This document shows positions 1 to 64,000 of a stretch of DNA of 64,000 nucleotides, one piece after another. The stretch is from the NCBI GenBank assembly GCA_028522875.1, contig GCA_028522875.1_3659.1, one strand, 5' to 3'. This stretch comes from a phage. The position numbers were made by a program, and so were the translations under genes. The notes under the pieces are model-generated. The model was not told the origin of the DNA. It ran no database searches and saw only the letters and a program-made list of their open reading frames with translations. The stretch's first letter is position 1; the number at the start of each line of letters is the position of its first letter.

Positions 1-2
1 GG

Positions 3-317
3 ATGCACGGATCTCCTACCCCTAAAAACCCAGAACCTGCTAAAAAACGAAAAGCTAAAGCTGCTGCCAAAGGTGGTTCGACATCTAAAAAGAAAAAGAA
101 AAACCCGAGAGAGGATGTTGGCCTTACTGTAACCACATGCCTTAACGGAGCTATCCTCCCAGAGTCCACTATTTATCTTAAAAGCAAGCAATATACAGGC
201 TTCTATAAGGTGATCACGGTACATCATAAGGGCACCATAGAAGGTGGTGATTACACTACAGAGCTTGGCCTTGGGGAAACAGTGGGTGGAGTTGTTGACA
301 AGACTGAGGAGGTATAA
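3..317 (+). CDS. hypothetical protein, 5'-truncated at window edge; Lys-rich segment then conserved C-terminus
   Basis: ORF runs from the window start; KKRKAKAAAKGG...KKKKK basic stretch; stop overlaps start of next gene (ATG at 317). Confidence 0.45.
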   Translation: MHGSPTPKNPEPAKKRKAKAAAKGGSTSKKKKKNPREDVGLTVTTCLNGAILPESTIYLKSKQYTGFYKVITVHHKGTIEGGDYTTELGLGETVGGVVDKTEEV

Positions 318-994
318 TGGCAATAAATAGGAAAGATGCTGCTGTAAGATCTTTTATGGAAAAAATAATGAGGGACTACCACACCAGTATCAGGGCCAGG
401 GTTGTCAGTGTAGACTACAGTATACCTTCTGCATCCGTGCAGCCAATAGCTGAAACTACGTTTGATGACGGGGATGTAGAGAGATACCCTCTTATCTATG
501 ACGTTCCAATTCAGGTGATGTCTGCAAACAGCGGAAAGGCAAGGTTAACACTTCCTATTAAGGCTGGAGATGTTGTAGGATTACAGTTTTCAGAGAGAAA
601 TGAAAACAATAACGACGATCAACAAACTCACGGCCTGTTTCCTGGGTGGGCAATCACCTCTGTTCATTCAGACTCAAACGCTTTACAGATCGATCCTGAT
701 AACGTAGAGTTATGGAATGATAGGGTTTATTTTAAACTGACACCTTCTGGCGATTTTGAGCTTCAAACACCTGGTGGGACATTACGGTGTGACAGCAGCG
801 GGGAGTTCTCTTTCACTAACGGTGCTGCCAATTTGCGAGCTGCTGTGGATGGAAATATCAGAATGAATGGTGCCACAATAGACCCATCTGGTAGAATTAT
901 AACTGCTGCTGGTGTGGATTTGGATTCATTCTATGCAGAATATAAAGGTCATACCCACTCTTGCCCTGATGGCGAGACAAGTGGACCGCACTAA
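317..994 (+). CDS. baseplate central spike protein (gpV / gp45 / gp138-like) with C-terminal His apex motif
   Basis: 225 aa; RBS gaggagg upstream; C-terminus ...YKGHTHSCPDGETSGPH has an HxH motif like metal-binding spike apex domains; followed by gp25-like gene. Confidence 0.5.
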   Translation: MAINRKDAAVRSFMEKIMRDYHTSIRARVVSVDYSIPSASVQPIAETTFDDGDVERYPLIYDVPIQVMSANSGKARLTLPIKAGDVVGLQFSERNENNNDDQQTHGLFPGWAITSVHSDSNALQIDPDNVELWNDRVYFKLTPSGDFELQTPGGTLRCDSSGEFSFTNGAANLRAAVDGNIRMNGATIDPSGRIITAAGVDLDSFYAEYKGHTHSCPDGETSGPH

Positions 995-1006
995 TAGAGG
1001 GCTTTC

Positions 1007-1723
1007 ATGGCTACGCTTTATAGTGATATATTGATGGACCCACAGACAGGCGATTTGGCGATAGACAAAGGTCTTGAGTTGATAGATTCAAACCAGGTAA
1101 GTCTGCGCCAGCGCTTGTGGATGAGGTTTAATACGTGGAAGGGGAGCTGGTACTTTGACGAGTTGTTTGGCTTCCCTTATATGGACTTTCTCAGTAAGAA
1201 GGTCATGAAGACTGTTCTTGATAACAAGATTATGGAAGTGGCAAGACAAGAGCCGGATGTGCTAAACATCATAAACTTCCAGTCTACCATGGATCGAAGA
1301 TCGAGAACATACCAAGCGTTCTTTGAGGTTGTTACCAAAGAGAACGAGATTGTAAGGCTGGCTTTCGTAGGTCTTGATCAGTTTACCTACCCACAGCCTG
1401 ATTCTGGGACAACCTCTCTCTGCGATGATGAAGGTTGGATTAAGTGGGCTAATAAACTGTACTACCTGATCAACTTCAGATTGCCTAGAACCGGAGATGC
1501 CACATGGTGGAACCAGTATGCTGGTCCTGAGATGGAAAACCCGATCCCTGTAGGCTCTCTGTTGACTCAGGATAAAGATCTGCTGATGACTGAGGCAGAA
1601 CAAACCATTAACCGCAACACCTGGACGCTTGCTCCAGATGAGCGCGAATACTCTGGTGTTATTGCTACCTCCAATGATGAGGCTATTGCCAACCAGTCTG
1701 GTCGTGCTATTGATGTTAACTAA
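1007..1723 (+). CDS. baseplate wedge protein, gp25/W-like (DUF2634-like N-terminal motif)
   Basis: N-terminus DPQTGDLAIDKGLELIDSNQVSLRQRLWMRFNTWKGSWYFDELFGFPY matches the TGDL...Q.i...L.T.kGEw..d...G pattern of gp25/XkdS family; position next to spike gene. Confidence 0.45.
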   Translation: MATLYSDILMDPQTGDLAIDKGLELIDSNQVSLRQRLWMRFNTWKGSWYFDELFGFPYMDFLSKKVMKTVLDNKIMEVARQEPDVLNIINFQSTMDRRSRTYQAFFEVVTKENEIVRLAFVGLDQFTYPQPDSGTTSLCDDEGWIKWANKLYYLINFRLPRTGDATWWNQYAGPEMENPIPVGSLLTQDKDLLMTEAEQTINRNTWTLAPDEREYSGVIATSNDEAIANQSGRAIDVN

Positions 1724-1732
1724 GGAGAAATC

Positions 1733-2401
1733 ATGGCTGTAGCTTATCCTACAATACCAATTCCAGATCTTGAAGATGCAGAAACAGTCCTGAGTGATGA
1801 CTTCTTGGTTGTCAACCAGACTGATGGGACAAGAAAGGCTAAGATTGACGATGTTGTCAACGATCTTAGCATCACTAAGATAGTCTATTTCACAGAAGGT
1901 GGTTATCTTAAGAGTAAGAAGGACTTTGCTTATGATCCAGAAACTAAGCGCTACTACACGTGGAACGGGGATTATCCTAAAATAATCCTCCCAGACTCCA
2001 CTGTAGAGGGTGCTGGAGGTGTGTCTGCAAATGCCTGGTCTGTTTTTGGTGAGCTTGCTGCAACTTCTTCTGGCAGAATAGTTGATTACGGATCTATCGG
2101 CGGTCAGCTTGATATGGATCTTGAAGTTGCGGATACTTTTAAGGTTCGACTAACTTCAAATACCACAATCTCTTTTGAAAATCAAACAGAAGGTCTTGAA
2201 GGGGTGGCGAGAACTATAACCGTATGCATTACTCAGACCTCTGGCGGCAACAAAGTCTATTGGCCTGGTAATGTTAAATGGTCCTACGGAAGAGATCCTA
2301 TCCTAACATTTACAGCTGGTGCAACAGATATTTTCAAGTTGGAAACCTACGACAACGGGTTAACTTGGTACGGGGCACTGATTATCGCAGGAGCTATCTA
2401 A
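1733..2401 (+). CDS. tail fibre-like protein carrying a conserved N-terminal anchor domain (paralogous to N-terminus of 5036-9481)
   Basis: RBS aaggag; first ~100 aa align with N-terminus of the 1481 aa protein (DD[FY]LVV.Q.D.TR..KI.DVV ... F.EGG.L ... DFAY ... W.G.[YF]P ... AW.V). Confidence 0.5.
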   Translation: MAVAYPTIPIPDLEDAETVLSDDFLVVNQTDGTRKAKIDDVVNDLSITKIVYFTEGGYLKSKKDFAYDPETKRYYTWNGDYPKIILPDSTVEGAGGVSANAWSVFGELAATSSGRIVDYGSIGGQLDMDLEVADTFKVRLTSNTTISFENQTEGLEGVARTITVCITQTSGGNKVYWPGNVKWSYGRDPILTFTAGATDIFKLETYDNGLTWYGALIIAGAI

Positions 2402-2402
2402 G

Positions 2403-5000
2403 ATGCGTATTCAACATAACATTGATAACGTATTTCAGATGATTGAGGGGCACAGGAAGTGCCTCGATAACAACACAGGTATTACCAACACCCCTACACA
2501 AAATAAGCTAGTAAACCCTGATGGTCTTATAGCTGCAGGGTGGGCAGGTAATAAGATAAATAATGATTGGGCGATGCATGAGTCCCAAGCTGTGTTGATT
2601 CTGGGATACATTGAAGCATACAGGGCATCGAAAAGCGATTTCTATCTGGATAGGGCAAAAGATGCTTGGGAAGCTTACAATAGCCATCTTCTAGGTGCAT
2701 ATGCAGTAGAAAGTAAAATGCAAAGATTGTCCCACTACCCTCTATCTACAGATGGGGTTCCATCACATGGTGGGTTTAAAGATGTGGTGGTGTCTTTTAC
2801 CAATGGTAGAGGAAAAATCCCAGCTGGATCTCCGACATGGGGGGAATACCTGGACAAGGCATTCCAAGCGTATAACGGCGTGTTAGGAAGAAACACTGTA
2901 GACTCTGATGTTTACGGTGGCACAGATGATAACCCAGATTGGACAACATCCGGATTAAGTTGGTGGGTTGAGTGGTATATAGCATGGGATGGTAATCGCT
3001 ATTGGGCTAACGGTAGCATAGCTGATAGTGGTCATACGTCTGTAGAGTTTGGCACAATCCAATTACAAGACAAGGGTGTTACAGGCAACCACAAAGTGAC
3101 CTATTGTGTAAGATTACCTCAAGAGCAGGGTGGATCGGTGATCCCTGCTGGATCCCCTGTAATTGTGAATCCTATAAACGTGGTTGCAGACAATCAAGCC
3201 CCAGAGTTGGATGGGGAAGAAATGTGGTGTGACGCTTGTTATCAACTCTACACCTTGACAGGTGAGGAAAAGTATTACACCGCGTTTAAACAGTCTTACA
3301 ACAAGTTGCTTAATTTCAGTGATATAAACGCTTACGACAAACTGTTTAGAAAGACCACGTTGATTAAGGCACCATTTACAGATGGTACTTGTCTTGTTGC
3401 AGGAACAGTTCCTGTCACGAGCAGAGACAGTGACGGGTATATCAATTTTAGAATGAACGCACGCCAGCCTTGCGAAATAATTCAAAAAGGTACCACCTAC
3501 AAAATAGGCAGAGATGCTGAAATTGTCATGAATTTCGGAGGGGAGGGGGTTCTGTTCCAGCCACATTTCATCCTTAATGATGGCAACAATAACAAAAAAC
3601 AGTACAGGATAGGTGTCCCTTTTGGAGGTGCAGAGGTAACAGAAATAGTTGCCAAGGTTACTGATTTCGTAGAGGTAGTTGGTAAAGACGGTAATCCGTA
3701 CCTCTTACCTAAAGAGGAAAACATTGCCGTGAGCGGTGGTGCCAGTGTTAGTATGCAGTACGATACTGACATTTACAACCACTCTGACAACTTCACCCGT
3801 TGTAATATAGCAAGAGGCAAAGTAACTTTCAATTTTGGAAGAGAGATTTCTTTAAACTCAGTAACTTATCGATCAGATGATGAGATGGTAAGGGTCAAAT
3901 TTCTTGACAAAGATAGGTGGTTATGGTATGCTGATCTATATGCCACCAATGGACAATGGATAACAGAAACTCTTACTCTAGGAGATTTCAAACTAGATCC
4001 GACACAACCTCATCACACTGAAGAAGAGATTAAACCTTTCTTTGCTAATCCTAAGGGACTCACCTCTGTAGATTTCAGCCTAAGCGACAGACAGATAGGT
4101 AATGGCTTGTTTGATCTATATTGCGTCAACACACTGCCGCAATTCTATATTGCAGATAGGGATGCTTATCTAATCTGGTTTAGCGTATGGATGGCAAGCA
4201 AGACAGAATCAACCGCTAAGGTTGGTGATTGCTATGTCAGAAACTACAAGCAAGGTGCATACAGGCACACTCCTGGTGTGTTCCCTGCCGGAAAGGTGAT
4301 AGATAAGGAAAACTATATCTTAGAGGAAAGGCCAAATTGGCCCTACCCAGGCATGCAATACCCAGCAGTCTACTGCATGGGTGCAGAAAACATAGATCGC
4401 CATAGATTGTCAAATACAATAGGCTTTCTGTATGACGCTCAAGTCTGGTATAATAATACATTTAAGACAGAGGGTCCAGTTGCCTCACGTTATGTATGGC
4501 AAAGAGGTAATGAAGGGTTGACTGGTTGGTGGGAGATGGTAGATAACTCTAAGCTCCAGTCAAGATCTTTTGTTGCTGCGTGCCGCACAATCTATGAGCT
4601 CAAGAAACATAAAGAACCTGTTGATGAAAGATTATTCCTGTTCTGCCAGAAATGGGCATGGTTCCTCAACAGATTCCAGTCATCTCATTCAGGAAATCTA
4701 CCTACAGACTTTAACACCTCTGGGGGATATTCTTATCAAGATAGAGGCGACAGGATGTGGGTGGTAGGTGAATGGCTTGCAGGTTGCTGCTGGCTAGGTC
4801 TGTGCGGGTATTCAGAGACAATACCCCAAATAGATATTGTTGTAGAGGCCTGTGTGAAGCTACTGCAAAAGCACCACTTCATTAATAGGGATAATGTTTT
4901 AAACGGCTGCTGGGCAGTTTCTGATCCGGTTGGCTATCACTCTGGCGAAATCCTTCGCGGTCTGGGCCTTTATGCTCAATACCGTGGATTGTACCTTTAA
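2403..5000 (+). CDS. large tail-associated protein, possibly an (alpha/alpha)-toroid glycoside hydrolase / depolymerase
   Basis: 865 aa ORF; W/Y-rich, N-terminal GWAGNKINNDWAMHESQAVLILGYIEAYRASKSDFYLDRAKDAWEAY resembles six-hairpin glycosidase repeats; functional call is tentative. Confidence 0.35.
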   Translation: MRIQHNIDNVFQMIEGHRKCLDNNTGITNTPTQNKLVNPDGLIAAGWAGNKINNDWAMHESQAVLILGYIEAYRASKSDFYLDRAKDAWEAYNSHLLGAYAVESKMQRLSHYPLSTDGVPSHGGFKDVVVSFTNGRGKIPAGSPTWGEYLDKAFQAYNGVLGRNTVDSDVYGGTDDNPDWTTSGLSWWVEWYIAWDGNRYWANGSIADSGHTSVEFGTIQLQDKGVTGNHKVTYCVRLPQEQGGSVIPAGSPVIVNPINVVADNQAPELDGEEMWCDACYQLYTLTGEEKYYTAFKQSYNKLLNFSDINAYDKLFRKTTLIKAPFTDGTCLVAGTVPVTSRDSDGYINFRMNARQPCEIIQKGTTYKIGRDAEIVMNFGGEGVLFQPHFILNDGNNNKKQYRIGVPFGGAEVTEIVAKVTDFVEVVGKDGNPYLLPKEENIAVSGGASVSMQYDTDIYNHSDNFTRCNIARGKVTFNFGREISLNSVTYRSDDEMVRVKFLDKDRWLWYADLYATNGQWITETLTLGDFKLDPTQPHHTEEEIKPFFANPKGLTSVDFSLSDRQIGNGLFDLYCVNTLPQFYIADRDAYLIWFSVWMASKTESTAKVGDCYVRNYKQGAYRHTPGVFPAGKVIDKENYILEERPNWPYPGMQYPAVYCMGAENIDRHRLSNTIGFLYDAQVWYNNTFKTEGPVASRYVWQRGNEGLTGWWEMVDNSKLQSRSFVAACRTIYELKKHKEPVDERLFLFCQKWAWFLNRFQSSHSGNLPTDFNTSGGYSYQDRGDRMWVVGEWLAGCCWLGLCGYSETIPQIDIVVEACVKLLQKHHFINRDNVLNGCWAVSDPVGYHSGEILRGLGLYAQYRGLYL

Positions 5001-5003
5001 CAT

Positions 5004-5024
5004 AGGGGGCTGTTTGCCCCCTTT
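5004..5024 (+). terminator. candidate intrinsic terminator (short U tail)
   Basis: hairpin agggggc-tgttt-gccccct followed by ttc, directly after stop of 2403-5000. Confidence 0.35.
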
Positions 5025-5035
5025 CAGGAGAAAGA

Positions 5036-8000
5036 ATGGCTGATATTAAAGTTGTCAGAATTGAATCTCTTCCTGCCACTACCGCAGTGACAGAGGATGA
5101 TTACCTGGTTGTTCAACAACCAGACCTGACTCGTCGTGTAAAAATTGGCGATGTTGTCCATGTGGATGGGACTGTTTCTCATGTAATCTCCTTTAAGGAA
5201 GGTGGTAAGTTAAACGGCCCAATGGATTTTGCCTACTTCGAAGAGGAAGACCTCTACCTGCGTTGGAAAGGCGAATTTCCGCACACCGTTCCTGCACTAT
5301 CTTCACCGTACTCCGATGGTGGGATTACTGATGCTGCATGGATGGTATATACAGATCCATCATTAAGAGAGGAGCTGGAATCAACTATTGGCGCATCCAT
5401 GATTATGACAGCTGAAGGTCAGTCTGTCCAGGATGTAATGGATGTTACAGTTAAGACCGCCAACGATGCTAAAGCACTTGCACAGCGGGTAGATTTTGGT
5501 ACCGTGCACACTGTAGGCGATGTTATTCACCTTGTCAATTTTGTTGGCCCTGCAGTTATTGAAGAGGGAAGAACTACTAACTACCCTTCCGTAGCAGCTG
5601 GTGAAAAATTCCTGAACGGTGTGGTATCTCGTCGTGATACTACAACTGTTGATGGTATTTTCCGTGGCGCTACCTCCGGAGCTATGTATACCATTGCAGT
5701 AACCAACGGTGTAGCAACAACAAAAAGAATAGCACTTCGTGATGAATTTAAACGCCTAGAGGCAAACAACCCAACAAGAACCGTTATTCGTGCTGGTGAT
5801 GATGTAAACACAGCCGGGTACTTGCAGCTTGATGCAACAGGTCGTTGGGGCATGTGGAACCAACAGACATCTTCATGGCAACCTCTTGCTATAGAGCAAG
5901 GTGGTACAGGTGCCAGAGATGCCGCAGGTGCACGTATTAATTTAGGAGCTTTTTATAAACAACGTGCAGCCCTTGAGGCAAATTTCAATATTAACAATTT
6001 GACTGGCAATCAGGATGGTGTATACTACCAGCCCATGACTGCCAATGCCACCGAGGCAAATGGTTACCCAGCAGGTTCTGGTGCTGGTCACCTGATTGTT
6101 TGGCAGAACAATGCTAACGGCGGTGCAGGTTGTCGTCAGGAATACTATCCATTCTCTAACGTAGATGTTTGGTATTTGAGAACCTATCAGGCCAACACAA
6201 ATCAGTGGACTGCATGGCAGCCGATGGTCAGACCTCGTAACGATGATACCTTCAGATCTCATATCGGCCTTGGTAAAAACAACTCACCAGCCTTCGGGCA
6301 CCTTTACTTAGCTCAATACTCTGGAGATGTTAAATCTGCCTCAGGTATTCTCCATGGAGATAAATATAATACTGATGGTGTTCTTGAGCATGGTTATAGG
6401 ATCTACTCTGAGGTAAGAAACGACAATAAGGCTTGGTTGACAATCCACCTGCACAAAGGTGCAAAAGGATCTGAAACCCATAGATATTTAGGTTTCCGCG
6501 AAGACGGCGTGCTAGACTGCCCTAAATATATGCAGGTTGGGGATCTTACTGGTCAGCTGACAAACTGGGGACTCGGAGAGTGGATCCGTAGTTCAGGAGC
6601 AGAAAGAGGCTTCTGGGGATCCAAGAAAGCCGCCAAGATGGTCATCTGGGATGGTGGGATGGATGAATCCGGTAACGGCACTCTGGAATGGGGTGTTTAT
6701 AACAACCGGAAGGCCAAGTGGGAACCTTTACCGCAAGCCGCAGGTGGTACTGGAGCTACAACTTTGGCAGAGGCTCAGAATCTGTTTAGAGTTCCTATAG
6801 CTGCAGGCGTAAAAGATTTCTTAACGCTGCCAAGAACCGCAGGGATGGAAGATGGGAAATACTACCCGATTATAGTTAGAACAGATCCGTATTATGCTCC
6901 AACTACTGGCACCGATATTACCATAGTTACTAGGTCGTCATCTGGTGGTGACCCCATGAACTGTGCTACCTTACAGTGTCATTATAGAACTGGTGGGTGG
7001 ACAGATAGAGGGGACTCTTTCTACGGAGTAGTAAATTTCTACCAGAATGAAAAAGCAATTCTTGGGATGGTTGCTCCAACAAGGGGTAAACAAGAATATG
7101 TTGCTTTCTATGCAGAGGCGCGTGCTTTCCCTGTCAGCATATACGCAAGTAGAAATGTTTTAGAGGTGTTTACCAAAGAACAAGACTACCAGGTTGGTTC
7201 TGTAACAAACAATCAGGACGGTGTTAAGTTTTGTGCTCCGTTAGAGTCAGCAGACTTAAATCTTGCGATAAAGGGTGATAATGTAACTAATACCAGACCT
7301 CTTGCGGAGTTTAAAGGAACATCAGGTTTTTACACAGGCGGTGGTACTCAGTGGCACTACATCGGCACACCTGAACGCTATGCGGTGATGAGTAAAATGA
7401 CCATGCCTAAAGTTGAGCTATGGGCAGATGGTATCGACTACCTATGCCCTGGTAGTCAGACCACAAGGAAAGCACTGTTCTCTAATGCTGGATTCCAGGC
7501 AGCATCTGAAGGTACAGAGGACTTAATTAACAACACATTTACTTCCAAATGCGGCAAGGGTGCAGGTCTGAAAGGCCAGTCAGAGTTCAGGTCTACCCCA
7601 GAGGCTGGACAGGTAATTGTCAGAGATGTTGTTGGTTCCGCACATAAGTTCTTTAACTTCAACAAAGACGGCACATTCTACCCTCCTGGCGGTTATGTTT
7701 GCCAGACAGGTGCGGATTGGAACAATCAGTTTGGTAACACAAACCCGTCAAAAATAATGGCTGGTAATGTTAACGGACCTGAAGGTTCCATGGTTGTAGC
7801 AGGGTTGTCGGTTGGTTTTTCTGGAAATTATGCATTCCAGATGGCTGGTCGTCTTGATCAGTTATACACCAGGTCTATTGAGGGTGGTAATCATAGAGCG
7901 TGGAACAAGGTAATCCAACACCGTGGTCAAGGCTTGGGTAATAGCAATCTTAATGATTACAAAGCTGATCGTGAAGGTATTTATCATCAAGAGGCAAACT

Positions 8001-9481
8001 CTAACGCCACAGCCGAAAGAAATTACCCGCCTGGGCAGCAGATGGCTGGTACATTGATTGTACTCAGAAACTCTGCTAACGAGGGCACGGGCTGTATTCA
8101 GATCTACAAGATGTACCTTGGTGGAACATGGGAAAGGTATTATAATAACACTGGTAGTGGAATGGCTTGGAGTCCTTGGAAGAGAACAAGCTTCCCGGAA
8201 AGCACAACCGCCCCAGTTATGCCTGATCTTTGGTTACCTTTGACCTCCAACTTAAAACCTGCACTTGGCGAGGGTGAGATGGTATTCTCCAGACCATCTA
8301 CAGCAACATACTTTTCTAAACGTGGTGTGATGGTTACTGCCCAGAACGATCAGCCTAGGTTTGAAAGAGATGGTCTGCTTATCGAAGGGCAAAGGACAAA
8401 CCTGATGCTTAACAGTGAAGACCCGAGTAAATGGGGAGCCAGTCAACAGATTACTGTTGGTGGTACTGTAACAAACACTAACGGCACAAAAGGTGCAAGA
8501 TTTACAGTAAACACTGCATCCGGTGTGGAAACAACAGCGTTAAACCTTGCTACAGTTCCAGCCACCAGAGGTGCCGATGTAACAGGTGCTGAGAAATTCT
8601 GTACTGGGTCTATTATTGCAAGGGGAGGTAAAGCGAACCAGAGATTACGTGTAAGATTCGACATGTATGACGGATCCACCACAGTATTCCAAGGTGACGC
8701 TTATGTTAACCTGTCAACACTTGAAGTTAAAACAACAGGTGGTGCAGCTGGGGGAATTAAAGTAAAAGCTGAGAGATGGCAAACAGCTGGACCTGCTTGG
8801 GTAAGGATTGCCGCTACGTTTGAGGCAGTGGCCTCTGACAAGAATATCGGGTGCCAGTTCCAGATTTCTCCACCTGAAGGTGCTCAGCATGTTGTAGGAG
8901 ATTGGGTTGATGTTGCAATACCTCAATTTGAGCTAGGTTCTTGCGAGTCCTCGTTTATTCCCACAGGGTCTTCACCTGTAACTAGAGCGGCAGATCTTTG
9001 CAAATTTCCGATGACTGATAACTTAGCACCTAGACCGTTCACTATTGCCGCTACTGTGGATGCTAACTGGAGAGGTTGGGGAAAAGCTCCTAACGCAGCC
9101 CCTAGGGTTATAGACACAGAAGGACACCAGTCGGGCGCACCTTTTATCCTCGGGTTTGGTTCTGCAACAAATATTGCAGAGGATGGGTATCCATATTGTG
9201 ATATAGGAGGATCTAACCGTAGGGTGTATGAGATGTGTAAGGTACGTAAGTTAAGAATGGGGTTCAGAATAAAAGATGATGGTAAAACATGTTCTTTTGC
9301 TAATGGATTGATTAGCTCTGAAACGCAATCTTCTTGGGAGTTTCTTGCAGGAGGGGCTTTTATCAGGATAGGTGGTCAAACAGCATCTGGTGAAAGACAC
9401 CTGTTCGGGCACATTAAGGATATCAAGCTTTGGAACTCGTCTTTGACCGATACGCAACTTATGATGGAGAATATTGAATAA
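5036..9481 (+). CDS. large tail fibre / tailspike protein with conserved N-terminal anchor domain and C-terminal ConA/LamG-like lectin motif
   Basis: 1481 aa; RBS caggag; N-terminus paralogous to 1733-2401; C-terminus ...HLFGHIKDIKLWNSSLTDTQLMMENIE resembles LamG/ConA-like jelly-roll end motif. Confidence 0.55.
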   Translation: MADIKVVRIESLPATTAVTEDDYLVVQQPDLTRRVKIGDVVHVDGTVSHVISFKEGGKLNGPMDFAYFEEEDLYLRWKGEFPHTVPALSSPYSDGGITDAAWMVYTDPSLREELESTIGASMIMTAEGQSVQDVMDVTVKTANDAKALAQRVDFGTVHTVGDVIHLVNFVGPAVIEEGRTTNYPSVAAGEKFLNGVVSRRDTTTVDGIFRGATSGAMYTIAVTNGVATTKRIALRDEFKRLEANNPTRTVIRAGDDVNTAGYLQLDATGRWGMWNQQTSSWQPLAIEQGGTGARDAAGARINLGAFYKQRAALEANFNINNLTGNQDGVYYQPMTANATEANGYPAGSGAGHLIVWQNNANGGAGCRQEYYPFSNVDVWYLRTYQANTNQWTAWQPMVRPRNDDTFRSHIGLGKNNSPAFGHLYLAQYSGDVKSASGILHGDKYNTDGVLEHGYRIYSEVRNDNKAWLTIHLHKGAKGSETHRYLGFREDGVLDCPKYMQVGDLTGQLTNWGLGEWIRSSGAERGFWGSKKAAKMVIWDGGMDESGNGTLEWGVYNNRKAKWEPLPQAAGGTGATTLAEAQNLFRVPIAAGVKDFLTLPRTAGMEDGKYYPIIVRTDPYYAPTTGTDITIVTRSSSGGDPMNCATLQCHYRTGGWTDRGDSFYGVVNFYQNEKAILGMVAPTRGKQEYVAFYAEARAFPVSIYASRNVLEVFTKEQDYQVGSVTNNQDGVKFCAPLESADLNLAIKGDNVTNTRPLAEFKGTSGFYTGGGTQWHYIGTPERYAVMSKMTMPKVELWADGIDYLCPGSQTTRKALFSNAGFQAASEGTEDLINNTFTSKCGKGAGLKGQSEFRSTPEAGQVIVRDVVGSAHKFFNFNKDGTFYPPGGYVCQTGADWNNQFGNTNPSKIMAGNVNGPEGSMVVAGLSVGFSGNYAFQMAGRLDQLYTRSIEGGNHRAWNKVIQHRGQGLGNSNLNDYKADREGIYHQEANSNATAERNYPPGQQMAGTLIVLRNSANEGTGCIQIYKMYLGGTWERYYNNTGSGMAWSPWKRTSFPESTTAPVMPDLWLPLTSNLKPALGEGEMVFSRPSTATYFSKRGVMVTAQNDQPRFERDGLLIEGQRTNLMLNSEDPSKWGASQQITVGGTVTNTNGTKGARFTVNTASGVETTALNLATVPATRGADVTGAEKFCTGSIIARGGKANQRLRVRFDMYDGSTTVFQGDAYVNLSTLEVKTTGGAAGGIKVKAERWQTAGPAWVRIAATFEAVASDKNIGCQFQISPPEGAQHVVGDWVDVAIPQFELGSCESSFIPTGSSPVTRAADLCKFPMTDNLAPRPFTIAATVDANWRGWGKAPNAAPRVIDTEGHQSGAPFILGFGSATNIAEDGYPYCDIGGSNRRVYEMCKVRKLRMGFRIKDDGKTCSFANGLISSETQSSWEFLAGGAFIRIGGQTASGERHLFGHIKDIKLWNSSLTDTQLMMENIE

Positions 9482-9813
9482 TGAAAGAGCTTACGCTGGG
9501 CTTTAAGGGAAGAAGTGAGTTTGAAGATCTCATGGAGGAGATCGGGTTTGCCACTGATGAGGATTTGCAACAAAAGGTCTTTGTAGAGGTTGTTGGTTTT
9601 ATTTATAAAGAGACCGATCAAACTTATGAGGAAGAAGATGAGTTTGGTAACGCAGTATCATATCCTGTCGTTGTTCGTAGTGATATGTTCTATGTAGACC
9701 TTCTTATCCTGGACCAATCTGCCGTCGATGTTGTGACCAAATGGGGTACAGTTATCGAAGATCCTGGAAGACCTAATAGGTTCTCAACCCCCGCAGTAAC
9801 ACTGGAGGAATAA
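9481..9813 (+). CDS. hypothetical acidic protein (possible fibre chaperone by position)
   Basis: 110 aa, ATGA overlap with upstream fibre gene stop; acidic composition. Confidence 0.45.
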   Translation: MKELTLGFKGRSEFEDLMEEIGFATDEDLQQKVFVEVVGFIYKETDQTYEEEDEFGNAVSYPVVVRSDMFYVDLLILDQSAVDVVTKWGTVIEDPGRPNRFSTPAVTLEE

Positions 9814-9825
9814 ATAATAACCTAA

Positions 9826-9848
9826 CCCCCGCATAGCGGGGGTTTTTT
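9826..9848 (+). terminator. rho-independent terminator
   Basis: cccccgc-atag-gcggggg hairpin followed by tttttt. Confidence 0.65.
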
Positions 9849-9855
9849 GTTTATA

Positions 9856-9884
9856 TTGCGTATTACCTTAAAATTTGATAAAAT
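9856..9884 (+). promoter_or_regulatory. sigma70-like promoter TTGCGT-17-TAAAAT
   Basis: -35 TTGCGT 9856-9861, 17 nt spacer, -10 TAAAAT 9879-9884, upstream of gene starting 9913. Confidence 0.45.
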
Positions 9885-9912
9885 AGTGAAAAGAATTATT
9901 AAACTGGGGGTT

Positions 9913-10506
9913 AAAATGTTTATATGGGAAAGGCCACGATATCTCCCTGATATAAGGCTTGAACTTCTTGCAGATATAGTTAGGTTCAAAAGTCCATTCG
10001 GAGGAAAGGTACAGGAAGTTGTTTATGCAACACCTAACTGGAAAGGAACCCTTACTGTTGCCAATATCAGCGCCTCTCAGCTTATTGAGCTTAGAAATTT
10101 TATAGATAGTGTATATAAAGATGGGAACATATTCCTCATAAAAACATATGGTCACTCTGTAACAGCCAAAGAACCTATTGCTCTTGGACCAACAGGTAAC
10201 GATGATTATTTGAAAACAGTTGGTTGGGAACCCAATACAGATATAGCTAGAGCTGGGGATAAAATATCTGTCAATGATGAGTTAAAGGTTGTAACATCTA
10301 ATGTAAGAAGTGATGGCGTTGGTGCTGCGGTGATTAATATTCAACCTAGGTTGAGAAACCCGATTAAATCAGGAGATACAATGAAGATCCTTACAGAGTC
10401 TCCTAAAGGAAGATTCCATATCAGGGATATTTACAAGATAAAGCAAAAAGTTGATCAGATGGTCACAGGGGACAACATAATCATCAATTTCTTTGAGGAT
10501 TTTTAA
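9913..10506 (+). CDS. tail tip protein (lambda gpL / GTA g12-like position), hypothetical
   Basis: start moved to ATG 9913 (MFIWER, RBS ggggg) because track start 9847 lies inside terminator/promoter; first of a L-K-J-like gene set. Confidence 0.4.
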   Translation, partial: KMFIWERPRYLPDIRLELLADIVRFKSPFGGKVQEVVYATPNWKGTLTVANISASQLIELRNFIDSVYKDGNIFLIKTYGHSVTAKEPIALGPTGNDDYLKTVGWEPNTDIARAGDKISVNDELKVVTSNVRSDGVGAAVINIQPRLRNPIKSGDTMKILTESPKGRFHIRDIYKIKQKVDQMVTGDNIIINFFEDF

Positions 10507-10507
10507 T

Positions 10508-11059
10508 ATGATTAGAGCACCATTTGATAACTTATTTTTAGAAAAACTTGAGCAGGATCGTGTTGAGGTTATTATAGCAGCAAAACTAGAGCTGTCAACA
10601 GGGACTGTAAGATTGTGCTCAGGCACTGGCACAGTAATGATTGCTGGTCAATTGTTTGTTGGGATAGGTGGATCTGCAACAATAAGCGCTGTTACAGAAA
10701 AGGATGCTACAAACTTCGGATCCGTAGTAGCAACACTTAACGGATTTGACCCCAAATTTGTTGGGGATTTGCTAAAAACAGAATATGCAGGATGCCGGGC
10801 CACATTGTATATAACAGCAATGGAAAATGGTCTACCTGTGACTACAAATGGGCTGTTTGATGGCGTTATTACCGACATGGCGATCCACACAGGTGAAAAT
10901 AGTGCACTATCTATCTCCATATCTTCTATCTTCAACAGTTGGCTAAAAGGTTTCCCCGCAAGATACACAGAGGAAAGCCACAGATCCAACAATGATAACG
11001 ATAGATTTTTTAAATACGTTGACCAGGTTGCTAGTCGTCCAATTATCTGGGAGGTTTAA
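10508..11059 (+). CDS. tail protein, DUF2163-like (tentative)
   Basis: ATG 10508 with RBS gaggat; precedes NlpC/P60-like gene as in lambda/GTA tail tip clusters. Confidence 0.35.
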   Translation: MIRAPFDNLFLEKLEQDRVEVIIAAKLELSTGTVRLCSGTGTVMIAGQLFVGIGGSATISAVTEKDATNFGSVVATLNGFDPKFVGDLLKTEYAGCRATLYITAMENGLPVTTNGLFDGVITDMAIHTGENSALSISISSIFNSWLKGFPARYTEESHRSNNDNDRFFKYVDQVASRPIIWEV

Positions 11060-11485
11060 ATGAAGGCAAAACCACGGTGTGTGGATTGGCAAACCAAACT
11101 TTTAGAAGTTATTAACGAAGAGTCTGATAAGGTATTTGAGTGGGGAATTAGCGATTGCTGCACTTTTGCAGCTAAGTGTATTGATGCACAGTACGGTACA
11201 AACTTTATCATGGAGTTTGAGGGAGAATATAAGACAGAAATTGAAAGCAGGAGATTGTGCATTAGGAAATTTGGGACAACTTACTTGCCATCAATTTTTG
11301 ATAATTTTTTGGAAAGAAGGGATTCAAAAAAGCAGGTTCAGAGGGGAGATGTTGTAATATTTACTGGTAAAAATGGACCTACAGCCGGAATTTGGTGGGG
11401 AGGAATGGTGGTATCTAAAGGTAAGAAAGGCCTTGTATGGATAGACTTTTCCGATATTGAAGTTTTAGATGTTTGGGGGTTATAA
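11060..11485 (+). CDS. NlpC/P60-like cysteine peptidase (lambda gpK-like tail tip peptidase)
   Basis: 141 aa; RBS gggagg; candidate nucleophile in ...EWGISDCCTFAAKCID... and His-containing C-terminal part; immediately upstream of J-like protein. Confidence 0.4.
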   Translation: MKAKPRCVDWQTKLLEVINEESDKVFEWGISDCCTFAAKCIDAQYGTNFIMEFEGEYKTEIESRRLCIRKFGTTYLPSIFDNFLERRDSKKQVQRGDVVIFTGKNGPTAGIWWGGMVVSKGKKGLVWIDFSDIEVLDVWGL

Positions 11486-11487
11486 TA

Positions 11488-14400
11488 ATGCCTATTGCGT
11501 TGGTGGACTCCATCGTATCCTCTGCAAGGTCTTCAAGTTACGACTGGAATGCTTCAAAAGCTGCTCTTGCTGACAGTTTAAACACGGTGACAACAAGAAC
11601 GCTTGATAAGATTTTTGAAGGTAACAGAGCTTACCGTGGTCAACAAGAAAGAAAGCAACTATTAAGATCATCTGCCGCCCCTTGCACTGTGGTGTACGGA
11701 GAAACAAGATCCTCCGGTCTGCTATCTTTTGTTGAGCAAGATAGCAGCAAAACACTGCATACAGCAATTGTTCTTGCAAGTCATCCGTTGGAAAGTGTAA
11801 CAGATATTCTTATTGATGGCAATCCAATCTCTAAGTACGGAGATCTTGTAAGCTATGAGATTCACAATGACCCTAAGGTAGCAGATCAGTACATGAGGCA
11901 GCATTGCCCGTCTTGGTCTGTAGACATGATAGGCAGAGGACTGTGCTGGATCAGGGTTAGTTTTAAATTTGACCCAAACAAATTTCCATTCGGCCTTCCT
12001 AATGTTACAGTTCTTAAAAAGGGTAAAAAGGTTTACGATCCTCGAACAGGGAAAAATGTATACTCAAACAACGCAGCTTTGATTATCCTTGACTATCTGA
12101 GAGTTTACCTTAAATGCCCTGATAGTACTATAAACTGGGAATCGTTTAAAGAGGCCGCAAATATCTGTGACGAGATGGTGCAGAATGCTGACGGGACCAG
12201 CGAAAGAAGGTACACCATAAACGGAGAGTTTGACATGGATGAACCCCCAGCAAACATAATGACAGAAATGCTGAAAGCTTGCGGTGGTGATCTTTGTTAT
12301 GTTGCTGGTAAGTACGGCCTTTTAGTTGGTGCATATTATGGACCTGCAAGATACAGGCTTGGAGAAGAATGCGTTTCAGGTGAGGTTAAGATATACCCTG
12401 AAGCGTCTTTCGATAAAAGATCTAATACAATCACGGGTAGATTCATAAGCCCTGCAAAAGGGTATTCTGAGACAGACTTTCCTTCTGTTTTTGTCCCAGA
12501 GTGGGTGGAAAAGGACAAAGAGAGAAAAGTAGTAGATATCGATTACAGGTTCGTAACAAGTCCGTATCAGGCCCAAAGAATTTCTGCAATCTTCTTAAGA
12601 CGTGCCAGAGCTGGTAGGATTATCGAAGTTACGTGCAATATGAGAGGGTTCAAGTTTAAACCTGGTCATTATGTAACCATAGATCTGCCAAGTATTGGTG
12701 TTGTTGGTCAAGAGATGAGGGTGCTTGAGTGGGAATTTACAAAGAAAGGTGGCGTTAAGGTAAAACTACGCCAAGATGCTAAGGAGTGGAATGACGCAAC
12801 AGGTCAACTCCCAGATTCTGGTGACATAGATATTCCGGTCTCTCCGTCAGGTGTTGCACAACCTCAAAATTTTAGATACTCTGTACTACAGGCTGGAGAG
12901 CTAACTCACGGCGTTTTAGCTTGGGACAACGTTGGTGCTTACGCTTATAACATTGTTCAGGTTAAGAAGAATGGTGAAATAGTCTGGACAGCACAGACTG
13001 TCGAGCAGTTTGTGAGGGTTGAGGGTCTTACCCAGGGGTCATACACAGCCACGGTGGTAGCAACATCGTACAAAGGTGGGGTTTCTCCTGAAGCTTATTG
13101 CGAGTTCAATATTCAGGCACCAGAACCACCTGCATCTGTAGAGGTTAAGCAGGGGTATTTTGCAATCACACTTATACCTCACAGCAGAGACCTGGCGAGT
13201 GTTAGTACTCAGTACGATTTCTGGACTTCAGGCACAACACGGCTTGCAAGTACAGCCAACAATATTGTTGAGACACAAGCAACTCGAATGGGTATAGGAT
13301 CCACTTGGACCTCGGAGGGTTTGCAAAACGATAAAACCTATTACTGGTATATCAGGACAACAAATGCTTTTGGTTCATCTGCTTTTGTGGAGTGTGCAGC
13401 CCACTGTTACACATCCATAGAAGATCTTATGCCACAGATCGATGCTGAGTTCAAAAAGACAGAGACTTACAAAGAGCTTACCGCCAATCTCGATAATGCA
13501 GTCAAGGAAATGGATAAAAATGTTGGTGCAGTCAATGACCGTGTTACTAGCATTTTTGAAGAGCTTGGTGATACAATAGAGGGTGTTGTCAGAGAGACGA
13601 CAGAAAAATTTACAGGGGTTAATGGAGAAATTTCTGCCCTTAACAGTAAGCTGGTAGCAGCTCAGCAATCCTTTGACGATAAACTTGCAGCAGAGTCTGG
13701 TAGGCTTGGGTCACTAATCGAGACAACAAATAGATCAACCGTTGATCTTGTTAATCGTAAAACTCAAGCATTGAGTGAGCAAATAACTGCAACTCAAGGT
13801 ACTCTGCGGGAAGAGTTGAAGAACACTGAGAGCAAACTTAACTCCTCTATTCAAGAAACCAACAAGGCAACAACCGATCTGCTAAATAAGACTACGGAAG
13901 CTATTAAGCAGGATCTGGTGGCGGCTACAGGGAAGATTACCAAGCTGGAAGATGATGTGCAGAAAGAGGTTGCCAATCTGCAAGCATCTATTCAAGAAAC
14001 TAATAGTACAACAGTTGATCTTGTTAATAATACAGCCACAGCGATCCGTCAAGAACTTACCTCTGCAAAACAAGAAATTGTTGACGAAATGGGTAATATT
14101 GATGAGCTTAGGGCTACAGTATCTAATACCTCTAAAGCTGTAACAACACTTGAGGGTAAAATAGATGCTCAGTGGGGAGCTAAGATTCAGGTTGACAGTC
14201 ATGGTAATAAATATGTTGCAGGTATCCAGCTGGGCATGGAGGGGTCTGGGGGACAAGTTCAATCATACTTCATGGTTAGTGCAAACAACTTTGCGGTATA
14301 CAACCCCGGAAACGGAACAGCAACCCTTGCTTTCGCAATCAAGAACAACCAAGCGTTCTTGAAAGACGCTTTTATAGAGAATGGCACGATCTCCTCTGCC

Positions 14401-15087
14401 AAGATTGCACAAGAAATTTCGTCAAACAACTACGATGGCAACGGGTACCATAAATACGGTTGGTATATTAACAAGAACGGGCATGCCCAATTTATGGATG
14501 TGTGGGTGAAAGGCAACATTAACGCCAGTTCTGGTAACTTCACAGGGGCAGTTAACGCCACTAGTGGTACCTTCCGTGGAGATGTTTATGCCAATAATGG
14601 TAGCTTTAGAGGCACCATAGATGCAACCGGAGGTACATTCCGTGGTCGTGTAGAAGCTTCTGTTATCCGTGCTAACCAGTTTGAAGGTGCAATTGTTGCA
14701 CACAGGACTTACGGAGATTGTGCTCCAGTATATAACTCCCAGCAGAGGGTTTGCCGTTGGAGGTGGAGATACGTAGATAACGTTTCAGGTCAAGGTAAGA
14801 ACGTAACATTCTTCTTTAAACTGAACGGTACTCGTGCCAACTCCCAACTAAATGCGTGGATAGCTGGTCATCAACTCCTTGCTGGCAAGAAGTACGGAAA
14901 CGACAATGATGGCATGTGTGCAGTTGGGATAACAGGTCTAGGTGAACAGACTATAGACATTATTATTGAAATCTACACCCCGTGGTCAACGTCAAACGTG
15001 ACAGGTATTACAATATCCTGTCCTACTGTGGTTGTTAGTCGTTCTAACTCCAGCTTCCAGGGACCTTGGAACGAGTCTCACGACTAA
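11488..15087 (+). CDS. host specificity protein J-like (tail tip fibre) with FN3-like domain and coiled-coil/heptad region
   Basis: ~1200 aa; ATG 11488 with RBS ggggg; FN3-like segment (GSYTATVVATSYKGGVSPEAYCEFNIQAPEPP); long heptad-rich segment with repeated ...IQETN(K/S)(A/T)T(T/V)DL(L/V)N... units; GxxxG-rich C-terminal repeats. Confidence 0.55.
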   Translation: MPIALVDSIVSSARSSSYDWNASKAALADSLNTVTTRTLDKIFEGNRAYRGQQERKQLLRSSAAPCTVVYGETRSSGLLSFVEQDSSKTLHTAIVLASHPLESVTDILIDGNPISKYGDLVSYEIHNDPKVADQYMRQHCPSWSVDMIGRGLCWIRVSFKFDPNKFPFGLPNVTVLKKGKKVYDPRTGKNVYSNNAALIILDYLRVYLKCPDSTINWESFKEAANICDEMVQNADGTSERRYTINGEFDMDEPPANIMTEMLKACGGDLCYVAGKYGLLVGAYYGPARYRLGEECVSGEVKIYPEASFDKRSNTITGRFISPAKGYSETDFPSVFVPEWVEKDKERKVVDIDYRFVTSPYQAQRISAIFLRRARAGRIIEVTCNMRGFKFKPGHYVTIDLPSIGVVGQEMRVLEWEFTKKGGVKVKLRQDAKEWNDATGQLPDSGDIDIPVSPSGVAQPQNFRYSVLQAGELTHGVLAWDNVGAYAYNIVQVKKNGEIVWTAQTVEQFVRVEGLTQGSYTATVVATSYKGGVSPEAYCEFNIQAPEPPASVEVKQGYFAITLIPHSRDLASVSTQYDFWTSGTTRLASTANNIVETQATRMGIGSTWTSEGLQNDKTYYWYIRTTNAFGSSAFVECAAHCYTSIEDLMPQIDAEFKKTETYKELTANLDNAVKEMDKNVGAVNDRVTSIFEELGDTIEGVVRETTEKFTGVNGEISALNSKLVAAQQSFDDKLAAESGRLGSLIETTNRSTVDLVNRKTQALSEQITATQGTLREELKNTESKLNSSIQETNKATTDLLNKTTEAIKQDLVAATGKITKLEDDVQKEVANLQASIQETNSTTVDLVNNTATAIRQELTSAKQEIVDEMGNIDELRATVSNTSKAVTTLEGKIDAQWGAKIQVDSHGNKYVAGIQLGMEGSGGQVQSYFMVSANNFAVYNPGNGTATLAFAIKNNQAFLKDAFIENGTISSAKIAQEISSNNYDGNGYHKYGWYINKNGHAQFMDVWVKGNINASSGNFTGAVNATSGTFRGDVYANNGSFRGTIDATGGTFRGRVEASVIRANQFEGAIVAHRTYGDCAPVYNSQQRVCRWRWRYVDNVSGQGKNVTFFFKLNGTRANSQLNAWIAGHQLLAGKKYGNDNDGMCAVGITGLGEQTIDIIIEIYTPWSTSNVTGITISCPTVVVSRSNSSFQGPWNESHD

Positions 15088-15095
15088 CCTTTAAA

Positions 15096-15122
15096 GCCCC
15101 GCTTCGGCGGGGTTTATTTTTA
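15096..15122 (+). terminator. rho-independent terminator
   Basis: gccccgc-ttcg-gcggggt hairpin (UUCG loop) followed by ttatttttat. Confidence 0.65.
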
Positions 15123-15130
15123 TGCTCAGA

Positions 15131-15159
15131 TTGACTATTGTTACAAAATTTGGTAAAAT
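15131..15159 (+). promoter_or_regulatory. sigma70-like promoter TTGACT-17-TAAAAT
   Basis: -35 TTGACT 15131-15136, 17 nt spacer, -10 TAAAAT 15154-15159; upstream of baseplate J gene. Confidence 0.5.
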
Positions 15160-15192
15160 ACCTTGTAGAGATTTTCATACCGGAGGAGTGAC

Positions 15193-16683
15193 GTGGCTAA
15201 GTATGGATTGACAGAGGCTGGTTTCGTTATACCAACCCTAAATGACCTAATCGTTGAAACTAAGCAAAGCCTGATCCGTGCTTTTGGCGAAAACTTCAAC
15301 GTACAGAGTAACTCCGTTGCAGATAAGCTGACCACTATCTTCAACGAGCGAGAGTATCAACTTATTCTTATGGCAGCATCTGTATACGCATCACAGACGC
15401 TGTATGGGGCAGAAGGTATTTACCTAGACGAACTTCTTGGAAGACAAGGTATTTACCGAAGAGGCCGTTCTAAATCATCAGGTACCTGCCAGTTGACGAT
15501 CAACACAACTGTGCCGTACAATATGATTTATGATTCCAAAACTTATACGCTGGATAGTGGCAACTTTGTTCTTAGCAATGATGTGCAAGTGGCAGGGAAT
15601 CTTATTGCCCACAGAATAAATGCTCCAGACCTAAGGATTGGTAAATACAACTTTCAAATTACCAACCAGACAGATGGAAGTATCAAAACAAAAAGTTTGG
15701 TTTTAACAGATAAGGCTCTGGACTCTTCTGATCTGCCAAGCTTTTACGGAGAGATTAAGCAATTCATTGTCGATAATACAACCCTGTTGAACGACGATTT
15801 GATTCAGATCGATATGTTGACAGGAACGTTGTGGATAGGGTACAATTCGAATCTTGATCAAGTTGGACTTAATAGTAGGGTAGATTTCAGAGTATCCCCG
15901 ATTGTAGGGGAAAGAACCATCACCCTGGATGTTATCGCTAACGAGGCTGGTGAGCTGTCAAGAGAGGCAGAAACCGTGACAACAATGTCACCTACTCCCA
16001 GTGGATTTATCAAGCTTACCAACCGCGAAAGATTCAACGAGGGCAGGGATGTTGAGAAAGATTCCGAGTATCGCTTAAGAGCTTCCAGCACTAAACAGTT
16101 AACATCGAAGGCTACCCGTCCTGCAATCCTTAGCGCGGTAAGCGAGGTGAAAGGTGTTGAGAAAGTGAGAGTGTTCTCCAACAACACCGATAAAACTGAT
16201 GCTAAAGGTATACCTCCTTACAAGTTCCAAGTGGTTGTGTTTGGTGGTGCAACGGAGGACATTTGCCAAGCACTTTACCAAACTATAGCCTGTACGAACA
16301 GAACTTATGGTAATATTTTCTACGATGTAACTACATCTGACGGTCAAACTGAAAGAATTTATTATTCCAAGGCAAATACCTACCGCCTGGATGTAAGAAT
16401 TACCTACTCAGGTGCTGCGCTTTCCACAACCGAAAAAGATGCCATTGTAGAGGCTCTTTTGCAGGTTGTTAACGGACTGGATGTTGCAGATACGTTGTAC
16501 AATATCCAATTGGTTGGTGCTGCATCTGCTGCTGTGTCGATAGGTAGATTTAATAGACTGGTAATTCAAGTTAAACCTGTGGGGGCTTCTGATGAAGCTT
16601 ACACTGCAAACGATATTGTTGCAAACATGACCGAGGTGTTTGACCTCGATGAAAGTAATATAACTTTCCAACAAACTATTTAA
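15193..16683 (+). CDS. baseplate J-like protein (gp6/gp47/gpJ family)
   Basis: GTG start with RBS ggagg; N-terminal region ...LILMAASVYASQTLYGAEGIYLDELLGRQGIYRRGRSKSSGTCQLT matches conserved baseplate_J motif (A.g..Ld.lg...G..R..a..A.G.v.ft). Confidence 0.65.
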   Translation: MAKYGLTEAGFVIPTLNDLIVETKQSLIRAFGENFNVQSNSVADKLTTIFNEREYQLILMAASVYASQTLYGAEGIYLDELLGRQGIYRRGRSKSSGTCQLTINTTVPYNMIYDSKTYTLDSGNFVLSNDVQVAGNLIAHRINAPDLRIGKYNFQITNQTDGSIKTKSLVLTDKALDSSDLPSFYGEIKQFIVDNTTLLNDDLIQIDMLTGTLWIGYNSNLDQVGLNSRVDFRVSPIVGERTITLDVIANEAGELSREAETVTTMSPTPSGFIKLTNRERFNEGRDVEKDSEYRLRASSTKQLTSKATRPAILSAVSEVKGVEKVRVFSNNTDKTDAKGIPPYKFQVVVFGGATEDICQALYQTIACTNRTYGNIFYDVTTSDGQTERIYYSKANTYRLDVRITYSGAALSTTEKDAIVEALLQVVNGLDVADTLYNIQLVGAASAAVSIGRFNRLVIQVKPVGASDEAYTANDIVANMTEVFDLDESNITFQQTI

Positions 16684-16694
16684 GGCGGCGAGAT

Positions 16695-17381
16695 ATGGCA
16701 GAGATTAAGTCGGATGTTAACCACATCCACACTCTGCCAGATTTTGTTCAGGGAGGTCTTGACTACCTGCCTGGAGATTTTCTGGCTGAGAAGGTTAATT
16801 TAGTCACATTCTTAACCGTGTACCTTAAAAGGTTGGAGGATGTTGATAAGATGCTGGTAGGTTTGGCTGAAGGAAGATTGCTTAATAATGCCAGCGGAAG
16901 ATACCTTGACGAAGTTGGTAATCAACTCGGTATTCTTAGGAATGGACTTTCAGATGCTGATTTTCGTGCCACACTAATTATTCAGCAGGCCGCAGCATCA
17001 AGGGGCGGGACTCGCGAAGATGTCATCTCCACCTTGCGACAATTGTTCGGAAGAAACAATTTCGATACGTGGAAAGGAGACAACTTCAGGTTTGACATAA
17101 ATATTAGAAAAACTTGCTTTGACATATTGCAGTCTATTGATCAGATCTTAGACATGCTACCACTGCCTTGTCATTTGCGTCTTACAGAATCGCAAGGGCA
17201 AGCTTTTGGTTTTGAAGGTGACTCTACAGCTCTTGGCTTCGGATCAGTGTGGGAAGAAAACCAATCCGGAGTTGGTGGGCTGGCTACTTTGCTGTATGTT
17301 CCTGACGTAAGACCTGATTGGGACACCACAACCATTTATTGTGAAAGTATTACAGTAAACGCAACTAGACAGGAGGGTTAA
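16695..17381 (+). CDS. baseplate/tail protein I-like (P2 gpI / XkdU DUF2313-like)
   Basis: 228 aa; segment LGILRNGLSDADFRATLIIQQAAASRGGTREDVISTLRQLFG resembles the kR.li..a....kGT...v...l family signature; directly downstream of J. Confidence 0.45.
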   Translation: MAEIKSDVNHIHTLPDFVQGGLDYLPGDFLAEKVNLVTFLTVYLKRLEDVDKMLVGLAEGRLLNNASGRYLDEVGNQLGILRNGLSDADFRATLIIQQAAASRGGTREDVISTLRQLFGRNNFDTWKGDNFRFDINIRKTCFDILQSIDQILDMLPLPCHLRLTESQGQAFGFEGDSTALGFGSVWEENQSGVGGLATLLYVPDVRPDWDTTTIYCESITVNATRQEG

Positions 17382-19453
17382 TGGCAACAGCTGTTTTTAA
17401 ACCTTACCGTGATTACTCTACAATGGCTGCACGGTTTCATTACCGCACAGTTCAGGATACTGCCGTTCCTGGTAGGGATTATGATCATGTTGAGGGCGAT
17501 ATAACTATCCCAGTTGGGGCAACCAGTATTGAAATCCCAGTGGAAATTGTTGACAAATTACCCAACAGGTTACCAAGAAGCTTCTTTATGGAGTTTTCAT
17601 CAAAATCTCAAGGGGTGATGATTGGGACACAAAGGGCGAAATGTACAATAGTTTCAGATGAGAATCTTGACAGAATATCTTGGGATACTGTCGAGGAGAG
17701 AATGTTTCACCCAAGATATTGGGTTACAACCACTCAGCAGACTGAAAGTACCTGTATTGTTGCAGATGACAACTGTTGTATTAACCGTTTAGTGTCAAGA
17801 ACATATGGAGGTATGGCTGGGTGCATTTGGGAAACAGTTGACAAGTATGACCATTTCGGTATTGGGTTTGATGATCACTATGAGATGAGAAACACCAAGC
17901 TTTGGTTCAGAATGTCAATAACCAATGCCAGCAACTTCTCCACTCCTGAAAAGATGATTATGACTGTAGACCTTGTTGATGGTACAATCATCTATGTTCC
18001 TTTAGCTCAATATGCTGTCAGCATCTCAGAGGATAAGAATGTTGCAGAGATTCATATTGATTTCGAGGACTGCGTCGGGATGGATCAGAACAACAACATG
18101 ATGGGTGTTGATCCTCGACAGGTGAGAAGAATTTTAATACCGCTCATGCCTAAAGACTGGGTAAGTAATAGCACAGACCCGAGAACGGAAAATGTAGAGT
18201 GTGAGTTGCGCCTAGATCTGCTTCAGCCAGACACGGGCTGGAAAATGATGCAACTTAACAATATTCAGGTTAAAGAGCACGACGTTGGGATCTGCACCGC
18301 ATATGACGATATGTGGAACGTATCTCCTTTAAGGGTGTTGAACAATATCAAGCGTCTGGGCTATACCGGAACCATAAACCATTATGTTGGTATGAGTCAT
18401 TATTATGACTACACATGGTCAGGAACCCAATGGTCTATAAACAGAACAGGGGCGCTAAACGCTGCAGCTTATAAATGGCATGATGATTTTATGTACAATG
18501 CCAAACGACATAACTTCGACGTTATGCAGTCTGTAAGTTTTGAGCTTTACAGCGATGCCTGCCCGTTGGAATGGACCCAAAGAGACTGGAATGATAACTA
18601 CGCTAAAACAGGATATACACCTTGTAGCTACCTCCTGTCTCCAACCATTGAAGAGGGTATGAATTTCCTTACTGCAGTATTTAAGAATTTTGCATCAGCC
18701 GCTATGAGAAACAACCTGCCAGTGATTATGCAGGTTGGTGAACCGTGGTGGTGGTTCAATACCGATACTCGTAGACCTTGTATTTATGATTACCCTACAA
18801 AACAGGCGTTTTATGATGAGACAGGCGAGTATGCCTTAGATATTGGGACTATTGACGATCCTAAAACTGGCGGTGTTTACGACAAGTATGTAGCATTTTG
18901 TCGTGGTAAGCTTGGCGCTCGTATTGCGGCTATTTCAAAGGCAATAAAGGCACACGCTGCATCAGCTCAGATGACAGCTCTGCTGTTTTTCCCAACCATT
19001 ATGGAAACCGAGCTTACGCAAAAGCTGAACCTTGCTGACCAATATAAAAAAGAAGCAGGTGCTCTTGATTTCTTCTGCACTGAGTGTTACGATTGGGTGA
19101 TGCAGGGAGGTATTGAAAAGGCAAAAGAGTCTGTAAACATACCTATCGTTAAGTTAGGTTGGCAACCGTCTGAAATACAATACCTTGCAGGGTTCGTTCC
19201 TAGTAAAGAGCTTGCTCCGGTATATGGATACGACCCAACCAGGAATTACCAAGAATTTTTATGGAGATGTATTTGCGGAAACATGGCAACTATAGAGTAT
19301 AGATACCCTGAGGTAAAACAGTATGTGTGGGCATACCCGCAAGTAATGTCTGACAGCATCACTGTTACCGCTAGAGATTCTACCGTGCTTCATATGGGGC
19401 AGGTTGCTCTGAAAGGGTATGTAGAGGATGTTGTCCCGCCAGACTTCTCATAA
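17381..19453 (+). CDS. tail-associated protein with N-terminal Calx-beta-like domain (function unknown)
   Basis: 690 aa; ATGA overlap with upstream gene; N-terminal FHYRTVQDTAVPGRDYDHVEGDITIPVGATSIEIPVEIVDKLPNRLPRSFFMEF resembles Calx-beta. Confidence 0.4.
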   Translation: MATAVFKPYRDYSTMAARFHYRTVQDTAVPGRDYDHVEGDITIPVGATSIEIPVEIVDKLPNRLPRSFFMEFSSKSQGVMIGTQRAKCTIVSDENLDRISWDTVEERMFHPRYWVTTTQQTESTCIVADDNCCINRLVSRTYGGMAGCIWETVDKYDHFGIGFDDHYEMRNTKLWFRMSITNASNFSTPEKMIMTVDLVDGTIIYVPLAQYAVSISEDKNVAEIHIDFEDCVGMDQNNNMMGVDPRQVRRILIPLMPKDWVSNSTDPRTENVECELRLDLLQPDTGWKMMQLNNIQVKEHDVGICTAYDDMWNVSPLRVLNNIKRLGYTGTINHYVGMSHYYDYTWSGTQWSINRTGALNAAAYKWHDDFMYNAKRHNFDVMQSVSFELYSDACPLEWTQRDWNDNYAKTGYTPCSYLLSPTIEEGMNFLTAVFKNFASAAMRNNLPVIMQVGEPWWWFNTDTRRPCIYDYPTKQAFYDETGEYALDIGTIDDPKTGGVYDKYVAFCRGKLGARIAAISKAIKAHAASAQMTALLFFPTIMETELTQKLNLADQYKKEAGALDFFCTECYDWVMQGGIEKAKESVNIPIVKLGWQPSEIQYLAGFVPSKELAPVYGYDPTRNYQEFLWRCICGNMATIEYRYPEVKQYVWAYPQVMSDSITVTARDSTVLHMGQVALKGYVEDVVPPDFS

Positions 19454-19465
19454 TCAGGAGATAAA

Positions 19466-20506
19466 ATGTCAAAACCTAGTTTTCCATTAGAGATTTGGGC
19501 AGAGGAGGATCAGGTTCTGCCTAACACCCACAGACAGAACAGGCTACGCCCGATTGATGATTTGTGGAGAAAAGGTTGGGATCTTGGTCAAAAGCCCTCA
19601 TGTGAAGAACTTAACTATATTTTCAATATGCTCGGAACTTGGGCAAAATACATTGCTGACGAGCAGATCCCCGCTCAAGAAGGCCGTTATCTGGTACGTG
19701 ATAATAACTTGAGTGATCTTTTGAACATTCCTGTTGCCCGTAGAAACCTTGGGATTATTACTAAGGAAGAAGCAGACGCCAGGTATGTAAAAGTTACAGG
19801 TGATACAATGACAGGCCCGTTGGGTTTGCAACGTATCAACTTTAAAGCTGCCGAGACAGATAAGGCTTGGATAGAGACAACTATTGGCCCAGATAAGACA
19901 ACTCTCGACTTTGGGCTAAGTGATAATACTGGGTCGTTTGATGATGGTGGTACATCTACAGTAGATGCGTTTCGTTGGAGATTCCAGCCAACTCAGCCGG
20001 ATATTAATCCAGAGTTCACTTTGATGTACCTTAACGCGATCACGGCTAACCGTGCGCTGTTGAAAGTGGTCGGCAATGTTGAAGTTGTCGATAACATGAG
20101 GTGCAATAACCTTACTATCAGCAATACAGCAACATTCACCAACTGTAATGTGGCTAGTCAGTTGACGACTGGGTCAGTGTATGTTAATGGAGGTGCAAGT
20201 TGTGACAGTATGGTTGTAAGAAGTCAGCACTGTGTTGTCGGTAACAGAAATGTGGTGCGCTCTGTGAATGGAGTGACGGCTAACGGTAACGGTGATGTAA
20301 CAATCACTATCCCGCAGACAGGTGTGCAAGACATCAGAATCGGTGCAAGACTTGTTGACGGCGTTTCCGAATCTCCAATTCGCAACGGCTACGTTGTCAC
20401 AGGCTGGCATTTCGGTGACAAAAAAGAGATGCGTGGTTCAACCTACTGGGCAGGACCTTTACAAAAACTTGTAAACGGTCAATGGATCACTGTTAATTAT
20501 GCATAG
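19466..20506 (+). CDS. tail fibre tip / adhesin paralog A
   Basis: 346 aa; RBS caggag; shares N- and C-termini with 21521-22564 (M.KP..PL.IWA..D.VL.NT ... W.G..QKLVNGQWIT..YA) with divergent centre. Confidence 0.55.
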   Translation: MSKPSFPLEIWAEEDQVLPNTHRQNRLRPIDDLWRKGWDLGQKPSCEELNYIFNMLGTWAKYIADEQIPAQEGRYLVRDNNLSDLLNIPVARRNLGIITKEEADARYVKVTGDTMTGPLGLQRINFKAAETDKAWIETTIGPDKTTLDFGLSDNTGSFDDGGTSTVDAFRWRFQPTQPDINPEFTLMYLNAITANRALLKVVGNVEVVDNMRCNNLTISNTATFTNCNVASQLTTGSVYVNGGASCDSMVVRSQHCVVGNRNVVRSVNGVTANGNGDVTITIPQTGVQDIRIGARLVDGVSESPIRNGYVVTGWHFGDKKEMRGSTYWAGPLQKLVNGQWITVNYA

Positions 20507-20520
20507 ATCGGAGGACTAGC

Positions 20521-21105
20521 ATGAAAATACTTCAAGAGTTTAAACTTTACCAACCGGGATCTGGCGAATACCACTCCAACAAGGAAACCAAGGAGCTGAC
20601 CCCTCAAGAGGTTGAGGATTACACCGCATACACTGGGTATTTTTTACGTAATGATGATGGCGATTGGTATGTGCAGTCACGAACATTACGACAAGAAAAT
20701 CCGGGTTGTATCTTCCTACTTGTTGACGAGAAGGGAATTCTTAAGACATCTACAGAAGAACCTGATGCCTTATGGCCTGCTCCAGGTCTTCGTGTGGTTA
20801 TCGCCAAAAAAGAAGAGGTACCAGAAAACATTATGCTTCACCACGACGCTTTGCGTTTAGTTGGTGATGAATTTGTCACAGATAATGAATTCTTTGTTCA
20901 ACAGGCAGAGGGTGTCATAGAGACAGAACTTGCTTGGGCTACTGCTAGAATTGGTGCCTATCAAGACATGATTGACCTTGAATATGATCTTACTGATGAC
21001 CAGAAACGTAACATCAGAGATTTGAAAATGTACAGGGTAAAACTTCTTGAAATAGATACATCTAAAGCCCCTGACATTTTCTTCCCGGAGCGACCTACCC
21101 TCTAA
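20521..21105 (+). CDS. tail fibre assembly protein (Tfa/gp38-like chaperone)
   Basis: 194 aa directly after fibre paralog; C-terminus ...MYRVKLLEIDTSKAPDIFFPERPTL fits the Tfa motif (yR..L..vd.s.aPdi.WP..P). Confidence 0.55.
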   Translation: MKILQEFKLYQPGSGEYHSNKETKELTPQEVEDYTAYTGYFLRNDDGDWYVQSRTLRQENPGCIFLLVDEKGILKTSTEEPDALWPAPGLRVVIAKKEEVPENIMLHHDALRLVGDEFVTDNEFFVQQAEGVIETELAWATARIGAYQDMIDLEYDLTDDQKRNIRDLKMYRVKLLEIDTSKAPDIFFPERPTL

Positions 21106-21116
21106 GAGGAGGTGTT

Positions 21117-21431
21117 GTGGAGTTGGATTTGGCGGCATTGTACGGTATCTGCATGGGTACCGTTGTCCCGATCTGTGTATGGGCTTTCAACCAGTGGCAC
21201 ACCAAATGGAAAGGCATTTCCAAGAGGTTAGATGAACTGGAGAAAGACCTCATCTTAGTGAAAAACAGTATGGTTACAAAAGATAAACTTGATTCCGTTA
21301 TCGAGACCCGGTTAAGCAAGCTAGAGGCCGATATTAACGACCTTAAGCAGGATGTCAGGACAGATGTCTCCGGTATCCGAGCTGATGTACAAAAGATTTT
21401 GCACATGCTCGTAGAGCATAGTAAAAGGTAA
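21117..21431 (+). CDS. small membrane-anchored coiled-coil protein
   Basis: GTG start with RBS agaggagg; hydrophobic N-terminal segment (ALYGICMGTVVPICVWAF) then heptad-like charged region. Confidence 0.4.
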   Translation: MELDLAALYGICMGTVVPICVWAFNQWHTKWKGISKRLDELEKDLILVKNSMVTKDKLDSVIETRLSKLEADINDLKQDVRTDVSGIRADVQKILHMLVEHSKR

Positions 21432-21440
21432 ACAAAGGTC

Positions 21441-21470
21441 AGAACGGAAAGGACTCCGTTCTTGCATTTT
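21441..21470 (+). terminator. rho-independent terminator
   Basis: agaacgga-aaggac-tccgttct hairpin followed by tgcattttgttct. Confidence 0.5.
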
Positions 21471-21490
21471 GTTCTCTAAAGTGTTAAAAT
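21462..21490 (+). promoter_or_regulatory. sigma70-like promoter TTGCAT-17-TAAAAT
   Basis: -35 TTGCAT 21462-21467, 17 nt spacer, -10 TAAAAT 21485-21490; upstream of fibre paralog B. Confidence 0.5.
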
Positions 21491-21520
21491 AGTCCTAAGG
21501 AATTTTCTCAGGAGAACGCG

Positions 21521-22564
21521 ATGACTAAACCAGTTATCCCTCTTGATATTTGGGCCAATCAGGATGTTGTGCTTGAAAATACGGGAGAGTTGAATAAGTC
21601 TCAACCAAAAAAAGAAGAGAGATTGAAAGGTTGGGATATGACACAAAGAGTGGCATGTGAAGTTGTTAACTTTGAACTTCACATGCTTTCTGCGTGGTTA
21701 AAGCATCTAACAGAAGATGTTGTCCCAGGATGGGATAATAGATTCTTAAGGGTCACTAATAATCTAGCAGACGTTCCAGACAAAGCTGCTGCACGTCAAG
21801 TTCTCAATGTATACTCGCCTGAAGAAATGGACGATTTGTATGTTGACAAGTCTGGAGACATAATGACTCAGACTCAAACTTTAGGCCTTCAAAGAATCGA
21901 GTTTGCATCTGCGTCAACAGACAATGCGGCAATATATACCACCATAACCTCAGACAAGACGATGATGGATTTCTGGATTATGGACAACATCGGTGGTGCT
22001 GACGGCACAGATCTTGATGATCCTTCTCACCAAATAGACGGGTTCCGTTGGAGATTTCAGCCTTCTGGTGGGCAGCCTGTGTTTTCGGCTATGAAGCTCA
22101 ATGCTATAACTGCCAACCGTGCAAGACTGGCTATCCAAGGAAATCTTGAATGCAACGATGCAAAAAGTTCCTCTGCAAATGCCAATGCAGTTACTATACC
22201 AAGAGCCACTGTTAATGGACAACAATCCTGCGGAAGCGCTCAAATAGGTGGAAGAGTTGATTGTAACGATGAAACCGTCAGGGGCCAATATGCAACAGTT
22301 GGTGGAAGAAACGTGGTCCGCAGGGTAAATGGTAACGGCGCAGACAGTAGTGGTAACCTTACTATTCCTATGCCTAGCAGAGGGGTTGATGATGTAAGGA
22401 TAGCAAACCGTTTCAAAACCACCTACAGAGAGTCAAGAGTCTACCCTGGACATGTGATGTGCTCTGGTAACTACGCTTATAAACACCCTTATCAAGGTGA
22501 CTACTGGACAGGTGCTATCCAAAAACTTGTAAATGGTCAATGGATCACTATATCTTATGCTTAA
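21521..22564 (+). CDS. tail fibre tip / adhesin paralog B
   Basis: 347 aa; RBS caggag; conserved termini shared with 19466-20506, divergent central region. Confidence 0.55.
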   Translation: MTKPVIPLDIWANQDVVLENTGELNKSQPKKEERLKGWDMTQRVACEVVNFELHMLSAWLKHLTEDVVPGWDNRFLRVTNNLADVPDKAAARQVLNVYSPEEMDDLYVDKSGDIMTQTQTLGLQRIEFASASTDNAAIYTTITSDKTMMDFWIMDNIGGADGTDLDDPSHQIDGFRWRFQPSGGQPVFSAMKLNAITANRARLAIQGNLECNDAKSSSANANAVTIPRATVNGQQSCGSAQIGGRVDCNDETVRGQYATVGGRNVVRRVNGNGADSSGNLTIPMPSRGVDDVRIANRFKTTYRESRVYPGHVMCSGNYAYKHPYQGDYWTGAIQKLVNGQWITISYA

Positions 22565-22575
22565 AAAGAGGGTAA

Positions 22576-22842
22576 ATGAAACTAACTCAGTTTTTATGGG
22601 GACTGGTTGCGGCATCTGATGACCCTACGAAAGTATCCCAATCTAAGCTATGGTCGAACATAGGCATGGCGGTGATGACTGGGGTGTTTATTCATATGGG
22701 GTATAATGATACGCTTCCTGAATGGTATGCGTGGATATATGCACCTTCAGTAGCCTGCCCCCAGCTTATTAGCAAATTCATCTCGCTCCGGTGGGGTTGC
22801 CAGCACCCTGACCACGTTAAAAACGAAGAGCAAAAAGCTTAA
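22576..22842 (+). CDS. small hydrophobic protein (possible membrane protein)
   Basis: 88 aa; RBS aaagaggg; hydrophobic segments FLWGLVAA and IGMAVMTGVFIHMG. Confidence 0.4.
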   Translation: MKLTQFLWGLVAASDDPTKVSQSKLWSNIGMAVMTGVFIHMGYNDTLPEWYAWIYAPSVACPQLISKFISLRWGCQHPDHVKNEEQKA

Positions 22843-22851
22843 GGAGAAATC

Positions 22852-24597
22852 ATGGCGCAAGACATGACAAGCTTTGAGCAGGCGGTAGATCAAGTAATTG
22901 TTGATTCTGAACGTTTGCACCTGATTGTCAACGGTAACGCTGTGGATGAAGTTGTCGTAGAGGATGGGACCACCATCCCTACGGTACGAAAAGCCATGCT
23001 TGACACCCTTTATTTTAAAACGCCGCCGATCCCTTGGGCGTATGGTGCATCCACAACAGTTTTTAACCAGCTATATGAGTTTAAAGGGGACACAGGCCCT
23101 CAGTGGTGGTACGCTCCCGCAGCATCAAAATCTAACCCGGTTAGAATGCCAGCAGATCCTTCACAATCTCCAAACTGGAGATTATATACCGACTCTGCAG
23201 TAATGGCAAAATACTACGCAAAACTTAACAGCCCAAGGTTCGAAGGTGACCCGCGAGTACCTACGCCTCCAATGGACGATAAGTCTGAGTCTATAGCAAA
23301 CACAGAGTTTGTTGTTGACTATGTAGATAGCATATTTGAAGCTATGGAGGGGATGAAGGTTACTGTAGGGTCTTTGGTGGTAAAAGGTCTTACAGAACTT
23401 GCTAACACCATAGTTGGTGGCACCCTTACCTTACATGGACCTGTTAATGGGGCAGATTCTACTGCACGCTTTAGGAATCTAATCCTCACGGCAAATACTT
23501 CTACACTTACTTTTGCGTGGAGCGATCCTAAGCATGCAGACTGGAGAAGTACAGAGCTGCAACCTCATGAAGTGTCCACCCACAGGGTTATAGCTGACAC
23601 TATAACTTCTGGGAAACCAGTGGCTAATAATAACGATGTGCATTTTGATGGTCTGGGTAATAACTTTTTTGACTACGTGTACATTCGTGGTAATGCCATG
23701 AAGGCAGCAACCGAACCGACATTGCAGGTCGATGGGACCACCAGGGTTAAGAACCTTGAGGTGACAGGTACCGTTACAGGGATAACATACTCTGTCGATG
23801 GCACCATGATCTACCCTAGCTATATTGAAAGCACGGGTGATGCACTGATAAATGGCGATTTGGAGGTTGGCGGGTCTGTAGTTATTCGAGGTACAGCCTC
23901 TATCCAAAATATATCTCTGAATACTCTAAGAGTCAATGAGCGTGCAACTTTTGAAGGAGAAGGGCTTACAGCCAATAAAGGTACAATTACCGAGCTGACC
24001 GCCACCACTTTAACTGCAACAACTGCAAACTCTGAAAACTGCAACATTACCAGAAACTTGCAGGTAAATGGAGATGTCAGTTTAAACGCCTCAGGGACTG
24101 GCACCACCTACCTTCACAATCTTGAAATATCCGGCACAGTGACCGGGTGGCTGCCAGACTTCTCTAATGTCAACTTTGTCTGTAATGGCATTAACTCCAG
24201 TGGTAAGATAACCACCTCTCAAGAAATTGAGGCTGGTAAAACCATCACTGCCCCTACTTTCCACGCAGGGAAGGTAGATTTCGATTTAGAGGAGGTTGAC
24301 GCGTCCAGTGGGACATGGACACCTAACGGGCAGGCCAGTATGTATGTTGTCCACGCTAAAGGGGATTTTACAATAGGGCAGTGGCCTGGAACATCAGCGG
24401 AAGATAAACCTTATCCATTCACTGCAGTTATCTATGTAATTCAGGATGCTGTAGGTCACAACGTGACTCTGCACGATAAGTATGCTATCCTGTCGGCAAC
24501 ACCTGTTATTAACAACAAGGCTAACAGTGTTACCTTGCTGCAATTGACGTATTGTGGTGTTGGTGATATCGTAGACGTAGTAATTGCACAACGTTAA
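22852..24597 (+). CDS. tail fibre protein (P2 gpH / lambda Stf-like N-terminal collar motif)
   Basis: 581 aa; RBS aaggag; contains LNSPRFEGDPRVPTPPMDDKSESIANTEFV, matching the conserved tail-fibre motif SP.ftG.PtaPT....nstqIAtTaFV. Confidence 0.6.
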   Translation: MAQDMTSFEQAVDQVIVDSERLHLIVNGNAVDEVVVEDGTTIPTVRKAMLDTLYFKTPPIPWAYGASTTVFNQLYEFKGDTGPQWWYAPAASKSNPVRMPADPSQSPNWRLYTDSAVMAKYYAKLNSPRFEGDPRVPTPPMDDKSESIANTEFVVDYVDSIFEAMEGMKVTVGSLVVKGLTELANTIVGGTLTLHGPVNGADSTARFRNLILTANTSTLTFAWSDPKHADWRSTELQPHEVSTHRVIADTITSGKPVANNNDVHFDGLGNNFFDYVYIRGNAMKAATEPTLQVDGTTRVKNLEVTGTVTGITYSVDGTMIYPSYIESTGDALINGDLEVGGSVVIRGTASIQNISLNTLRVNERATFEGEGLTANKGTITELTATTLTATTANSENCNITRNLQVNGDVSLNASGTGTTYLHNLEISGTVTGWLPDFSNVNFVCNGINSSGKITTSQEIEAGKTITAPTFHAGKVDFDLEEVDASSGTWTPNGQASMYVVHAKGDFTIGQWPGTSAEDKPYPFTAVIYVIQDAVGHNVTLHDKYAILSATPVINNKANSVTLLQLTYCGVGDIVDVVIAQR

Positions 24598-24606
24598 TAT
24601 ATCTAA

Positions 24607-24630
24607 CCGCTCCTGACGGGGCGGTTTTCT
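24607..24630 (+). terminator. candidate rho-independent terminator
   Basis: ccgctcc-tgac-ggggcgg hairpin (one G-U pair) followed by ttttctt. Confidence 0.45.
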
Positions 24631-24645
24631 TATCTGGAGAACACA

Positions 24646-27600
24646 ATGCTTCCAATCCCTTTGCTAAAACTTGGTCGTCATTTCCTCGATAAGAGGGGTG
24701 GAATTAAGGAACTTGCTGTTCTGTCATACCCAATAGACAACAGTGACGGTACAAGCACTGCAGTATCCTATGTAAACAGCTTAGCTATACTTTTTGACGA
24801 TGGTCAACTTAATATTACGGGCTATAACAAGTTCGGGGAGTGTCGCACTGGGGATCGTAACCCTATAAACTACCCGAGCGAAACAGCATGGAATGTTGAT
24901 CATGTGTGGAGAGCAGACCGTGCGTTTGTGATCCGGACTTTTGATAATCAGTTTTTCTACATCGGCTGCACTGCAGGTCTTATCGGATCCACTGCGGCGG
25001 GTGGTAATGATGTTTGTGTCAGAGAGTGGACACCTTTGCCGGAACAGATCGTAACAGGGTTGCATTTGGACACCCATCCTGAGAGACTTGTTGAAGTAAT
25101 GGGTGGCATAAACAATACAGTGTGGGTAATTGCTGCACCAGAGGCTGATGGTATGCTTCACCTGTACGGCTCTGGCAATAATACTTACGGCTCTCTTCAT
25201 GTTGACAAAAATCAACACGCTACTCCAGTTAAGATTGGTGAATCATCTGAAAGTCCAGAGACAGGTCCTTGGAAAAATCCAAGAATTAATTGTGAAGTTC
25301 ATGACAACTCGGTTATTTTTGGTGGTCCTAACGGATTCTGGATTGCAGGTTACGATTTCTTAAGAAATAACAGCAAAAACACACCAGTTTATCCAGCCGA
25401 GCATGTGACTCTTGACCAGTTTAAAGGCATCCCAGTGGGCGAGACATGGAAAGGGTTCATGTGTGGACCTAATGGTGCAATTATAGCCACAGAAAGGATG
25501 CACAAACCTGATGACCAACAACTTGTTAATGTGTTTTATGGTCAGGATGTTTGGGGTGACGACACGTGGAGAAGCCTTAACATCACCTATACCCATGAAG
25601 TAATTATGGCTCGCGGGTACGGGACTAGTGGAATTTTCTTCAATAATGGTACAAAACAGTACCGTGGTTTCTCCAGAAACCTGTGTAACGATATTGGTGC
25701 TCAATCTGCTAATAATAATCCTAGGGCCAATTTTATTCATTACAGAGCGCTGGCAACAGCTAAGTTTGTTGAACAGACAGAGCCAGTAAGCTGGACAGAA
25801 AGCGTTTATTTTCAAGGGATCCACAGGGAAGGTTTCTTAGGCACATTCTGTGTGGTAAATGGAAAGCTTTGGTGGTCAGGTATCCCAAGGGGCAGTTTTT
25901 CAGGCTCTAATAACCTGTTCGGCGGCAGACTTAACAGCCAAGGGTTCACAGAGATTCCTGAGAATTGGTATAAAAATGTTCCGGTAGATAGCTGGAGTAT
26001 CGAAGACATCTTTGATGTCAATGGTGTAAGCAGTGTTAGCAATATATACATTGGCGACACTGTCAAAATGAAGTTGAAACCTCAACCGGAGGGTGCTACG
26101 TTCATTATTGACAAGATTGAGCTCGTGAACGCTGCAGGTACTGTTGTTACAGATGCAAACTATCAGTTCTCTACTAACTGGAACCATGGCGGTGCTAACG
26201 AGATTGTGGTTACCCAGCATAACCGTAACATCAACAGACGCGGTCTGTATTCTGTCAAGATCACCTATCATGATAAACATGGCGCTGGAAGAACCCACAC
26301 CACACGAAACTTAAACTGGAACATTATAGTTCCTGCATATCCGTCAGACGGCAAATGGCACACTGTTGGCAGGAAGAAACAGTTCCATGTAAACGATACT
26401 GTATACTTTGGGCTTAACGGCTCTCAGCCTGCTCCAGAAAGCGATACAGCATATATGGTTAGGCTTCACAGGCAAGATGCCGGATCTACCACGTATGATG
26501 TGACCCAGGAGATCTACGACCAGAGACGCAGTATCTATGACAATCTTGTGAAAACACAAGCCTTGTGGGAGTTCAACCCTAACGGCAAAGGCGGGAAGAT
26601 GCTGCAGGTTAACGAGCAGAACGGAACATCGTTAACAGTGCACGAGCATGCTGATCCATGGCCTGATCCTGGTAAGCCTCACCCAGGTGCTCGCACACTG
26701 AAAGTTGTTAGCCACAACGCAGGGTATTTCGGGATACGTTGGGAAGCTACAGTAAAATATGTTGATGGAACAACAAACAATATAGGTATTACTCTGGGTG
26801 GTACCAGTGAAGATAGTTCTCTGAAAATTGCCTACACCCCTAGAGGCATCTCTATTGACAATATGGATATAGTTCGTAACGGTTACGGTGATGTAAACAT
26901 CAAAGTTACCCTCGGTGAACATCTTGGTGGAGAAAGGATCATCATGTATGCCTTTGACCATGATCCTCGCACCAATGGAACCTATGCAAATCAGGCGTGG
27001 AGTTACCTGATAAATGCACCTGAGCCAAATACTAAAGAGTTTTATTATGGTATGAAGCGCGATGTGTGCAAGAAAACAGGAACACATGACTGGATCGCTA
27101 TCTGCGTTAAAGATGAGCGGACAGCTTGGGACGAGCCTGTTAACAGATGGTTCATAGGAATCCCAACCAGAAGTGATAAATATGTCACAGAATATATTGT
27201 GTGCATGGGCGGCACCAACCTGAACCTGTGTTGGAACGAAGATGCAAACAAATATTCCGATTATGACTATATGAGAGATATCTCTTGTAATCAGTGGTTT
27301 AACCAGACTACAGGTTACCCTCCGCGTCAGGCGAGAGTAAACCCTGCAATCTTCACAGATACGCAGGTTTTCTTGACAAAACAGGCCAACGAGGTTCAGA
27401 CCTTCAAGAACAAATACGACCCTAACAAGTGGTTTTATAACTGTTATGGCGCATTTTTCTGGGGTCCGGGGGAACTACCTAACGGGGGATCTTGCTTCGA
27501 GGCTGCAACCTATGGCAGCGACTATATTATGGGGCAAGTCAAGAAATACAAAATGATCCCTGGTCCTGAAACCCTGGGTAATGCTGTTGACCCGTATATA

Positions 27601-30282
27601 GTCTTCTCGTCTGTCCATGCAAATATGAACGGAGAGAAGTATCCGTTCGACGTTCCGGTAGCCAATAGATACAGACGTGTCGTGATGATCATTAAGTGCG
27701 ACCTGATAGGTAAGCAAGTTCCTGCTGAAAACGGAACATCAACACACCCGTTTGAAATTGCTCTGCACTACCAATTTGCAGATTCGCCTTTTGCAGGGGA
27801 TAAGAGAATATCTGATACAGATGCACAGCGTTGTAAGAAGGTATTGTTAGGTGCTGGATGGTGGTGGTATGAGTTTGACTTGACAGACAAACTCACAGAC
27901 AACACAAAAACTCTTACAGGTATTCGTCTGGACCTTGGTGAAAACATGCACAAAAGTGTCTGCGATGGCACCTATGGTGATCCTACAGTACACTTGAAAT
28001 ATGTTTCTCTTGAGCATCCGGAGGAAACTGTTATTGGCCCCAAACTGAGACTGTTTGGCAGCTGGATTGCTAAAGACAGAGTAGGAATGGGTAAAAAGGT
28101 AAGAGGATTCCTGATGGATGCGGGGACAGAAGACATGCTGGTTAATGCAGTGTGGCCTACTCTAGAGGGAACCGACTACAACAATGCTGCAAGATCTGTC
28201 AACTGGTTTAACATCCACAGAGCCATGTGGACTACCAACTGCTATTTGTGGAGAGAGCTTAACGATAATGCCTTCGGCTTCAGCAATGGCAGAAGGATGG
28301 CTATCATTTGCTGGACAACACTGCAACGTTGCTATGACCACAACTATGAAATAGGTGGTAGAGCGTGGAAAGACACCAGGGATAGAATTGTGTACAACTT
28401 TGCAGACGACAACGGTGGTGGAGCGTATAACTTCGGCACAAGCAGACTTATCCACTTAAACGGATCCTCGGCCTACAAGAAAGAAGGTTACTCTGGATCC
28501 ATGATTGAGTGGGGTCTGGTAAAAGATGCTCGCGTATTGATGGGCCAACAACTTGCTGCTGCAATAGGTCCTAACGCAGTGCAATCTGTTAAACCAGCGT
28601 GGTTCGATATTCCATTGTGGTCATCCGGCACACCAGGGACTGCTGCAATCAATCCTACCACGGGAGATCTGGAAATCTCTTGGGAAGACTTGAAGCAGGT
28701 TGGGGGCTGGGATAAGACAGGGTATCAGGTGCAGTGGTGGAAATCTGACGGATCGTTAGCAGCTGATGAGTTTGTTAAGGACAATTTCTACACCATGTCT
28801 TCTGCAAAAGCACAGCAATTGTTTGGTCAGGCCACTCCGTCAACGATCACCATGTCTATGTGTTGTAAAGACAACAGGACTGGAGCTCTGGGACCAAGGG
28901 TTGCTAAAGTTTTCTCAGGTATCAAATGGAATCTACCTGTTCAAAGTGTTTCATGGAAGCAAATAGGTGATAACAGGCTGCTGGTTACTCCTGCTTGCCA
29001 GTTCAACGCAACTCTTAACGTTGTTCCGGTTGTTGCAGCAAACTCAGCCAAAGCTTCTGACTTCTCTGTGTCTAACACTGCCATGGCAGATGTGAGAAAG
29101 ATTGACACACTGAATGCAAGAATCACCTGTAAAAACACTTATGGCACCTTCCAGGTTATCAACAACTTCACAGATGCCGATTCTAAGGTGGTGAGAACCG
29201 CAAGCCAGACCTTGCGTTTAGGGACTTTGGCTTATGCAGCATTGATCACTGAGCAGTCATCTACCCTTCAGGGTGGTGGCGTAGGCAAGTCTATTACAAC
29301 ACCTGTTTGGAAGCCTAACGAGTGGGTTGTGTTTGATTTGACTGTTGACTTCTCCAGTGATAATAACTGGACGTGGGTAAGGGATTGCTTGTCTCAGTTA
29401 ATGGGTGGTCCAAGCTCTATCAGGGATAGCCACGACTCTACCGATCCTGGCGTGTTCCAAGTGGGTAAAACTCACCCAGAGACCGGGGCTACATTGCCTG
29501 ACAGGAAGTATGCTTTGGTTTGCATCTCCCACGGCAAGGCCGATGTCACATTCTCAGGGACACATACTTATAACGGAACCTACAACTTCTCAAGAAAATA
29601 CAGCCTCAAGGCTGGGAATATTGTAGATGAGGTTGGGGTGTTGTATAACCCTGGCAATGGCATAGGTATTGTTGGCGGTAAACTGCAGATGCAGGAACCC
29701 TCTATCACCCCTTCCAACGTAACAGGGATCAGAAAGACTTGGGAAAGTAGTAATACTGGCATAGCAACCGTTGATGCTAACACAGGACTGGTAACATTTA
29801 AAGCGCCCGGTAATGTCAACATAACGTTTGTAGTTACGGATGATGCAGGCCGCAAGACGTCTTCAACATCTTTCACTGTCAAACAGATGACACCACAGTG
29901 GAGAATGTGGATAGGCAGAGCAACAAACGGGGCATACCCAAATCCGGCAGGGACTTCAGGAATGAAGACTTTCTCTGCAAGCAGACCGATGGAGTATGGC
30001 AGCGGTCCTAAAGTAGGGCAAATGGTGTACTTCGGCGCATATATTCCTGAAATTATAGGGCTTCCGAGAAATCAGATCCAGTTGCTGTTCGGATCTGGAG
30101 TTGACGAGCTTGCTACTTTCGGGTATAGCGATAACATCGAGGCTGCAAGAAGTTCCGGATGGGTAGGGTTCAGACTGCAGTTGGCAGTAGAAGGCAGGGT
30201 CATGGGGTTTGGCTCCATAGGTGCCATGCTTCCTGGTGATCAGCAGTATGATCTTGAAGCTTATGCAACTTTCTCTCGTTAA
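24646..30282 (+). CDS. giant tail-associated protein (1878 aa) with RCC1-like repeats and a Big_2 Ig-like domain
   Basis: Single uninterrupted ORF; N-terminal repeats (ITGYNKFGECRTGD, LYGSGNNTYGSLHVD) resemble RCC1 blades; C-terminal region PSNVTGIRKTWESSNTGIATVDANTGLVTFKAPGNVNITFVVTDDAGRKTSSTSFTVK is Big_2-like. Confidence 0.5.
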   Translation: MLPIPLLKLGRHFLDKRGGIKELAVLSYPIDNSDGTSTAVSYVNSLAILFDDGQLNITGYNKFGECRTGDRNPINYPSETAWNVDHVWRADRAFVIRTFDNQFFYIGCTAGLIGSTAAGGNDVCVREWTPLPEQIVTGLHLDTHPERLVEVMGGINNTVWVIAAPEADGMLHLYGSGNNTYGSLHVDKNQHATPVKIGESSESPETGPWKNPRINCEVHDNSVIFGGPNGFWIAGYDFLRNNSKNTPVYPAEHVTLDQFKGIPVGETWKGFMCGPNGAIIATERMHKPDDQQLVNVFYGQDVWGDDTWRSLNITYTHEVIMARGYGTSGIFFNNGTKQYRGFSRNLCNDIGAQSANNNPRANFIHYRALATAKFVEQTEPVSWTESVYFQGIHREGFLGTFCVVNGKLWWSGIPRGSFSGSNNLFGGRLNSQGFTEIPENWYKNVPVDSWSIEDIFDVNGVSSVSNIYIGDTVKMKLKPQPEGATFIIDKIELVNAAGTVVTDANYQFSTNWNHGGANEIVVTQHNRNINRRGLYSVKITYHDKHGAGRTHTTRNLNWNIIVPAYPSDGKWHTVGRKKQFHVNDTVYFGLNGSQPAPESDTAYMVRLHRQDAGSTTYDVTQEIYDQRRSIYDNLVKTQALWEFNPNGKGGKMLQVNEQNGTSLTVHEHADPWPDPGKPHPGARTLKVVSHNAGYFGIRWEATVKYVDGTTNNIGITLGGTSEDSSLKIAYTPRGISIDNMDIVRNGYGDVNIKVTLGEHLGGERIIMYAFDHDPRTNGTYANQAWSYLINAPEPNTKEFYYGMKRDVCKKTGTHDWIAICVKDERTAWDEPVNRWFIGIPTRSDKYVTEYIVCMGGTNLNLCWNEDANKYSDYDYMRDISCNQWFNQTTGYPPRQARVNPAIFTDTQVFLTKQANEVQTFKNKYDPNKWFYNCYGAFFWGPGELPNGGSCFEAATYGSDYIMGQVKKYKMIPGPETLGNAVDPYIVFSSVHANMNGEKYPFDVPVANRYRRVVMIIKCDLIGKQVPAENGTSTHPFEIALHYQFADSPFAGDKRISDTDAQRCKKVLLGAGWWWYEFDLTDKLTDNTKTLTGIRLDLGENMHKSVCDGTYGDPTVHLKYVSLEHPEETVIGPKLRLFGSWIAKDRVGMGKKVRGFLMDAGTEDMLVNAVWPTLEGTDYNNAARSVNWFNIHRAMWTTNCYLWRELNDNAFGFSNGRRMAIICWTTLQRCYDHNYEIGGRAWKDTRDRIVYNFADDNGGGAYNFGTSRLIHLNGSSAYKKEGYSGSMIEWGLVKDARVLMGQQLAAAIGPNAVQSVKPAWFDIPLWSSGTPGTAAINPTTGDLEISWEDLKQVGGWDKTGYQVQWWKSDGSLAADEFVKDNFYTMSSAKAQQLFGQATPSTITMSMCCKDNRTGALGPRVAKVFSGIKWNLPVQSVSWKQIGDNRLLVTPACQFNATLNVVPVVAANSAKASDFSVSNTAMADVRKIDTLNARITCKNTYGTFQVINNFTDADSKVVRTASQTLRLGTLAYAALITEQSSTLQGGGVGKSITTPVWKPNEWVVFDLTVDFSSDNNWTWVRDCLSQLMGGPSSIRDSHDSTDPGVFQVGKTHPETGATLPDRKYALVCISHGKADVTFSGTHTYNGTYNFSRKYSLKAGNIVDEVGVLYNPGNGIGIVGGKLQMQEPSITPSNVTGIRKTWESSNTGIATVDANTGLVTFKAPGNVNITFVVTDDAGRKTSSTSFTVKQMTPQWRMWIGRATNGAYPNPAGTSGMKTFSASRPMEYGSGPKVGQMVYFGAYIPEIIGLPRNQIQLLFGSGVDELATFGYSDNIEAARSSGWVGFRLQLAVEGRVMGFGSIGAMLPGDQQYDLEAYATFSR

Positions 30283-30294
30283 CGGGGGGTAAAT

Positions 30295-30324
30295 AAAAAG
30301 GGGCCAAACGGCCCCTTTCTTTTT
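30295..30324. terminator. bidirectional rho-independent terminator at convergent gene junction
   Basis: aaaaa-ggggcc-aaac-ggcccc-tttcttttt: GC stem flanked by A-run and T-run, between + gene ending 30282 and - gene ending 30329. Confidence 0.7.
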
Positions 30325-30328
30325 ATAA

Positions 30329-30529
30329 TTAATAATATTCCCAACACGACCCATCTTCAGACGGCTGGACGCGTTTACCTTTGTGGTCAACGTAGATATA
30401 GCCGCAACCTTCGCAGATAACAGGTGCTGCATAACCTTCCTTCCACTGATCTTCTGTGATTAGTCCTTCCAGATCTCCGCAATCGTGACCAAACAACTCT
30501 TCAGAACAGTCTTTACAAAAATCAGCCAT
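30329..30529 (-). CDS. small Cys-rich zinc-ribbon-like protein
   Basis: 66 aa; CxxC...CxxC arrangement (CKDC ... CEGC); RBS gaggac. Confidence 0.45.
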   Translation of the reverse strand: MADFCKDCSEELFGHDCGDLEGLITEDQWKEGYAAPVICEGCGYIYVDHKGKRVQPSEDGSCWEYY

Positions 30530-30532
30530 TTA

Positions 30533-30940
30533 TCAGTCCTCGCATTTAATAAATTTTTCTACAGACCCGCCAAGAACAGCTTGTTGCTTGAGGGCGCTTT
30601 CTTCATCGTAGTGAATAGATTTATGTTCCGTGCCTCCAAACTTACCTGTGTGGAAGGTATGCACCCAAATCTCTTTGGGGAGTGAGTTACCCTCTTCCTT
30701 CACCAACTCCCACATTCCCCACAAATGATCCGTAATATCACGGATAAAATATCCCTCACCGAGGTTTGTATTAACACTGTAGGCAGATTTATGATCCCCG
30801 CAAGTATAACGGACGGCAGTGTATTCCTTGCCTGCTGTAAAATGGGTATCCATGATTATAGCTGTTATAGAGCTGGGGTCTCGAAAGCCTAAGAATTTTA
30901 GCTTAACAATTTCGACTTTTATATTTGTAAGATTATCCAT
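30533..30940 (-). CDS. hypothetical protein (His-rich, possible metal-binding)
   Basis: 135 aa; RBS gaggag; several His clusters (MDTHF, GDH, HTFHTG, EHKSIHYDE). Confidence 0.45.
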   Translation of the reverse strand: MDNLTNIKVEIVKLKFLGFRDPSSITAIIMDTHFTAGKEYTAVRYTCGDHKSAYSVNTNLGEGYFIRDITDHLWGMWELVKEEGNSLPKEIWVHTFHTGKFGGTEHKSIHYDEESALKQQAVLGGSVEKFIKCED

Positions 30941-31103
30941 GACAGTCTCCTCTGCTTGGTTGGTGGGATAATCATATAAAAATTCTGCGTTGATGTCAAG
31001 CTTAATTTTAAGCGATTTAAGAGGGTGTTTGTTTCAGGAAGGCAATCACATAGGGTGGGGCAATTTATGAAGGCACAGGCCTCGTTTGAGGCCTTAAATT
31101 CTA

Positions 31104-31484
31104 TTATGACACTTTGACATAGCGCTCTGACAAAGCTGGGAAGCCAAAAGTAGTGCCTATACTACCATAGGCTATCCACCATTGAAGTTCATCGTGACAC
31201 CATTTTCCGATCAGGAAGGTGCTGGGATAGCGGGTCAGTATTTTGGCATAAGCTTTAGGATCTGCATCTTCTGGGATAATGATGCTTGGAACATCTTTGT
31301 TATGACCACAGCAGCAGTTTAGAGTTTTCAATCCTGCCGCCCATAGACTCATGATAGGTTTAGCCATGCACTTATCAAGGCACACACGTTTTTTGCCGTC
31401 ACGGAGCTTTTTAGGCACATCAACGATAACATTTGGATGCTTGGCACCTTTCACTTTCCAATTATATGATTTACACTTGCACAT
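31104..31484 (-). CDS. hypothetical Cys-rich protein
   Basis: 126 aa; RBS ggagac; Cys cluster CLDKC ... CCCGHN. Confidence 0.45.
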   Translation of the reverse strand: MCKCKSYNWKVKGAKHPNVIVDVPKKLRDGKKRVCLDKCMAKPIMSLWAAGLKTLNCCCGHNKDVPSIIIPEDADPKAYAKILTRYPSTFLIGKWCHDELQWWIAYGSIGTTFGFPALSERYVKVS

Positions 31485-31535
31485 TTAGTCAGTCTCCATC
31501 TAGAAAGCCATACTATTACGTTTTTGAGGCATACC

Positions 31536-31706
31536 TTACTTAAAGTCTTTGTCACCTATCACGATTGCACGAATCCACTCATTGTGATGTTTAATGGCGG
31601 TAAGGTGTAACATAATGCAGTGATTGTCATTGCTAAACACGGTGCGGTAAGCTTTAGCAGCACCATGATATAACTTCCACATCAGGTAATGATATCTTCG
31701 TTTCAT
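31536..31706 (-). CDS. small hypothetical protein (56 aa), translationally coupled to HAD phosphatase gene
   Basis: ATGA start/stop overlap with upstream gene (31703-31706); below the 60 aa track cutoff; found by manual translation. Confidence 0.3.
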   Translation of the reverse strand: MKRRYHYLMWKLYHGAAKAYRTVFSNDNHCIMLHLTAIKHHNEWIRAIVIGDKDFK

Positions 31707-32182
31707 GGCTCTTTCTCCGGCTCAGGGTCTGGGTAATCTTCAATAATAAAGGGCCATCCGTTCCGCTTAGCATCAGACTTGTACTCAATCTCCTTCATTG
31801 CAAACTCTAACTGATTTTTAGCCGGAATACATGCCGGAGAATCATCAATCCAGATATCTGGGTAGATATCAAACTGCGCCAGGTAGGCTGCCTTCTGAAC
31901 ACCGCCAGTATAAAACACCCCAACATCAAGCTCCTTGCGCCAATATTCAATGTCCACGTTGTCTTGAGTGATGAACCGAGAAGTCACAAGGTAGACTGTC
32001 CACCTCTCCTTCTTCAGATCCCTGATCAGGCGGGAGAAGATGAAAGGGCTCGCATTAAACGTTCCATCAAAGTCAATGGCAATGATGTGTGTGCCGTGGC
32101 GAGTCTCATATGGATTGCTCGTGGTAAGATTGCTGTAGTTAAAAGGAACTTCTTCCCCGCAGTAGCTGTAGTCCATATTCAC
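31703..32182 (-). CDS. HAD-superfamily phosphatase (nucleotidase-like)
   Basis: HAD motif I IIAIDFDGT (DxDGT), downstream LVTSR and IWIDDSP (DD motif); RBS gagaaggtg. Confidence 0.55.
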   Translation of the reverse strand: MNMDYSYCGEEVPFNYSNLTTSNPYETRHGTHIIAIDFDGTFNASPFIFSRLIRDLKKERWTVYLVTSRFITQDNVDIEYWRKELDVGVFYTGGVQKAAYLAQFDIYPDIWIDDSPACIPAKNQLEFAMKEIEYKSDAKRNGWPFIIEDYPDPEPEKEP

Positions 32183-32454
32183 ACCTTCTCGTTGATAAAT
32201 TTACGGGCGGTTTGGTGAGTTGTTTCTGCTGTCTTCAGAATGATATTAATCTTATTGTCAAGATCATTCATCTCTGCAGTTAATTCAGGAATCTCTCCAG
32301 CATGCATAGTGAAATCATACATAGACATGCCCAGAATCTCATTGATGCGGCGGTTGCATTCTGCAGCACGCTGGTTCATTTTCCAAGCTAACACCAAAGC
32401 CTCCTGCGTAGCCTCTAGTGCAAAATCTAATACGTCGGCCTCTTCTTTCGTCAT
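32179..32454 (-). CDS. hypothetical protein
   Basis: 91 aa; RBS caggagag; ATGA overlap with downstream gene. Confidence 0.45.
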   Translation of the reverse strand: MTKEEADVLDFALEATQEALVLAWKMNQRAAECNRRINEILGMSMYDFTMHAGEIPELTAEMNDLDNKINIILKTAETTHQTARKFINEKV

Positions 32455-32511
32455 CTCAGTCTCTCCTGTTGTATTGTTGGTAGGTGTATGAATACCTTAT
32501 AACTCACCTTT

Positions 32512-33078
32512 TTATTCAAACTGCAATAGTAAGTCCACCACCGCGCTAGGTCTGTCAACAAATTCCCCAGGTCCACATGCCCACAGAGGGTATCCGTCCA
32601 CATACCTCCAAATCCAACCTGCAGTGTGTAGCTCAAGCAGGGCAGTACCGTCCTTACTGTCAACCACTCTTTCCCACAGTGTTGGGCAGCGAAGCTTGAG
32701 AATCGGATCACCTCCCTTATACCCGTCCATGTAGATACCCATTGCAAAGTTCAGCATCATCTTTTTGTGCACTGATCTCTTACTGAGGGTGCTCATCACT
32801 TCCTCTTTGTGAATGTTTGTAAGCTTCTCTTTGGCTACCCGCAGATCGTTGCAACCATTGTTCAGCAGATCTTCCAGACACTTGATCCGGAGGTCGTGAA
32901 TGTCTTTGTCGTGTACCGTTGGCACAGGGTCGTAGCGGTATAGCACTGTTGATACAAGGTTGCTCGGGTGTGGGTCTGACAGCAACCCATAACCCCAATA
33001 CTCTTCTGTATCTGAAAGGACAAGACACCCAATGTCTCTGTCAAGCTTTCCTGTGTTGTAAGCCACATTGACCGCCAT
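32512..33078 (-). CDS. hypothetical protein
   Basis: 188 aa; RBS ggagc; no recognised motif. Confidence 0.45.
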   Translation of the reverse strand: MAVNVAYNTGKLDRDIGCLVLSDTEEYWGYGLLSDPHPSNLVSTVLYRYDPVPTVHDKDIHDLRIKCLEDLLNNGCNDLRVAKEKLTNIHKEEVMSTLSKRSVHKKMMLNFAMGIYMDGYKGGDPILKLRCPTLWERVVDSKDGTALLELHTAGWIWRYVDGYPLWACGPGEFVDRPSAVVDLLLQFE

Positions 33079-33080
33079 GA

Positions 33081-33326
33081 CTATAGCTCCACTAGCAAAG
33101 TGCTTTCAAAGTGCCGTTCATGCAGACCGTTGTAAGGGACCACTTCCACAACACCATCACGGACATACGGGGCCATCATAGTGGTATAATCTCCAAACGG
33201 GTTGGTATTGTCACTAACCACAACCACCTTCTGCCCTTCCTTGGCAGAGTGCCAAATAGATCTGCACTTCATCAGGTGTTCTAGAGCTCCAGGTAAAATT
33301 TTGTTACGTTCTTTACGGGTCTTCAT
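33081..33326 (-). CDS. hypothetical protein
   Basis: 81 aa; RBS ggagc; overlaps upstream stop. Confidence 0.4.
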   Translation of the reverse strand: MKTRKERNKILPGALEHLMKCRSIWHSAKEGQKVVVVSDNTNPFGDYTTMMAPYVRDGVVEVVPYNGLHERHFESTLLVEL

Positions 33327-33775
33327 AACAGGTATAGCTCCTTATGAAAGTGGTCTTTTAATTTCTCACTGAGAAACTTCTTGATACCTTCCTCTAAAGT
33401 GTTTTCGATGTAGTCCAGCTTAACTGCTTCGATGGACATATCATAGATCGCCAGCTCTAAGCTGTCAAGTCCCATCATAGCATGAACCATAAGATTTTCA
33501 TCTTCAGATACATTCAGTGGACTTCCTATAACATCTGTAGGTAGGATAGTTTCCCAATTATTCTGGGGGGTAGTTCTCCCACCATCCACTTTACGGCGCA
33601 GTTCGAAGGTGTTCTTAGTGTAGAACACTTCATAAGAAACGATACGACTATCGCTTTCATAATAAACGAAGTTCAGGTAGGAGCCTAGCCGCAGTCGGCA
33701 AACTTCTACCCCAAACCATTGTTTCTTATAAGAATTCAGGCTAATGCTGTCGCATTCACGTTTGCTCAACACGGC
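33323..33775 (-). CDS. hypothetical protein
   Basis: ~150 aa; probable GTG start at 33775 preceded by aaggag (track lists TTG at 33772). Confidence 0.4.
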   Translation of the reverse strand, partial: AVLSKRECDSISLNSYKKQWFGVEVCRLRLGSYLNFVYYESDSRIVSYEVFYTKNTFELRRKVDGGRTTPQNNWETILPTDVIGSPLNVSEDENLMVHAMMGLDSLELAIYDMSIEAVKLDYIENTLEEGIKKFLSEKLKDHFHKELYLL

Positions 33776-33788
33776 TATCTCCTTTTTG

Positions 33789-34022
33789 TTAATCTTCGTA
33801 AATCAGGATTTCTGCTTTAGGTTTTCGTGCTTTCAGGTCCAGCTCTATCCAGTGCACCATAGCTGTTTCAAGAAAAACAGCTTGGATGCATCCGTCCTCA
33901 GCGTGCCCCACCAACATAACGAGATCTTCACCTTCGTCATCTGCATCACGAACATAAAGAATCTCTCCAGATTCAAAGTCTTTCACAACCTGATTGCTAG
34001 ATAATTTACGAATTTTTGCCAT
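33789..34022 (-). CDS. hypothetical protein
   Basis: 77 aa ORF in operon context. Confidence 0.4.
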   Translation of the reverse strand: MAKIRKLSSNQVVKDFESGEILYVRDADDEGEDLVMLVGHAEDGCIQAVFLETAMVHWIELDLKARKPKAEILIYED

Positions 34023-34023
34023 A

Positions 34024-34287
34024 TCAGAAACCCTCTAAAAAGCTCTTGTAGAAAACAATCTCAGTATCCACACCAGTCACAATCTTGTCGTTCCTGATTT
34101 CATCGGTAAGATAGGTGTCAAAACGCAGAACCTGTGTGGTGTTGTCACACATCCACTCAGCTGTGACCATTGCGAAAATCTTAGCATCTTCATTATCTGG
34201 TGTGAATGTTACCACCTCACCGCACTTAAACTTTTCGATAGGCTGAGTGTTAGCTTTCGGTTCTGCGATAGTGATTTTTGTGGTCAT
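34024..34287 (-). CDS. small protein, member 3 of a tandem 87-aa paralog triplet
   Basis: 87 aa; RBS aggaggag; shares M(A/T)T...F.s..K.kK......G(T/E)VV ... lp ... vtE.D..I.ilGE pattern with the two upstream genes. Confidence 0.5.
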   Translation of the reverse strand: MTTKITIAEPKANTQPIEKFKCGEVVTFTPDNEDAKIFAMVTAEWMCDNTTQVLRFDTYLTDEIRNDKIVTGVDTEIVFYKSFLEGF

Positions 34288-34550
34288 TATTCTCCTCCTT
34301 CTTTTGAATAGCTTGTCTCTCCAAGGATGGTAATTTTGGTGTCAAGCTCTGTAACTTTCATGTTTGGCGGCAGATCGTACAACTCATTATTTTCTAAATC
34401 GAACCCCCACACACAATGTTCTCCTGTTTTGACAATCATAACTATGTTTTGAATACCGTCTCCGTCGCAACTTACCACGGTCCCACACGGAAAACTGTCT
34501 GCACGCTTTTTGTTCTTCACTTTAGAATTGAATACAATGCTAGTAGCCAT
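34287..34550 (-). CDS. small protein, member 2 of a tandem 87-aa paralog triplet
   Basis: 87 aa; ATGA overlap with neighbours; paralogous to 34024-34287 and 34550-34813. Confidence 0.5.
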   Translation of the reverse strand: MATSIVFNSKVKNKKRADSFPCGTVVSCDGDGIQNIVMIVKTGEHCVWGFDLENNELYDLPPNMKVTELDTKITILGETSYSKEGGE

Positions 34551-34813
34551 TATTGTTCCTCCACCATAACTTCGCCAAGAATTTCTATGCAGGCATCCAT
34601 TTCTGTAACAACCAAACTGTGAGGTAGTTCTACAAACACCTTTCTGAACAGGTCAAATACCCCAACATATATGTTTGCAGGATGTGATTTTACAACAAGT
34701 GCTGTATTCACATCCCCAAGTTCATCAACAAACATCACCACAGTGCCTGGAGCTACTGAGGACAGATACTTCTTAGTTTTACGGTTTGATGCAAATTTTA
34801 ACTCTGTTGCCAT
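34550..34813 (-). CDS. small protein, member 1 of a tandem 87-aa paralog triplet
   Basis: 87 aa; RBS gaggagg; paralogous to the two downstream genes. Confidence 0.5.
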   Translation of the reverse strand: MATELKFASNRKTKKYLSSVAPGTVVMFVDELGDVNTALVVKSHPANIYVGVFDLFRKVFVELPHSLVVTEMDACIEILGEVMVEEQ

Positions 34814-34828
34814 AAATAACCTCCTCTC

Positions 34829-36310
34829 TTACTTAGCGTACTCGATTAATTCCACAGTTTTCCCAAAGCTCGGGATATAATTTTTATTATACCCTTCGGT
34901 TAGAACCCATAAAGTATCGTACTTTTTCCACTTGTTGTCAACAGCCTTTTGTTCAAAGTTATGCTCAAAGTATAGGTCGGTCAGGACGATGACATCTTTT
35001 GCATTCGGTATGTTGGCATCCAGATACTCGAACACGCAAGCAGCTGTTGTGCCCCATGTTGAGTGGACCTCATAGTTAATCATCTCGTCTATGTTGCCGC
35101 GAGTGTATACTTTAACCTCTCCAACCTCAGTTGACCAACAGAACATTGTAACCTTAAACTCTTTATACAGATTGCACAATCCGGTGATTTCATTGAACAT
35201 TTTCTTTAAAGTTCTTTGAGAGATCGAGCCAGAAACGTCTAAAGCCACCACAATATCTATAGTGTTTTCCGGATTACGACCAGGAACAATAACGTGCTGG
35301 TTCTTGTTTATAGCCCCAACTTTTCGCATTGTGCTGGTCAAAGACCCAGATCGGCGACCAGGTTTTCTGTAGGTCAGTTCAGCCTTTCGTTTAGACAACA
35401 TGCGTTGCTTAATGATGTCTATATAGTTGATTACAGGCTTACCTCTGTTCTTGACAAACTCACGCACCGCCTCGGGGCAACGGCCTCCGGACGCTTGCAT
35501 TGCTGCCTCCAGCATATCACCAGAGTCCTGCATGGCCTGATCTTTATCAGATTGGCTGATTACAGGTTGTGGCTGATCATACCCCATAGCTTTTCCAAGA
35601 TCATCACTGGTGCCACCGTTCCCACTCATGTGATCATCTGTTTGTCGCTTATCACCTTGAGAGTTCTCACCTTTACCGTTCTTACTTTTACCGTTATTCT
35701 GATCTCTTTGCTTATCAAGAACTGCATAAACGTTCTCAGCAATCCATCCATGAAACTTCATATCGCAGTAGCAGCTGGCTAAGAAGCCAAAAGGCTTACC
35801 TTTCACGAACGTAGTGCTTTTCCCCTTCGGGAAGAAAACACAAGGAGGCTTGCTAAAGTCCACCACAAGTCCTGTGTTGATAACGTGATCACAAGCAATA
35901 TTGAACAGTTCCGGCTCAAAGCTTTTACCACGGACCAGGTGATCACAGATAATATGCCCCACCTCATGCGACAGAAGAAAGGCCACCTCTTTCACAGATT
36001 TGGGGGAATAGAAAACCTCAGCCATCTCAAACTGCTCGTCAGTTAGAGAAGCCTTAAGAATAGCCTTACGTTCATCAGCCAACCCCATAATGAACTCAGG
36101 ACTGTAATAGATGCGTTTATGGTCGGTTGCCATGGTGGAGCACCATGTATGGTTTTCTACGAACTGCAATCCTGACAGCAGTGTGCCATAAAACGGCAGC
36201 TTTTCAAGGAGATACATACGTGCAGCCTGCAACATTCTCAGGGCATCATCTTTTTGTGAGGCAATGATTTCTGAACTTCTGATATCCATTAAAACTCCAG
36301 AAGGGGCCAT
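34829..36310 (-). CDS. vWA domain protein with N-terminal HExxH metallopeptidase-like motif (DUF2201-like, MoxR partner type)
   Basis: 493 aa; HEVGHIICDH (HExxH); C-terminal vWA MIDAS motif DIVVALDVSGSIS (DxSxS); acidic/Gln-rich linker; start codon sits in a GC hairpin. Confidence 0.55.
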   Translation of the reverse strand: MAPSGVLMDIRSSEIIASQKDDALRMLQAARMYLLEKLPFYGTLLSGLQFVENHTWCSTMATDHKRIYYSPEFIMGLADERKAILKASLTDEQFEMAEVFYSPKSVKEVAFLLSHEVGHIICDHLVRGKSFEPELFNIACDHVINTGLVVDFSKPPCVFFPKGKSTTFVKGKPFGFLASCYCDMKFHGWIAENVYAVLDKQRDQNNGKSKNGKGENSQGDKRQTDDHMSGNGGTSDDLGKAMGYDQPQPVISQSDKDQAMQDSGDMLEAAMQASGGRCPEAVREFVKNRGKPVINYIDIIKQRMLSKRKAELTYRKPGRRSGSLTSTMRKVGAINKNQHVIVPGRNPENTIDIVVALDVSGSISQRTLKKMFNEITGLCNLYKEFKVTMFCWSTEVGEVKVYTRGNIDEMINYEVHSTWGTTAACVFEYLDANIPNAKDVIVLTDLYFEHNFEQKAVDNKWKKYDTLWVLTEGYNKNYIPSFGKTVELIEYAK

Positions 36311-36322
36311 TGGCCCCTGTCA

Positions 36323-37366
36323 TTATTTAACGTGTTTGAAAATACCTGCCAACTCGGTCATTGTCATGCGGGTGGTCTTCATAAGATCTGTCATAGCTTT
36401 CTCCATAATTGGAGATACTACCATAAAGTTTCCTTTAGTGAAACCTTTATTCCAGTCGGTCACCAACAGTGGTTTAAGTCCAGCTCCAAGACGTTCACCA
36501 GTTAAAGCACAGCATTTGCGAATATACGAACTCTTAAATTGGCTGAACGACAGATCAACTTTCATACCTACATCGTAGAACGTTTGACAATAGAAAGTGT
36601 AAGCTTTGGCAATCTCAACATCATCAGGTAGTGCAGGAACCTCTTCTGTAAGCTCCTCTTCGACCTCCTGAGTCTCTTTTTCCTCTTCATGCACCTGTTG
36701 CGTCATTTCTTCAATCTCTTCTGTGATAGGCTCGTTTACAATGTCGGAAATGTGCTTCTTGGGTGCACGATAAGTAACTTTAGACATCGGTAGCATATCT
36801 TCCTCCTCTTCTTCGTCAAAGAGTGCTAGTTTATCCTCTTCCGTTCCATATTGCAAGATGAAATCTTCAAAAGTATAATCACCTTTCAATTTCTCCATAC
36901 GCTCTTCGCTCAGGTGGAGCATCATCTGCTGGACAATTTTTCGATCAGTTTCGTCTTTAATCAAGACTGCAGTCTTTTTATCTACCAGACAGTCCTTTAG
37001 AGAGTTGCATCTCAATCCCACCACACAACAGTTATCAACCGCATAAGGACCTTCATCATCTATCCGCTCCAGAGATGGGTAGAAAGGATTTCCCAGCCCG
37101 TTTTCATCTGTGTGCATGTCAAAAGGTATAAGGGTATAGTCGCATACTCCATCTCCTAAAAGTTTTTTACCAAATAGGAGGTATTCTTCCCATGACAGGT
37201 CGAACTCTATATCTCGTTTCCGTGCATTATTCTGTTTGCGTCTATATTTTTTGAGCAAGCGCTCTAACTCTTCTGGTGTATAATATTTTTCAAGATTCAT
37301 GAGTCGTCTCTCGTGCTCTGTAAGTGAAGAAATCGTATCAATTGTCTCAACAGATGTCAACATCAA
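36323..37366 (-). CDS. HNH endonuclease (HNH_3-like His-Me finger) fused to acidic C-terminal region
   Basis: 347 aa; motif PSLERIDDEGPYAVDNCCVVGLRCNSLK resembles HNH_3 (s.dRId...gY...N...v....N..K); Glu-rich C-terminal half; internal MSKVTYRA repeated at start of gene 38631. Confidence 0.5.
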   Translation of the reverse strand: MMLTSVETIDTISSLTEHERRLMNLEKYYTPEELERLLKKYRRKQNNARKRDIEFDLSWEEYLLFGKKLLGDGVCDYTLIPFDMHTDENGLGNPFYPSLERIDDEGPYAVDNCCVVGLRCNSLKDCLVDKKTAVLIKDETDRKIVQQMMLHLSEERMEKLKGDYTFEDFILQYGTEEDKLALFDEEEEEDMLPMSKVTYRAPKKHISDIVNEPITEEIEEMTQQVHEEEKETQEVEEELTEEVPALPDDVEIAKAYTFYCQTFYDVGMKVDLSFSQFKSSYIRKCCALTGERLGAGLKPLLVTDWNKGFTKGNFMVVSPIMEKAMTDLMKTTRMTMTELAGIFKHVK

Positions 37367-37373
37367 AAACGTG

Positions 37374-37402
37374 TTGACTTTACTCTAACTCCACAATATA
37401 GT
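37374..37402 (+). promoter_or_regulatory. sigma70-like promoter TTGACT-17-TATAGT in divergent intergenic region
   Basis: -35 TTGACT 37374-37379, 17 nt spacer, -10 TATAGT 37397-37402; 40 nt upstream of ATG 37443. Confidence 0.5.
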
Positions 37403-37442
37403 GCACCCATTCGAAAGAAAACTAACATAGGAGCACTTACTT

Positions 37443-38342
37443 ATGGCAAATCTTAACAGTTTTAGTACGCGGTGGAAACAGGACATAACAACCAATCTTT
37501 CAGCTGGGGACATCCTTTCTGCAATTTACGAGGCTTTAGATGATAAAGCTACTTCAAAAGCGGTTTGTACCAACCCACTAATTCCTGTAGTGATGAAGGT
37601 TATTGAGCGCAGATTGGTATCTGGGTCTGATAAGTGGACATATTTAGATAATGAAGGACACACCTATTCCAATGGGTACGTCGATATAAAAGTAGAATAC
37701 GCGGTATCATACCGCCGGAGCGGTTCTGTAACTTTCAACTTCTCTGGAGGTTTTCGATCTCTGGCTACCTCACCTTTTGTTTCCTCAGAGGAGAAGTATG
37801 AGCTACCATTTCTTTGGATGATGGCTAACGCGACAGGAAAAACCCCCGTTAGCATCCGAGTAAAATACAACTACAACGGATCTAGTAAGATCTATGCCGA
37901 AAGTGTCTCAGCAAGTTTTTATTTTGTGATGGGGGATGGAATCCTCAAACATATAAAGATGTGCGATATGCATGATGTTATAAATGAAGTGACTGATAAG
38001 AATGTTCTAGTGAAAGACCTCAACAATTTTTATACACCCGGAGACTATTACGTCAGCCGTCCACTGTGCATCTTTAATGCCGCACACCCTCTAGGTGAGT
38101 ATTTGATCGCCAATAGCGATATTGCCAATAACCGCTTCGAGGTAGCAAGAGTTCAGAATGAGGTATTGACATCTTGCAAGAGCGGTGATAAGTTTACCGA
38201 AGAAGAGATGGGTGTTTTAGAAATGATGGGATATAAGTGTAGCCTTTGGGTAGATGAGGTGTTTAATGATTGCATCTATGGACAGGATATTTACCCATTA
38301 AAGAAGTATACTGATACAAGTTTAATTTATGCGAGGGTTTGA
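37443..38342 (+). CDS. hypothetical protein
   Basis: 299 aa; RBS aggagc; first gene of rightward early block. Confidence 0.5.
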   Translation: MANLNSFSTRWKQDITTNLSAGDILSAIYEALDDKATSKAVCTNPLIPVVMKVIERRLVSGSDKWTYLDNEGHTYSNGYVDIKVEYAVSYRRSGSVTFNFSGGFRSLATSPFVSSEEKYELPFLWMMANATGKTPVSIRVKYNYNGSSKIYAESVSASFYFVMGDGILKHIKMCDMHDVINEVTDKNVLVKDLNNFYTPGDYYVSRPLCIFNAAHPLGEYLIANSDIANNRFEVARVQNEVLTSCKSGDKFTEEEMGVLEMMGYKCSLWVDEVFNDCIYGQDIYPLKKYTDTSLIYARV

Positions 38343-38617
38343 CTATGATGAAGGCATGTGGTAATGTATATTACGTCGGTGAACATGTTCAGGCAGACAG
38401 TGTGTGGAAATCTATTAAGTCCACCACTGACGATGCCTTTCTGAGTGGACTATGTTTCCCCAATCCGGGAGACATCCTCCCCCATCCTGGAGATTTTGTT
38501 GTCAACAAGATGGACGGTTATACCGTGTGCCTGATGGTTGAAAAAATCTTTTTAGACACTAGACACAATCACCGTCTTGTGTTAAAATTTCAAGAATGTA
38601 AAATGACAATTGCCTAA
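38339..38617 (+). CDS. hypothetical small protein
   Basis: 92 aa; ATGA overlap with upstream gene. Confidence 0.4.
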   Translation: MTMMKACGNVYYVGEHVQADSVWKSIKSTTDDAFLSGLCFPNPGDILPHPGDFVVNKMDGYTVCLMVEKIFLDTRHNHRLVLKFQECKMTIA

Positions 38618-38630
38618 GGAGACCTTACCG

Positions 38631-38987
38631 ATGTCTAAAGTTACTTATCGTGCAGCTATTTACTGCAATGAACACCCAATCAATAATGATGGTCACTGCC
38701 TTTTTAAAGAAAATCAATTGGGCTGTATTGTCCTCCCTGATGAAGGGGAAGGTTATCTGATTGCATTGACAGGGTTTGAACCTGAGGCTCTGGAAGCCAA
38801 TCTGGACTACCTGGTAGAAGAGGGTGCTGCAGACCTGGTTGCCAATGGCCTCTCCATAAGCCTTGACGAAGTAGAGCGCTTCATGGGCAATTACCGTGTA
38901 GTGCGTGAGTTTACTATCGAGGTGGAAACTCCCGAGTGGAGTAGCACTGAAACTAATGCCGAAGAAAAAGAAGAGGAGGTAGAATAA
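38631..38987 (+). CDS. hypothetical acidic protein; start region duplicated (inverted) inside HNH gene
   Basis: ATG 38631 with RBS aaggag (track start 38610 less likely); N-terminus MSKVTYRA encoded by 29-nt sequence identical to 36764-36792 on opposite strand. Confidence 0.45.
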   Translation: MSKVTYRAAIYCNEHPINNDGHCLFKENQLGCIVLPDEGEGYLIALTGFEPEALEANLDYLVEEGAADLVANGLSISLDEVERFMGNYRVVREFTIEVETPEWSSTETNAEEKEEEVE

Positions 38988-39244
38988 TGAAAATACAGAT
39001 CTTGACTAATGCCGAGAAGATGTTTATTGAAGATACACCTTTTGAAGCTGGTGAGCTACAGTTCGTTTATTTTGTTGACTTAGATAAGGTGTTTCCTGCA
39101 CTGAATCTAGGTTTGGATGAAGTTCCTCATAAGGTTTTGTGCCAAGTTGTTCGTGCCTTAGCGGCAGAGGGGGAGTTCCACACCCTTCAAGATGTCCAGA
39201 CCTACGGGTATCTTGAACTACAACGAGAAGAAGAGGTGGACTGA
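38987..39244 (+). CDS. hypothetical protein
   Basis: 85 aa; ATGA overlap; acidic C-terminus. Confidence 0.4.
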   Translation: MKIQILTNAEKMFIEDTPFEAGELQFVYFVDLDKVFPALNLGLDEVPHKVLCQVVRALAAEGEFHTLQDVQTYGYLELQREEEVD

Positions 39245-39246
39245 TA

Positions 39247-39627
39247 ATGGCTCAGTGGAAGACAACAGTTGACCTTCATGATCAGTGGTTAGGACGCATC
39301 ACTGAAGACGGGAAGCTAGTGGAGTGGGACAATAAGCATGTTAGCGAGTTGGCAAGTATTGTGGCTGGCAAGTTACGCTCCAAGTTCCCTGAACAACTGG
39401 ATCCTGATAGTTCAAAGTTCGATCCTGAGTTGGAGGATGTTGTATACTACTTCGATACCGTGGATGACTACGATGCGTGGTTTGCAGCACGGGAGCTTTA
39501 CCCACAAGGCTCTGCTATGCGCCAGATGGAAGAAGATTATCCTCCGTGTGAGCAATTCAATAGTGCAATGACTTGCCTCTATGATTGGGCAGATAAGAAC
39601 CTTGTCTGGATTCGGACTGCATTTTAG
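39247..39627 (+). CDS. hypothetical protein
   Basis: 126 aa ORF in operon context. Confidence 0.45.
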   Translation: MAQWKTTVDLHDQWLGRITEDGKLVEWDNKHVSELASIVAGKLRSKFPEQLDPDSSKFDPELEDVVYYFDTVDDYDAWFAARELYPQGSAMRQMEEDYPPCEQFNSAMTCLYDWADKNLVWIRTAF

Positions 39628-39671
39628 TGGGCAGGAATGGCGGCAAGGATGCTGCTTAAGGAGTAGTAGAG

Positions 39672-39941
39672 ATGTTATACCAGCAATATGAACTTCGTGC
39701 AGAAAAAGAGTTAAATTTTGACAAAGATATTCACAGATATTATTATGGGAAAGTTAGAGGGCAAGCAAGAAAGTGTACTCCAACACTCTTTTATGCCAGC
39801 AGACGACTAGCGCCAGAAGAGGCAACAGCAGAAAGGGTTGCGTACAACTGGAGAGTCACGTATGATATTGACAGATTCGATGTGATATCTGTTTTGGAAA
39901 ACTTTGAAAACACTTACACACAAGTAGAGGACTTTTACTAA
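39672..39941 (+). CDS. hypothetical protein
   Basis: 89 aa; RBS aaggag. Confidence 0.45.
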   Translation: MLYQQYELRAEKELNFDKDIHRYYYGKVRGQARKCTPTLFYASRRLAPEEATAERVAYNWRVTYDIDRFDVISVLENFENTYTQVEDFY

Positions 39942-41125
39942 TGTCAAGAAACGTATTCGAAAGTGGTCAAATCACTGTCCGTGAGTTGCCAGCTATTATT
40001 CAGTTTGCCCAACGTCATAGCCGATCTGTCCTAATTTTGGGACCAATGGGTGTGGGTAAAAGCCAGGTGATGAAGCAGATCGCTGATAATATGTTCGGTG
40101 AGCGAGATGACAACCTTGTTGACGTGCGACTGTCAGATAAAGATCCTGCCGACTTATCTGGGCTACCTATCCCTGTAGAAGCGGATGGAACTACACGTAC
40201 AGTGTTTGCAATTCCAGAATTTTGGCCTGCGGATCCTGACTGGAGCGGAATTATCTTTCTGGATGAGCTCACTCATGCAGATAACTACCTGCAAAAGGTT
40301 GCAATGCAAATTATGCTTGACCACAAGTGCGGCACCTATGCATTCCCTAAGGGTTCTGTTTTTGTGGCTGCGGGTAACCGTTCTACAGATGGTGCGGTTC
40401 TTTCGGCGCTCGAAGCCCCTCTGGCTAACCGTTTTATCATTGTAGAGGTTACAAGCAATGCAGAGGTGTTTATTGAGGACTACGCATTCCTCAACGGGGT
40501 TCACTCCTCTGTAATTGGGTATCTGAAAAGAGTTCCATCAGCTATTGATAATTATGAGGCTATGGCTGAGATTAATTGTCCATCTTTTGCCACACCACGA
40601 TCTTGGGTTGCTGCATCTGACATCTTGCACGATTTTGACAGCGGTATTATTTCTGACGCTATGGCCCGTGTTCTTCTGCAAGGTGCTATTGGTCACACTG
40701 CAGCGGTAGAGATCTGGACATACCACACCAAGAAACGCAATTTACCGGAAATCGGTCGGATTATGGCAGGTGGCTGCAAAGAATACGTAGGTCCTAAGCA
40801 GCCAGACATTTTGTGGATTCTTGGATCTGAAGGTTGTATCGCTATTCGTAATATGATGGAAAATGCAAGTATCTCAGACGAAGATCTTGTCAGCTGCGTG
40901 GCAAACTTCCTCGATTTCCTTTGGGAAAACTTCAAGGACGAGAACCGAGATTTTGTATTCTCAGTCTTTATGGCGATGATGAAACCTAATGCCTTAGGAA
41001 ATGCCTTGCTTATAGGTAAAGGGCGTGACAAGATTGTTGCTCAGCTGATCAAAGCATACCCAAACCTGATGAAGATTGTAAAAGAGTTTGGTGAAGAGTT
41101 TAGCGCCATTTTGGCTAAAGCTTAA
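39941..41125 (+). CDS. MoxR-like AAA+ ATPase
   Basis: 394 aa; Walker A GPMGVGKS, Walker B IIFLDELTHAD, sensor/arginine region AAGNRSTDGAVLSALEAPLANRF typical of MoxR/RavA-type ATPases. Confidence 0.7.
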   Translation: MSRNVFESGQITVRELPAIIQFAQRHSRSVLILGPMGVGKSQVMKQIADNMFGERDDNLVDVRLSDKDPADLSGLPIPVEADGTTRTVFAIPEFWPADPDWSGIIFLDELTHADNYLQKVAMQIMLDHKCGTYAFPKGSVFVAAGNRSTDGAVLSALEAPLANRFIIVEVTSNAEVFIEDYAFLNGVHSSVIGYLKRVPSAIDNYEAMAEINCPSFATPRSWVAASDILHDFDSGIISDAMARVLLQGAIGHTAAVEIWTYHTKKRNLPEIGRIMAGGCKEYVGPKQPDILWILGSEGCIAIRNMMENASISDEDLVSCVANFLDFLWENFKDENRDFVFSVFMAMMKPNALGNALLIGKGRDKIVAQLIKAYPNLMKIVKEFGEEFSAILAKA

Positions 41126-41135
41126 GGGGGGTTGT

Positions 41136-41516
41136 ATGGCTAAAGTAGGTAAGCGGGGAAACTACCTGGTGGTATTGACCGAGGAGCCGGAGAAGGAGTA
41201 CGAATGCAGCTCCACTTGCGTGATCGATATCCGAGAAAAAGATGTAGATGAAATCTGGTTTAAAATATTGGACGCTTGCGATAGCAGTGATTATTTCTTC
41301 ATTTATGTCAACGATAAGGCTGGATTCTTCCATGACGACGGAGAGTTGCCGTATGAAATCTATGAACTTGTAGAGGCTTGCCATCGTGGAGATGCGGAGT
41401 TGTTTGGCCTACGGCTGAAAAGCGGTAAATTCTTCTATCAAGATGAGTGCATGAATCTTCATAACTTTGTAGAGGGAACTTGCAACGATGGAGAGATTTT
41501 GGCACACTACGATTAA
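41136..41516 (+). CDS. hypothetical protein
   Basis: ATG 41136 preceded by aagggggg (track start 41088 overlaps upstream gene). Confidence 0.45.
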   Translation: MAKVGKRGNYLVVLTEEPEKEYECSSTCVIDIREKDVDEIWFKILDACDSSDYFFIYVNDKAGFFHDDGELPYEIYELVEACHRGDAELFGLRLKSGKFFYQDECMNLHNFVEGTCNDGEILAHYD

Positions 41517-41529
41517 TTTCTAAGACCTC

Positions 41530-41556
41530 CCCCGCTTCGGCGGGGATTTTCTATTT
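41530..41556 (+). terminator. rho-independent terminator
   Basis: ccccgc-ttcg-gcgggg hairpin followed by attttctattt. Confidence 0.65.
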
Positions 41557-41565
41557 GGAGTCATT

Positions 41566-42066
41566 GTGAAAATTAAGATCTTTGCTATTATTTTGAGCGC
41601 ACTTTTATCGCTGCCTGTTGTTGCAGCACCAAAACAAAAAGTATATCATACTTGCAAGCCCTCAGATACTAAGGAAAACATTCTGGCATGCAATATCTAC
41701 AGGGAGGCTAGAGGGGATGGCACGATGGGTATGCTGGCATCAGGGTTTGCCACACTAAACAGGAAATCTCACCCCAAATACCCAGACACTATAAGAAAGA
41801 TTGTCTACCAACCTAACCAGTTTTCGTGGACAAACCACGGCAAAACTTTTAAGGTGACAGAAAAAGATTCATGGGATCACGCTAAAAGTCTTGCAAAGAT
41901 GCTTCTAAAGGTCTATAATAACAACCATGTTGCATACATGGCTATGGACATAACAGGTGGAGCAACACACTACCATACAACCAAAGTACGACCGAAATGG
42001 GCAAAAAAGATGCAGAGGACAGCTCAATTCGGGAGTCATATCTACTACAAGGAGCGCAATAAATGA
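41566..42066 (+). CDS. secreted cell wall hydrolase, SleB/Hydrolase_2-like, with N-terminal signal peptide
   Basis: GTG start with RBS ggag; signal-like N-terminus MKIKIFAIILSALLSLPVVAAP; motifs NIYREARGDG ... TLNR ... YPDTIRKIVYQPNQFSW typical of SleB-type hydrolases. Confidence 0.5.
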   Translation: MKIKIFAIILSALLSLPVVAAPKQKVYHTCKPSDTKENILACNIYREARGDGTMGMLASGFATLNRKSHPKYPDTIRKIVYQPNQFSWTNHGKTFKVTEKDSWDHAKSLAKMLLKVYNNNHVAYMAMDITGGATHYHTTKVRPKWAKKMQRTAQFGSHIYYKERNK

Positions 42067-44045
42067 TTGTAAACAGTAATGAAACTAAAGCAGTACTAAC
42101 CGGAAATATGGAGGTCACCAGGGGCTCAATTTCTCTGAACAAAGAGACTTTTGGGCTAATCATTAAAGGGATTTACGAAGATAAGGTGCTGGCAAGCTGC
42201 CGTGAACCAATCTTCAATGCTGTGGACTCCCATGTTGAGTCTGGACGGGGTGATGTACCGATCATCATTCACTCTCCTACAGACCTTGAACCATACTTCT
42301 TTGTGCAGGACGTTGGATTGGGCATGTCGGAAGAGATGGTCCGCAACACTTTCATGAACCTCGGGGAGTCAACCAAGCGCAACAGCAACGCTCTGGTAGG
42401 TAATAAAGGTGTAGGTTCAAAGGCCCCGTTCAGCATGGTGGACACTTTCGATGTGATCAGTGTGCACAACGGTGTTGAAAGCACATATCTGTTGTTCTTG
42501 GATCAGGGTATCCCAAACGTTACCAAGATCCGCGAGCGAAAGACTGAAGAGCACAACGGGGTAAAAGTTCAGTTCCATGTTAAGAAAGAGCATGTTCTGA
42601 AATATCGCACTGCTATTGCGTCATGCCTACGCTATGCAAAGTTTCCGTTTACCGTTACCGACCCTATGACCAGTAAGATGCTGGAAGGTGACAAGGTTGA
42701 GGCGCAGTATCGCTACGAGAAAGATGGTTGGAAAATGACTATCCTGAAAGGTTATACCAGCTCTGATGAGAGCCGTGTGGTGATGGGACACCAACCTTAC
42801 CGCTCTAAGTTTCTGGAAACATTGACAGACTACCCTGCAATCTGTGTAGAGATCCCTATCGGGGATTGCAATATTAACCCTGGGCGCGAATGGACCATAG
42901 AGGGGCACGACGATGGTGGATTCCAGGATCGCCTGGAGGCCTTTGTCAAAGAAGGTATACGTCTTCGTGGGGCAGAAGTTGTTGCGGAATTGGAGACAGC
43001 AAAAACATCCTCAGAAGCACGTGAGATGATGAAGAACAGTGGAGTGTTCGGACACATCTTCGGCAAAAACTTTATGTGGAACCGTTGGGAAGAAACAGGG
43101 CTTGGCGACTTAGGCGATTGTGAAATTTTCGCTGGCGGCTTAAATAAAGGCCGCATAGGCTATGCTCGTTACGGAAAGTCGGAGTTCTTACGAGGTGTAT
43201 ACCTTGTATTTAACGACGGAGACGGCAAATATAACCGAAATAAGTGTAACTACTTAAGCGAGATCACCGGACGCAACGTTTTCTATTGCCGTAACACGGA
43301 TCTGATGGAAGAGTTTAAAGAAGCGGCACACCACCCGTTCTTTGCAGATACGGTCAAATTGTTATCAGAGCTCCCTCGCCGTCCTGTAAAGAAAGGTGAA
43401 ACAAAAACTCACTATGAGCCAGGGTATTGGGTTAAAAAACTTGAGAAAGATGGTTACTTCCGTCGTGAGCGTATTACTAAGGCAGAGTTCAAGAAGATTA
43501 AGCACTGCATTCCTTATGAGGGTGATATCCAACGTGGAAGTTGTTGGCTGGGACAGCTAAGTAACATCTACCAGCAAAATTATGACCGTGTGCGTGCGGC
43601 ACTCCAGATTCCTGAAGGGGAAGATCTGTACCTGGTATCAGAATCTCGTCTGCTTTGGACTGATCCTGATTGCCAGTATGTTACAGAGAAAAATGTGGAA
43701 CATTTGTTGAAAGAGGATGCCTGGAAATTCTTACTGACTCGCGCAGCAAATGAAACTTCATATGACAGCCTGTATAGACAATTAGGGAAAATTATCCCCA
43801 TGCAAGATTTTGGAAATTATCGGCCACATTTCCACAAGTGGGAAGGTAACACCGCGTGGAAGCACAGTGAGCTAAATCATCGTGCCAAAATCTTAATCGC
43901 CAACCGAGTCAAGTGCGGGAAGGCCTATATTGCAAGATTGGAAAAGAAATATCCACTTTTGAAGCATGTGGGCTTGAAATATTGGGACACTCCTGCTATG
44001 ATTGAATACCGTGAACTGATCGACGCAAAGAATAACACCAAATAA
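42063..44045 (+). CDS. rIIA-like protein with N-terminal GHKL (Bergerat-fold) ATPase domain
   Basis: 660 aa; N-box REPIFNAVDSH, G1 DVGLGM, G2 GNKGVGSKA; large gene followed by second gene as in rIIA-rIIB pairs. Confidence 0.5.
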   Translation: MIVNSNETKAVLTGNMEVTRGSISLNKETFGLIIKGIYEDKVLASCREPIFNAVDSHVESGRGDVPIIIHSPTDLEPYFFVQDVGLGMSEEMVRNTFMNLGESTKRNSNALVGNKGVGSKAPFSMVDTFDVISVHNGVESTYLLFLDQGIPNVTKIRERKTEEHNGVKVQFHVKKEHVLKYRTAIASCLRYAKFPFTVTDPMTSKMLEGDKVEAQYRYEKDGWKMTILKGYTSSDESRVVMGHQPYRSKFLETLTDYPAICVEIPIGDCNINPGREWTIEGHDDGGFQDRLEAFVKEGIRLRGAEVVAELETAKTSSEAREMMKNSGVFGHIFGKNFMWNRWEETGLGDLGDCEIFAGGLNKGRIGYARYGKSEFLRGVYLVFNDGDGKYNRNKCNYLSEITGRNVFYCRNTDLMEEFKEAAHHPFFADTVKLLSELPRRPVKKGETKTHYEPGYWVKKLEKDGYFRRERITKAEFKKIKHCIPYEGDIQRGSCWLGQLSNIYQQNYDRVRAALQIPEGEDLYLVSESRLLWTDPDCQYVTEKNVEHLLKEDAWKFLLTRAANETSYDSLYRQLGKIIPMQDFGNYRPHFHKWEGNTAWKHSELNHRAKILIANRVKCGKAYIARLEKKYPLLKHVGLKYWDTPAMIEYRELIDAKNNTK

Positions 44046-44055
44046 GGAGACAGCT

Positions 44056-45261
44056 ATGATTTTCATCTACGAACATTTCAAAACTCGTAAAGAAGCACGC
44101 GACCGCCGTGCAGAACTTGAGAAGAAGGGTTTCACATGTGCTATTGAGAAAGGTACTACAACATGGACACTGGCAGTAGGTGCCCCAGAGCTGTTTGATC
44201 CTGACCGAGACAGTGTCTGCTATACCCGTGAGGATTTTGAAACCCGCGAAGAGGCACGTTTATTCCGCTACGGACTGGAAGACAACGGTAAGTACGCCAT
44301 GATCTTAGATTCAGGTGAAGGTTCCGTTAAACGTTGGGGCGTGGTATACCCACTGTGTGTTGTTCACGGTGTGGGGTTCACTGGGGTAGCAATCAAGTCA
44401 GAAGAACCTTTAGTAGAAGTCAAAGATCCGGTGCTGGAAGTGGTGAGCAGTGTGTCTCAGCAACAGTCTCGAAGCATCGAGCCTTTGGTAGTTATTTGCG
44501 GGGAACTCCTCCAGATCACCTGCAACGAAGGCATTTTTGAAATTCGCCGCAGCGAAAGTGAGGAAGTTTACCAGAAAGTCTTCGACCATATTTCTGTTCA
44601 GGAATATGATGAGGCAATTGGTGAAATCCTTGTCTGGCTGGAACGCAAGAATGAGTTCACCACACTTGCAGACAACCTGATCATGAAAGATGGTAAGCTC
44701 TACTACTACGGTGTAGAGATGCGATCCACCATTGCAAAGAAAATTGAGGAAGATTATGTAGATGGAACACTGGACGACCGATATGTTAAATTCCTTGTCC
44801 GTCTGCTACGCAACCCGTCTGCAAAATCTGTGAACATGCTCTACGATTTCATGCAGGCTAATGACATCCAGGTTGCAGAAGATGGTCGAATCATTTGCTA
44901 TAAGGGGGTTCAGTTTAACGGGAGCAGGTGGGTGGATTGGCACAGCGGTAAAGTTCCACAATACCAGGGTGCTTTTGTGTCCATGCCTCGTAACTTTGTA
45001 GAAGATGATCCGGAAGCTGCGTGTTCTTATGGCCTGCACTGCGCCAGCAAAGAGTATGCAGCGGGCTATGGCACTGTAATGATGGTTATGGTTGACCCTG
45101 CGGATGTGGTTAGTGTGCCATACCAACACAACAGTGCTAAGTGCCGTGCATGCCGCTACGAAATCGTAGCAGCACCGGAATCACGCAAAGATGGCGATCC
45201 GATTGAATACGTAGTTGACCGTGATGGTAACATCATCGACATTATCTACGAGGAGGCGTAA
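44056..45261 (+). CDS. hypothetical protein (rIIB-like by position only)
   Basis: 401 aa directly downstream of rIIA-like gene; RBS aaggag; no motif recognised. Confidence 0.3.
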   Translation: MIFIYEHFKTRKEARDRRAELEKKGFTCAIEKGTTTWTLAVGAPELFDPDRDSVCYTREDFETREEARLFRYGLEDNGKYAMILDSGEGSVKRWGVVYPLCVVHGVGFTGVAIKSEEPLVEVKDPVLEVVSSVSQQQSRSIEPLVVICGELLQITCNEGIFEIRRSESEEVYQKVFDHISVQEYDEAIGEILVWLERKNEFTTLADNLIMKDGKLYYYGVEMRSTIAKKIEEDYVDGTLDDRYVKFLVRLLRNPSAKSVNMLYDFMQANDIQVAEDGRIICYKGVQFNGSRWVDWHSGKVPQYQGAFVSMPRNFVEDDPEAACSYGLHCASKEYAAGYGTVMMVMVDPADVVSVPYQHNSAKCRACRYEIVAAPESRKDGDPIEYVVDRDGNIIDIIYEEA

Positions 45262-46631
45262 TGGAAAAAGGGCAGTATGACGTAGGCACAGATGCTGCCC
45301 TCATTGCAATCATGAGCGGTGAGAATGTCTTCGTTTCAGGACCTGCAGGTTGTGGGAAGACGTATCTCATCAACATGATCCAGTCAATGTATGGAGACTC
45401 TTGCATAACGGTTGCCCCGACAGGGGTAGCCGCTTTAAACGTTAATGGAGCAACAGCACACCGAACATTCGATCTTGCAGCAGGTGTGAGCATGGAGTCG
45501 GACTGGACTGCAATAAGGGCAAAAACAGCAAAGCCTTTGAAAAGCAAGGCATTTACCATCCTAATTATCGATGAAATCTCTATGATCCGTGCTGATAAGT
45601 TTATAGAGATGGATAGGAAACTCCGCTTCCTTCGAAAAAATGACAAACCTTTCGGAGGCATACAGGTCATATTGTTTGGCGATTTTTACCAAGCACCTCC
45701 TGTTGTCTCTTCTATGGAGAAGGAAGCCTACTTCAACTTCTACCATACGGACCTGTGTTGCTATACCGAATCTTGGAAAGAACTTGACCTCCACAACATA
45801 GCCCTAGTAGATCAGTTCCGACAGGAGTCTATTCGATTTGCCACAATGCTCAACTGTGTTCGTGAGGGTCGTCGCATAAAAGAGGTTGTAGCAGAACTTA
45901 ATGCTCGTTGTTACAAAGGCGGTGTACCAACAGACGCTCTCACAATTTGCGCCACCAACAAACAAGCGGAGGAAGTGAACAGAAGGTTCTATGATGCCAT
46001 CAACGCCCCAGAAAAGGTATACACTGGTGAAATGAAGGGTAAGTTTCCCTCCACCCTGCCAGTTGAGCAGGAGATGAAGTTGAAAATTGGCATGAAAGTT
46101 ATGATAACCGCCAACGATGTTGACCCGACGCACAAAGTACCTTATTATGTTAACGGAACACGTGCCACAATTGTTAAATTTAAGAACAAGGCGGTGGTGG
46201 TAGAGCTTGAAGATGGAACACAGGTTGACATAGAACAGAGGTTGTGGGAGAATAACGAGTATAAGCCATCTCAAAGATACAACATTGCAGAAAGGAAGAT
46301 GGAGAAGTTTATAGAGAGGGTAGTGATTGGATCATACAAGCAACTTCCTCTGAAATCTGGGTATGCCGTAACATCTCATAAAAGTCAAGGACTTACGCTA
46401 GATTGTTACAACCTGGACCTTGGAAAGAACGGAGCTTTCTCTCCTGGGATGACGTATGTTGCTTTGAGTCGAGTTAAGACAATACAAGGGATAAACTTGT
46501 TGCGTCCACTAAGAGAAGTTGATATTATTGTTGACCCGAGAGTCGTAGAGTTTTACAATACAACATTCCCTGACTTAGACAAAATTGTCAGGAAAGATTT
46601 TGAAACCAGAGCAGAAGAGGGGGACGTATGA
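45261..46631 (+). CDS. Dda-like SF1 DNA helicase (RecD/Pif1 family)
   Basis: Walker A GPAGCGKT, Walker B ILIIDEISM, C-terminal motif VTSHKSQGLTLD ... ALSRV characteristic of Dda/RecD-type helicases. Confidence 0.7.
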   Translation: MEKGQYDVGTDAALIAIMSGENVFVSGPAGCGKTYLINMIQSMYGDSCITVAPTGVAALNVNGATAHRTFDLAAGVSMESDWTAIRAKTAKPLKSKAFTILIIDEISMIRADKFIEMDRKLRFLRKNDKPFGGIQVILFGDFYQAPPVVSSMEKEAYFNFYHTDLCCYTESWKELDLHNIALVDQFRQESIRFATMLNCVREGRRIKEVVAELNARCYKGGVPTDALTICATNKQAEEVNRRFYDAINAPEKVYTGEMKGKFPSTLPVEQEMKLKIGMKVMITANDVDPTHKVPYYVNGTRATIVKFKNKAVVVELEDGTQVDIEQRLWENNEYKPSQRYNIAERKMEKFIERVVIGSYKQLPLKSGYAVTSHKSQGLTLDCYNLDLGKNGAFSPGMTYVALSRVKTIQGINLLRPLREVDIIVDPRVVEFYNTTFPDLDKIVRKDFETRAEEGDV

Positions 46632-46969
46632 GTTTGTGGAGAAATATAGTTAACTACGTGTGTGGCAATCCAACTCCTGAAGAGAAGGATGTTGTGATTC
46701 ACGATTTTACTAAAAGATCTCGTGAAAAAGACCTACTGCTAACAAAGGTGACTGATAAAGATCCTGCAGTAGGGGACTGGGCAGGTTTTGCGTTTACATC
46801 GGACAAATACACCTTTAACAAAGGTGACTATCTTGTTGTAGATTTTAACGAAGACATTGATGGTGCTGAACCTTACTATCAGACCCTTATTATTGCAGGG
46901 TGCGTTGATCTCTCTGCAGGCATGCACAGTTTGATTCTTTTTGAGCTTGACTCTGAAGACCTTCAGTAG
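46628..46969 (+). CDS. hypothetical protein
   Basis: 113 aa; ATGA overlap with helicase gene. Confidence 0.45.
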   Translation: MSLWRNIVNYVCGNPTPEEKDVVIHDFTKRSREKDLLLTKVTDKDPAVGDWAGFAFTSDKYTFNKGDYLVVDFNEDIDGAEPYYQTLIIAGCVDLSAGMHSLILFELDSEDLQ

Positions 46970-47029
46970 TAAGATGTTAGTCTAAAGGGGAGGCACTCCT
47001 CCCCACAAAAACTAAGGAAGCACTAAACG

Positions 47030-47332
47030 ATGAAACGTTATAAACCGTACACTTTTGAAATCGATTTCGAACTTGACGATATGTTTACTGTGGAAGCTCA
47101 AGCAGTTGTCCAGTTGCCAGACTCGGAGTGCCGTGACTCTGATGTTGACTATTACGGATTTAGACAAATTACCGATGTGCGTGTTTACCACAACGGTGAA
47201 GAGGTGGACTTCCACCAACTGCCAAACGATATGCGCCACTCAATTTACAAACGTGCAGCCCGTGAACTAGAGTCCTATCTGGATGCAGCGACGACAGCAG
47301 CTGCATTTGCTGAAGAAGTTGGAGGTTTCTGA
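47030..47332 (+). CDS. hypothetical protein
   Basis: 100 aa; RBS ctaaggaag. Confidence 0.45.
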   Translation: MKRYKPYTFEIDFELDDMFTVEAQAVVQLPDSECRDSDVDYYGFRQITDVRVYHNGEEVDFHQLPNDMRHSIYKRAARELESYLDAATTAAAFAEEVGGF

Positions 47333-47727
47333 TGATTACAGGTGTGAAGATTATCCAATACCACTTAACCAAATTAGAAGATGCTGAAAAAGAGCTTGCA
47401 GAAGTTCTGAATAGTGGATATACTTTGCTATCATGCGCCTGCTCAGATACCTACGCTGTGTGGACACTTATCCGGAAGGAAGAGCCTGCATGGACCTTGG
47501 TGCCAAACCCTAAGATTATTAGTGAGGTGGATGACTACCCTCAGGACGGCCTACCAGAAGACTGGGAAGTATGGGAAGGTGGTGAAAACCCTGCACCAGG
47601 TAAGTGGGTAAAATATAAACTACGTGGTGGTGCACAGTACGCTGACTACTCTGATAACCTAGACTGGAGTCATTCTTCACTAGGATCGTCTGCAAGTTCA
47701 TATGATATCGTTGCTTTTCAGGAATAA
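47332..47727 (+). CDS. hypothetical protein
   Basis: 131 aa; ATGA overlap. Confidence 0.45.
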   Translation: MITGVKIIQYHLTKLEDAEKELAEVLNSGYTLLSCACSDTYAVWTLIRKEEPAWTLVPNPKIISEVDDYPQDGLPEDWEVWEGGENPAPGKWVKYKLRGGAQYADYSDNLDWSHSSLGSSASSYDIVAFQE

Positions 47728-47739
47728 GGAGAAGGTGGT

Positions 47740-48222
47740 ATGTCAGATTTTATGTGGAAAGTTGGTTATTCCTCCCCTGAAATGTGTAAGGCCTGTTTTG
47801 TGAAAATAGGTCGCGAAGATATCGACAAAGTGATCCTTAAGTTTCGTGATGTGGCTGTGATCGGCAACCGAGTGCTTAAGCACTTAAAGAATCTGAAGCT
47901 CACCAAAAAGAAATTCTTCGGACTTTTCGAAGAGAAAGTTGATGCTTGGACCCATTGCATTCAGGAAGCTAAATCTCACTACAGTGCTATCGTTACCCCA
48001 GAACGGGTAGCCAAGATGGAAGGACTCATCAACAGCACAGAGTTTGAGTGTCTGAAAGCTGCGCTCGATAGTTATCCGAAATGCCTCAAGCACTTGGACA
48101 AGTATGTAGAAAAGGATGGGGAAATGTATCTCACCCTGGACGCATACTATGAGATGCAAGAAATTTTAAATTTAGATTTGACATTGGTATCCACCGAGTA
48201 TACAATAGGTATCCGGGTTTAA
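47740..48222 (+). CDS. hypothetical protein
   Basis: 160 aa; RBS aaggagaagg. Confidence 0.45.
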   Translation: MSDFMWKVGYSSPEMCKACFVKIGREDIDKVILKFRDVAVIGNRVLKHLKNLKLTKKKFFGLFEEKVDAWTHCIQEAKSHYSAIVTPERVAKMEGLINSTEFECLKAALDSYPKCLKHLDKYVEKDGEMYLTLDAYYEMQEILNLDLTLVSTEYTIGIRV

Positions 48223-48228
48223 CACTAG

Positions 48229-48256
48229 GCCCTGCCCGAAAGGGTGGGGCTTTTTG
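48229..48256 (+). terminator. rho-independent terminator (22-nt element repeated at 59620)
   Basis: gccctgcccgaaagggtggggc hairpin followed by ttttt; identical 22-mer at 59620-59641. Confidence 0.55.
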
Positions 48257-48273
48257 CATTAGGAGACAGCAAA

Positions 48274-49038
48274 TTGAAATTTATCTACAAAGAACACTAC
48301 CACAAAGGTGTTGTGTGGAGTCTATTTGACGGGTCTGGTGGTGCAGTCATTGACTGGGCAAAAGCTGGGTACCTGTGCCTGTGCTTTAATGCAGAAGGTG
48401 CTGATCACGGCAGTTATGCAGAGGTGATAACCGATCATCCCAACATTTACTATGTGGATTATTGGATTGACCCATGGTTCCCTCAGGAAACTTTTTGCAT
48501 GTACCCAGCTCCAGACTTTATTCTTGCATTTCCTCCGTGCACGCATTTAGCGGTATCAGGTGCTGCACATTTTAAGAAAAAGCTGGCTAAGGACCCTATG
48601 ATCCAAATTAATGCTGTAAAGGATGCTCGGGTTGCGGAAGAGCTGGGAGAGATTTACGATTGCCCGTGGCATGTAGAGAATCCTGTAGGTGTTATGTCCA
48701 CACTGTGGCGCAAACCTGATTACCGTTTTCATCCTTCTGACTATGGCGGGTATTTACCGGAGGATGATGTAAACCCTTGGTTTCCTGAATTTATAGCTCC
48801 ACGCGATGCCTATCCAAAAATAACTTGCGGCTGGATAGGTAATGGATTTATAATCCCGGCCACAAAACCTGTCCCGCAAATAGTTGACGCGGTTAGCGGG
48901 TATTCCATGCAACACGCTAAGCTAGGTGGAAAAAGTGCAAGGACGAAGATGATTCGAAGCCTCACACCCCGTGGCTGGGCAAAAGCCGTATTCTTAGCAA
49001 ACGAGCCTGTAGTAAGGAGCAGAATTAATGGGAAGTAA
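48274..49038 (+). CDS. DNA (cytosine-5)-methyltransferase-like protein (short form)
   Basis: Motif I LFDGSGG (FxGxGG), motif IV FPPCTHLAVSGA (PC), motif VI HVENPVG (ENV-like); probable TTG start 48274 after aggaga since track start 48244 lies in terminator. Confidence 0.45.
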   Translation: MKFIYKEHYHKGVVWSLFDGSGGAVIDWAKAGYLCLCFNAEGADHGSYAEVITDHPNIYYVDYWIDPWFPQETFCMYPAPDFILAFPPCTHLAVSGAAHFKKKLAKDPMIQINAVKDARVAEELGEIYDCPWHVENPVGVMSTLWRKPDYRFHPSDYGGYLPEDDVNPWFPEFIAPRDAYPKITCGWIGNGFIIPATKPVPQIVDAVSGYSMQHAKLGGKSARTKMIRSLTPRGWAKAVFLANEPVVRSRINGK

Positions 49039-51106
49039 ATTTATGGCATCTGCATATAACCGTTTCGGTGAGCCAAACCCGAAAGCAACTAAGTATAAAA
49101 GTGGGGGAAGTGTGAAACGAGACTATCGTGATGAAAAAGAGGTTGAAACTGTAGAGACTGTTTTAGAAAATACTAAAATCGTCCCTGTCCCACAACAAAA
49201 TATCGGTCTGATGGCTGCACAATATTTTGGTGTGCGATCAGCATTGTCCCAAGAAGACGGTGTGACAGTTACTGCAACATATTTCCCATATTACGACCGC
49301 TACGGGAATCTGTCCGGTTTCAAAAAGCGTGACTGGACGATCCCCAAAGAGCAACGTGGGCACTTTACGACGGTTGGGATCGTAAAGGCTAACTCCCAAA
49401 TGTTTGGGCAAAAGCTGTGTGCATCTTCTAACAACCGTAAGCAGATTAACGTTTGTGAGGGGGAAGGCGATGTTATTGCAGCATGGCAGGCTGCATATCA
49501 GATACAAGTAAAAGGGATTCTCACCAACGCTAAAGCCCCGGCAAAGGTGAAACAGTGGGCTAAAGAGGTCCAGGACGGGATCGATGCAGTTATCAACGGG
49601 GGTGATCTGGCAGGAAAACCCTGCCTACCTTTTGTTGGAATTAACTGTGGATGTGCAAACGCAGTAGATACTTTTGCAAACAATGAGAAATTTATCCGTA
49701 GCTACGGAACAGTGGTCCTTGCAATGGACAACGATGCAGCTAACGAGGTAGAGAAGCAAAAACACGTTATCAAAGGTGTTGAAGCCACACATAATATCGC
49801 GGCATTTTTGATGGCTGATAACGTTTACCACGTGGAATACCCCAGCGAGGTAAACGACCCTGACGGTGTAAAAGATATCCGTGACATGCTGAAGGCTAAA
49901 AAGCTGGAAGATATTGTCAACATGTTCCGTCACCCAGTCAAATATGTGCCCGATGCTGTATCTGATTTAGAAGACTTCTCCATTGAATCTCTTCGTAAGA
50001 AGACTTCTAATGGCGTAGATATCAGCGCGGAGTTCCCTAAATTGCAGAAGATGCTGAAAGGACTCCACAAAGGCACCTTGATGATGCTGACAGGCCCATC
50101 TGGCGGTGGTAAAACAACTGTAGCCAAGAAACTAGAGCACTGCATTGCAAAATACTTGATGGATCCGACATGCCCTAAAGCCGATGATTATGAAGAGGAT
50201 GATCGCCTGTGTCTGATTCACCTTGAAGAGGACCCTGAGGAAGCAATTAACTCTCTATACGCCAACCAGTTGGGGTTTGATGTTAAAGAGTTTGTTGAAG
50301 ACCCTAGTCAGTTCCTGACTGATCAGGAGCATGCTGAGATTCACCAATCTTGGGCCAAGGCTGGAAAAATCAAAGTGTTCAAGCATTTTGGGTCTATTCC
50401 TGTAGATGAGTTGATCACTAAGCTTAAACAAATGGTGTGTCTGTATCACTGCCGTTATATTGTGCTGGATCACCTGTCCATGGTAATTTCAGGGCTTAAT
50501 GTTAAGGATGAGCGCAAAGAACTTGACATGGCTATGACGCAACTAGCCGCGTTCTGTAAGCAGTTTAATGTATTTATCTTGGTGATCGCTCACCTGAAAC
50601 GCACAGAGATTGTGCCTCCAAAGGACAAGGATGGGAATCCGTTACCTTTTTGGTATCCTGTACGAAAAGAGAACCTTCGGGGTAGTGCCGGATTGGAGCA
50701 ACTTAGCTGGGTAGTTGTTGGGGTGGAGGCAGAAGAGATGGTGGATCGTTCCCGTGGACGTGTCCGACTGGTAGGTCTTAAAAACCGCCCAGCAAAAACG
50801 TTAGGCATTGCGGATACCTTAGTTATGGATCCCCACACAGGTAAGTTCCATGATGCCAGCAACTGGTACTGGGACAAAGAAATGCAGATGTTCACAGACG
50901 GCGAAGGTGGGGAGGTTGTTTGGAGACCTCAAGCTATGTTTGAGGATCAAGAGCACGCAGTTGTAGAAACACCTGTAGGTAGGGTTGTGGCTGATAAGGT
51001 TGTAACTCCTACTGTTAACCCTGTTGACACACAAGAAGACCTTCCGTATGATGATCCGTCCTCTGACCCTGTTCCAGGTTTTGAAGACGATGAAACACCT
51101 TTTTAA
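49028..51106 (+). CDS. primase-helicase (Toprim primase fused to DnaB/gp4-like helicase)
   Basis: Toprim-like CEGEGDVIA and LAMDNDAANE; helicase Walker A LTGPSGGGKTT and Walker B-like YIVLDHLS; acidic C-terminal tail. Confidence 0.65.
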   Translation: MGSKFMASAYNRFGEPNPKATKYKSGGSVKRDYRDEKEVETVETVLENTKIVPVPQQNIGLMAAQYFGVRSALSQEDGVTVTATYFPYYDRYGNLSGFKKRDWTIPKEQRGHFTTVGIVKANSQMFGQKLCASSNNRKQINVCEGEGDVIAAWQAAYQIQVKGILTNAKAPAKVKQWAKEVQDGIDAVINGGDLAGKPCLPFVGINCGCANAVDTFANNEKFIRSYGTVVLAMDNDAANEVEKQKHVIKGVEATHNIAAFLMADNVYHVEYPSEVNDPDGVKDIRDMLKAKKLEDIVNMFRHPVKYVPDAVSDLEDFSIESLRKKTSNGVDISAEFPKLQKMLKGLHKGTLMMLTGPSGGGKTTVAKKLEHCIAKYLMDPTCPKADDYEEDDRLCLIHLEEDPEEAINSLYANQLGFDVKEFVEDPSQFLTDQEHAEIHQSWAKAGKIKVFKHFGSIPVDELITKLKQMVCLYHCRYIVLDHLSMVISGLNVKDERKELDMAMTQLAAFCKQFNVFILVIAHLKRTEIVPPKDKDGNPLPFWYPVRKENLRGSAGLEQLSWVVVGVEAEEMVDRSRGRVRLVGLKNRPAKTLGIADTLVMDPHTGKFHDASNWYWDKEMQMFTDGEGGEVVWRPQAMFEDQEHAVVETPVGRVVADKVVTPTVNPVDTQEDLPYDDPSSDPVPGFEDDETPF

Positions 51107-51164
51107 TGTTTAACCAAGAGTGGGAGGGGTAGTACAACCGCCTCCCCTTTAAGGAGAACTGTAT

Positions 51165-54100
51165 ATGAGCATGTGGTCTTTCGATTTTGAGTCATCCGGT
51201 TTGCTGGAAGACCCAGATCTTTATTATCACTGCGGCCTGTTTAAAGAGCTGAATAAGAACCGTTTTATGCTGTTCCTTCCTCTAAATGACCGCACACACT
51301 ACTCTGAAGAGGATATAGAGAAGGCTAAGAACTTTATTCTGGCAAAGAAAACTCTTTATAAAGATTTTGAAGTTCGCATAGCAGATTTTTCAGAGTTGGA
51401 AGGTTGGCTTACAGGAAATTCTGACTGGTCACCCACAGCTTTGAACTGCCACAACTGCTACAGCTACGACTTTATGCTGATGGAGAGATTGTCCGGTATT
51501 CATTTTGATATGTTCCGTGACCCTAAGTGTATGGGGACTATCAACGACCACCAGGTTAATCTGTTTGATACGTTGGCGATGAGCCGAATCTTGTGGCCTG
51601 ATCGCCCTTTACCAAAAGGTTGTCCGGACTCTGTATTCAACCCGGTTACTAAGAAAATGCAGCCTGTTGGTCCTCACGGCCTTATGGCATGGGGCTACGC
51701 CCTTGGTAACCAGAAAGTTCAAATTGATGACTGGCGCGATCTTCCGTTGTGGAAGTATGTGGATCGTGTATTCGAGGACGTTATCATCCAGGAGCTGCTC
51801 TGGAAAGAGCTGGTAGCGGAATCAAAAGGTGTATTCTACGGCAAATCTGACATGCAGAACTTTATGTACGATCCAGCCAAAGAGAAGCCGAAAGGGTTCA
51901 AGAAGATCACCTGGAAGAACGCACTACGTCGAGGCATGCTGCAGCACTTCCTGATGGAGCTGCAGGCCCGTCAGGGTGTATACTTCGACATAGATGGAGC
52001 TATTGCTTTACGTGACCGTTGCGATGCGTGGATGAAAGAAATCGCTGATCGTGTTGAACCACAACTACCTTTAAAAGAGCTGTCAATGTCTCAGCGGCCC
52101 AAGTTCCCTGAAAAGCCGTTTAACCAAGACGGGACAATCTCTAATAATGGTTGGAAATGGTTAAAAGATAAGCTTGGCTATCCTGTAGACATGAGCGCTT
52201 TAGATTTCAAAGCCCCGCCTAAGCGAGCATTTACCTCTACAGGAGATGTCAGCAAGATGGGGATAAAATGGTGTGAAGAGATGGGCTGCAAAGACCCCGA
52301 TAAGATGGCTGATTTCTTGAGAGGCTATATTAAGGGCACTTCCACACCTCACCCTTTGCCTAAAGAGCTGATGGATCAGGCAATAAGTGATCTACAGCAG
52401 AAGCGAATGCCGGACTGCAAGATACCTATGAAAATCAGCAATCAGGACGACATTAAGCGGTATCTGATCAGTGCTGGCTGGCTACCGACAATGTGGAGAA
52501 CTAAGGATGTAACTAAAGATAGCAAGAAGAAAGCTCTACCTGATGCGGATGTTGATGCACGAGTATATGCATATATGGACGAGCTTTTAGAGTCAGAGTA
52601 TTGTGACCTGATTATCAACTTCTGGAACAAAACTGATGCCAAGTTCCAGACAACTGTGCACAAGTTCCGAAGCTTTCCTAACTCTGAAAGGATTAAAAAG
52701 GAAGTATTCGGGAAAATACGTAGAAAAGCCAGAGCACTTATTACTTCTCCGCAACTGAAAGATACGTTTGGACACCTGTGTCCGAATCTTGAAAAATTGA
52801 ACGGAGAGATGGCTAAAGATATCGTCTTGTGGTTATCATTGCGAAACCGCAGATCAGTCCTTGATCCAATCAAGGAGGATAAGGTTGATACTGGTCTTCT
52901 TAATCACCCACGTTTGAAGATTGACCATAAGCTTCCTGCTAAAAGCTCTGGATTAACAAACACTTCCAGACAGAAACACAGTATTTGTGCAAACATGCCT
53001 AAACCATCCCCTAAAGTGGTTATGGGTAAAGAGATGCGCAGTCTGTGGGGTGTTCCTCCTGGATACTTTCAGATCGGTATTGACGGGTCCAACTTAGAGC
53101 AGCTTATCGGGGCTTGGGGTGCCTTTGAGTTCGACAACGGCCTGTATTACGATGTTGTAAGTAACGGCGATGCACATTGTTATTCAGGAGATACACAAAT
53201 TCTCACGGAGAAAGGGTGGGTGAGGTTTGAAGATCTTGATCCGGGAACACAAGTGTTCCAGTACGATCACAACACCTCGTCAATGAACCTTGTTACTCCA
53301 TTAAATTACGTTAAGCGTAGTTATTATGGAGATATGTATCATTTCCACAACAGTAGTGTGGATTTTATGGTTACAGATCAACACAGGATGCTGACTGTGG
53401 ATCACAGAAGCAATAAATTGTTTGAAGATTTGGCAAAAGACCTGAAAGCAGGTAAAGGGTCTAATTCAGGAAGAAGGTTTATCCATGCGGCAGAGTTTTA
53501 TGGGAATACAGCCTTATCTCCTGCCCAGGTTAATTTGCTTATTGCTATTCACGATGATGGGCACTTGCATACAAATAAGGACGGCAGCATCGTGTGCAGG
53601 ATTCAGGTCGGAAAGGGAAGAAAAGTTGCAACGCTTTTAGATACTTTTTCTGCTCTAAGCCTTAGTTATGTAGAGCAGAGCGGGAAAACCACAAAAGGAG
53701 GCTTACTGGCGAGAAGGTTCCAATTCCACGTTCCGTCTTGGGTATTTGAGTTTTTGGACAGCAATAAGGATTTCACCTACAACCTGATGAACCTTGATAA
53801 AGAATCTAAAAACCTGTTTATAGCTTCTTTATCTAACTGGGACGGGTGGGTATCTTCAGAAGGTGGAAAGGTTGCTTACTACTCCCAGGCCGAGTGTAGG
53901 AAGAAATCTGTAGAGGTGGTGTCTGCGCTGGCTACTCAGTGTGGTTTACGGAATAATACGGTGGCGATTCACAAAAAAGGTCGTGCCGTGCAGCACAGAA
54001 TCACAATTGGTAGCAAACAGAGAGCAGGGTTGCTGACACTATCTAAAGAGTCTGTCGAGGTGAGCGGTTCTTTGGTTTATTGCGTTACCGTCCCTTCTGG

Positions 54101-54557
54101 AGCAATCATTGTGAGAAGGAATGGTAAAGTGGCAGTGTGCGGTAACTGTAATAACGCCAAAGCTTACTCTTCTGTAGCAGGCAAGGAGATTTCCCGTAAC
54201 GATGGTAAGCCTATCACGTATGGGGTTATGTACGGGGCACAAAAAGATAAAGTTGCAGATATGCTGGACATCTCTCCAGAGTTGGGACAAAGGGTAATCG
54301 ATGCACTCTGGGATGCCAACCCTGGTCTCAAGGGGCGCAAAGAGGATCTGGAGAAATTCTGGGAAGCAACTGGTAAGAAGTTTATCTACTCTTTTGATGG
54401 TCATGCTATCTGGACCAGATCTAAACACTCTTTACTTAATGCATACCAACAGAATGGTGGTGCATCGCTGTGTGACTTAGTTGGGATACTTATGCACCAC
54501 CAAATGGTGAAGCGTGGGTGGTACGATGAAGGTGTTCGTCGTATTATTTATTACCAT
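51165..54557 (+). CDS. DNA polymerase, family A (T7-like), exon 1; contains an in-frame intein
   Basis: 3'-5' exo motif FDFESSG; motif A IGIDGSNLEQLIGAW; motif B KPITYGVMYG; ORF stops right after ...IIYYH-K at motif C position. Confidence 0.8.
53178..54146 (+). mobile_element. intein (Hint domain with degenerate LAGLIDADG-like endonuclease region) in DNA polymerase
   Basis: 323-codon insert between pol motifs A and B: starts CYSGDTQILTEKGWVRFEDL (block A), TxxH block B at VTDQHRMLT, ends ...RRNGKVAVCGN with +1 Cys; flanks align with T7 pol NGDIHTKNQIA. Confidence 0.6.
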
Positions 54558-54833
54558 AAATAACATTGTGGCTTCATAGAGTAATCTATGTCGAATAACC
54601 TCTTTAACTGCGGGAAGCCTAAACCTTATGGCAAGGTAATCCGCAACGAAGCGCTCAAAAGAGCGAACGCTCAGAGGCCATTCCGAAAGGAAGTAGACCA
54701 GCAAGTGCGGTCGAAATGGGAGGATTCCTGTGGTTGCTTATCATAGGAATATGAGATGGTCCGATCCTACGTGAAAACGTATGGCTATGCACGTAATGGT
54801 GCGGGGTAGCTTAACGACCTACCTGAACTATTG
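54558..54833 (+). ncRNA. group I self-splicing intron (no ORF) interrupting DNA polymerase motif C
   Basis: 5' exon ends in U (54557), intron ends in G (54833); P1 exon CCAU with intron GUGG (54567-54570); core elements P CUGCGGGAAG (54607-54616), Q AAUCCGCAAC (54637-54646), R GUAGACCAGC (54692-54701), S GAGAUGGUCCG (54752-54762); splicing restores YYH-DEYQ. Confidence 0.75.
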
Positions 54834-55187
54834 GATGAGTACCAACTTCAGGTCCCTGACACGCCTAAGTATAAGACTGTGTACACCTTCGACACAATTG
54901 AAGAATTGGAAGCATTTAAGGCAGAGCAGGAGGCCAAACTTCATGTGTTTGACGGTCATAAGTACAAAAAGGCACGCAAGGATGAAAACGGAAACGAAGT
55001 GGTTGACAGAGACGGAAACACGGTGTACGATCCTATCCTGAACGATGACGGAAAGCTTGAACTTATCTGGAGCCCTGTGGGTGAAATGGTGGTGCATTGC
55101 TTCTGGCAAGCTTCTAAAATGATGGGCGTTCCATTCCAGATCACAGGTGAATACTTGTGTGGTCGGAACTGGGGTGATTGTCACTAA
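54834..55187 (+). CDS. DNA polymerase, family A, exon 2 (C-terminal part)
   Basis: Begins GAT GAG (DE of motif C HDE) right after intron-terminal G; C-terminus ...GRNWGDCH parallels T7 DNA polymerase ...GPNWAICH. Confidence 0.75.
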   Translation, partial: DEYQLQVPDTPKYKTVYTFDTIEELEAFKAEQEAKLHVFDGHKYKKARKDENGNEVVDRDGNTVYDPILNDDGKLELIWSPVGEMVVHCFWQASKMMGVPFQITGEYLCGRNWGDCH

Positions 55188-55236
55188 TGTAAACTATCAG
55201 CATAGGGAGGTGCTGTTGAGCAAAGAGGGGATTTTT

Positions 55237-55521
55237 ATGGTAGTAGAACCAACAAAAACATTTACATCTATGACTATCCCTGTTATTATGCAGGTGGAGT
55301 GTGTTCAGGTATCTCAAGTGTGGCCTGGCACCAAAATCCCAACAGGGCCTGATTTCTTTCAGGTTGGGAAAGTGTACAATGTCTGGAAGGCACCAGATTG
55401 TTACCCTTTCATTAAAGATGACCGTGGAATGTTGTGGTATCTTGGAAATGATTTGACACTGCACCTTGGGAATGCTATTATTGCAGTATTCAGACTTAAC
55501 AAGAAGGAGACCGATCAATGA
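55237..55521 (+). CDS. small protein, member of tandem paralog array
   Basis: ATG 55237 with RBS gagggg; shares F..G..Y.v ... KDD.G..W(Y/F)L ... a..f core with the next two genes. Confidence 0.45.
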   Translation: MVVEPTKTFTSMTIPVIMQVECVQVSQVWPGTKIPTGPDFFQVGKVYNVWKAPDCYPFIKDDRGMLWYLGNDLTLHLGNAIIAVFRLNKKETDQ

Positions 55522-55745
55522 CAACTTTGGTTAAAGCTACTTTTGTAGAAGAAAAGATGACAGACCTGTCCTTCTTTAAAGAAGGAAAGACCTACGAGGT
55601 TTATTACGATAAAGCTCGTGCAAACAAAATGATTAAAGACGAGGAAGGGGTTGCCTGGTATATCTCTCACCTGGCAAACGGTGAGTATCATATCTACGGA
55701 ACCACTTTGCTTGCCAAGTTTGTAGTTGTTGAAGAGGACCTATGA
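55518..55745 (+). CDS. small protein, member of tandem paralog array
   Basis: 75 aa; RBS aaggag; FFKEGKTYEVYY...IKDEEGVAWYISHL. Confidence 0.45.
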   Translation: MTTLVKATFVEEKMTDLSFFKEGKTYEVYYDKARANKMIKDEEGVAWYISHLANGEYHIYGTTLLAKFVVVEEDL

Positions 55746-55936
55746 AAGTAAAGTATCTTGCTGAAGGTATGAATAGGTATTTTACCCTTGGTGAAGAATA
55801 TTGGCCCTTTACAAACAACGGCGATGTCTACGTGAAAGATAATTTCGGCACGCCGTGGTTTCTGCACTCTAATGGGCTGGGATACTCTATTTACTGCGGT
55901 GCAGTGAACAACACAACTCTTGCAGAGTTCGTTTAG
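55742..55936 (+). CDS. small protein, member of tandem paralog array
   Basis: 64 aa; ATGA overlap; YFTLGEEYWPF...VKDNFGTPWFLHS. Confidence 0.45.
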   Translation: MKVKYLAEGMNRYFTLGEEYWPFTNNGDVYVKDNFGTPWFLHSNGLGYSIYCGAVNNTTLAEFV

Positions 55937-55946
55937 AGGAGGTAGG

Positions 55947-56318
55947 ATGCTAGTAAAAGGTACCCACACAGTCAAACAACGTATTGAAGTTGAGATTGAT
56001 GATTGTGAGCTGAAGCATATTTTACGGTCATGCTCCAACGTTTTGCTCCTTAGTATTCTTCAGGAGCGAGCGGAGAACGAGTTCTTAAATGCATTGGCAG
56101 GCCGTCCAGGTGACTTTTGTGTGCGTAAGCGTGGTGACAACAAGTCATGGTTGTGGGAAATCGATGCCGACTGGGATTACCACAAAAATGAGGGCATAGA
56201 TGAGCCTATTCGTGAACTGACGGACAAAGAGATTCAGATGTACAATGAAGTTTGTCATTGGGCAACACGCCAACAAATTTACCTAGACCCTGTGTGGCTG
56301 ATTGAAAATAGCCATTGA
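55947..56318 (+). CDS. hypothetical protein
   Basis: ATG 55947 preceded by gaggagg (track start 55920 less likely). Confidence 0.45.
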   Translation: MLVKGTHTVKQRIEVEIDDCELKHILRSCSNVLLLSILQERAENEFLNALAGRPGDFCVRKRGDNKSWLWEIDADWDYHKNEGIDEPIRELTDKEIQMYNEVCHWATRQQIYLDPVWLIENSH

Positions 56319-56394
56319 CAAGAAGTAAGATTAGATATAAGATGCTTCACACAAACAAAGCGTTGATTTTTAAATAACTAAGGAGACTGCCAAG

Positions 56395-56649
56395 ATGAAA
56401 ATTACTTTGAAGCCGGAATGCGTTGCAAATGACCGAGCTTTTAAAGATTGCACAGTCGGTGCAATCTATGAAGCAGAGTTTTGTGAGAACCCTCTGGTAA
56501 AAGCCCTTCTGGAAGAAGGGGCCCCTTTATCACAAGAAGAGATTGATGAGCTGGAAAACTCAGCACAGTGCCTTACCTTTAAAGATGATGAAGGAGACTC
56601 TGTCTGGTGCACTGTTAATGAAGTAGTTTTTGTAAAACCTGAACATTAA
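56395..56649 (+). CDS. small protein, paralog of 56713-56985
   Basis: 84 aa; RBS aaggag; shared K.KP(E/D)...(N/K)D.AF(K/R)DCT ... (F/I)KDD(E/Q)GD.V.CT pattern. Confidence 0.45.
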   Translation: MKITLKPECVANDRAFKDCTVGAIYEAEFCENPLVKALLEEGAPLSQEEIDELENSAQCLTFKDDEGDSVWCTVNEVVFVKPEH

Positions 56650-56652
56650 TAC

Positions 56653-56681
56653 TTGACAACAGTGATAGGGCCTAATATAAT
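56653..56681 (+). promoter_or_regulatory. consensus sigma70 promoter TTGACA-17-TATAAT, with -10 inside a 9-bp perfect inverted repeat
   Basis: -35 TTGACA 56653-56658, -10 TATAAT 56676-56681; GATAGGGCC (56664-56672) and GGCCCTATC (56682-56690) flank TAATATAAT. Confidence 0.55.
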
Positions 56682-56712
56682 GGCCCTATCAAAACGAAAG
56701 GGGACCACAGCA

Positions 56713-56985
56713 ATGACCAAACAATATCAACGAATTAAAGCCAAGGTTAAGCCAGACTATCTGGAGAAAGACTCTGCTTTTCGGGACTGCACAGCCGACA
56801 AAGTTTACACAGGGGCCGTCCTGTTGAACGATGAACTTGAAGTAGATATTCTGGGTAAAGAGGCCACTATTAAGGACGACCAAGGCGATTATGTTTGCTG
56901 CACCACACGTGAGCTAGAAATCTTAGAATACTTCGGTGAAATCTTCACCTCTCTTGATGATTACTTAGATGATGAGGAAGCGTGA
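56713..56985 (+). CDS. small protein, paralog of 56395-56649
   Basis: ATG 56713 with RBS aaagggga; track start 56653 rejected because it overlaps the consensus promoter. Confidence 0.45.
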   Translation: MTKQYQRIKAKVKPDYLEKDSAFRDCTADKVYTGAVLLNDELEVDILGKEATIKDDQGDYVCCTTRELEILEYFGEIFTSLDDYLDDEEA

Positions 56986-57374
56986 TGAAAAATATTTGGG
57001 ATATTGATATCTTTGAAGCCTCTAAGCTTGATGGTGCTGATGGAGTGATTATGGTATCTGATGGCAAGGCAACACTAACTTCCGGAGATATCATCTATGC
57101 CTTGGACGAGCTGGCGCTTCTGAAATCTACCGGTAACACTCTAGAGGAGCGTCTTCAAGGCTTCGCCTTCAAAGAAGGTACAAATACAGCCATGATGTGC
57201 ACCACACGGACAGTTCAGATGGGTAACGGTGTCTATATGATTATTGCTGTGTGTCCTAAATTCAGCAACGTCAACAAAGATGATGCTGACGCGGTAAACG
57301 ATGTGGTTGTTCTCTTCGTGGGTGACGCTATGGCAGATCTGATGAATGCGGGAGAAGCAGCAAATGAAGACTGA
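56982..57374 (+). CDS. hypothetical protein
   Basis: 130 aa; RBS gaggaag; ATGA overlap. Confidence 0.45.
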   Translation: MMKNIWDIDIFEASKLDGADGVIMVSDGKATLTSGDIIYALDELALLKSTGNTLEERLQGFAFKEGTNTAMMCTTRTVQMGNGVYMIIAVCPKFSNVNKDDADAVNDVVVLFVGDAMADLMNAGEAANED

Positions 57375-57666
57375 AAACATCACCCCAGCAGGGTTCTTAA
57401 AAGTATACCGTGAACTGCTGTATACTACAGAGGACAGTGTTCTAGAGTATCCAGAATATCTCTTGCTGTATAAGTATCTGCAGGAGGCTGGTGAAAATCT
57501 GCCAGTTAGTGCAGAAGGCGGTCCGAACTGGGTATACAGCGCATGGAGAAAGGTTGACATTCTCCCAGACCCAGGCAAAGATATGGTAGTTTGGCAGCTT
57601 ATCAACAACATCGGGATTCCAATCTTTGATGAAGCTGTTAAAATCTATTTTGAACTTGACGATTAA
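57364..57666 (+). CDS. hypothetical protein
   Basis: ATG 57364 preceded by gggag (track start 57346 less likely). Confidence 0.4.
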   Translation: MKTENITPAGFLKVYRELLYTTEDSVLEYPEYLLLYKYLQEAGENLPVSAEGGPNWVYSAWRKVDILPDPGKDMVVWQLINNIGIPIFDEAVKIYFELDD

Positions 57667-57683
57667 TATCAGGAGACCTTAAG

Positions 57684-57929
57684 ATGACTGAAGTAGTTGC
57701 TCGCGCAGGACAGAAAGTACGTTGTGTTGAAGTAGGTTTTGGTGGCAAAGGGTGTCAAAACTTGACTCAAGGTAAGGAATACGCTGTTATCTCTGGTGGT
57801 GGCGACGAAAGTATTGTGTTCGAGGGCCACATCCTGGATGCTGAAAACTTTGAAATCTTTGACGACGATGGGGATCCGATCACCTGCCTGCTGGACGGGA
57901 ATTGGGGAACTTTCGAAGTGATTGGCTAA
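57684..57929 (+). CDS. small protein, distant member of tandem paralog family
   Basis: 81 aa; RBS caggag; GKEYAV ... FDDDGDPITCLL resembles KDD.GD...CT core. Confidence 0.4.
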   Translation: MTEVVARAGQKVRCVEVGFGGKGCQNLTQGKEYAVISGGGDESIVFEGHILDAENFEIFDDDGDPITCLLDGNWGTFEVIG

Positions 57930-57939
57930 CAAATACCTA

Positions 57940-57968
57940 TTGTAATTTACAGAAGGGGATGCTAAAAT
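57940..57968 (+). promoter_or_regulatory. sigma70-like promoter TTGTAA-17-TAAAAT with extended -10 TG
   Basis: -35 TTGTAA 57940-57945; spacer ends ...TGC; -10 TAAAAT 57963-57968; upstream of 58013. Confidence 0.45.
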
Positions 57969-58012
57969 AGTGTCTCCTTCTATGTTGTTCAAATAAAATC
58001 GGAGATTCCATA

Positions 58013-58378
58013 ATGGAACAAATGAACGATCAAGCGTCGGTTGCGATGAACGAGCAAGAACAACCTCAAGAATTTTTCTTAGGGTTAAGTAAAGATCAAG
58101 TGTCTCTTTTGCTAGTGCTTTCTTCTTTCATGGGAAGACTTCAGGAGCTCACACAACAACCGGAGGCTGAACAATTATTTCAGGCCCTGCGCGAAGAAGA
58201 AAAATATCGTCGTTTGGACTATGCCTTAGGTTGGGTAGCTCAACAACGAGATATGTTGATGGCCCTCTCTGGGACCACAAGTTTTGCAATGGGCCTGTTG
58301 GCTCAAGTTCAGGACAAATTAATTCAAGCAGGGTTTGCACACACGGCAAACACTAACGAAGAACAAGGAGACAAATAA
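58013..58378 (+). CDS. hypothetical protein
   Basis: 121 aa; RBS ggag. Confidence 0.45.
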   Translation: MEQMNDQASVAMNEQEQPQEFFLGLSKDQVSLLLVLSSFMGRLQELTQQPEAEQLFQALREEEKYRRLDYALGWVAQQRDMLMALSGTTSFAMGLLAQVQDKLIQAGFAHTANTNEEQGDK

Positions 58379-59604
58379 TGAGCGTTATTCAACAATTCGC
58401 TAACCCGATGAATCCGCGTGAAACTGTTTTACTGGCTCACGGTATGATCAAGCGTGTTAGCATCAAACCTATTAAAGGGGCTGATCCTGCAACAGGTATT
58501 AAAACCACCGTGTGGCAAGGTAAGAAAATTGAATCCAGCCACACCATCTCTTTACTGATTTCTGAACTGGATTCCTCTGATAACCTGCTTCAAGGTGGCG
58601 AAGAAGTCTGGATCAGCATGGGTGATAAGCTGCTTAAACCGGGTCATCAAGACTCTGTCTCTGTTAAGATTGATGACAAGTGGGAAACCGTAACACCAGG
58701 ATGGATCGTAAATATCCCTTTGAAGGCAAACGAGCATAACGGTAAGACCTATTACAAAGGCTCACTGGCTAAGATGGTCAAGCTGGGTGCAGGAGAGGCT
58801 CCAGCAGCGACTCAGCAGCAAAAACAGCAACAAGGTGCACAATCACAAGGTCAGAAGCAGAAACCTCAGCAGAATGCCAATCAGGACGTTTTACGCATCT
58901 ATGGCGATGTGACTCAGATTGTTGGCAACGTGGTTACTGTTAATGACCACAAGATCGGCGAAGGTGCTATGGTTGTCACGGATGAGCAGCTTAAAGACCT
59001 GGTGGTAGGTGGTCGTGTTGCAGCCATTGTTGACAAAGCCACCGGAAACATTATCAGTGGTTTCAAAGCCTATCCACCTAAGGCAGAGAACGGCACCCAA
59101 GGTTCTGGTGGCAAGCGTAAATCCTCTTACGACCCTATCGGTGTGGAGACGGGGCATAGCATCAATGCGTTGCAGATCATCCTGGATCGCGGGTTTAAGG
59201 TAGACGACCCACTAGGCGTGGCTAAAACACTGCACGTAGTCACCATTGAGCTTAAGAAAGAGTATGCTCAAGCCACCAACCGAACTGAAGATGAAGTAGG
59301 TGCCAGTGTCGGTAATGCGGTGTTGAACGCTTGTCGCCGTATTAACAAGAAAACGAAAGTTGATGATTTTGCAGCGGCAATTACTGCAGAAGCAAAAGAT
59401 GTCTTGACTAATCTGGCTGAGCCGTTGTACGATTGGATCAAGAACGGTTCTGGGTCCACTGACCATCAAGAACCCCAAGCTGCCAAACAGGAAGCAGCTC
59501 CACAGCAAAACACTGTAGACGCTCCTCCTGTAAATGATGAGGAAGATGACCCAATGGATCAGAATCCAGCACAGTACTCCTTTGATGATGACATCCCTTT
59601 TTAA
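58378..59604 (+). CDS. SSB-like protein with Gln-rich linker and bacterial-SSB-type acidic C-terminal tip (DDDIPF)
   Basis: 408 aa; RBS aaggag; linker ATQQQKQQQGAQSQGQKQKPQQ; C-terminus ...DEEDDPMDQNPAQYSFDDDIPF ends like E. coli SSB (DDDIPF); in replication gene neighbourhood. Confidence 0.5.
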   Translation: MSVIQQFANPMNPRETVLLAHGMIKRVSIKPIKGADPATGIKTTVWQGKKIESSHTISLLISELDSSDNLLQGGEEVWISMGDKLLKPGHQDSVSVKIDDKWETVTPGWIVNIPLKANEHNGKTYYKGSLAKMVKLGAGEAPAATQQQKQQQGAQSQGQKQKPQQNANQDVLRIYGDVTQIVGNVVTVNDHKIGEGAMVVTDEQLKDLVVGGRVAAIVDKATGNIISGFKAYPPKAENGTQGSGGKRKSSYDPIGVETGHSINALQIILDRGFKVDDPLGVAKTLHVVTIELKKEYAQATNRTEDEVGASVGNAVLNACRRINKKTKVDDFAAAITAEAKDVLTNLAEPLYDWIKNGSGSTDHQEPQAAKQEAAPQQNTVDAPPVNDEEDDPMDQNPAQYSFDDDIPF

Positions 59605-59619
59605 CAATTAGTTAACATA

Positions 59620-59647
59620 GCCCTGCCCGAAAGGGTGGGGCATTTTT
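59620..59647 (+). terminator. rho-independent terminator (copy 2 of repeated element)
   Basis: gccctgcccgaaagggtggggc hairpin followed by attttt; identical to 48229-48250. Confidence 0.55.
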
Positions 59648-59665
59648 GTATAAGGAGATCTGAAA

Positions 59666-60082
59666 ATGACATTAGAAGATATCATTGTTAAACCTGAGAA
59701 CTATGACCAATACAACCTGTCAACTCAATCTGTAGACCTTGGATGCGCCACGGTCAGTGCGTGGCTGGTTAACGGAAAAGAGCTAGATAAATGCTTAGAA
59801 GCTCACATGTCTATTAACAAGTTTCTGGATGAAAATACTCACTGGCTTGAGGGTGCAGGAGTATATGCTTCATGGTTGGAGAGTATGGGATTCGACTACC
59901 AATCTGAAGAAGGGTGGTGGAGCTATTTAGCTATCTGCCCAGAGACGCTGCAATGCTTCATGAAATATTCTGAAGATTTGGAGTACCGGGCGGTGGTTGA
60001 TAGTGCTATTGCCCGTTATAGCCGTAAACCTTTTTCCCACGACATTAAAACTGTGGAAGAGTTTGTTGAAGTTTTCTGTTGA
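59666..60082 (+). CDS. hypothetical protein
   Basis: 138 aa; RBS aaggag. Confidence 0.45.
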   Translation: MTLEDIIVKPENYDQYNLSTQSVDLGCATVSAWLVNGKELDKCLEAHMSINKFLDENTHWLEGAGVYASWLESMGFDYQSEEGWWSYLAICPETLQCFMKYSEDLEYRAVVDSAIARYSRKPFSHDIKTVEEFVEVFC

Positions 60083-60178
60083 CACAGGCTGAAAGGTGTG
60101 CAATTATAACTTCATAGAACGGGAGGACGTGATGAACGAAGAAAACTGGGATGTATAACTAACAGGAGGCCACTGCCC

Positions 60179-60376
60179 ATGATTTATCGAATCCGTGTAA
60201 GAGAAGATGCACCAGGCTGTTACTTTGACTGGCGTGGGTGGTGGTTTCTACACCCAATGGATGGACTCACAGATAGAATGCTGGATGCTGCCCTTTATAC
60301 AGATACCGACATAGAATATAATCTCTATCTGAAGGACGGTATAGATAACGGCCTGTTTGAAGCAATTCCTGTGTAA
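60179..60376 (+). CDS. hypothetical small protein
   Basis: 65 aa; RBS ggagg. Confidence 0.4.
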   Translation: MIYRIRVREDAPGCYFDWRGWWFLHPMDGLTDRMLDAALYTDTDIEYNLYLKDGIDNGLFEAIPV

Positions 60377-60444
60377 GAGACTGTGATAGCTATGTTTTAT
60401 GATCTTCCTGTAGCACCACCACCTGTTGAACCCGGAGAACTAAG

Positions 60445-60870
60445 ATGATCTATGAAATGCCAAAACTGATTCGTGACGATGCCCAAAACGCCCACACCTT
60501 TATCATGGGCAAGCGCATGGATATTATTTGTCATAAAGATTTCTGGGAAGGGAGTTACTTCACGGAATATTTTGGTAAACTGGATAATGGTCTGCTGATC
60601 CAGTTCTACACCGATGCGGAAAACAATATCTGCTGGGAGTTCGAAACTGAAGATATCCATAAACTTTTCACCTTCCTAGGTATTAAGGTTGAGGCCAAGT
60701 TCGAAGAAGGTGAGTGCGACGATTGTGGATTCTACGAGGTAACAGATTTCTATCTCCCAAGTGGTGAGAACCTTTACTATGAAAGCCACTTCGGCAACTC
60801 AAATATGCCACAAGGTTGGGATGAGTTTTTTGAAATTGTGGAAGAGGAGCTGGCATACCGTGATTATTGA
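60445..60870 (+). CDS. hypothetical protein
   Basis: 141 aa; RBS ggagaac. Confidence 0.45.
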   Translation: MIYEMPKLIRDDAQNAHTFIMGKRMDIICHKDFWEGSYFTEYFGKLDNGLLIQFYTDAENNICWEFETEDIHKLFTFLGIKVEAKFEEGECDDCGFYEVTDFYLPSGENLYYESHFGNSNMPQGWDEFFEIVEEELAYRDY

Positions 60871-61318
60871 TACTGTAGAGGGAGATTTAATCTCCCTTTT
60901 TAAGAGCGGCGCTGGTCACCTGATCCACGGTTGTAACTGCTTCCACACAATGGGCAAGGGGATAGCAAAACAGATTGCCCGTGAGTTCCCTCAAGCATTG
61001 GCAGCTGACAAAGAGACCAGACATGGTTGCCTAAGTAAACTGGGTGCGTTCTCCCGATGGGAGCACTTATCTCCGAGAGGTATTGTCTACGGAATCAATC
61101 TGTATACTCAGTTCTACCCAGGACCTAATGCTGAATATTTCTCAATCCTGAAAGGCTTTGAGCTAGTCAATGAGGTATTCAGTGGATCGACTTTACCATT
61201 CTACATCCCTAAGATCGGGTGCGGCATAGGCGGTTTGAAGTGGGAGCACGTAGAGGACGTTATTAACCTTGCCACTTTTGATATGGATATTATCGTGGTG
61301 GAGTACAAAAAGTGTTGA
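60860..61318 (+). CDS. macro-domain-like protein (ADP-ribose binding/processing), tentative
   Basis: GTG 60860 after gaagaggag; motif HLIHGCNCFHTMGKGIAKQIAREFP resembles macro domain glycine-rich loop (hG.N....MG.GiA ... P). Confidence 0.45.
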   Translation: MIIDTVEGDLISLFKSGAGHLIHGCNCFHTMGKGIAKQIAREFPQALAADKETRHGCLSKLGAFSRWEHLSPRGIVYGINLYTQFYPGPNAEYFSILKGFELVNEVFSGSTLPFYIPKIGCGIGGLKWEHVEDVINLATFDMDIIVVEYKKC

Positions 61319-61361
61319 CAGCTGGTTTTTGAGACGGTATAGTCACCACAACGATTGAGAG

Positions 61362-61541
61362 AGGGAGCACTATGGAGACTAAAATCTTAATTCTGGCTGT
61401 GATAGATACAACCGAAGGGGCTGTGTTCGAATCTGCAGGAGGGTATTTCTACCTACCTTACGGAAAAAGAACTGCTGAACCAGGTAAAGATTCAATCATC
61501 AAAGTGTTCCCGTGTGCTTTCTGGCTGGAGATTTTGGTATA
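61362..61541 (+). CDS. small hypothetical protein (59 aa)
   Basis: ATG 61362 with RBS gagagggag; below track cutoff; found manually. Confidence 0.3.
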
Positions 61542-61568
61542 AGATTGCAGAGGATTTGGGAGAGAATT

Positions 61569-61763
61569 ATGAGAAACAAGAGAGAGCTTTACTCTGGCGA
61601 GTGGATCAACGATCAACAAGTCGGAGAGGTAACCTGCTTCCGGTGTTTTACTCGGTACAATCTTAAAACTGCACCAAAAAGTGTTCCAAAGACTGATGGT
61701 TATTACATAAAAGAACCTCATTGCCCAAAATGTAAATGCCGATTGTGCTGGAGCAATCTATAA
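61569..61763 (+). CDS. small Cys-rich zinc-ribbon protein
   Basis: ATG 61569 after gggagag; CFRCF ... CPKCKCRLC. Confidence 0.4.
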   Translation: MRNKRELYSGEWINDQQVGEVTCFRCFTRYNLKTAPKSVPKTDGYYIKEPHCPKCKCRLCWSNL

Positions 61764-61826
61764 GAGGTTGACATCTGAAAACTGCAGTGTATAGTATACG
61801 CATAAACTAAAAGAGAGCGATGTATT

Positions 61827-62018
61827 ATGGTAATTTTTAACCGGGATGGTATCATAGTTAGACAGCACCCGTTCCTTGAATACTATCAAATTGAGCAATG
61901 GTGCTACGGAGATTGCAGTCACTCCTATGGGCAAAGTTGGGGATATCGCACAGTTTTTGAATCAACAGACCTTGACAAAGTAAGACAGAAAGTTTTAGAA
62001 CTTATTAACAACAAGTGA
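61827..62018 (+). CDS. hypothetical small protein
   Basis: 63 aa; RBS agagag. Confidence 0.4.
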   Translation: MVIFNRDGIIVRQHPFLEYYQIEQWCYGDCSHSYGQSWGYRTVFESTDLDKVRQKVLELINNK

Positions 62019-62027
62019 GTATGATAT

Positions 62028-62360
62028 ATGGTAACATTAGAAAGACGTAAAGCTATCGCCGCCACACTGGCAGACATCTTTTGGGATTGCAACTTAAAAG
62101 ATACCAGAAATTGTGGCGCATCTGTAGATGTATTATTCCCACGGCCCACCATTGTTGCAATGGGAAACCTGTTAAACGTAGTGTACGGAGCATGGGACAA
62201 AGAAGGTGGATTCTATATCTGGCAACCTGACTACGGAGCCTGGAAAGAGGTAAGGGGTACGGTTGACTTTGGGCCTACAAGTGCTAAGATGGATGGCTGG
62301 GAAATTTATGTTGGAAACGACATGAAGCTGAAAGGCGAGATTGTTTACTGGTTGCCTTAA
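62028..62360 (+). CDS. hypothetical protein
   Basis: 110 aa; consecutive with neighbours on + strand. Confidence 0.4.
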   Translation: MVTLERRKAIAATLADIFWDCNLKDTRNCGASVDVLFPRPTIVAMGNLLNVVYGAWDKEGGFYIWQPDYGAWKEVRGTVDFGPTSAKMDGWEIYVGNDMKLKGEIVYWLP

Positions 62361-62419
62361 GAACGTGCAGGAGATAAAGTATAAACAAAGGGTGGACATT
62401 CGTAGACGGCGTTAAAAAC

Positions 62420-62626
62420 ATGCCTCTTGGAAAGTATATTGTAGCCATGGCAGATGAGAATGGCAAGGTGGATTTCGGAGTTTGCGAGGTTGTTCTTGCA
62501 GGATCTGGCGACTATGTGCACAAAACTGGGATAATTAACGGTCATTTCTACTTTGATTACAACCCTGTTGTGGCGTATATGGCTATGCCAGAGTTTAAGT
62601 TCCCAAAGGATGGTGCTGATGTTTAA
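62420..62626 (+). CDS. hypothetical small protein
   Basis: 68 aa; stop overlaps next start (ATGTTTAA). Confidence 0.4.
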   Translation: MPLGKYIVAMADENGKVDFGVCEVVLAGSGDYVHKTGIINGHFYFDYNPVVAYMAMPEFKFPKDGADV

Positions 62627-62816
62627 GCTTAAATCCGCATGGAACATTGCTGTAGGTGACGAGATCCGTATTCCAGGTGGAGAAACTATTATGAAGATAT
62701 CTCGTATCGAGTATGAAGGTGACCGTGTATTCCACATCTTTGCAGAAGATGGTCGAGAAATTTATATACAGGCAGGCTCTCACATCTATATTTGTAAGAA
62801 AGGGGACGACAAATGA
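62619..62816 (+). CDS. hypothetical small protein
   Basis: ATG 62619 (MFKLKSAW) after aaggatgg; track start 62553 less likely. Confidence 0.4.
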   Translation: MFKLKSAWNIAVGDEIRIPGGETIMKISRIEYEGDRVFHIFAEDGREIYIQAGSHIYICKKGDDK

Positions 62817-63145
62817 CAGAGATCATCGTTTCAACTGCAGGGTATGTATTCCTGACAATCATTGCGCTGGCTATTCTGGTGGCGGTGTATGGATTTGTTA
62901 TCCTGCCTATTCTTGAGACATTTAGTTTGTGTCGGTGTTGGAGAAAAGCTTACGGACCACAACCGTGGAAAGACTGGTTCCATTTGGTGCGTATAGCGTT
63001 CTCTTATGCCTATGACCACTCTAGCAGTGCATGCGTAACCGGGTACCATGCCTACAACTGGAACTGGGAAGGGTTAGGGAGATGGACTGTTACAAAAACT
63101 ATACCCTTACGGTTGTACAAAGGAAAGAACACACTGGGAGCCTGA
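62813..63145 (+). CDS. small membrane protein
   Basis: 110 aa; ATGA overlap; hydrophobic N-terminal segment GYVFLTIIALAILVAVYGFVILPI. Confidence 0.45.
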   Translation: MTEIIVSTAGYVFLTIIALAILVAVYGFVILPILETFSLCRCWRKAYGPQPWKDWFHLVRIAFSYAYDHSSSACVTGYHAYNWNWEGLGRWTVTKTIPLRLYKGKNTLGA

Positions 63146-63174
63146 TATTTTAAGTTATCAGGTTGCCAGAGATC

Positions 63175-63212
63175 AGGAGGATTTCTAAAATGGATTTCCT
63201 CCTTTTGATATT
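63175..63212 (+). terminator. candidate terminator after last gene of rightward block
   Basis: aggagga ... tcctcct inverted repeat (large loop) followed by tttgatatttt. Confidence 0.3.
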
Positions 63213-63457
63213 TTACCTGCCATGATATTTTAAAATCCTTAGAAAATCAGAAAATGGATCGAAAACTAAAATGGATTTTTCAGAGTAGGCGCGACAAGCT
63301 GAATCACTCATCCTATCGTTTGCACCATATTCCAGACCACCATTACAGATTTCCCGCACATGCTTACATCTCGCTACTAGAACTTCCTCCACTCACCCTT
63401 GACCTTTTATAGCAATAATCCAACCACTATCTTGAAGTTGCGGTGCAGCTTTCCAGG

Positions 63458-63633
63458 TACTCGATCTGTTTTTCGTTTCAAATATTGAATTTTCTGAAAA
63501 TTTTTCTCGATAAATTTCTCAGTACTCGATCTGTTTTTCGTTTTCTGAATCGGATTTTCTGGAAATCGTTCCGGATCTCGACCTGAAATTTTTGGGGACG
63601 AAATCGATTTTTCGTTTTCAGAAATGGATTTTT
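63458..63633. repeat. iteron-like direct repeats in non-coding AT-rich region
   Basis: gtactcgatctgtttttcgttt at 63458-63479 and 63523-63544, related cgatttttcgttttc at 63605-63619; recurring aaatggattt units at 63190, 63254, 63271, 63622. Confidence 0.55.
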
Positions 63634-63740
63634 AAAATTTGTATATGGAAATATTTTAGGAGGTATTATTTTATATAGAATTGTCACGGTAGGTAATTAG
63701 CATGCTAACTAAATTTATGAAATGCGAAAAGTTCTCATTT

Positions 63741-63950
63741 AGAACTTTGAATGATAATCATTCTCGTTTGCAGAATAACGGGCAGGCCCGGTGATTGTCT
63801 CCCGGCCCCTGTTGCCCCGGCTTGTTATTATAGTATCACGCAGGACAAAGAAGGCAAGGATTTTTTGCATAAATTTTTAAATGATAATGATAACCGTTCT
63901 CATTTTATGCATCGCCCATCCCCGGTGGTTGTCTCCCCCGTCACCGGTGC
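63741..63950. repeat. two related ~75-nt units with GC-rich hairpin cores
   Basis: Both units carry aatgataat ... ttctc ... cccggtg(a/g)ttgtctccc ... ccgg; no ORF; located at window end. Confidence 0.45.
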
Positions 63951-64000
63951 CTGCCGTCCTTTCGATAGGTATATTGTGCCACCTGGCGGGGTCGCTGTCA

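Follow-up and report, generated by a model that had tools for sequence, protein, structure and literature searches.

Three consecutive small genes of an rV5-like phage, g3, g2 and g1, are ancient paralogs, and sequence comparisons trace their existing variation to whole ancient alleles swapped by recombination, rather than to fast point divergence. They lie in a 64,000-nucleotide stretch of DNA (the window) from a Vequintavirus, an rV5-like E. coli phage with 98.7% identity to LL12. Few E. coli myoviruses are more common than the rV5-like phages, which also serve in therapy cocktails, and to our knowledge most of their early genes are without known function.

The three genes are back-to-back minus-strand open reading frames of 87 codons plus a stop each, at exactly the positions given in the preliminary description (Table 1), and the annotations of both LL12 and Murica list three hypothetical proteins here, with a ribosome-binding site for each. 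Their junctions had been read as four-nucleotide ATGA overlaps; the overlaps at 34550 and 34287 are instead of a single nucleotide, TAATG with the in-frame stop TAA, and the g3/g2 junction, CAATAATGGCT, is without any ATGA. A GGAGG Shine-Dalgarno sequence is located 7 nt upstream at the 34550 junction and 6 nt upstream at the 34287 junction, in each case within the last codons of the preceding gene, and one nucleotide separates the g1 stop from the start of g0, which has GAGGG 8 nt upstream. The translational coupling proposed earlier is thus upheld on sequence grounds, and because of the TAATG overlaps and the Shine-Dalgarno sequences inside the preceding gene translation of the array genes is probably coupled. 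The metallopeptidase gene directly upstream matches the Pfam families DUF2201_N (3e-28) and DUF2201 (3.6e-11). The first gene of the operon, whose longest open reading frame extends to 37366, matches phrog_3118 (HNH endonuclease, 8e-113), phrog_4592 (decoy of sigma70, 3e-15) and phrog_1400 (Srd, 3e-10). The rV5 promoter P11, annotated at 6685-6713 of the rV5 record, maps by alignment onto window positions 37332-37360, and the promoter predicted there probably drives the operon to which the array belongs.

Table 1. Features of the array and its operon, in window coordinates.
Feature	Coordinates	Strand	Description
g0	33789-34022	-	77 aa; phrog_12046; probable remote fourth member
g1	34024-34287	-	87 aa; phrog_12861; distant, highly conserved family member
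g2	34287-34550	-	87 aa; phrog_10698 member, subfamily 'g2'
g3	34550-34813	-	87 aa; phrog_10698 member, subfamily 'g3'
Exchangeable cassette	34299-34798		Stretch without DNA similarity to rV5
Spacer	34814-34828	-	15 nt, with the g3 Shine-Dalgarno sequence GAGAGGAGG; RBS annotated at the same place in LL12 and Murica
DUF2201 putative metallopeptidase with VWA-like domain	34829-36310	-	Directly upstream of the array; Pfam
Srd-like/HNH-like protein, annotated 'anti-sigma factor'	36323-37300	-	First gene of the operon; PHROG matches and LL12 annotation
Predicted sigma-70-type promoter	37332-37360	-	TTGACA-17-TACGAT with TG; promoter scan; counterpart of rV5 P11

The genes had been described as a tandem triplication, and the triplication is real, although the amino acid motif written out for it is essentially that of g3 and g2. 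Identity between the copies is low (38% and about 20-28%). At 38% identity, g3 and g2 align with a local score of 103 against 23.7 ± 4.2 for 1000 shuffled sequences (z=19); the g2-g1 score (z=4.7) was reached by one of 1000 shuffles, and g3-g1 is not significant pairwise (z=1.4, 1000 shuffles). The position of g1 emerges with a family profile of g3, g2 and the gp014 type, a related gene of rV5 discussed below, against which it scores 20.8 bits, the maximum of 5000 shuffles being 9.3; hhalign gives a probability of 92% and an E value of 6e-7 over 73 columns. These comparisons indicate that g3 and g2 are clear paralogs and that g1 is a distant member, seen by profile only. The downstream gene g0 is a probable fourth member: pairwise it scores z=3.1-3.7 to g2 and g1 and a non-significant z=1.3 to g3, its profile score of 7.3 bits is equalled by 5 of 5000 shuffles, and hhalign gives a probability of 1.6% and an E value of 0.03. 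When all six-frame open reading frames of the window are ranked by the family profile, g1 is third and g0 fourth, such that the four adjacent genes are the top four. Matches to the 87-position profile of phrog_10698 are full-length for g3 (7.6e-43) and g2 (4.8e-41), with g1 reaching only 0.078 and g0 giving no match; the window genes match their respective families phrog_10698, phrog_12861 and phrog_12046 over approximately their full length, with E values from 9e-62 to about 5e-41. The common length of 87 residues is partly coincidence, members elsewhere having 83, 85 or 88.

The preliminary description had allowed that the similarity might prove no better than chance for unrelated small proteins of like composition. 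Chance would accommodate the non-significant g3-g1 and g3-g0 comparisons and the lack of hhalign support for g0, but not the g3-g2 score, the matches of both genes to phrog_10698 at 1e-41 to 1e-43, a g1 profile score above 5000 of 5000 shuffles together with its hhalign E value, or the finding that four neighbors are the best-scoring frames of the window. We regard this explanation as extremely improbable; on the sequence evidence it is already refuted for g3, g2 and g1 only, g0 being excepted.

Synonymous sites between the paralogs are saturated, to the point that the dS estimator fails, and there are no DNA-level repeats across the array except a chance 16-mer, so the duplication must be ancient. 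Because of this saturation dN/dS between the three copies is not estimable, and orthologue and within-type comparisons were used instead. For each of the three cassette subfamilies (g3, g2 and the gp014 type) a distant lineage carries a separate orthologue, 57-64% identical; that of g3, in the distant relative L006, is 57% identical, and dN/dS of g3 against its distant orthologue is 0.22. Within types, dN/dS is 0.12-0.38 for g3, 0-0.15 for g2, 0.02-0.13 for the gp014 type, 0.01-0.09 for g1 and 0-0.10 for g0. Diversifying selection (dN/dS >1) between alleles was not detected, every estimable pairwise value among the few alleles available falling between 0 and 0.38.

The family had been called rapidly diversifying, and this description does not survive: the paralogs are ancient, the subfamilies have orthologues in a distant lineage, all estimable dN/dS values are below 1 and g1 is one of the best-conserved genes in the region. 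The corresponding scenario of a recent triplication followed by rapid divergence under positive selection in an arms race could draw on the low identity between the copies and on g3, whose dN/dS among close alleles exceeds that of the other genes (up to 0.38) and which, among seven alleles, has 12 codons with amino acid changes versus 9 with synonymous changes only. It is very improbable and is largely refuted by the saturation of dS without any remaining DNA repeat, by subfamilies that are older than the split from lineages with flanking genes 56-82% identical, by the failure of any estimable dN/dS to reach 1, by at least 95% identity, within each type, among most of the records carrying it, and by the extreme conservation of g1.

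The exchanged segment is a cassette that comprises g3 and g2. In comparison with rV5, blastn similarity breaks off sharply at window positions 34799 and 34298, and in place of the 500-bp g3+g2 cassette rV5 has 230 bp encoding a single 85-aa paralog of the gp014 type. The suggested comparison of copy number among relatives bears this out: g3 and g2 are present in 44 of 118 Vequintavirus records (g3 being called at ≥90% identity) and a single gp014-type gene in the other 74. Between the metallopeptidase stop and the start of g1 lie 537-541 nt in phages with two genes, as against 266-275 nt in those with one. Among 18 phages sampled from the 118 for haplotype and flank analysis, the flanks of the cassette are 94-99% identical in both haplotype groups and are not sorted by haplotype, the window being as similar to JES2013 (single form) as to Murica (double form). 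Pr121LW has the single form despite being classified in one species with Murica, LL12 and CarlMeissner, and g1 allele classes cut across the cassette types. An IMG/VR scan with g1 yielded two loci only, both of the single gp014-type haplotype. The gp014 protein is ∼40% identical to g3 and to g2; its origin as a fusion of the two by unequal crossover was considered and rejected, as identity by quarters gives no chimeric pattern and no half is closer to either. By these alignments, the cassette types are deep alleles moved among near-identical genomes by recombination in conserved flanks.

The structure model of g2 (pLDDT 80) is all-beta and agrees with an independent BFVD model of the g3 type (TM 0.91), whereas the model of g1, built from a three-sequence alignment, has a pLDDT of 40.5, too low to be usable. 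The g2 model has the five-to-six-stranded small barrel, superposable on known members, that defines SH3-like or Tudor-like folds, and g2 is thus predicted to be a generic SH3/Tudor-like small beta-barrel; being generic, the fold says little about function. A Foldseek search of the PDB gave no match for the g2 model at E≤0.001, the family profile had no PDB sequence match at E≤10, and in Pfam there was no match to CarD_TRCF_RID and, at E≤1, nothing above chance level. No relative of the array proteins was found by sequence searches of Pfam, NCBIfam and the PDB, and no anti-defence family is present among their Pfam, PHROGs and NCBIfam matches. A profile search of 1.84 billion representative proteins recovered this family alone, with three true members, and word-index searches for remote homologues likewise returned only the family itself. 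A 533-aa repeat protein (P0026) was set aside as spurious because all six of its short matches fall in an LRR-like 'ELPANLKVGG' repeat. Neither sequence nor fold searches revealed a functionally characterized relative, and nothing on the array genes was found in the literature by accession, locus tag or PHROG number.

The function of the array proteins must be inferred, and with moderate confidence we favor a role as early accessory binding proteins with exchangeable specificity alleles. The array is a set of ancient, strongly diverged paralogous small proteins of 77-88 aa behind a predicted sigma-70-type promoter, and has two parts, the exchangeable cassette followed by the constrained g1 and g0, which are approximately unchanged across lineages. 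Under the favored model the proteins would act as stand-alone binding modules, made early in infection if the promoter prediction is correct, with targets that may be host proteins or proteins of competing elements; g1 would engage a conserved target and the cassette alleles a variable one, with a benefit only under particular conditions such as host takeover or counter-defence.

Transposon sequencing of phage Bas54 bears on these ideas. The Bas54 genes bas54_0052, 0053 and 0054, which we confirmed as orthologues of g0, g1 and the gp014 type, are non-essential (10.1101/2025.11.20.689424, suppl. file 9), with 12 of 12, 13 of 15 and 17 of 17 TA sites interrupted, respectively (10.1101/2025.11.20.689424). 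The hosts were E. coli K-12 and one clinical isolate, and Bas54 is a haplotype-B phage that carries the gp014 type and not g3 and g2. On the clinical isolate the log2 fold changes were +0.33 for the g1 orthologue, +0.46 for the gp014 type and -1.32, not significant, for that of g0, and both MoxR (-7.23) and the metallopeptidase bas54_0055 (-2.20, q 0.009) were depleted (10.1101/2025.11.20.689424). A counter-defence gene would be needed only on a defence-bearing host; the array orthologues are dispensable on K-12 and undepleted on the one clinical isolate. The BASEL paper contains no phage-by-phage phenotype attributable to cassette type. An anti-defence role, as the preliminary description proposed, remains plausible as a hypothesis.

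The behavior of these neighbors raises the question of whether the small proteins serve the adjacent counter-defence module of MoxR ATPase and VWA/metallopeptidase as adaptors, substrates or regulators. VWA domains mediate protein-protein interactions, as do SH3-like barrels, g3 begins 15 nt past the metallopeptidase stop in the same operon, and the synteny of metallopeptidase and array is kept throughout Vequintavirus and in L006. Experiments have established MoxR of Bas54 as a counter-defence gene against the system DS-28, and the metallopeptidase was depleted together with it. In the same experiment, however, no such depletion was seen for the orthologues of g1 and the gp014 type, and the metallopeptidase, at 98-99% identity whichever cassette haplotype is present, does not co-vary with the cassette. 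In the distant uncultured phage L010 three genes separate the g1 homologue from the DUF2201 gene, and a family member in the related contig L017 (P0025) is in a different context, on a 2.7-kb contig without a DUF2201 gene. We consider a function within this module unlikely.

The g1 gene presents a different pattern from that of the cassette. It is present in 118 of 118 Vequintavirus records at ≥90% amino acid identity; it is 97.7% identical where its neighbors are 56-82% identical, and its L010 homologue is 81% identical where the neighbors are 37-47%. Together with g0 it is 99-100% identical to its rV5 counterpart (gp015 and gp016, respectively), and its segregating codons include 58 with synonymous changes only and 8 with amino acid changes. 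Very strong purifying selection on g1 is indicated by these sequence data. Synonymous diversity in g1 is ∼2 times the local baseline; comparable peaks occur nearby, so g1 is not a unique hotspot and we invoke no special mechanism.

A second alternative casts g1 as a Tudor-like adaptor to a conserved host component, for example RNase E or RNA polymerase, that works with the Srd-like protein in takeover of host RNA or transcription, with the cassette copies derived from it. The two genes share an operon in Vequintavirus, the g1 homologue of L010 ends 2 nt ahead of the start of the Srd-like gene, and g1 plus the Srd-like gene form a 1327-bp block that one of the related contigs L010 and L017 has and the other lacks, although this is a single case on a short contig. 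Strong conservation of g1 fits a conserved host target, and the Srd protein of T4 is a stimulator of RNase E (Qi et al. 2015, cited in PMC7430671). The fold matches, however, are generic and come from the g2 model rather than g1, there is no Pfam match to CarD_TRCF_RID or another family at the threshold given above, and in Bas54 the Srd-like gene is non-essential as well (10.1101/2025.11.20.689424), as is g1. On balance we find this partnership rather doubtful.

A more specific form of the favored binding-protein model can be put forward tentatively, as possible though short of likely: the cassette may be a long-maintained polymorphism of specificity alleles of a small SH3-like binder, each neutralizing a different variable protein of host immunity or of a competitor, with g1, travelling with the Srd-like gene, holding a conserved host target. 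Were this so, the array would represent an unrecognized family of counter-defence or host-takeover proteins, whose members are swapped between near-identical genomes and even across genus-level boundaries. The locus offers a natural experiment, in which near-identical phages differ by a 500-bp or a 230-bp cassette of homologous small proteins, adjoining a MoxR and VWA/metallopeptidase module for which activity against a bacterial defence system has recently been demonstrated. Should the alleles turn out to govern host range or escape from defence, they could readily be used to engineer phages and to predict which hosts a phage is compatible with; if not, they illustrate that diverged tandem small genes need not imply rapid evolution. 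In addition, few genes of the region are as conserved as g1, and still its Bas54 orthologue is dispensable in the laboratory.

Several known families and systems invite comparison. PHROG lists phrog_10698, phrog_12861 and phrog_12046 separately, each of 'unknown function', and does not record the link of g1, and possibly g0, to phrog_10698; the window has two phrog_10698 genes where rV5 has one, gp014, of a third subtype. Known SH3-like barrels (Tudor, KOW, uL2, EF-P domain I, the UvrD/PcrA C-terminal Tudor and the CarD RNA-polymerase-interacting domain) are 5-17% identical to the phage protein, and in the models the phage proteins differ from them in an extra N-terminal strand and an acidic tail, so that the likeness is at the level of fold class only. 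Phage proteins of 70-90 aa found by fold search (N4 Gp21 and proteins of vB_EcoP_SU7 and Erwinia phage Cronus) are predicted to have a similar size and barrel (TM 0.58-0.65) at 12-22% identity, nearly all with E > 1e-3, and because all are uncharacterized they add no mechanism. A further parallel is with the variable loci of lytic phages, in which conserved flanks enclose fast-evolving accessory genes (10.1101/2023.04.06.535777): here too a short segment of small genes without known function differs wholly between flanks that are 94-99% identical, and the array genes, judging from the Bas54 orthologues, are dispensable in the laboratory. Unlike the unrelated genes of those loci (10.1101/2023.04.06.535777), the alternative alleles of the array are homologous to each other and to g1.

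Between 33000 and 37500 the window shares 98.7% identity with Escherichia phage LL12, and this segment has matches in 119 phage records, almost all from the genus Vequintavirus (rV5-like myoviruses). Its minus strand carries three adjacent genes, g3, g2 and g1, followed by a shorter one, g0; the annotations of LL12 and Murica list each of the first three as a hypothetical protein in its own right and assign it a separate ribosome-binding site. At both junctions within the triplet (CAA-TAA-TGG and GAA-TAA-TGA on the coding strand) the last A of an in-frame TAA stop doubles as the first base of the following ATG, such that the overlap is a 1-nt TAATG and not the 4-nt ATGA of the preliminary description. 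A GGAGG motif lies 7 nt upstream of the g2 start within the last codons of g3, and another lies 6 nt upstream of the g1 start within the last codons of g2, whereas g3 has GAGAGGAGG within the 15-nt spacer past the metallopeptidase stop. These stop/start overlaps and internal GGAGG motifs fit the predicted translational coupling of g3, g2 and g1.

Features of the array, its operon and other paralogous segments of the window.
Feature	Coordinates	Strand	Description
g3	34550-34813	minus	87 codons, ORF
g2	34287-34550	minus	87 codons, ORF
g1	34024-34287	minus	87 codons, ORF; PHROGs phrog_12861
g0	33789-34022	minus	77 aa; start 1 nt past g1 stop, GAGGG upstream
Gene annotated as tail protein	33323-33772	minus	149 aa, after g0; phrog_6790 'tail protein', 2.6e-58
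DUF2201 metallopeptidase/VWA gene	34829-36310		same operon as array
Srd-like gene	36323-37300		same operon as array
Sigma-70-type promoter	37332-37360		predicted, good; coincides with rV5 annotated P11
First of two ∼350-aa paralogs	19454-20503	plus	42% identity to second, E 5e-90
Second of two ∼350-aa paralogs	21488-22561	plus
Tandem pair of small paralogous ORFs	56374-56982	plus	32% identity, 84 aa, E 2e-9
Overlapping ORF segments	63410-63700	both	∼50% alike over ∼50 aa

The proposed tandem triplication is real. The g3 and g2 products are 38% identical and align with a score of 103 against 23.7 ± 4.2 for 1000 shuffles (z=19), and both match phrog_10698 essentially full-length (1e-41 to 1e-43). 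Pairwise scores for g1 are lower (z of 4.7 with g2 and only 1.4 with g3), and PHROGs keeps it in a family apart, phrog_12861; a family profile gives g1 20.8 bits, where the top of 5000 shuffles is 9.3, and hhalign aligns it over 73 columns with 92% probability (E 6e-7). Chance is barely conceivable as an explanation of the resemblance within the array. At the level of sequence comparison g1 is thus a distant family member. Searched against all six-frame ORFs of the window, the profile ranks g3, g2, g1 and g0 as the top four, in that order; g0 scores 7.3 bits, a value equalled by 5 of 5000 shuffles, and is a probable fourth member, though hhalign lends it no support. No DNA-level repeats are left in the array, and g3 and g2 share 48% nucleotide identity in a codon alignment.

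Part of this array is an exchangeable cassette. By tblastn against 50,697 phage records, g1 is found in 118, every time with at least 90% identity, but only 44 of these carry g3 and g2 at high identity; the other 74, rV5 included, have one family gene ∼40% identical to g3 or g2. The rV5 version, gp014 (85 aa), is equidistant from g2 and g3, and comparison with both gave no sign that it is a fusion of the two. Window and rV5 DNA are 94.6% identical as far as 34799, 15 nt inside g3, and 97.2% identical again from 34298, 11 nt before the g1 start, with no detectable DNA similarity in between. Eighteen more phages were compared at this locus: those with two genes have 537-541 nt between the metallopeptidase stop and the g1 start, and those with one gene have 266-275 nt. 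Flanking genes share 94-99% nucleotide identity across cassette groups and do not sort by cassette type among the sampled phages; Pr121LW has the single-gene form though its species assignment is shared with Murica, LL12 and CarlMeissner; and g1 alleles cross cassette types, with 98% identity between ECP26 (double) and the single-form locus L004 and 92% between Aya (double) and the single-form locus L005. The cassette has therefore been exchanged by recombination among near-identical genomes.

The alleles themselves are old. A distant relative (L006/L008, in public assemblies), whose metallopeptidase is 82% and whose next downstream gene is 60% identical to those of the window, has the same four-gene array, with orthologues of g3, g2, g1 and g0 at 57%, 64%, 97.7% and 94.8% identity. 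A fourth cassette-type sequence, the 83-aa P0025 of another uncultured phage, is 63% identical to rV5 gp014. The cassette thus comprises three ancient subfamilies with 35-41% identity between them, and each is matched by a distant orthologue at 57-64%. Values of dN/dS are 0.22 for g3 against its distant orthologue, and within types 0.12-0.38 for g3, 0-0.15 for g2 and 0.02-0.13 for the gp014 type; they are 0.01-0.02 for g1 against rV5 and L006, about 0.09 against its most distant homologue, and 0-0.10 for g0. Among 16 g1 alleles, 58 of the 87 codons vary only synonymously and 8 have protein-changing differences, and both g1 and g0 are strongly constrained. Between paralogs dS is saturated, such that dN/dS between copies is not estimable. 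Nothing in these data points to rapid or positive diversification, and we consider the earlier suggestion of a rapidly diversifying, arms-race family very improbable; the diversity is a reshuffling of old alleles. We note that g1 genes of the genus can be as little as 80% identical in nucleotides, with proteins still 93-100% identical, and that local nucleotide diversity in g1 is ∼2x baseline, with comparable peaks elsewhere in the 5.4-kb locus.

An AlphaFold2 model of g2 from a seven-sequence family alignment is all-beta (pLDDT 80, pTM 0.65) and shows a predicted generic small-barrel fold, which an independently built g3-type model shares (TM 0.91); the g1 model (pLDDT 40.5) is too low for use. 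With the g2 model, Foldseek found nothing in the PDB at E≤0.001; among predicted viral structures the clearly significant hits were all to relatives of the phage itself, followed at lower rank by uncharacterised phage proteins of 70-90 aa. Sequence searches of Pfam, NCBIfam and the PDB gave no match for the family, and when 1.84 billion representative proteins were searched exhaustively with a profile, the family alone came back, plus one spurious repeat protein.

The L006 g1 shares 90-92% nucleotide identity with Vequintavirus g1, whereas its flanking genes share 61-74%; as the g1-g0 block as a whole (L006:5258-5756 against window 33789-34287) is 90% identical, the block has moved horizontally between lineages. 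A g1 homologue with 81% identity, P0029, lies on uncultured phage contigs without close relative in the phage collection, whose metallopeptidase is 47% and Srd-like protein only 37% identical to those of the window. On these contigs g1 is on its own and ends 2 nt ahead of the Srd-like gene start, and where contig L010 has the two together (3995-5321, 1327 bp) the related L017 has instead 265 bp (2061-2325) with a 51-aa ORF inside. On L017, the gp014-like P0025 is located upstream in place of the g1 homologue. T4 Srd stimulates host RNase E, as reported (PMC7430671); that g1 is specifically a partner of the Srd-like protein seems to us unlikely.

The divergent operon contains a gene for a MoxR ATPase, and the small proteins could be adaptors for a MoxR/VWA system. 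Genome-wide transposon sequencing of BASEL phage Bas54 (MaxBurger), in a 2025 preprint (10.1101/2025.11.20.689424), bears on this. Its bas54_0052 is identical to g0, bas54_0053 matches g1 at 86/87 residues, and bas54_0054 is of the gp014 type; all three are classed as non-essential on E. coli K-12, with 12/12, 13/15 and 17/17 TA sites hit (10.1101/2025.11.20.689424), and are thus dispensable in the laboratory. On a clinical isolate the g0, g1 and gp014-type orthologues show log2 fold changes of -1.32 (not significant), +0.33 and +0.46, respectively, while MoxR, which counters the predicted defence system DS-28, and the metallopeptidase are both depleted (-7.23 and -2.20, the latter at q 0.009) (10.1101/2025.11.20.689424). 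The small genes are therefore accessory and not obligate MoxR/VWA partners, and we regard the adaptor role as quite improbable. No test of the two-gene cassette was found in the literature. Data S6 (suppl. file 9 of 10.1101/2025.11.20.689424) carries the title 'resampling_K-12_vs_CFE303', whereas sample 311 (CFE311) is the one given in its command line and data files, so that it is ambiguous which clinical isolate its numbers describe.

Several annotations deserve comment. The 149-aa gene after g0 has the same 'tail protein' name in the rV5 RefSeq and shares the operon with the Srd-like gene; its Bas54 counterpart is non-essential and weakly depleted on the clinical isolate (log2FC -2.28, not significant, q 0.195). 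In rV5 (NC_011041.1 7756-9217; L003:1257-2718) the metallopeptidase is annotated as two genes, gp012, named 'HNH endonuclease', and gp013, whereas in the window and other phages it is one DUF2201/VWA ORF of 486-493 aa; a frameshift or sequencing error, plus a misleading name, is likely. Sixteen 'Campylobacter phage' records (MG0656xx, host C. jejuni) are rV5-like and ∼97-98% identical to E. coli phages, which makes the C. jejuni label doubtful; the one record inspected is marked UNVERIFIED. Elsewhere in the window, a profile search finds the second tandem pair of small ORFs unrelated to the g3/g2/g1 family, and the ∼350-aa proteins are probably the two short-tail-fibre paralogs reported for Vequintavirinae in the BASEL paper. 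The overlapping ORF segments near the right end hint at an internal repeat; Tandem Repeats Finder reported none there.

The array is thus a real and ancient one, with a recombining cassette of three deep subfamilies. We give roughly even credence to the general reading that its products serve as accessory binding proteins made early in infection, with host or competitor proteins as targets; target specificity would vary with the cassette allele, and the target of g1 would be a conserved one, possibly addressed jointly with the Srd-like protein. Existing annotation has these genes as hypothetical proteins, and PHROGs already places them in families. What appears to be new is that g1 (and perhaps g0) belongs with g3 and g2, that the cassette exists as two haplotypes, and that cassette genes and g1 evolve at contrasting rates; all three are instances of the known phage phenomena of accessory-gene hot spots and mosaicism.

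Follow-up and report, generated by a model that had tools for sequence, protein, structure and literature searches.

The window, a stretch of 64,000 nucleotides, derives from a Vequintavirus, an rV5-like coliphage with ~99% identity to phages LL12, magaca and Murica. The earlier note on this DNA had described a MoxR-like AAA+ ATPase gene and a gene for a vWA protein with an N-terminal HExxH motif, and both open reading frames are present exactly at the positions and on the strands that it gave (39941-41125, plus; 34829-36310, minus). The two genes are ~3.6 kb apart, lie on opposite strands in different transcripts and diverge from a promoter region at 37332-37402, so that the pair is indeed split across a divergent promoter. 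The -35 boxes of the back-to-back promoters form an inverted repeat, and the same promoter sites are predicted in the record of phage Gotham.

As a separator of the pair, the earlier note had named an HNH endonuclease and six small genes. The count of six stands, but these genes encode 85-299 aa and are thus not all small; they occupy the interval that leads from the promoter to the ATPase gene, whereas a single gene (36323-37366, minus strand) fills the interval on the other side. We reject the identification of the latter as an HNH endonuclease: its product matches no HNH model in Pfam or NCBIfam and no Pfam model of any kind. The name is a PHROG/RefSeq label only, attached to this protein via phrog_3118 and to the DUF2201 protein via phrog_1314, and in the DUF2201 protein Pfam and NCBIfam likewise detect no HNH domain. 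Instead, the 36323-37366 protein is Srd-like, with matches to Srd/sigma70-decoy PHROGs at E values of 3e-15 and 3e-10; it was identified as the Srd homolog gp11 in the 2013 rV5 paper and is labelled an Srd-like anti-sigma factor in other database records as well. This gene is the first of the leftward unit and the DUF2201 gene lies downstream of it. The relative L008 carries a terminator-like hairpin at the position equivalent to the GC-rich hairpin between the two (Table 1). In the window, a tail-fibre cluster adjoins the leftward unit.

In the rightward unit, the 89-aa gene overlaps the start of the ATPase gene by 1 nt (TAATG). The top sigma70-like match of the region lies inside the 89-aa gene and might act as an internal promoter from which the ATPase gene is transcribed. 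The terminator-like hairpin follows the gene next downstream of the ATPase gene; the annotation of phage Gotham lists it as a terminator. The non-late region of the window also harbours rIIA, rIIB, helicase and DNA polymerase genes, as it does in N4-like phages.

Table 1. Features of the ATPase/DUF2201 locus, in window coordinates.
Feature	Position	Strand	Details
DUF2201-family gene (rV5 gene 12)	34829..36310	-	longest ORF 493 aa; zincin-like domain, flexible linker, vWA domain (predicted)
vWA MIDAS residues	34976..35239	-	D358-x-S360-x-S362 (35239-35225), T421 (35050-35048), D445 (34978-34976)
Conserved basic pair R319, R320	35351..35356	-	family consensus RPxRR; almost invariant in alignment A1
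Putative zinc site HEVGHIICDH (HExxHxxxxH)	35939..35968	-	translation; H115, E116, H119, H124
GC-rich 7-bp hairpin between Srd-like and DUF2201 genes	36302..36318		from sequence
Srd-like 'anti-sigma' gene (rV5 gene 11)	36323..37366	-	annotated start gives 36323-37300
Back-to-back sigma70-like promoters	37332..37402		TTGACA-17-TACGAT (-), TTGACT-17-TATAGT (+)
Six rightward-unit genes 5' of ATPase gene	37443..39941	+	299, 92, 125, 85, 126, 89 aa; no assigned function
Candidate internal promoter for ATPase gene	39718..39746	+	TTGACA-17-TATTAT, 11/12; consensus match only
MoxR-like AAA+ ATPase gene (rV5 gene 4)	39941..41125	+	394 aa; from motifs, profile search, structure model
Walker A GPMGVGKS	40040-40063	+	ATPase translation
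Walker B IIFLDE	40250-40267	+	ATPase translation
AAGNR	40367-40381	+	ATPase translation
R164 of PLANRF	40430-40432	+	ATPase translation
Intrinsic-terminator-like hairpin	41530..41545	+	CCCCGC-TTCG-GCGGGG, then T-rich tail

In the ATPase, the Walker A and Walker B motifs, N146/R147 and R164 are invariant among 26 homologs (alignment A2); N146 would serve as the sensor-1 Asn, and the conserved arginines may have the roles usual for such residues. By itself, the window protein yields sub-threshold Pfam AAA matches (AAA_5 with 16.7 bits versus a cut-off of 22; AAA_3 unlisted), so that further evidence from homologs, a profile search and a structure model was required to assign it to MoxR. At 31-36% identity (E about 1e-44), homologs match the Pfam families AAA_3, AAA_5 and bpMoxR, some of them weakly, and the A2 profile finds the Midasin AAA domains as its top PDB match (E 5e-10). 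The top 16 Foldseek PDB matches of the AF2 model (pLDDT 84.3) are NorQ and CbbQ structures, with E values of 4e-8 to 2e-6 and target TM scores of 0.55-0.65. This model places a beta-hairpin (residues 75-90) between strands 2 and 3 and a second, short hairpin (129-134) ahead of strand 4, where helix-2 and pre-sensor-1 inserts would be expected. Homologs, profile search and model thus support the prediction of a MoxR-class AAA+ ATPase, as called before.

The DUF2201 open reading frame contains two Pfam domains that both exceed their gathering scores, first PF13203 DUF2201_N (E 3e-28, 99.7 bits versus a cut-off of 23.2) and then PF09967 DUF2201 'VWA-like' (E 3.6e-11, 43.7 bits versus 26.4). Its start is likely the second ATG at 36289 (486 aa), which we favour because it is preceded by GGAG and the first ATG lies inside the hairpin; GenBank annotations and homolog lengths are consistent with this choice. 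The four residues of the putative zinc site, together with D141, are invariant in 38 DUF2201 homologs down to ~20% identity (alignment A1), the HExxH stretch weakly matches Peptidase_M48, and a profile search visualizes weak sequence similarity to MJ1213. The top fold-search lists held no solved structural relative of the N-terminal domain, so that the motif, the Pfam name and these weak matches are the grounds for calling it a zincin-like, putative peptidase. In the C-terminal part, the DVSGS stretch translated from 35239-35225 is the MIDAS motif: DxSxS and the downstream Thr and Asp are found on a Rossmann-like vWA fold, and D358, S360, S362, G420, T421 and D445 are invariant in the same 38 homologs. 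Both family assignments of the earlier note, for which it had suggested profile searches, hence hold, including that of an HExxH domain at the N-terminus of the vWA protein. With ~145 aa, the vWA domain is minimal and displays no obvious NorD-type finger insertion in the secondary structure of the model; therefore its docking mode may differ from the NorD kind. The basic pair R319/R320 is located directly before this domain in a low-confidence linker (pLDDT 60-66), where it could serve in docking or processing. Proteins of the rV5 group additionally carry two insertions in the N-terminal domain (alignment A1). In the literature searched we found no biochemical study or experiment on any DUF2201 protein or on the phage pair.

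A survey of co-occurrence, likewise suggested before, found the pair together in every informative related locus. At 68 of 70 informative viral loci in IMG/VR, the ATPase gene is immediately followed, within ~550 nt and on its own strand, by the DUF2201 gene; most of these 68 belong to one environmental clade with ~33% identity and are not independent events. Ten further loci without a DUF2201 gene all end less than 1.1 kb past the ATPase gene and were left out as uninformative. The two remaining informative loci, this phage and a Seunavirus-like relative, are the only ones with the split divergent layout, so that a vWA partner is found at all 70. Scanning of other phage lineages and bacteria revealed adjacency at 9 of 11 further loci; adjacent pairs occur in phAPEC6, Acinetobacter phage ABPH49, Aeromonas phage 2L372X, cyanophage S-TIM5 and Agrobacterium phage Atu_ph07, as well as on bacterial chromosomes where phage genes are absent from the vicinity. 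The adjacency is far beyond chance. Because it prevails at 68 of 70 loci, the divergent layout is derived: in the Vequintavirus/Seunavirus branch, a rearrangement moved the DUF2201 gene to the leftward arm, and the ATPase gene stayed on the rightward one. Among Vequintavirus records at 95% identity or more, the DUF2201 protein occurs in 119 and the ATPase in 118. Relatives with proteins of only 43-53% identity also retain the split layout and every motif.

Concerning timing, the bidirectional sigma70-type promoter region of the pair is outside the late morphogenesis unit. According to the rV5 paper, the two genes are carried by transcription units 10-1-238-164 and 11-26, the late unit comprises genes 27-81, and virion mass spectrometry flagged neither protein of the pair. 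Promoter type and gene order suggest early or middle expression. We propose, with a probability of roughly 80%, that the two proteins constitute one conserved MoxR/vWA-zincin module that is not a virion component and performs early or middle remodelling or proteolysis. NorQ-NorD, CbbQ-CbbO and Midasin suggest, by analogy, that the ATPase may form a hexamer docked on the vWA domain and that ATP hydrolysis may pull or twist the linker of the partner. This movement would remodel a client protein bound at the MIDAS site, and the zincin domain would presumably cleave that client, all inside the infected cell during the early/middle (replication) phase.

An assembly or maturation chaperone-protease that folds, assembles or processes tail or head proteins appears unlikely to us. 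Such a virion-assembly role was proposed for the jumbo-phage pair by Iyer et al. 2021 and is reported for the MoxR/vWA proteins of Acidianus two-tailed virus (ATV), cited as a precedent. In agreement, the phAPEC6 ATPase homolog gp265c was detected by virion mass spectrometry with 6 peptides and the pair is close to tail genes there, just as the leftward unit of the window has tail-fibre genes beside it. However, thymidylate synthase also appears in the phAPEC6 virion list, which therefore contains carried-over non-structural proteins, and the vWA partner gp264c is missing from it. Moreover, the pair is shared by podoviruses, myoviruses and jumbo phages, which differ in tail architecture, and by the bacterial chromosomes mentioned above. 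The genes gp24 and gp25 of N4 are middle genes, and the rV5 pair lies outside the late unit and is unflagged among virion proteins. The genomic context thus speaks mildly against a role in virion assembly.

Similarly improbable is a host-takeover or counter-defence protease that would recognise a host protein early in infection, for example a defence or a transcription/RNA-turnover factor, and degrade or inactivate it. The sigma70-type promoters, the location in the early region and the invariant HExxH site are consistent with this idea, as is the position of the DUF2201 gene directly 3' of, and co-oriented with, the Srd-like host-takeover gene. Yet the latter link is lineage-specific, since in Acinetobacter phage ABPH49 the Srd-like gene is on the other arm. 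Counter-defence genes are usually patchy in distribution, whereas this core gene pair is retained in phages with hosts ranging from Roseobacter to Pseudomonas to cyanobacteria and also forms a chromosomal operon in free-living bacteria. PADLOC returned no matches.

We give still less weight to an activase or metallochaperone that would serve a nucleotide-metabolism or replication enzyme in the manner of NorQD, CbbQO and CoxDE, in which HExxH would mark a metal-handling or metal-binding domain rather than a protease. NorQ and CbbQ are the closest solved relatives of the ATPase, and thymidylate synthase/ThyX, thymidylate kinase, 5'-3' exonuclease, dUTPase and thioredoxin/glutaredoxin are recurrent neighbours of the pair, with thioredoxin and Hsp15 in bacteria. 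(In another N4-like phage, the annotation of the dUTPase neighbour reads dCTP deaminase.) None of these enzyme genes accompanies the pair constantly, though, and the synteny may be incidental, as nucleotide-metabolism genes abound in the early regions of large phages. In addition, an invariant glutamate within HExxH, as observed here, is characteristic of a hydrolytic zincin. Finally, two functionally unrelated genes that only share the early region, as their different transcripts and distance might indicate, are very hard to reconcile with the adjacency at 68/70 informative and 9/11 further loci and with co-retention after the split.

The proposed MoxR/vWA-zincin module has known counterparts, and the observation of the pair is not new: the two genes already bear the names 'MoxR ATPase' and 'putative metallopeptidase / DUF2201_N' in GenBank and in the rV5 paper of 2013, and the pair type has been published for group 2.2 jumbo phages (MoxR AAA+ and vWA with N-terminal metallopeptidase; Iyer et al. 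2021, Viruses 13:63) and equals the conserved gp24/gp25 pair of N4. N4 gp24 (AAA ATPase) and gp25 (vWFA/DUF2201_N), which are transcribed as middle genes and belong to the set of 14 core genes of N4-like phages (Schitoviridae), are homologous to the window pair at ~20-27% identity, with the same domain architecture; our tblastn matches include genes annotated gp25 or 'N4 gp25-like' together with their neighbouring ATPase genes. In N4-like phages the ATPase gene is immediately upstream and co-directional, whereas in the window the two genes occupy opposite arms of a bidirectional promoter. The jumbo-phage pair belongs to the same two families and follows the same predicted chaperone/co-chaperone logic, phAPEC6 gp265c and gp264c being 25% and 28% identical to the window ATPase and DUF2201 protein (E 3e-32 and 1e-44), but is adjacent and near tail genes, in contrast to the early/middle context here.

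Cryo-EM of NorQD revealed a vWA 'finger' in the pore and a remodelled linker. NorD and CbbO (PDB 9qh4-9qhg, 6l1q) have such a pore-entering finger and lack the HExxH domain, whereas the phage vWA domain is minimal; the window ATPase also extends beyond the part aligned to NorQ/CbbQ by a helical C-terminal region (roughly residues 260-394). The clients of NorQ-NorD and CbbQ-CbbO, cNOR and Rubisco, are absent from phage biology. ATV likewise possesses a viral MoxR-vWA couple, but one that has no peptidase domain and is linked to the development of its tails outside the cell. Sulfur-oxidising gammaproteobacteria such as Sulfurivermis fontis encode chromosomal AAA_5-DUF2201 operons with the same two-gene unit and order; HExxHxxxxH and DxSxS are conserved at ~22% identity, and the operons adjoin Hsp15 and thioredoxin genes. 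The pair itself occurs in many large phages, and the rV5-type phage is unusual only in placing it on opposite arms of one promoter region.

The ATPase and DUF2201 genes were recovered exactly where the earlier note had placed them (see table). The 6.3-kb region that holds them shares 99% identity with Escherichia phages LL12, magaca, Gotham and Murica, and megablast against GenBank phages returned 122 matches, almost all of them Vequintavirus (rV5-like myoviruses). These records call one product 'MoxR ATPase' and the other 'putative metallopeptidase' or 'VWA-like domain containing protein'; in the 2013 rV5 paper, gene 4 appears as 'MoxR-ATPase' and the product of gene 12 as conserved hypothetical, with the domain PF13203 DUF2201_N. 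A literature search for MoxR in rV5 found no paper. In the original annotation of the rV5 record DQ832317, two overlapping ORFs of 441 and 81 aa (genes 12 and 13) stand in place of the DUF2201 gene, which is unbroken (486 aa) in the window and in other vequintaviruses; a frameshift error in the sequencing of that older record is the probable cause.

Coordinates of features in the window
Position	Strand	Feature	Product
34024-34287	-	264-nt gene, paralog	87 aa
34287-34550	-	264-nt gene, paralog	87 aa
34550-34813	-	264-nt gene, paralog	87 aa
34829-36310	-	DUF2201 gene (rV5 gene 12)	
36302-36318		GC-rich hairpin	
36323-37366	-	Srd-like gene (rV5 gene 11)	
37332-37402		two sigma70-like promoters, back to back	
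37356-37378		inverted repeat GTCAACA-N9-TGTTGAC	
37443-38342	+	gene matching phrog_12338	299 aa
39672-39941	+	small ORF before the ATPase gene	89 aa
39718-39746		best sigma70-like match of the region	
39941-41125	+	ATPase gene (rV5 gene 4)	394 aa
41566-42066	+	SleB-type cell-wall hydrolase (Pfam Hydrolase_2, E 2e-19)	
42063-44045	+	rIIA (HATPase_c_3)	

The MoxR assignment needed further work, because the ATPase as a single sequence gave only sub-threshold AAA hits in Pfam. When the PDB was searched with single sequences, the ATPase met only P-loop proteins of a generic kind (ClpB, ClpC, p97) and the DUF2201 protein met nothing, and profiles were therefore required. The database homologs of the ATPase fall into a first tier of rV5-like relatives (35-99% identity) and a large second tier (31-36% identity, E about 1e-44) with AAA_3 (MoxR), AAA_5 and sometimes bpMoxR Pfam hits. 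Invariant in a 26-sequence alignment are G37, G39, K40 and S41 of Walker A, D108 and E109 of Walker B, N146 and R147 of AAGNR, and R164 of PLANRF; the profile of this alignment matched Midasin AAA domains best in the PDB (E 5e-10). The best solved matches of the AlphaFold2 model (pLDDT 84.3) are NorQ and CbbQ, MoxR ATPases that work with the vWA partners NorD and CbbO, and the model places beta-hairpins at the sites expected for the helix-2 and pre-sensor-1 inserts. On this evidence we class the protein as MoxR-like, although on its own it stays below the curated Pfam cut-offs.

The partner matches DUF2201_N (E 3e-28) and the DUF2201 'VWA-like' domain (E 3.6e-11), both far over the Pfam cut-offs. 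Its first ATG (36310) falls within the GC-rich hairpin and lacks a ribosome-binding site, whereas the second (36289) is preceded by GGAG and agrees with the annotated 486-aa product and with homolog lengths. In 38 homologs, down to about 20% identity, H115, E116, H119 and H124 (HExxHxxxxH) and D141 are invariant, as is the complete MIDAS set, the metal site of the vWA domain (D358, S360, S362, T421, D445). The model (pLDDT 84.8) comprises a helical N-terminal domain, a disordered Gly/Asp/Lys-rich segment at 209-235 and a compact C-terminal vWA fold; the linker, modelled with lower confidence, carries a nearly invariant RR pair (family consensus RPxRR). A fold search with the N-terminal domain gave no solved relative among the top lists, and weak sequence matches led to M48 peptidases and the minimal zincin MJ1213. 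Its predicted zincin-like character is based on Pfam family membership, the invariance of the motif and these weak matches. The hairpin, situated between the Srd-like and DUF2201 genes, could set the level of DUF2201 expression, as an attenuator or by its effect on mRNA stability; a terminator-like hairpin occupies the equivalent position (6077-6100) in L008, a Seunavirus-like relative whose proteins are 43-53% identical to those of the window.

To assess co-occurrence across phage genomes, we used the ATPase profile to collect 80 viral contigs and ran both HMMs over each. A DUF2201 gene is present at all 70 loci with enough flanking DNA, and at 68 of these it starts no more than about 550 nt downstream, on the strand of the ATPase gene; at the 10 loci without it the contig ends in every case less than 1.1 kb past the ATPase gene. 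The two genes form a pair, as the earlier note had proposed. The same adjacent order occurs in bacterial chromosomes, in phAPEC6 (gp265c/gp264c, the latter annotated 'N4 gp25-like'), and in Acinetobacter phage ABPH49, Aeromonas phage 2L372X, cyanophage S-TIM5 and Agrobacterium phage Atu_ph07. By tblastn, 639 GenBank phage records encode the DUF2201 protein and 813 the ATPase, N4-like podoviruses and RaK2/121Q-type jumbo phages included; vequintaviruses retain both genes, with 119 and 118 records, respectively, at 95% identity or more. In Vibrio phage pv27 the 379-aa ORF after the ATPase homolog does not match the DUF2201 HMM. The N4 homologs in the literature, gp24 (AAA ATPase) and gp25 (vWFA / PF13203), belong to middle transcripts and account for 2 of the 14 genes in the core of N4-like phages. 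Apart from structural and polymerase genes, the pair is one of few gene sets that every N4-like phage retains; it is also common to rV5-like and jumbo phages, and Iyer et al. (2021) described jumbo phages with the same MoxR-vWA pair and an N-terminal metallopeptidase on the vWA protein. The gp24 and gp25 of the PhiKZ transposon-mutagenesis and PA5oct papers are other proteins bearing those names. Chaperone and redox genes recur beside the pair, namely Hsp20 in S-TIM5, glutaredoxin in Atu_ph07, a thioredoxin-domain gene in pv27, and Hsp15 and thioredoxin in bacteria (loci L091/L094), and hint weakly at a protein-quality or redox theme.

The original observation is thus correct and the pairing idea strongly supported. 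The pair is an existing annotation of a phage gene-pair kind already published, to which the present finding adds little; the one feature for which we found no earlier description is that this lineage has parted the two genes around a single bidirectional promoter. Among the 70 loci, only the vequintavirus locus and L008 (ATPase 53% identical) have the DUF2201 gene on the opposite strand, 3.6-3.8 kb upstream. The split recurs in Seunavirus 4MG, where one arm carries the Srd-like gene, then a small gene and the DUF2201 gene, and the opposite arm carries the ATPase gene. In ABPH49, an unassigned Vequintavirinae member, the ATPase and DUF2201 genes follow each other on one arm and the Srd-like gene occupies the other. 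This arrangement, together with the adjacency elsewhere, identifies the split as a rearrangement derived within Vequintavirinae; it was kept, with every motif intact, while the proteins diverged to 43-53% identity. Comparison with ABPH49 gave no support for the idea that the DUF2201 gene had simply been cut out of a place between the ATPase gene and its next neighbour, and the genes downstream were without detectable homology between the two phages.

The back-to-back promoters were predicted independently in the Gotham record, and promoters are reported between rV5 genes 10 and 11. Our promoter and terminator scan showed no overall enrichment over shuffles (18 versus 14.3 and 6 versus 5.4), and only sites with independent support were used. 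The -35 boxes of the divergent promoters form the inverted repeat, at which one regulator might act on both. Past the ATPase gene, the next gene is followed by a terminator-like hairpin. In rV5, gene 4 belongs to the proposed transcription unit 10-1-238-164 and gene 12 to unit 11-26; in the window the former runs on into rIIA, rIIB, helicase, primase and DNA polymerase. The succession of ATPase, rIIA, rIIB, helicase and DNA polymerase genes resembles the N4 middle region. Morphogenesis genes 27-81 of rV5 are a separate unit, the late genes of which (27-66) have a T4-late-like motif. Regulation and timing of the pair, with early/middle expression, are for the most part what we infer; a literature search for Vequintavirus transcriptomes found nothing relevant. 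That the pair is a virion-assembly chaperone has a precedent in ATV, and the phAPEC6 ATPase homolog was detected in virion preparations. We nevertheless consider this role unlikely: that virion list also contains thymidylate synthase, the position of the pair is not late, and it is spread over unrelated virion types and bacteria. Virion mass spectrometry of rV5 flagged neither protein as found.

The earlier note had the genes separated by an HNH endonuclease and six small genes. The count holds, with one gene between the promoter region and the DUF2201 gene and six (85-299 aa) on the ATPase side, but the endonuclease does not: Pfam and NCBIfam reveal no HNH domain in this protein, Srd-type PHROGs match it, and according to the rV5 authors it is a homolog of Srd. 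The DUF2201 protein, which has also been labelled 'HNH endonuclease', likewise lacks an HNH match, and the label, found in phrog_3118, phrog_1314 and the RefSeq records of Murica, FFH2, 4MG and Atu_ph07, looks like a propagated mislabel. The Srd-like neighbour and the early location would suit a counter-defence protease, a role that we regard as improbable, since the pair is conserved like core genes over very different hosts; NCBIfam and PADLOC scans gave nothing useful and hence no link to known defence systems. On the ATPase arm, the 299-aa protein is widely annotated 'putative alpha 1-3 fucosyltransferase', a name without Pfam or NCBIfam support; its sole match is a family of unknown function. 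The 89-aa ORF, called 'ATPase' by PHROG 13164 and several GenBank records despite its size, contains the best sigma70-like match and shares one base with the ATPase start codon (TAATG), an arrangement suggestive of translational coupling. The three paralogs stand in tandem immediately after the DUF2201 gene and within its unit (33/90 residues shared between the second and third in the table, 27/94 between the first and second). The SleB-type hydrolase, just upstream of rIIA, is placed in the early/replication unit and not in a lysis cassette.

We tentatively propose, with a probability of about 0.3, that the pair is an ATP-driven zincin protease in two pieces, in function a split AAA+ protease whose motor is separate from its vWA-guided peptidase, used early or in the middle of infection by at least three major phage groups (N4-like, rV5-like, jumbo) against a defined intracellular client. 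The domains, the motifs and the linkage of the two genes are shown by the present data; the most likely way in which the pair would work, by analogy with NorQ-NorD, is that the ATPase docks on the vWA domain of the DUF2201 protein and drives remodelling of a client held at the MIDAS site, which the zincin domain would then cut. The role of an enzyme activase or metallochaperone agrees with the closest ATPase structures but not with the invariant HExxH glutamate, and we regard it as improbable. If the pair is a split protease, the rV5-like layout shows that its parts are independent of shared transcription and translational coupling, and this natural split offers a handy system to manipulate each on its own. 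The client, once found, would give the DUF2201 family its first activity and supply a piece long missing from the picture of large lytic phages, among them the BASEL Vequintavirus set, used as models and therapy candidates. In the NorQ-NorD system the vWA domain is bound by a hexamer of the MoxR protein, which remodels the linker of its partner through ATP hydrolysis; CbbQ-CbbO and Midasin point to the same motor-on-vWA logic, which we suggest for the phage pair.

Follow-up and report, generated by a model that had tools for sequence, protein, structure and literature searches.

A SleB-like hydrolase with a predicted signal peptide, encoded next to rIIA, is a probable second wall-degrading enzyme of rV5-like phages

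Sec-dependent export of a muralytic enzyme before lysis is known from Lys44 of phage fOg44 and from the SAR endolysins P1 Lyz and phage 21 R, each of which is the sole endolysin of its phage. Enzymes of the Lys44 type stay inactive until the membrane is de-energised. SAR domains are Gly/Ala/Ser-rich, remain uncleaved and are attached to lysozyme-type domains. Bacillus SleB is specific for the muramic-delta-lactam of the spore cortex, and E. coli has no muramic-delta-lactam. CwlJ is a single-domain homologue of SleB, and the catalytic Glu of SleB is essential (PMC12331253).

Within the Vequintavirinae, gene 2 of phage rV5 has been labelled 'cell wall hydrolase' since 2013. The 2020 paper on Pectobacterium phage CB7 reported the hydrolase to be conserved in all Vequintavirinae genera, predicted a signal peptide for the CB7 orthologue and noted, as 'data not shown', toxicity of this protein on its expression in E. 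coli (PMC7344957). The toxicity remark was the only experiment found in the literature on the hydrolase or its close orthologues, and no phage Hydrolase_2 protein with enzymology was found in the literature searched. The endolysin Lysqdvp001 is not a Hydrolase_2 protein, being PG_binding_1 plus CHAP according to a review. The gene and its signal peptide are already known, the former being annotated in more than 100 genomes and the latter published; established here are the family to which the protein belongs, its intact catalytic signature and modelled fold, the conservation of its export signal, the setting of the gene and the purifying selection acting on it.

The locus described here lies in a 64,000-nucleotide stretch of phage DNA (contig GCA_028522875.1_3659.1), referred to as the window. 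The phage is a Vequintavirus. About 12 kb checked around the hydrolase gene is near-identical to phage naswa, in which naswa_94 is annotated 'cell wall hydrolase'; over positions 41400-42100 there are 0 nucleotide differences, and the hydrolase is identical to naswa_94. The product of rV5 gene 2 likewise has 166 aa and belongs to the same Pfam family, and its gene takes the same position before rIIA. Further orthologues are CB7_83 and CR3_087 of Cronobacter phage CR3, and at least 116 phage records carry an intact copy with 95% identity or more. The features of the locus are listed below; L014 denotes an orthologous locus with 78% DNA identity.

41530..41556, + strand: hairpin resembling an intrinsic terminator, with T-rich tail, directly 5' of the hydrolase RBS (found by search, then folded)
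41557..41560, + strand: Shine-Dalgarno sequence GGAG, 5 nt 5' of the GTG, kept in L014 and other orthologues
41566..42066, + strand: coding sequence of the secreted Hydrolase_2 (SleB/CwlJ-family) protein, 166 aa, GTG start, orthologue of rV5 gene 2 and naswa_94
41566..41625, + strand: predicted Sec signal peptide, residues 1-20, cut VVA/AP (hydrophobicity and AxA rule)
41653..41691, + strand: Cys30 codon (41653-41655) to Cys42 codon (41689-41691); these two, the only Cys of the protein, probably form a disulfide
41704..41706, + strand: codon of Glu47, the predicted catalytic glutamate, in the motif Y-R-E-A-R-G, invariant in 159/159 aligned family members
42050..42066, + strand: rIIA RBS AGGAG (42050-42054) inside the hydrolase 3' end and ATGA overlap (42063-42066), both kept in L014
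42063..44045, + strand: rIIA-like gene, 660 aa, HATPase_c_3 domain (Pfam; PHROG 612, E 2e-124)
44056..45261, + strand: rIIB-like gene, 401 aa (PHROG 609, E 2.4e-60)

The first-pass annotation, made from the sequence alone, had described the product as a SleB-like hydrolase with a signal peptide, and the Pfam match, Glu47, the structural model and the Sec-type N-terminus all agree with that description. Residues 51-161 match Pfam PF07486 Hydrolase_2 at 70.4 bits (E 2.1e-19; gathering cut-off 27) and cover profile positions 2-100 of 100, and the PHROG 938 'endolysin' profile matches as well (E 1.6e-27). The family was sampled by a word-indexed protein search, which gave 10 relatives only, by an exhaustive search and by tblastn against phage records. 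In the resulting alignment R66, Q85-F86-S87-W88, W145 and H158 are kept like Glu47; the second acid of the common E-A-R-G-E motif is Asp in the hydrolase, compared with 119 Glu, 30 Gln and 6 Asp across the family.

An AlphaFold2 model of the hydrolase (mean pLDDT 88.4) was compared with the PDB using Foldseek. The SleB structures 4f55 and 4fet were retrieved with probability 1.00 and TM 0.72-0.78 (target-normalised), all other matches lying at E > 2; as modelled, the fold is that of the SleB catalytic domain. Glu47 is aligned with the Glu of Y-G-E-S-R-G(E) in both structures, a position that, by arithmetic on construct lengths, we take to be that of the catalytic Glu of SleB. Pfam family, fold and position of the catalytic Glu are as in Bacillus SleB and CwlJ, whereas identity to SleB in the structural alignment amounts to 21-24%. 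Both Pfam and the model indicate a single domain after the signal peptide, a layout resembling that of CwlJ. [quoted passage not shown] Since the host has no muramic-delta-lactam cortex, the substrate of the hydrolase must differ from that of SleB.

In the family alignment Cys30 and Cys42 occur together in 29 sequences and Cys30 alone in 0, and every sequence with Cys42 (42/42) carries another Cys at most 20 residues upstream. The co-variation of the pair fits a disulfide, as expected in an oxidising compartment. In the mature part, the window and L014 differ by 53 synonymous and 22 non-synonymous codon changes; judged from such counts, this part is under strong purifying selection.

Signal peptide and cleavage site were assigned by rule and not with a trained predictor. 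The N-terminus reads MKIKIFAIILSALLSLPVVA, followed after the predicted cut by APKQK. A basic n-region with K2 and K4 precedes a Leu/Ile-rich h-region of 15 residues; Pro stands at -5 and the small residues V18/A20 at -3/-1. The h-region, IFAIILSALLSLPVV, is short and strongly hydrophobic (Kyte-Doolittle 2.69, 15-residue window), and a cut after A21 is disfavoured because Pro would then stand at +1. Over residues 1-20 the pLDDT of the model is low, at 51-57. Compared with L014, the signal segment has 9 non-synonymous and 5 synonymous codon changes, evolving faster than the rest while keeping its n-h-c layout. The same layout ending in AxA was present in 7/7 orthologues and relatives examined (36-81% identity), and AxA-ending signals span Vequintavirus, the Klebsiella, Salmonella and Cronobacter Vequintavirinae, and phi92-like and T5-like phages despite sequence divergence. 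Moreover, the N-terminus is hydrophobic in 147/160 family sequences (150 closest cluster representatives and 10 word-search matches), far more than expected by chance. The N-terminus of the PAK_P3 homologue looks anchor-like, in contrast to that of the rV5-type hydrolase.

By rule, the segment is not of the SAR type, which is uncleaved, weakly hydrophobic and Gly/Ala/Ser-rich; instead, a conserved AxA site comes after a short, Leu/Ile-rich h-region. In silico, it corresponds to the cleavable Sec signal that Lys44 carries on a muralytic enzyme, and its conservation in orthologues sets the hydrolase apart from cytoplasmic endolysins, which have no export signal. From these features we infer that the signal is cleaved and that the hydrolase resides in the periplasm. 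Unlike Lys44 and the SAR endolysins, the hydrolase is the second enzyme of its phage rather than the sole endolysin.

Upstream of the gene, the hairpin CCCCGC-TTCG-GCGGGG occupies 41530-41545; its 6-bp stem is entirely GC, and ATTTTCTATT comes after it. An equivalent hairpin with a different stem sequence occupies the same place in L014, and one was found 5' of the hydrolase gene in 6/6 Vequintavirinae loci examined, including P8734, SSBI34, A73 and L015; the structure has been kept via compensatory changes. The sequence-only reading had credited the gene with its own terminator. The hairpin is indeed real and conserved, but it terminates the upstream genes and does not serve the hydrolase. 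No sigma-70-like promoter was found between terminator and start codon, and a weak TTGCAA/CACACT candidate 5' of the hairpin was dismissed by eye. A candidate internal promoter was noted at 41891-41919. Rfam families gave no match in 36000-48000. The position of the terminator implies that the hydrolase gene of this phage is transcribed by read-through only. GTG or TTG starts are found in 6/11 hydrolase homologues checked, compared with 4/53 genes in the naswa region. The adjoining terminator, the lack of a promoter after it and the frequent GTG/TTG starts are indirect signs of low expression. Directly upstream of the orthologues in SSBI34 and the phi92-like VEcB there are sigma-70-like promoters, which would give host-polymerase (early) expression. 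Vequintavirus transcriptome or expression data were not found in a literature search.

The rV5 paper describes a non-structural transcription unit, genes 10-1-238-164, that includes the hydrolase gene. Because this unit also encodes a helicase, a primase and a DNA polymerase, the label 'early region' is reasonable, and the placement of the gene directly before rIIA is borne out. So is the overlap of stop and start codons, the rIIA ATG (42063-42065) lying over the hydrolase TGA (42064-42066). The rIIB orthologue of L015 matches PF26926 Phage_T4_rIIB. The 126-aa gene upstream of the hydrolase gene is listed as a T5.083 homologue in a table of the rV5 paper, and no similarity was detected between it and the genes that precede the homologues of T5-like, phi92-like and Klebsiella phages. 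An antisense ORF at 41942-42163 with two hydrophobic segments was rejected, as it has no RBS and is interrupted by a stop in L014.

The downstream neighbour differs among relatives. Whereas rIIA follows in the window, Certrevirus and some other Vequintavirinae have a small, holin-like gene with two transmembrane segments in its place, often overlapping the hydrolase gene by 4 nt. Seunavirus-like phages have a small two-transmembrane gene followed by rIIA/rIIB. No holin-like gene adjoins the hydrolase gene in Vequintavirus. Compared across genera, these small membrane proteins are not detectably similar to one another or to any ORF of naswa or the window, except that those of P8734 and Csp-D17 look alike by eye. 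The phi92-like and T5-like homologues are without any membrane-protein neighbour, so a lysis-module context is not general.

A separate endolysin is encoded elsewhere in phages of this type. In naswa, naswa_11 is a 156-aa lambda-R-type lysin (PDB 1am7 match, E 3e-56), and Rz-like spanins adjoin the terminase in phages of this genus. LysECP26, a homologue of naswa_11, was purified and active, and reportedly shares 98% identity with the lysin of rV5 (PMC9728275). Lambda R and LysECP26 resemble the hydrolase, as predicted, in being small single-domain glutamate-dependent wall glycosidases, but they belong to unrelated folds and families. LysECP26 has no export signal and depends on membrane permeabilisation for access to the wall, whereas the hydrolase has a signal peptide. 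The naswa lysin and spanins fall outside the naswa stretch that matches the window, and tblastn of the naswa lambda-type lysin, i-spanin and small membrane protein against the whole window gave no match, extending to its full length the earlier remark that no holin or spanin gene was recognised nearby. The hydrolase gene is therefore not part of a cluster in which a sole or principal lysis enzyme accompanies holin and spanins, as near-identical genomes have lysin and spanins at other places. Together, the separate lambda-R-type lysin and spanins leave the hydrolase as at most an accessory lysin. The suggestion that it may be a signal-peptide endolysin survives only in a weak sense: the hydrolase would be exported, but a lambda-R-type endolysin exists besides. 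The hydrolase gene belongs to the core of rV5-like phages, is probably non-virion, and would encode a second wall-degrading enzyme beside the lambda-type endolysin.

As to its role, we give about an even chance to a low-level, Sec-exported, holin-independent auxiliary wall-cutting enzyme, most likely a lytic transglycosylase. The gene would be transcribed together with rIIA/rIIB and the replication genes. The protein would be synthesised with a cleavable Sec signal peptide, exported to the periplasm and cut by signal peptidase I after Ala20, and would form a Cys30-Cys42 disulfide. It would then be in place in the periplasm before lysis, at a low, tolerated level, and at lysis would weaken the wall or help to clear it. 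The contribution to lysis is suggested by the two-transmembrane holin-like gene that comes next in other Vequintavirinae, and the combination of hydrolase and small membrane protein in these sister genera resembles the pairing of SAR endolysin and pinholin. In Vibrio phage VEN, gp51 shares the Hydrolase_2 catalytic domain (motif H-E-A-R-G-E) but lacks an export signal, and its gene lies in a classical lysis cassette at the genome end rather than in an rII/replication block. It adjoins a unimolecular-spanin-like protein with, as read from sequence, a lipoprotein box and a C-terminal membrane segment, and the arrangement looks like a true lysis cassette. Against an auxiliary lysin, premature lysis should be a risk if an active, freely soluble muralytic enzyme were in the periplasm from an early stage of infection, and the absence of a holin-like neighbour in Vequintavirus, and of any membrane-protein neighbour in phi92-like and T5-like phages, also speaks against it.

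We regard as possible but rather unlikely a non-lytic early role in the periplasm, with peptidoglycan being remodelled or nicked in the course of infection and no contribution to final lysis. Superinfecting phages might thereby be excluded or disturbed, cells might be able to enlarge, envelope-spanning phage complexes such as spanins might be let through the wall, or anhydromuropeptides might be released. Consistent with such a role, the gene belongs to the replication/rII transcription unit and is distant from lysin and spanins, the SSBI34 and VEcB orthologues have their sigma-70-like promoters, the T5-like and PAK_P3-like homologues lie among early/DNA-metabolism genes in phages that have other endolysins, and the signs of low expression would suit a dosed remodelling enzyme. 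However, no phage precedent for a secreted lytic transglycosylase used in this way was found in the literature searched, an early position is compatible with lysis, the holin and lysozyme genes of T5-like phages also being in the early region, and the holin-like neighbours in sister genera point to lysis. A hydrolase serving as the principal endolysin, Sec-exported and holin-independent like Lys44 of Oenococcus phage fOg44, is very unlikely: although PHROG 938 and several GenBank records call the protein 'endolysin', the orthologue is toxic on expression and a signal peptide would account for the lack of any firmly identified holin in the genus, the lambda-R-type lysin is conserved in the genus and lytic as LysECP26 (PMC9728275), the curated LL12 and rV5 annotations give the endolysin name to the lambda-type gene and not to the SleB-like gene, and two lytic proteins per genome are the rule in related groups.

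We consider it highly improbable that the hydrolase is a virion-associated lysin for crossing the wall at DNA injection. Muralytic domains are common in phage tails, and the PHROG 938 profile, at 2185 positions, implies that some members are parts of large proteins, but here a 166-aa stand-alone protein with a predicted cleavable Sec signal peptide is encoded among non-structural genes, and a gp25-like baseplate lysozyme candidate is present in these phages. Furthermore, the mass-spectrometry table of CB7 virions does not list CB7_83 (PMC7344957), and gp2 does not figure where the main text of the rV5 paper names virion proteins. Equally hard to credit is a relic, decaying or without catalytic activity, or a protein that binds peptidoglycan but does not hydrolyse it. 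The Asp at the second acid of E-A-R-G-E might hint at decay, but Glu47 is retained along with every other near-invariant position, and the strong purifying selection on the mature part, the many intact records and the toxicity of the orthologue all argue against it.

In a further reading, the hydrolase and the following gene would form a second Sec-dependent module for lysis or lysis timing, ancestral to the Vequintavirinae, with rIIA/rIIB holding off premature lysis; we think this improbable. Most genera would have kept a small two-transmembrane holin- or pinholin-like partner, whereas in Vequintavirus the small gene would have been lost and rIIA joined to the hydrolase gene by the stop/start overlap. 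By keeping the membrane energised, rIIA/rIIB would prevent the pre-placed periplasmic enzyme from triggering premature lysis.

For those seeking the lysis gene of these therapeutic phages, the 'endolysin' label given by pipelines is misleading. In rV5-like, phi92-like, T5-like and PAK_P3-like phages, a secreted SleB-like enzyme is encoded in the early/replication region besides the normal endolysin. If this enzyme is at work in the periplasm ahead of holin firing, it would bear on lysis timing in phages without a recognised holin, on the choice of enzymes for Gram-negative enzybiotics and on what the rII proteins guard against. Should the ancestral module prove true, the long-unexplained rII proteins would gain a concrete client.

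The window belongs to a Vequintavirus, an rV5-like coliphage. The 6 kb surrounding the hydrolase gene shares 99.7% identity with Escherichia phage naswa and is matched by 123 records. Between approximately 35 and 47.5 kb, window and naswa align base for base with few differences (none at 41400-42100); outside this interval they are not collinear position by position. The hydrolase, naswa_94 ('cell wall hydrolase'), is already known and annotated. Its rV5 orthologue, gene 2, was entered in 2013 as a 166-aa 'cell wall hydrolase' (PF07486) lying immediately 5' of rIIA. The 2020 paper on Pectobacterium phage CB7 (PMC7344957) described a SleB-like protein conserved across all Vequintavirinae genera, carrying a signal peptide in CB7 and toxic on expression in E. 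coli (data not shown in that paper). In Certrevirus, which lacks rIIA and rIIB, the SleB-like gene is followed by an overlapping gene for a 65-aa candidate holin with two transmembrane segments (PMC7344957). Given the rV5 listing and the CB7 paper, both the observation and its main interpretation were already in print. In the DNA search, 16 'Campylobacter phage' records, 15 of them with Campylobacter jejuni as host (e.g. MG065635, MG065655 and MG065647), also reached at least 90% identity; two of these unannotated records are 96-99% identical to E. coli Vequintaviruses over these 6 kb, and mislabelling or contamination from the propagation host seems likely.

Features around the hydrolase gene (window coordinates)
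37300-37443, divergent intergenic region separating an Srd-like anti-sigma gene (-) from the gene that opens the rII/replication unit (+)
39941-41125, +, MoxR/AAA-type ATPase gene (PHROG 1297), upstream of the hydrolase gene
41136-41516, +, gene for an acidic 126-aa protein (PHROG 12370), just 5' of the hydrolase gene
41530-41556, +, terminator-like hairpin, 6-pair all-GC stem and T-rich tail, ending 1 base 5' of the ribosome-binding site
41557-41560, +, hydrolase ribosome-binding site GGAG, 5 nt 5' of the start codon
41566-42066, +, SleB-like hydrolase coding sequence, 166 codons, GTG start
42063-42066, +, ATGA overlap of the hydrolase stop (TGA) and the next gene's start (ATG), with AGGAG 8 nt upstream

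ORF and profile searches bear out the gene as placed by the first-pass annotation, in coordinates and SleB-like product. The product hits Pfam PF07486 (Hydrolase_2, cell wall hydrolases of the SleB/CwlJ type) at 70.4 bits (cut-off 27), as well as PHROG 938, labelled 'endolysin'. Its sole matches in a PDB sequence search are the Bacillus SleB catalytic domains 4f55 and 4fet, whose Y-G-E-S-R-G aligns with Y-R-E47-A-R-G of the phage protein. An AlphaFold2 model built from a small alignment (mean pLDDT 88.4) is confident except for residues 1-20, and its only significant Foldseek neighbours in the PDB are SleB domains (probability 1.00, target-normalised TM 0.72-0.78). An exhaustive profile search gave 11,355 clusters of the family; in an alignment of the best 150 of these, 10 word-search hits and the query, Glu47 is invariant (159/159). 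The phage protein also keeps the remaining near-invariant positions, R66, Q85-F86-S87-W88, W145 and H158, and by these residues the enzyme appears intact. The protein is not a spore SleB equivalog (NCBIfam, 48 bits against a cut-off of 236.5) and, in contrast to spore SleB, lacks the N-terminal peptidoglycan-binding domain, which brings its layout closer to that of CwlJ.

The signal peptide proposed in the first-pass annotation is likewise predicted here, judged by rule and by conservation among orthologues and relatives. The N-terminus reads MKIKIFAIILSALLSLPVVA/APKQK (slash, predicted cut), and its elements are two lysines, a Leu/Ile-rich core of 15 residues, proline at -5 and Val/Ala at -3/-1. 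A cut one residue further on is disfavoured, since it would leave Pro at +1, a residue that signal peptidase I rejects there. The same layout ending in AxA recurs in all orthologues and relatives examined, at 36-81% identity: a second Vequintavirus lineage, Klebsiella phage P8734, Salmonella phage SSBI34, Escherichia phage A73, the phi92-like phages VEcB and REC, and one T5-like phage. Their ends and next residues are VLA/K, ALA/K, AQA/E, AKA/E, SQA/S, TYA/K and SFA/A. Comparison with an orthologue of 78% DNA identity gives 9 non-synonymous and 5 synonymous changes in the signal-peptide codons, against 22 and 53 in the mature part; such a contrast is typical of a functional signal peptide ahead of a constrained domain. 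The N-terminus is hydrophobic in 147 of the 160 family sequences fetched. Most family members have 2 or 4 cysteines in the mature part, and Cys30 and Cys42, the only ones in the phage protein, co-vary (both present, n=29; Cys30 alone, n=0), which would fit a periplasmic disulfide. The segment does not resemble a SAR domain: it is short and strongly hydrophobic, and a predicted cleavage site follows. The PAK_P3 homologue, unlike the window's hydrolase, has an anchor-like N-terminus.

As previously noted for the window, a terminator-like structure precedes the gene. In the 78%-identical orthologue the hairpin's structure is kept and its sequence is not, and equivalent hairpins lie 5' of the hydrolase gene in P8734, SSBI34, A73 and a metagenomic relative. 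SSBI34 carries a near-consensus sigma-70 promoter (TTGACA-16-TATACT) inside the hairpin, and VEcB a promoter after it. In the window no promoter-like site was found between hairpin and start codon, and since its hairpin has none in or after it, transcription of the hydrolase gene appears to depend on read-through. GTG or TTG starts occur in 6 of 11 homologues checked; 4 of the 53 genes in the corresponding naswa region have non-ATG starts. In this small sample, such starts together with the terminator suggest that selection keeps down the expression of a dangerous protein.

Hydrolase genes with a GTG or TTG start (start position)
Window, 41566
78%-identical Vequintavirus orthologue (L014), 1106
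Metagenomic relative (L015), 5001
P8734 (L004), 4917
Other comparison loci: L007, 3899; L008, 3899

Downstream, the reported overlap with the rIIA-like start is present, and both ATGA and AGGAG are kept in the 78%-identical orthologue. The rIIA-like gene is followed by a rIIB-like gene and a Dda/PIF1-like helicase gene. A sigma-70-like site inside the hydrolase gene (41891-41919, +; TTGCAA-17-TATAAT, 10/12 matches) could be an independent promoter for rIIA/rIIB; the orthologue retains the -35 hexamer and has TACACT at -10, and such sites are no more numerous in the whole scan than expected by chance. [quoted passage not shown] The rV5 table lists the 126-aa protein as a T5.083 homologue; its gene shows no synteny with the SleB-like gene across the T5-like, phi92-like and Klebsiella phage loci compared. 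An antisense ORF across the hydrolase/rIIA junction (41942-42163, -; 73 aa, two hydrophobic segments) is most likely spurious, since a ribosome-binding site is lacking and a stop breaks the frame in the orthologue.

In Vequintavirinae other than Vequintavirus, a small membrane protein gene comes next after the hydrolase gene; none directly follows it in the window's phage.

Small genes downstream of the hydrolase gene in relatives
A73 (L010 4435-4647, +): 70 aa, two membrane segments, overlapping the hydrolase gene by 4 nt; then helicase
SSBI34 (L005 5432-5662, +): 76 aa, unannotated, 4-nt overlap; then helicase
P8734 (L004 5452-5607, +): 51 aa, unannotated, 4 nt past the hydrolase stop; then rIIA, rIIB
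Csp-D17 (L006 about 5452-5625, +): protein resembling that of P8734 by eye, same position; the record, which has no annotation, stops here
Metagenomic relative (L015 5583-5813, +): 76 aa, 63-nt gap; then rIIA, rIIB

These proteins, of 51-76 aa with two hydrophobic segments, often a 4-nt overlap and in some cases a charged C-terminus, are candidate holins or pinholins. They share no detectable similarity between genera, and holins usually do not. The neighbours of the phi92-like and T5-like homologues are soluble, non-membrane proteins, pointing to a membrane-protein partnership specific to Vequintavirinae; the PAK_P3 homologue has genes for ligase, DprA and helicase around it.

In related groups a genome often carries two genes of lytic type: the early region of T5-like phages contains a lysozyme, a holin and, at a distance, a SleB-domain gene, and Phapecoctavirus has a Phage_lysozyme and a Hydrolase_2 protein. 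In Vibrio phage VEN, a Hydrolase_2 protein without a signal lies beside a protein read as spanin-like, an arrangement showing that in a Gram-negative phage this domain can serve as a true endolysin. The spanin-like VEN gp50 (L012 2159-2476, +; 'hypothetical protein', directly 5' of the endolysin gene) combines a lipoprotein box (SVSAC) at the N-terminus with a membrane segment at the C-terminus, by sequence the layout of a unimolecular spanin. That the window's hydrolase is likewise the principal endolysin is nevertheless unlikely, as the rV5 and LL12 papers assign this function to another gene, with spanins adjoining terminase and no firm holin. That gene is naswa_11, encoding a 156-aa lambda R homologue (PDB 1am7, E 3e-56), and its purified rV5-like homologue LysECP26 lyses Gram-negative cells (PMC9728275). 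Naswa also carries an Rz-like i-spanin. Counterparts of these lysin and spanin genes were found nowhere in the window, which explains why the first-pass annotation saw no holin or spanin nearby. Its reading of a signal-peptide endolysin is partly supported, the predicted exported wall enzyme being most likely an accessory one. Directly after the lambda-type lysin gene, outside the window, naswa_10 (L003 5008-5214, -) encodes 68 aa with one strongly hydrophobic N-terminal segment (PHROG 4641), and is a possible candidate for the holin of rV5-like phages or for a different accessory of their lysis.

A virion lysin is also unlikely: the mass-spectrometry table of the CB7 virion does not list the orthologue CB7_83, and the main text of the rV5 paper does not name gp2 as a virion protein. 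Retention of Glu47 and the other near-invariant positions, with the synonymous excess in the mature part, speaks against a dead relic, again unlikely. The main rival is a non-lytic function in early remodelling or exclusion, and the evidence separates it poorly from a lytic one.

Since the lambda-type endolysin and spanins do the canonical work, the hydrolase is most likely an auxiliary enzyme. The sequence analysis establishes the enzyme's family and fold, its catalytic signature, the conservation of its export signal, the selection acting on it and its gene context; we infer its dosage, location, cleavage and role as follows. Made in low amounts from an early/middle transcription unit, it would leave the cytoplasm through Sec, lose its signal peptide after Ala20 and acquire the disulfide by oxidation. 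As a soluble periplasmic enzyme it would cleave glycan strands in a Glu-dependent manner, weakening the wall beforehand or hastening its clearance at lysis, independently of the holin. Linkage to either a holin-like gene or rIIA/rIIB suggests that the enzyme acts in step with the state of the inner membrane. The recurrence of membrane proteins and rII beside it amounts to a modest lead and falls short of a discovery.

Follow-up and report, generated by a model that had tools for sequence, protein, structure and literature searches.

Escape from retron Ec86 has linked this defence system to a phage-encoded methyltransferase in phage K42, a strain of KarlJaspers/Bas06, from which retron Ec86 escape mutants were isolated (bioRxiv 10.1101/2023.08.16.553469; according to a citing paper, this preprint later appeared as Wang et al., Cell Rep 2024). 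In every K42 escaper, a 711-bp gene was disrupted that codes for a "Dcm-like C5 cytosine methyltransferase". Expression of this K42 Dcm increased 5mC in msDNA in vivo (LC-MS) and triggered retron defence, and neither effect was seen with a C82A/E128A/K175A/K176A mutant, in which two of the exchanged residues, K175 and K176, had been modelled as a substrate-binding pair. These experiments were carried out in MG1655, where 5mC in msDNA remained low, and the retron inactive, as long as the phage enzyme was not expressed; the host Dcm of this strain, unlike the phage enzyme, led to neither high msDNA 5mC nor a retron trigger. Defence was abolished when the CCTGG in the msDNA stem was changed, in the ACTGG as well as the CATGG mutant, and the CCWGG specificity of K42 Dcm is assumed from host Dcm and backed only by these msDNA site mutants.

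Several other C5-methyltransferases serve for comparison. E. coli Dcm and M.EcoRII-type enzymes recognize CCWGG and belong to PF00145; the structure of Shigella Dcm has been solved (3lx6 and 3me5), with a 3me5 chain of 482 aa. M.HhaI, with 327 aa, has clear motifs VIII (QxRxR), IX and X, and its recognition domain comprises about 80 residues. In our PDB searches, bacterial C5-methyltransferase chains with a solved structure ranged from 320 to 480 aa. The eukaryotic DNMT3A and DNMT3B are CpG-specific and have been solved as complexes with DNMT3L or as homo-tetramers. CmoX of Synechococcus phage S-B43 (PDB 8yf3) is a DNA cytosine C5-carboxymethyltransferase of 372 aa, which uses Cx-SAM via a conserved Arg350 and is usually accompanied by CmoA and CmoY (PMC12783734).

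The locus and its genome context

The gene analyzed here lies in a stretch of 64,000 nucleotides of phage DNA (referred to as the window) that represents an rV5-like E. coli myophage of the genus Vequintavirus. Bases 47000-52000 exhibited 99% identity to MiataMamis and LL12 and 98% identity to rV5. Near-identical phages carry this gene under the annotation DNA cytosine methyltransferase or Dcm-like; the LL12 record lists the CDS as "DNA cytosine methyltransferase", and in rV5 it is ORF 231, a conserved hypothetical protein. Searches with window bases 47000-52000 and with the methyltransferase protein also matched approximately 16-39 GenBank records (MG0656xx) named 'Campylobacter phage' with C. 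jejuni as host, which are 94-99% identical to the E. coli Vequintavirus region; their host labels look doubtful, or the preparations look mixed. The features of the locus are compiled in Table 1.

Table 1. Features of the methyltransferase locus; positions refer to the window and residue numbers to the methyltransferase
Feature	Position	Strand	Basis and remarks
Sigma-70-type promoter-like site, TTGACA-17-TACAAT	48178..48206	+	Consensus scan, 11/12
Terminator-like hairpin and T run	48227..48257	+	Sequence; 11 pairs, 7 of them G-C, loop GAAA
Ribosome-binding site AGGAG	48261..48265	+	Sequence, 8 nt 5' of TTG; LL12 annotation
Methyltransferase CDS, 254 aa, PHROG 757 family	48274..49038	+	ORF table, profile, fold, LL12 annotation
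Motif I LFDGSGG, residues 17-23, putative SAM-binding loop	48322..48342	+	Aligned with motif I of DNMT2 and M.HaeIII; conserved in the family
Motif IV FPPCT, residues 86-90	48529..48543	+	C89 invariant; aligns with the PPCQ/FPCQ Cys of HaeIII, DNMT2 and HhaI
Cys89 codon, putative catalytic nucleophile	48538-48540	+	Equivalent to C82 of K42 Dcm
Motif VI ENPV, residues 135-138	48676..48687	+	E135 and P137 invariant; aligns with HhaI ENV
Glu135, putative N3-protonating residue	within 48676..48687	+	Equivalent to E128 of K42 Dcm
Lys182-Ile183	48817..48822	+	BLASTP; equivalent to K175-K176 of K42 Dcm; family consensus K-K
C-terminal conserved block RSLTPRGWAKAV, residues 228-239	48955..48990	+	Alignments, model secondary structure
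Primase/helicase gene	49028..51106	+	ORF table; ATG at 49028 overlaps the methyltransferase stop by 11 nt

The ORF table contains one long plus-strand ORF at this locus (48244..49038), within which translation likely starts at the TTG at 48274 rather than at the GTG at 48244. This start is preferred because the GTG falls within the 11-pair hairpin (stem 48227-48252) that is followed by the T run, because AGGAG is suitably placed ahead of the TTG, and because LL12 has an identical 765-nt CDS with an identical ribosome-binding site annotated. The annotated ORF 231 of rV5, also 765 nt, and the N-terminal 'FIYK' extension, which is retained in an 80%-identical relative, argue for the same start. 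The initial annotation had proposed this TTG, a product of about 255 aa and a position between a terminator and the primase-helicase gene, all of which agree with the 254 residues of the protein, the hairpin with its T run upstream and the ATG of the primase/helicase gene downstream.

The promoter-like site occupies the homologous position of the 'Sigma70-type promoter; P231' in the rV5 record DQ832317, and the hairpin is placed between this site and the methyltransferase gene. The order of elements in window 48178-48273 is a strong sigma-70-like promoter (rV5 'P231'), the terminator-like hairpin and the ribosome-binding site, followed by the TTG, and transcripts from the P231-like promoter would start about 15 nt ahead of the hairpin. 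The hairpin could be a leaky terminator, an attenuator or a 5' stabilising hairpin. The methyltransferase and primase/helicase genes probably form one operon, since they overlap.

In its vicinity lie the genes for a Dda-like helicase, the primase/helicase and the DNA polymerase, together with four small ORFs without assigned function; inspection of these neighbour ORFs revealed no restriction endonuclease adjoining the methyltransferase gene, in line with the earlier statement that a cognate restriction enzyme is missing nearby. The only nuclease-like ORFs are two adjacent ones on the minus strand (window 34829-37366), of 493 and 347 aa, both with matches to PHROG 'HNH endonuclease' families and the latter with further matches to 'decoy of host sigma70 / Srd anti-sigma factor' families. 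As possible restriction partners these HNH ORFs at 34.8-37.4 kb were rejected because of their distance of about 11 kb, their opposite orientation and their homing-endonuclease type. Two genes upstream of the methyltransferase, a 100-aa ORF (window 47030-47332, plus strand) exhibited a weak match to PHROG 1573 'DNA methyltransferase' (E 2e-4), while its top family is of unknown function and Pfam gave no match. The DNA polymerase ORF (window 51165-54563, plus strand; 1,132 aa) carries an intein-like insert starting 'CYSGDTQILTEKGW...', with a weak Pfam Hint_2 match below the cut-off (residues 672-706, E 9e-4); its LL12 homologue is annotated as intron-interrupted and covers fewer bases.

Family membership, motifs and fold

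In a profile search, residues 2-251 of the protein matched positions 5-226 of the 247 positions of PHROG 757 'DNA methyltransferase' (E 1.2e-85). A large protein collection contained 3,544 homologues, the best 120 of which were 52-99% identical, and an exhaustive search of 50%-identity representatives yielded 1,025 clusters, nearly all of 210-260 aa. The gene therefore belongs to a compact family and is not a truncated one. By tblastn, a PHROG 757 gene was present in 1,506 of 50,697 phage records, mostly from enterobacterial phages. Among the 60 records listed were rV5-like phages, Drexlerviridae (egaa, KarlJaspers), Dhillonvirus/HK578-type and Phi1-type T4-like phages, Cronobacter phage CR8 and many Klebsiella phages. 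Annotations of these genes range from "hypothetical" to "Dcm". In several phage groups the gene resides in DNA replication modules beside a helicase or primase, and in an E. coli prophage a homologue is flanked by a Dam methylase gene on one side and the genes for NinG and RusA on the other, within a group of phage early genes.

The tested K42 enzyme can be placed in the same family based on the length of its gene and its residue numbering. The KarlJaspers gene bas06_0055 has the same length as K42 dcm, 711 bp, and in the egaa protein, which is 94.5% identical, C82, E128, K175 and K176 bear exactly the numbers given for K42 Dcm. BLASTP aligned the window protein with the bas06_0055 product at 54% identity over 235 aa (E 4e-87), which equates C89 with C82, E135 with E128 and K182 with K175. 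The two proteins thus share family, compact length class, the Cys, Glu and Lys positions and an orphan location beside replication genes. In contrast, the window protein has about nine additional N-terminal and about 11 additional C-terminal residues, has Ile183 where K42 Dcm has Lys176, and is encoded by a myovirus (Vequintavirus) instead of a Drexlerviridae siphovirus.

General domain models did not detect the protein. Searches of the window protein against Pfam (even at E<=10) and NCBIfam returned no match, and phmmer of the PDB with the single protein found no methyltransferase and no significant pairwise match to a solved C5-methyltransferase. The search with PF00145 proposed in the initial annotation consequently failed to support the assignment for the window protein, which stays below the gathering cut-off of 22 bits, and three relatives (P0053, P0071 and P0072) pass it with 24.7-28.5 bits through matches spanning only profile positions 4-94, i.e. 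motifs I-IV. The family profile matched DNMT2 (E 0.53) and M.HaeIII (E 1.1) weakly, its motif I and FPPC being placed on the motif I and PPCQ of these enzymes, respectively. Profile comparisons with M.HhaI alone or with an HhaI-like alignment were not significant and were uninformative or spurious, and neither was a local hmmsearch with HhaI significant; the HhaI database search had returned only relatives of at least 71% identity, too narrow a set for a canonical profile.

Motifs I (LFDGSGG, residues 17-23), IV (FPPC, 86-89) and VI (ENP, 135-137) occur in the order typical of C-5 cytosine-specific DNA methylases (PF00145), as had been noted before. C89, E135 and P137 did not vary in alignments of 37 close and 61 distant relatives, in which F86, P87, N136 and K182 were almost unchanged as well, and the invariance of the former three argues that the motifs are not chance occurrences. 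Motif VIII (QxRxR) was not recognizable; the corresponding strand reads Y-P-K-(K/I)-T-C-x-W and contains the nearly invariant K182. Only one C-terminal conserved block, RS.TP.GFA.AV, was found at the usual place of motifs IX and X. In the window protein this block (RSLTPRGWAKAV) forms the start of the terminal helix and combines a motif IX-like sequence (RxLTPRE.AR) with the location of the motif X helix, and the family alignments contained no recognizable separate motif X (GNxV). According to alignments and model secondary structure, strand beta-7 and the last helix are only about 40 residues apart.

Structure comparison of the model confirmed that a C5-methyltransferase fold is present, a point that had been left to be checked, with DNMT3A and DNMT3B as the best structural matches (12-16% identity in the structural alignments). 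This likeness is one of fold and compactness, not of close kinship. With its 254 aa the window protein is well below the bacterial chains of known structure, the Shigella Dcm chain being about twice as long, and it has no detectable pairwise sequence similarity to E. coli Dcm or M.EcoRII-type enzymes, whose PF00145 domain is unmatched here.

PHROG 757 membership, fold, invariant motifs, public annotation and the tested relative all bear out the initial annotation of a compact orphan C5-cytosine-methyltransferase-like gene. A role in DNA modification, also put forward there, is made probable by the family assignment, the fold, the catalytic motifs and the experiments on the K42 relative. The further suggestion of an unusual new small base-modifying enzyme was not supported, as the family is very large and already named and its tested member makes ordinary 5-methylcytosine. 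The gene is an ordinary and already known one, annotated in near-identical genomes, and the very large family to which it belongs includes a characterised enzyme.

Proposed activity and alternative readings

The ORF is very probably the gene for an orphan DNA cytosine-5 methyltransferase that depends on SAM and belongs to the compact 'Dcm-like' phage family PHROG 757. It would be transcribed together with the replication genes from its own sigma-70-type promoter-like site, in keeping with the overlap with the primase-helicase gene, and presumably be expressed at a time when it can act on newly made phage DNA. By analogy with the family, SAM would be held by the motif I loop FDGSG and residue 39, which is Asn here and Asp in most of the family, and the target cytosine would be flipped out. 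Conservation and fold suggest that C6 is attacked by Cys89 (in FPPC) and N3 protonated by Glu135 (in ENP), to which the quadruple mutant of K42 Dcm adds indirect support; as in the family, the methyl group would then be transferred to C5 and beta-elimination would free the enzyme. The recognition module is probably very small, since so few residues separate strand beta-7 from the last helix. A CCWGG-like target site serves as a working assumption derived from the msDNA mutants in a dcm+ host.

The likely benefit of such methylation would be site-specific protection from cytosine-sensitive restriction, e.g. by EcoRII-type enzymes, and its likely cost would be that methyltransferase activity is sensed by retron Eco1/Ec86. 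Avoidance of CCWGG was looked for in the whole window and only a mild, not clearly significant depletion was observed (97 sites versus 118 +/- 12 expected from dinucleotide-preserving shuffles). The Vequintavirinae were exceptionally sensitive to the RM systems tested in the BASEL study, so any protection would be narrow, which fits site-specific methylation and not a global modification. The literature yielded no methylome or restriction-digest data for rV5-like phages.

MG1655 is a dcm+ strain. In the K42 study, its host Dcm did not trigger the retron and the phage enzyme did, with the ACTGG and CATGG mutants lacking defence, which hints that the phage enzyme is functionally unlike host Dcm in dose, site or substrate form. 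It is tentatively possible that the window enzyme is an active C5-methyltransferase whose specificity or substrate departs from that of host Dcm, and such a departure would explain why phages of dcm+ hosts keep the gene. The enzyme might read a shorter or relaxed site, methylate both CCWGG cytosines or favour hairpin or single-stranded DNA. Besides the retron data, the tiny recognition region, the fact that the closest structural matches, DNMT3A/B, read only CpG, and the retention of PHROG 757 in 1,506 phage records, mostly of enterobacteria, are consistent with this possibility. On the other hand, over-expression alone could account for the difference from host Dcm, and the CCTGG requirement agrees with a Dcm-like site. 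Extending this to the compact family as a whole, we consider it unlikely, if worth stating, that its members are not mere duplicates of host Dcm and that their specificity is relaxed or otherwise altered, or hairpin or replicating DNA is favoured, a reading based on the almost absent recognition domain and the lack of recognizable motifs VIII and X. If true, it would explain the retention in many enterobacterial phages and the triggering of retron Ec86 by the phage enzyme and not by host Dcm, and in the Vequintavirinae the enzyme might counter some defence outside those tested so far.

It is highly improbable that the protein is no DNA methyltransferase in vivo and instead methylates RNA at m5C, comparable to DNMT2 acting on tRNA, or is a catalytically idle DNA-binding protein. 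In favour of this reading, the C5-methyltransferase sequence that the family profile matches best is DNMT2 (E 0.53 only), recognizable motifs VIII and X are missing, and the rV5 paper states that tRNA genes are present in the phage itself. Against it, more than 1,000 clusters share the catalytic Cys and Glu without exception, the K42 relative methylates DNA in vivo, and the gene is located in DNA replication modules of several phage groups, beside a helicase or primase.

Transfer of a non-methyl group, such as carboxymethyl from Cx-SAM as by CmoX, in a first step of cytosine hypermodification is scarcely credible: the family member K42 Dcm gives 5mC in E. coli K-12 (MG1655), the Vequintavirinae are highly RM-sensitive, and the window ORFs scanned contained no CmoA, CmoY, ligase, glycosyltransferase or TET-like gene. 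Of the features described for CmoX (PMC12783734), neither a conserved Arg at the HhaI Asn304 position was seen in the family nor CmoA/CmoY partners among these ORFs. Arg233 was considered as a CmoX-type Cx-SAM-binding Arg and rejected, as M, K, L, S or another residue takes its place elsewhere in the wider family and 5mC is the product of the tested relative.

Implications for rV5-like phages and the PHROG 757 family

The preferred reading, a compact Dcm-like C5-methyltransferase, concerns a family that automated pipelines often label 'hypothetical', as is the case for several of the matching records, because Pfam and NCBIfam miss this very common group of phage methyltransferases. It predicts 5mC at specific sites in the DNA of rV5-like phages used for therapy or biocontrol, and retron Eco1/Ec86 may sense these phages. 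If the specificity does differ from that of host Dcm, the wide retention of the gene would be explained and the family would provide a very small C5-methyltransferase scaffold.
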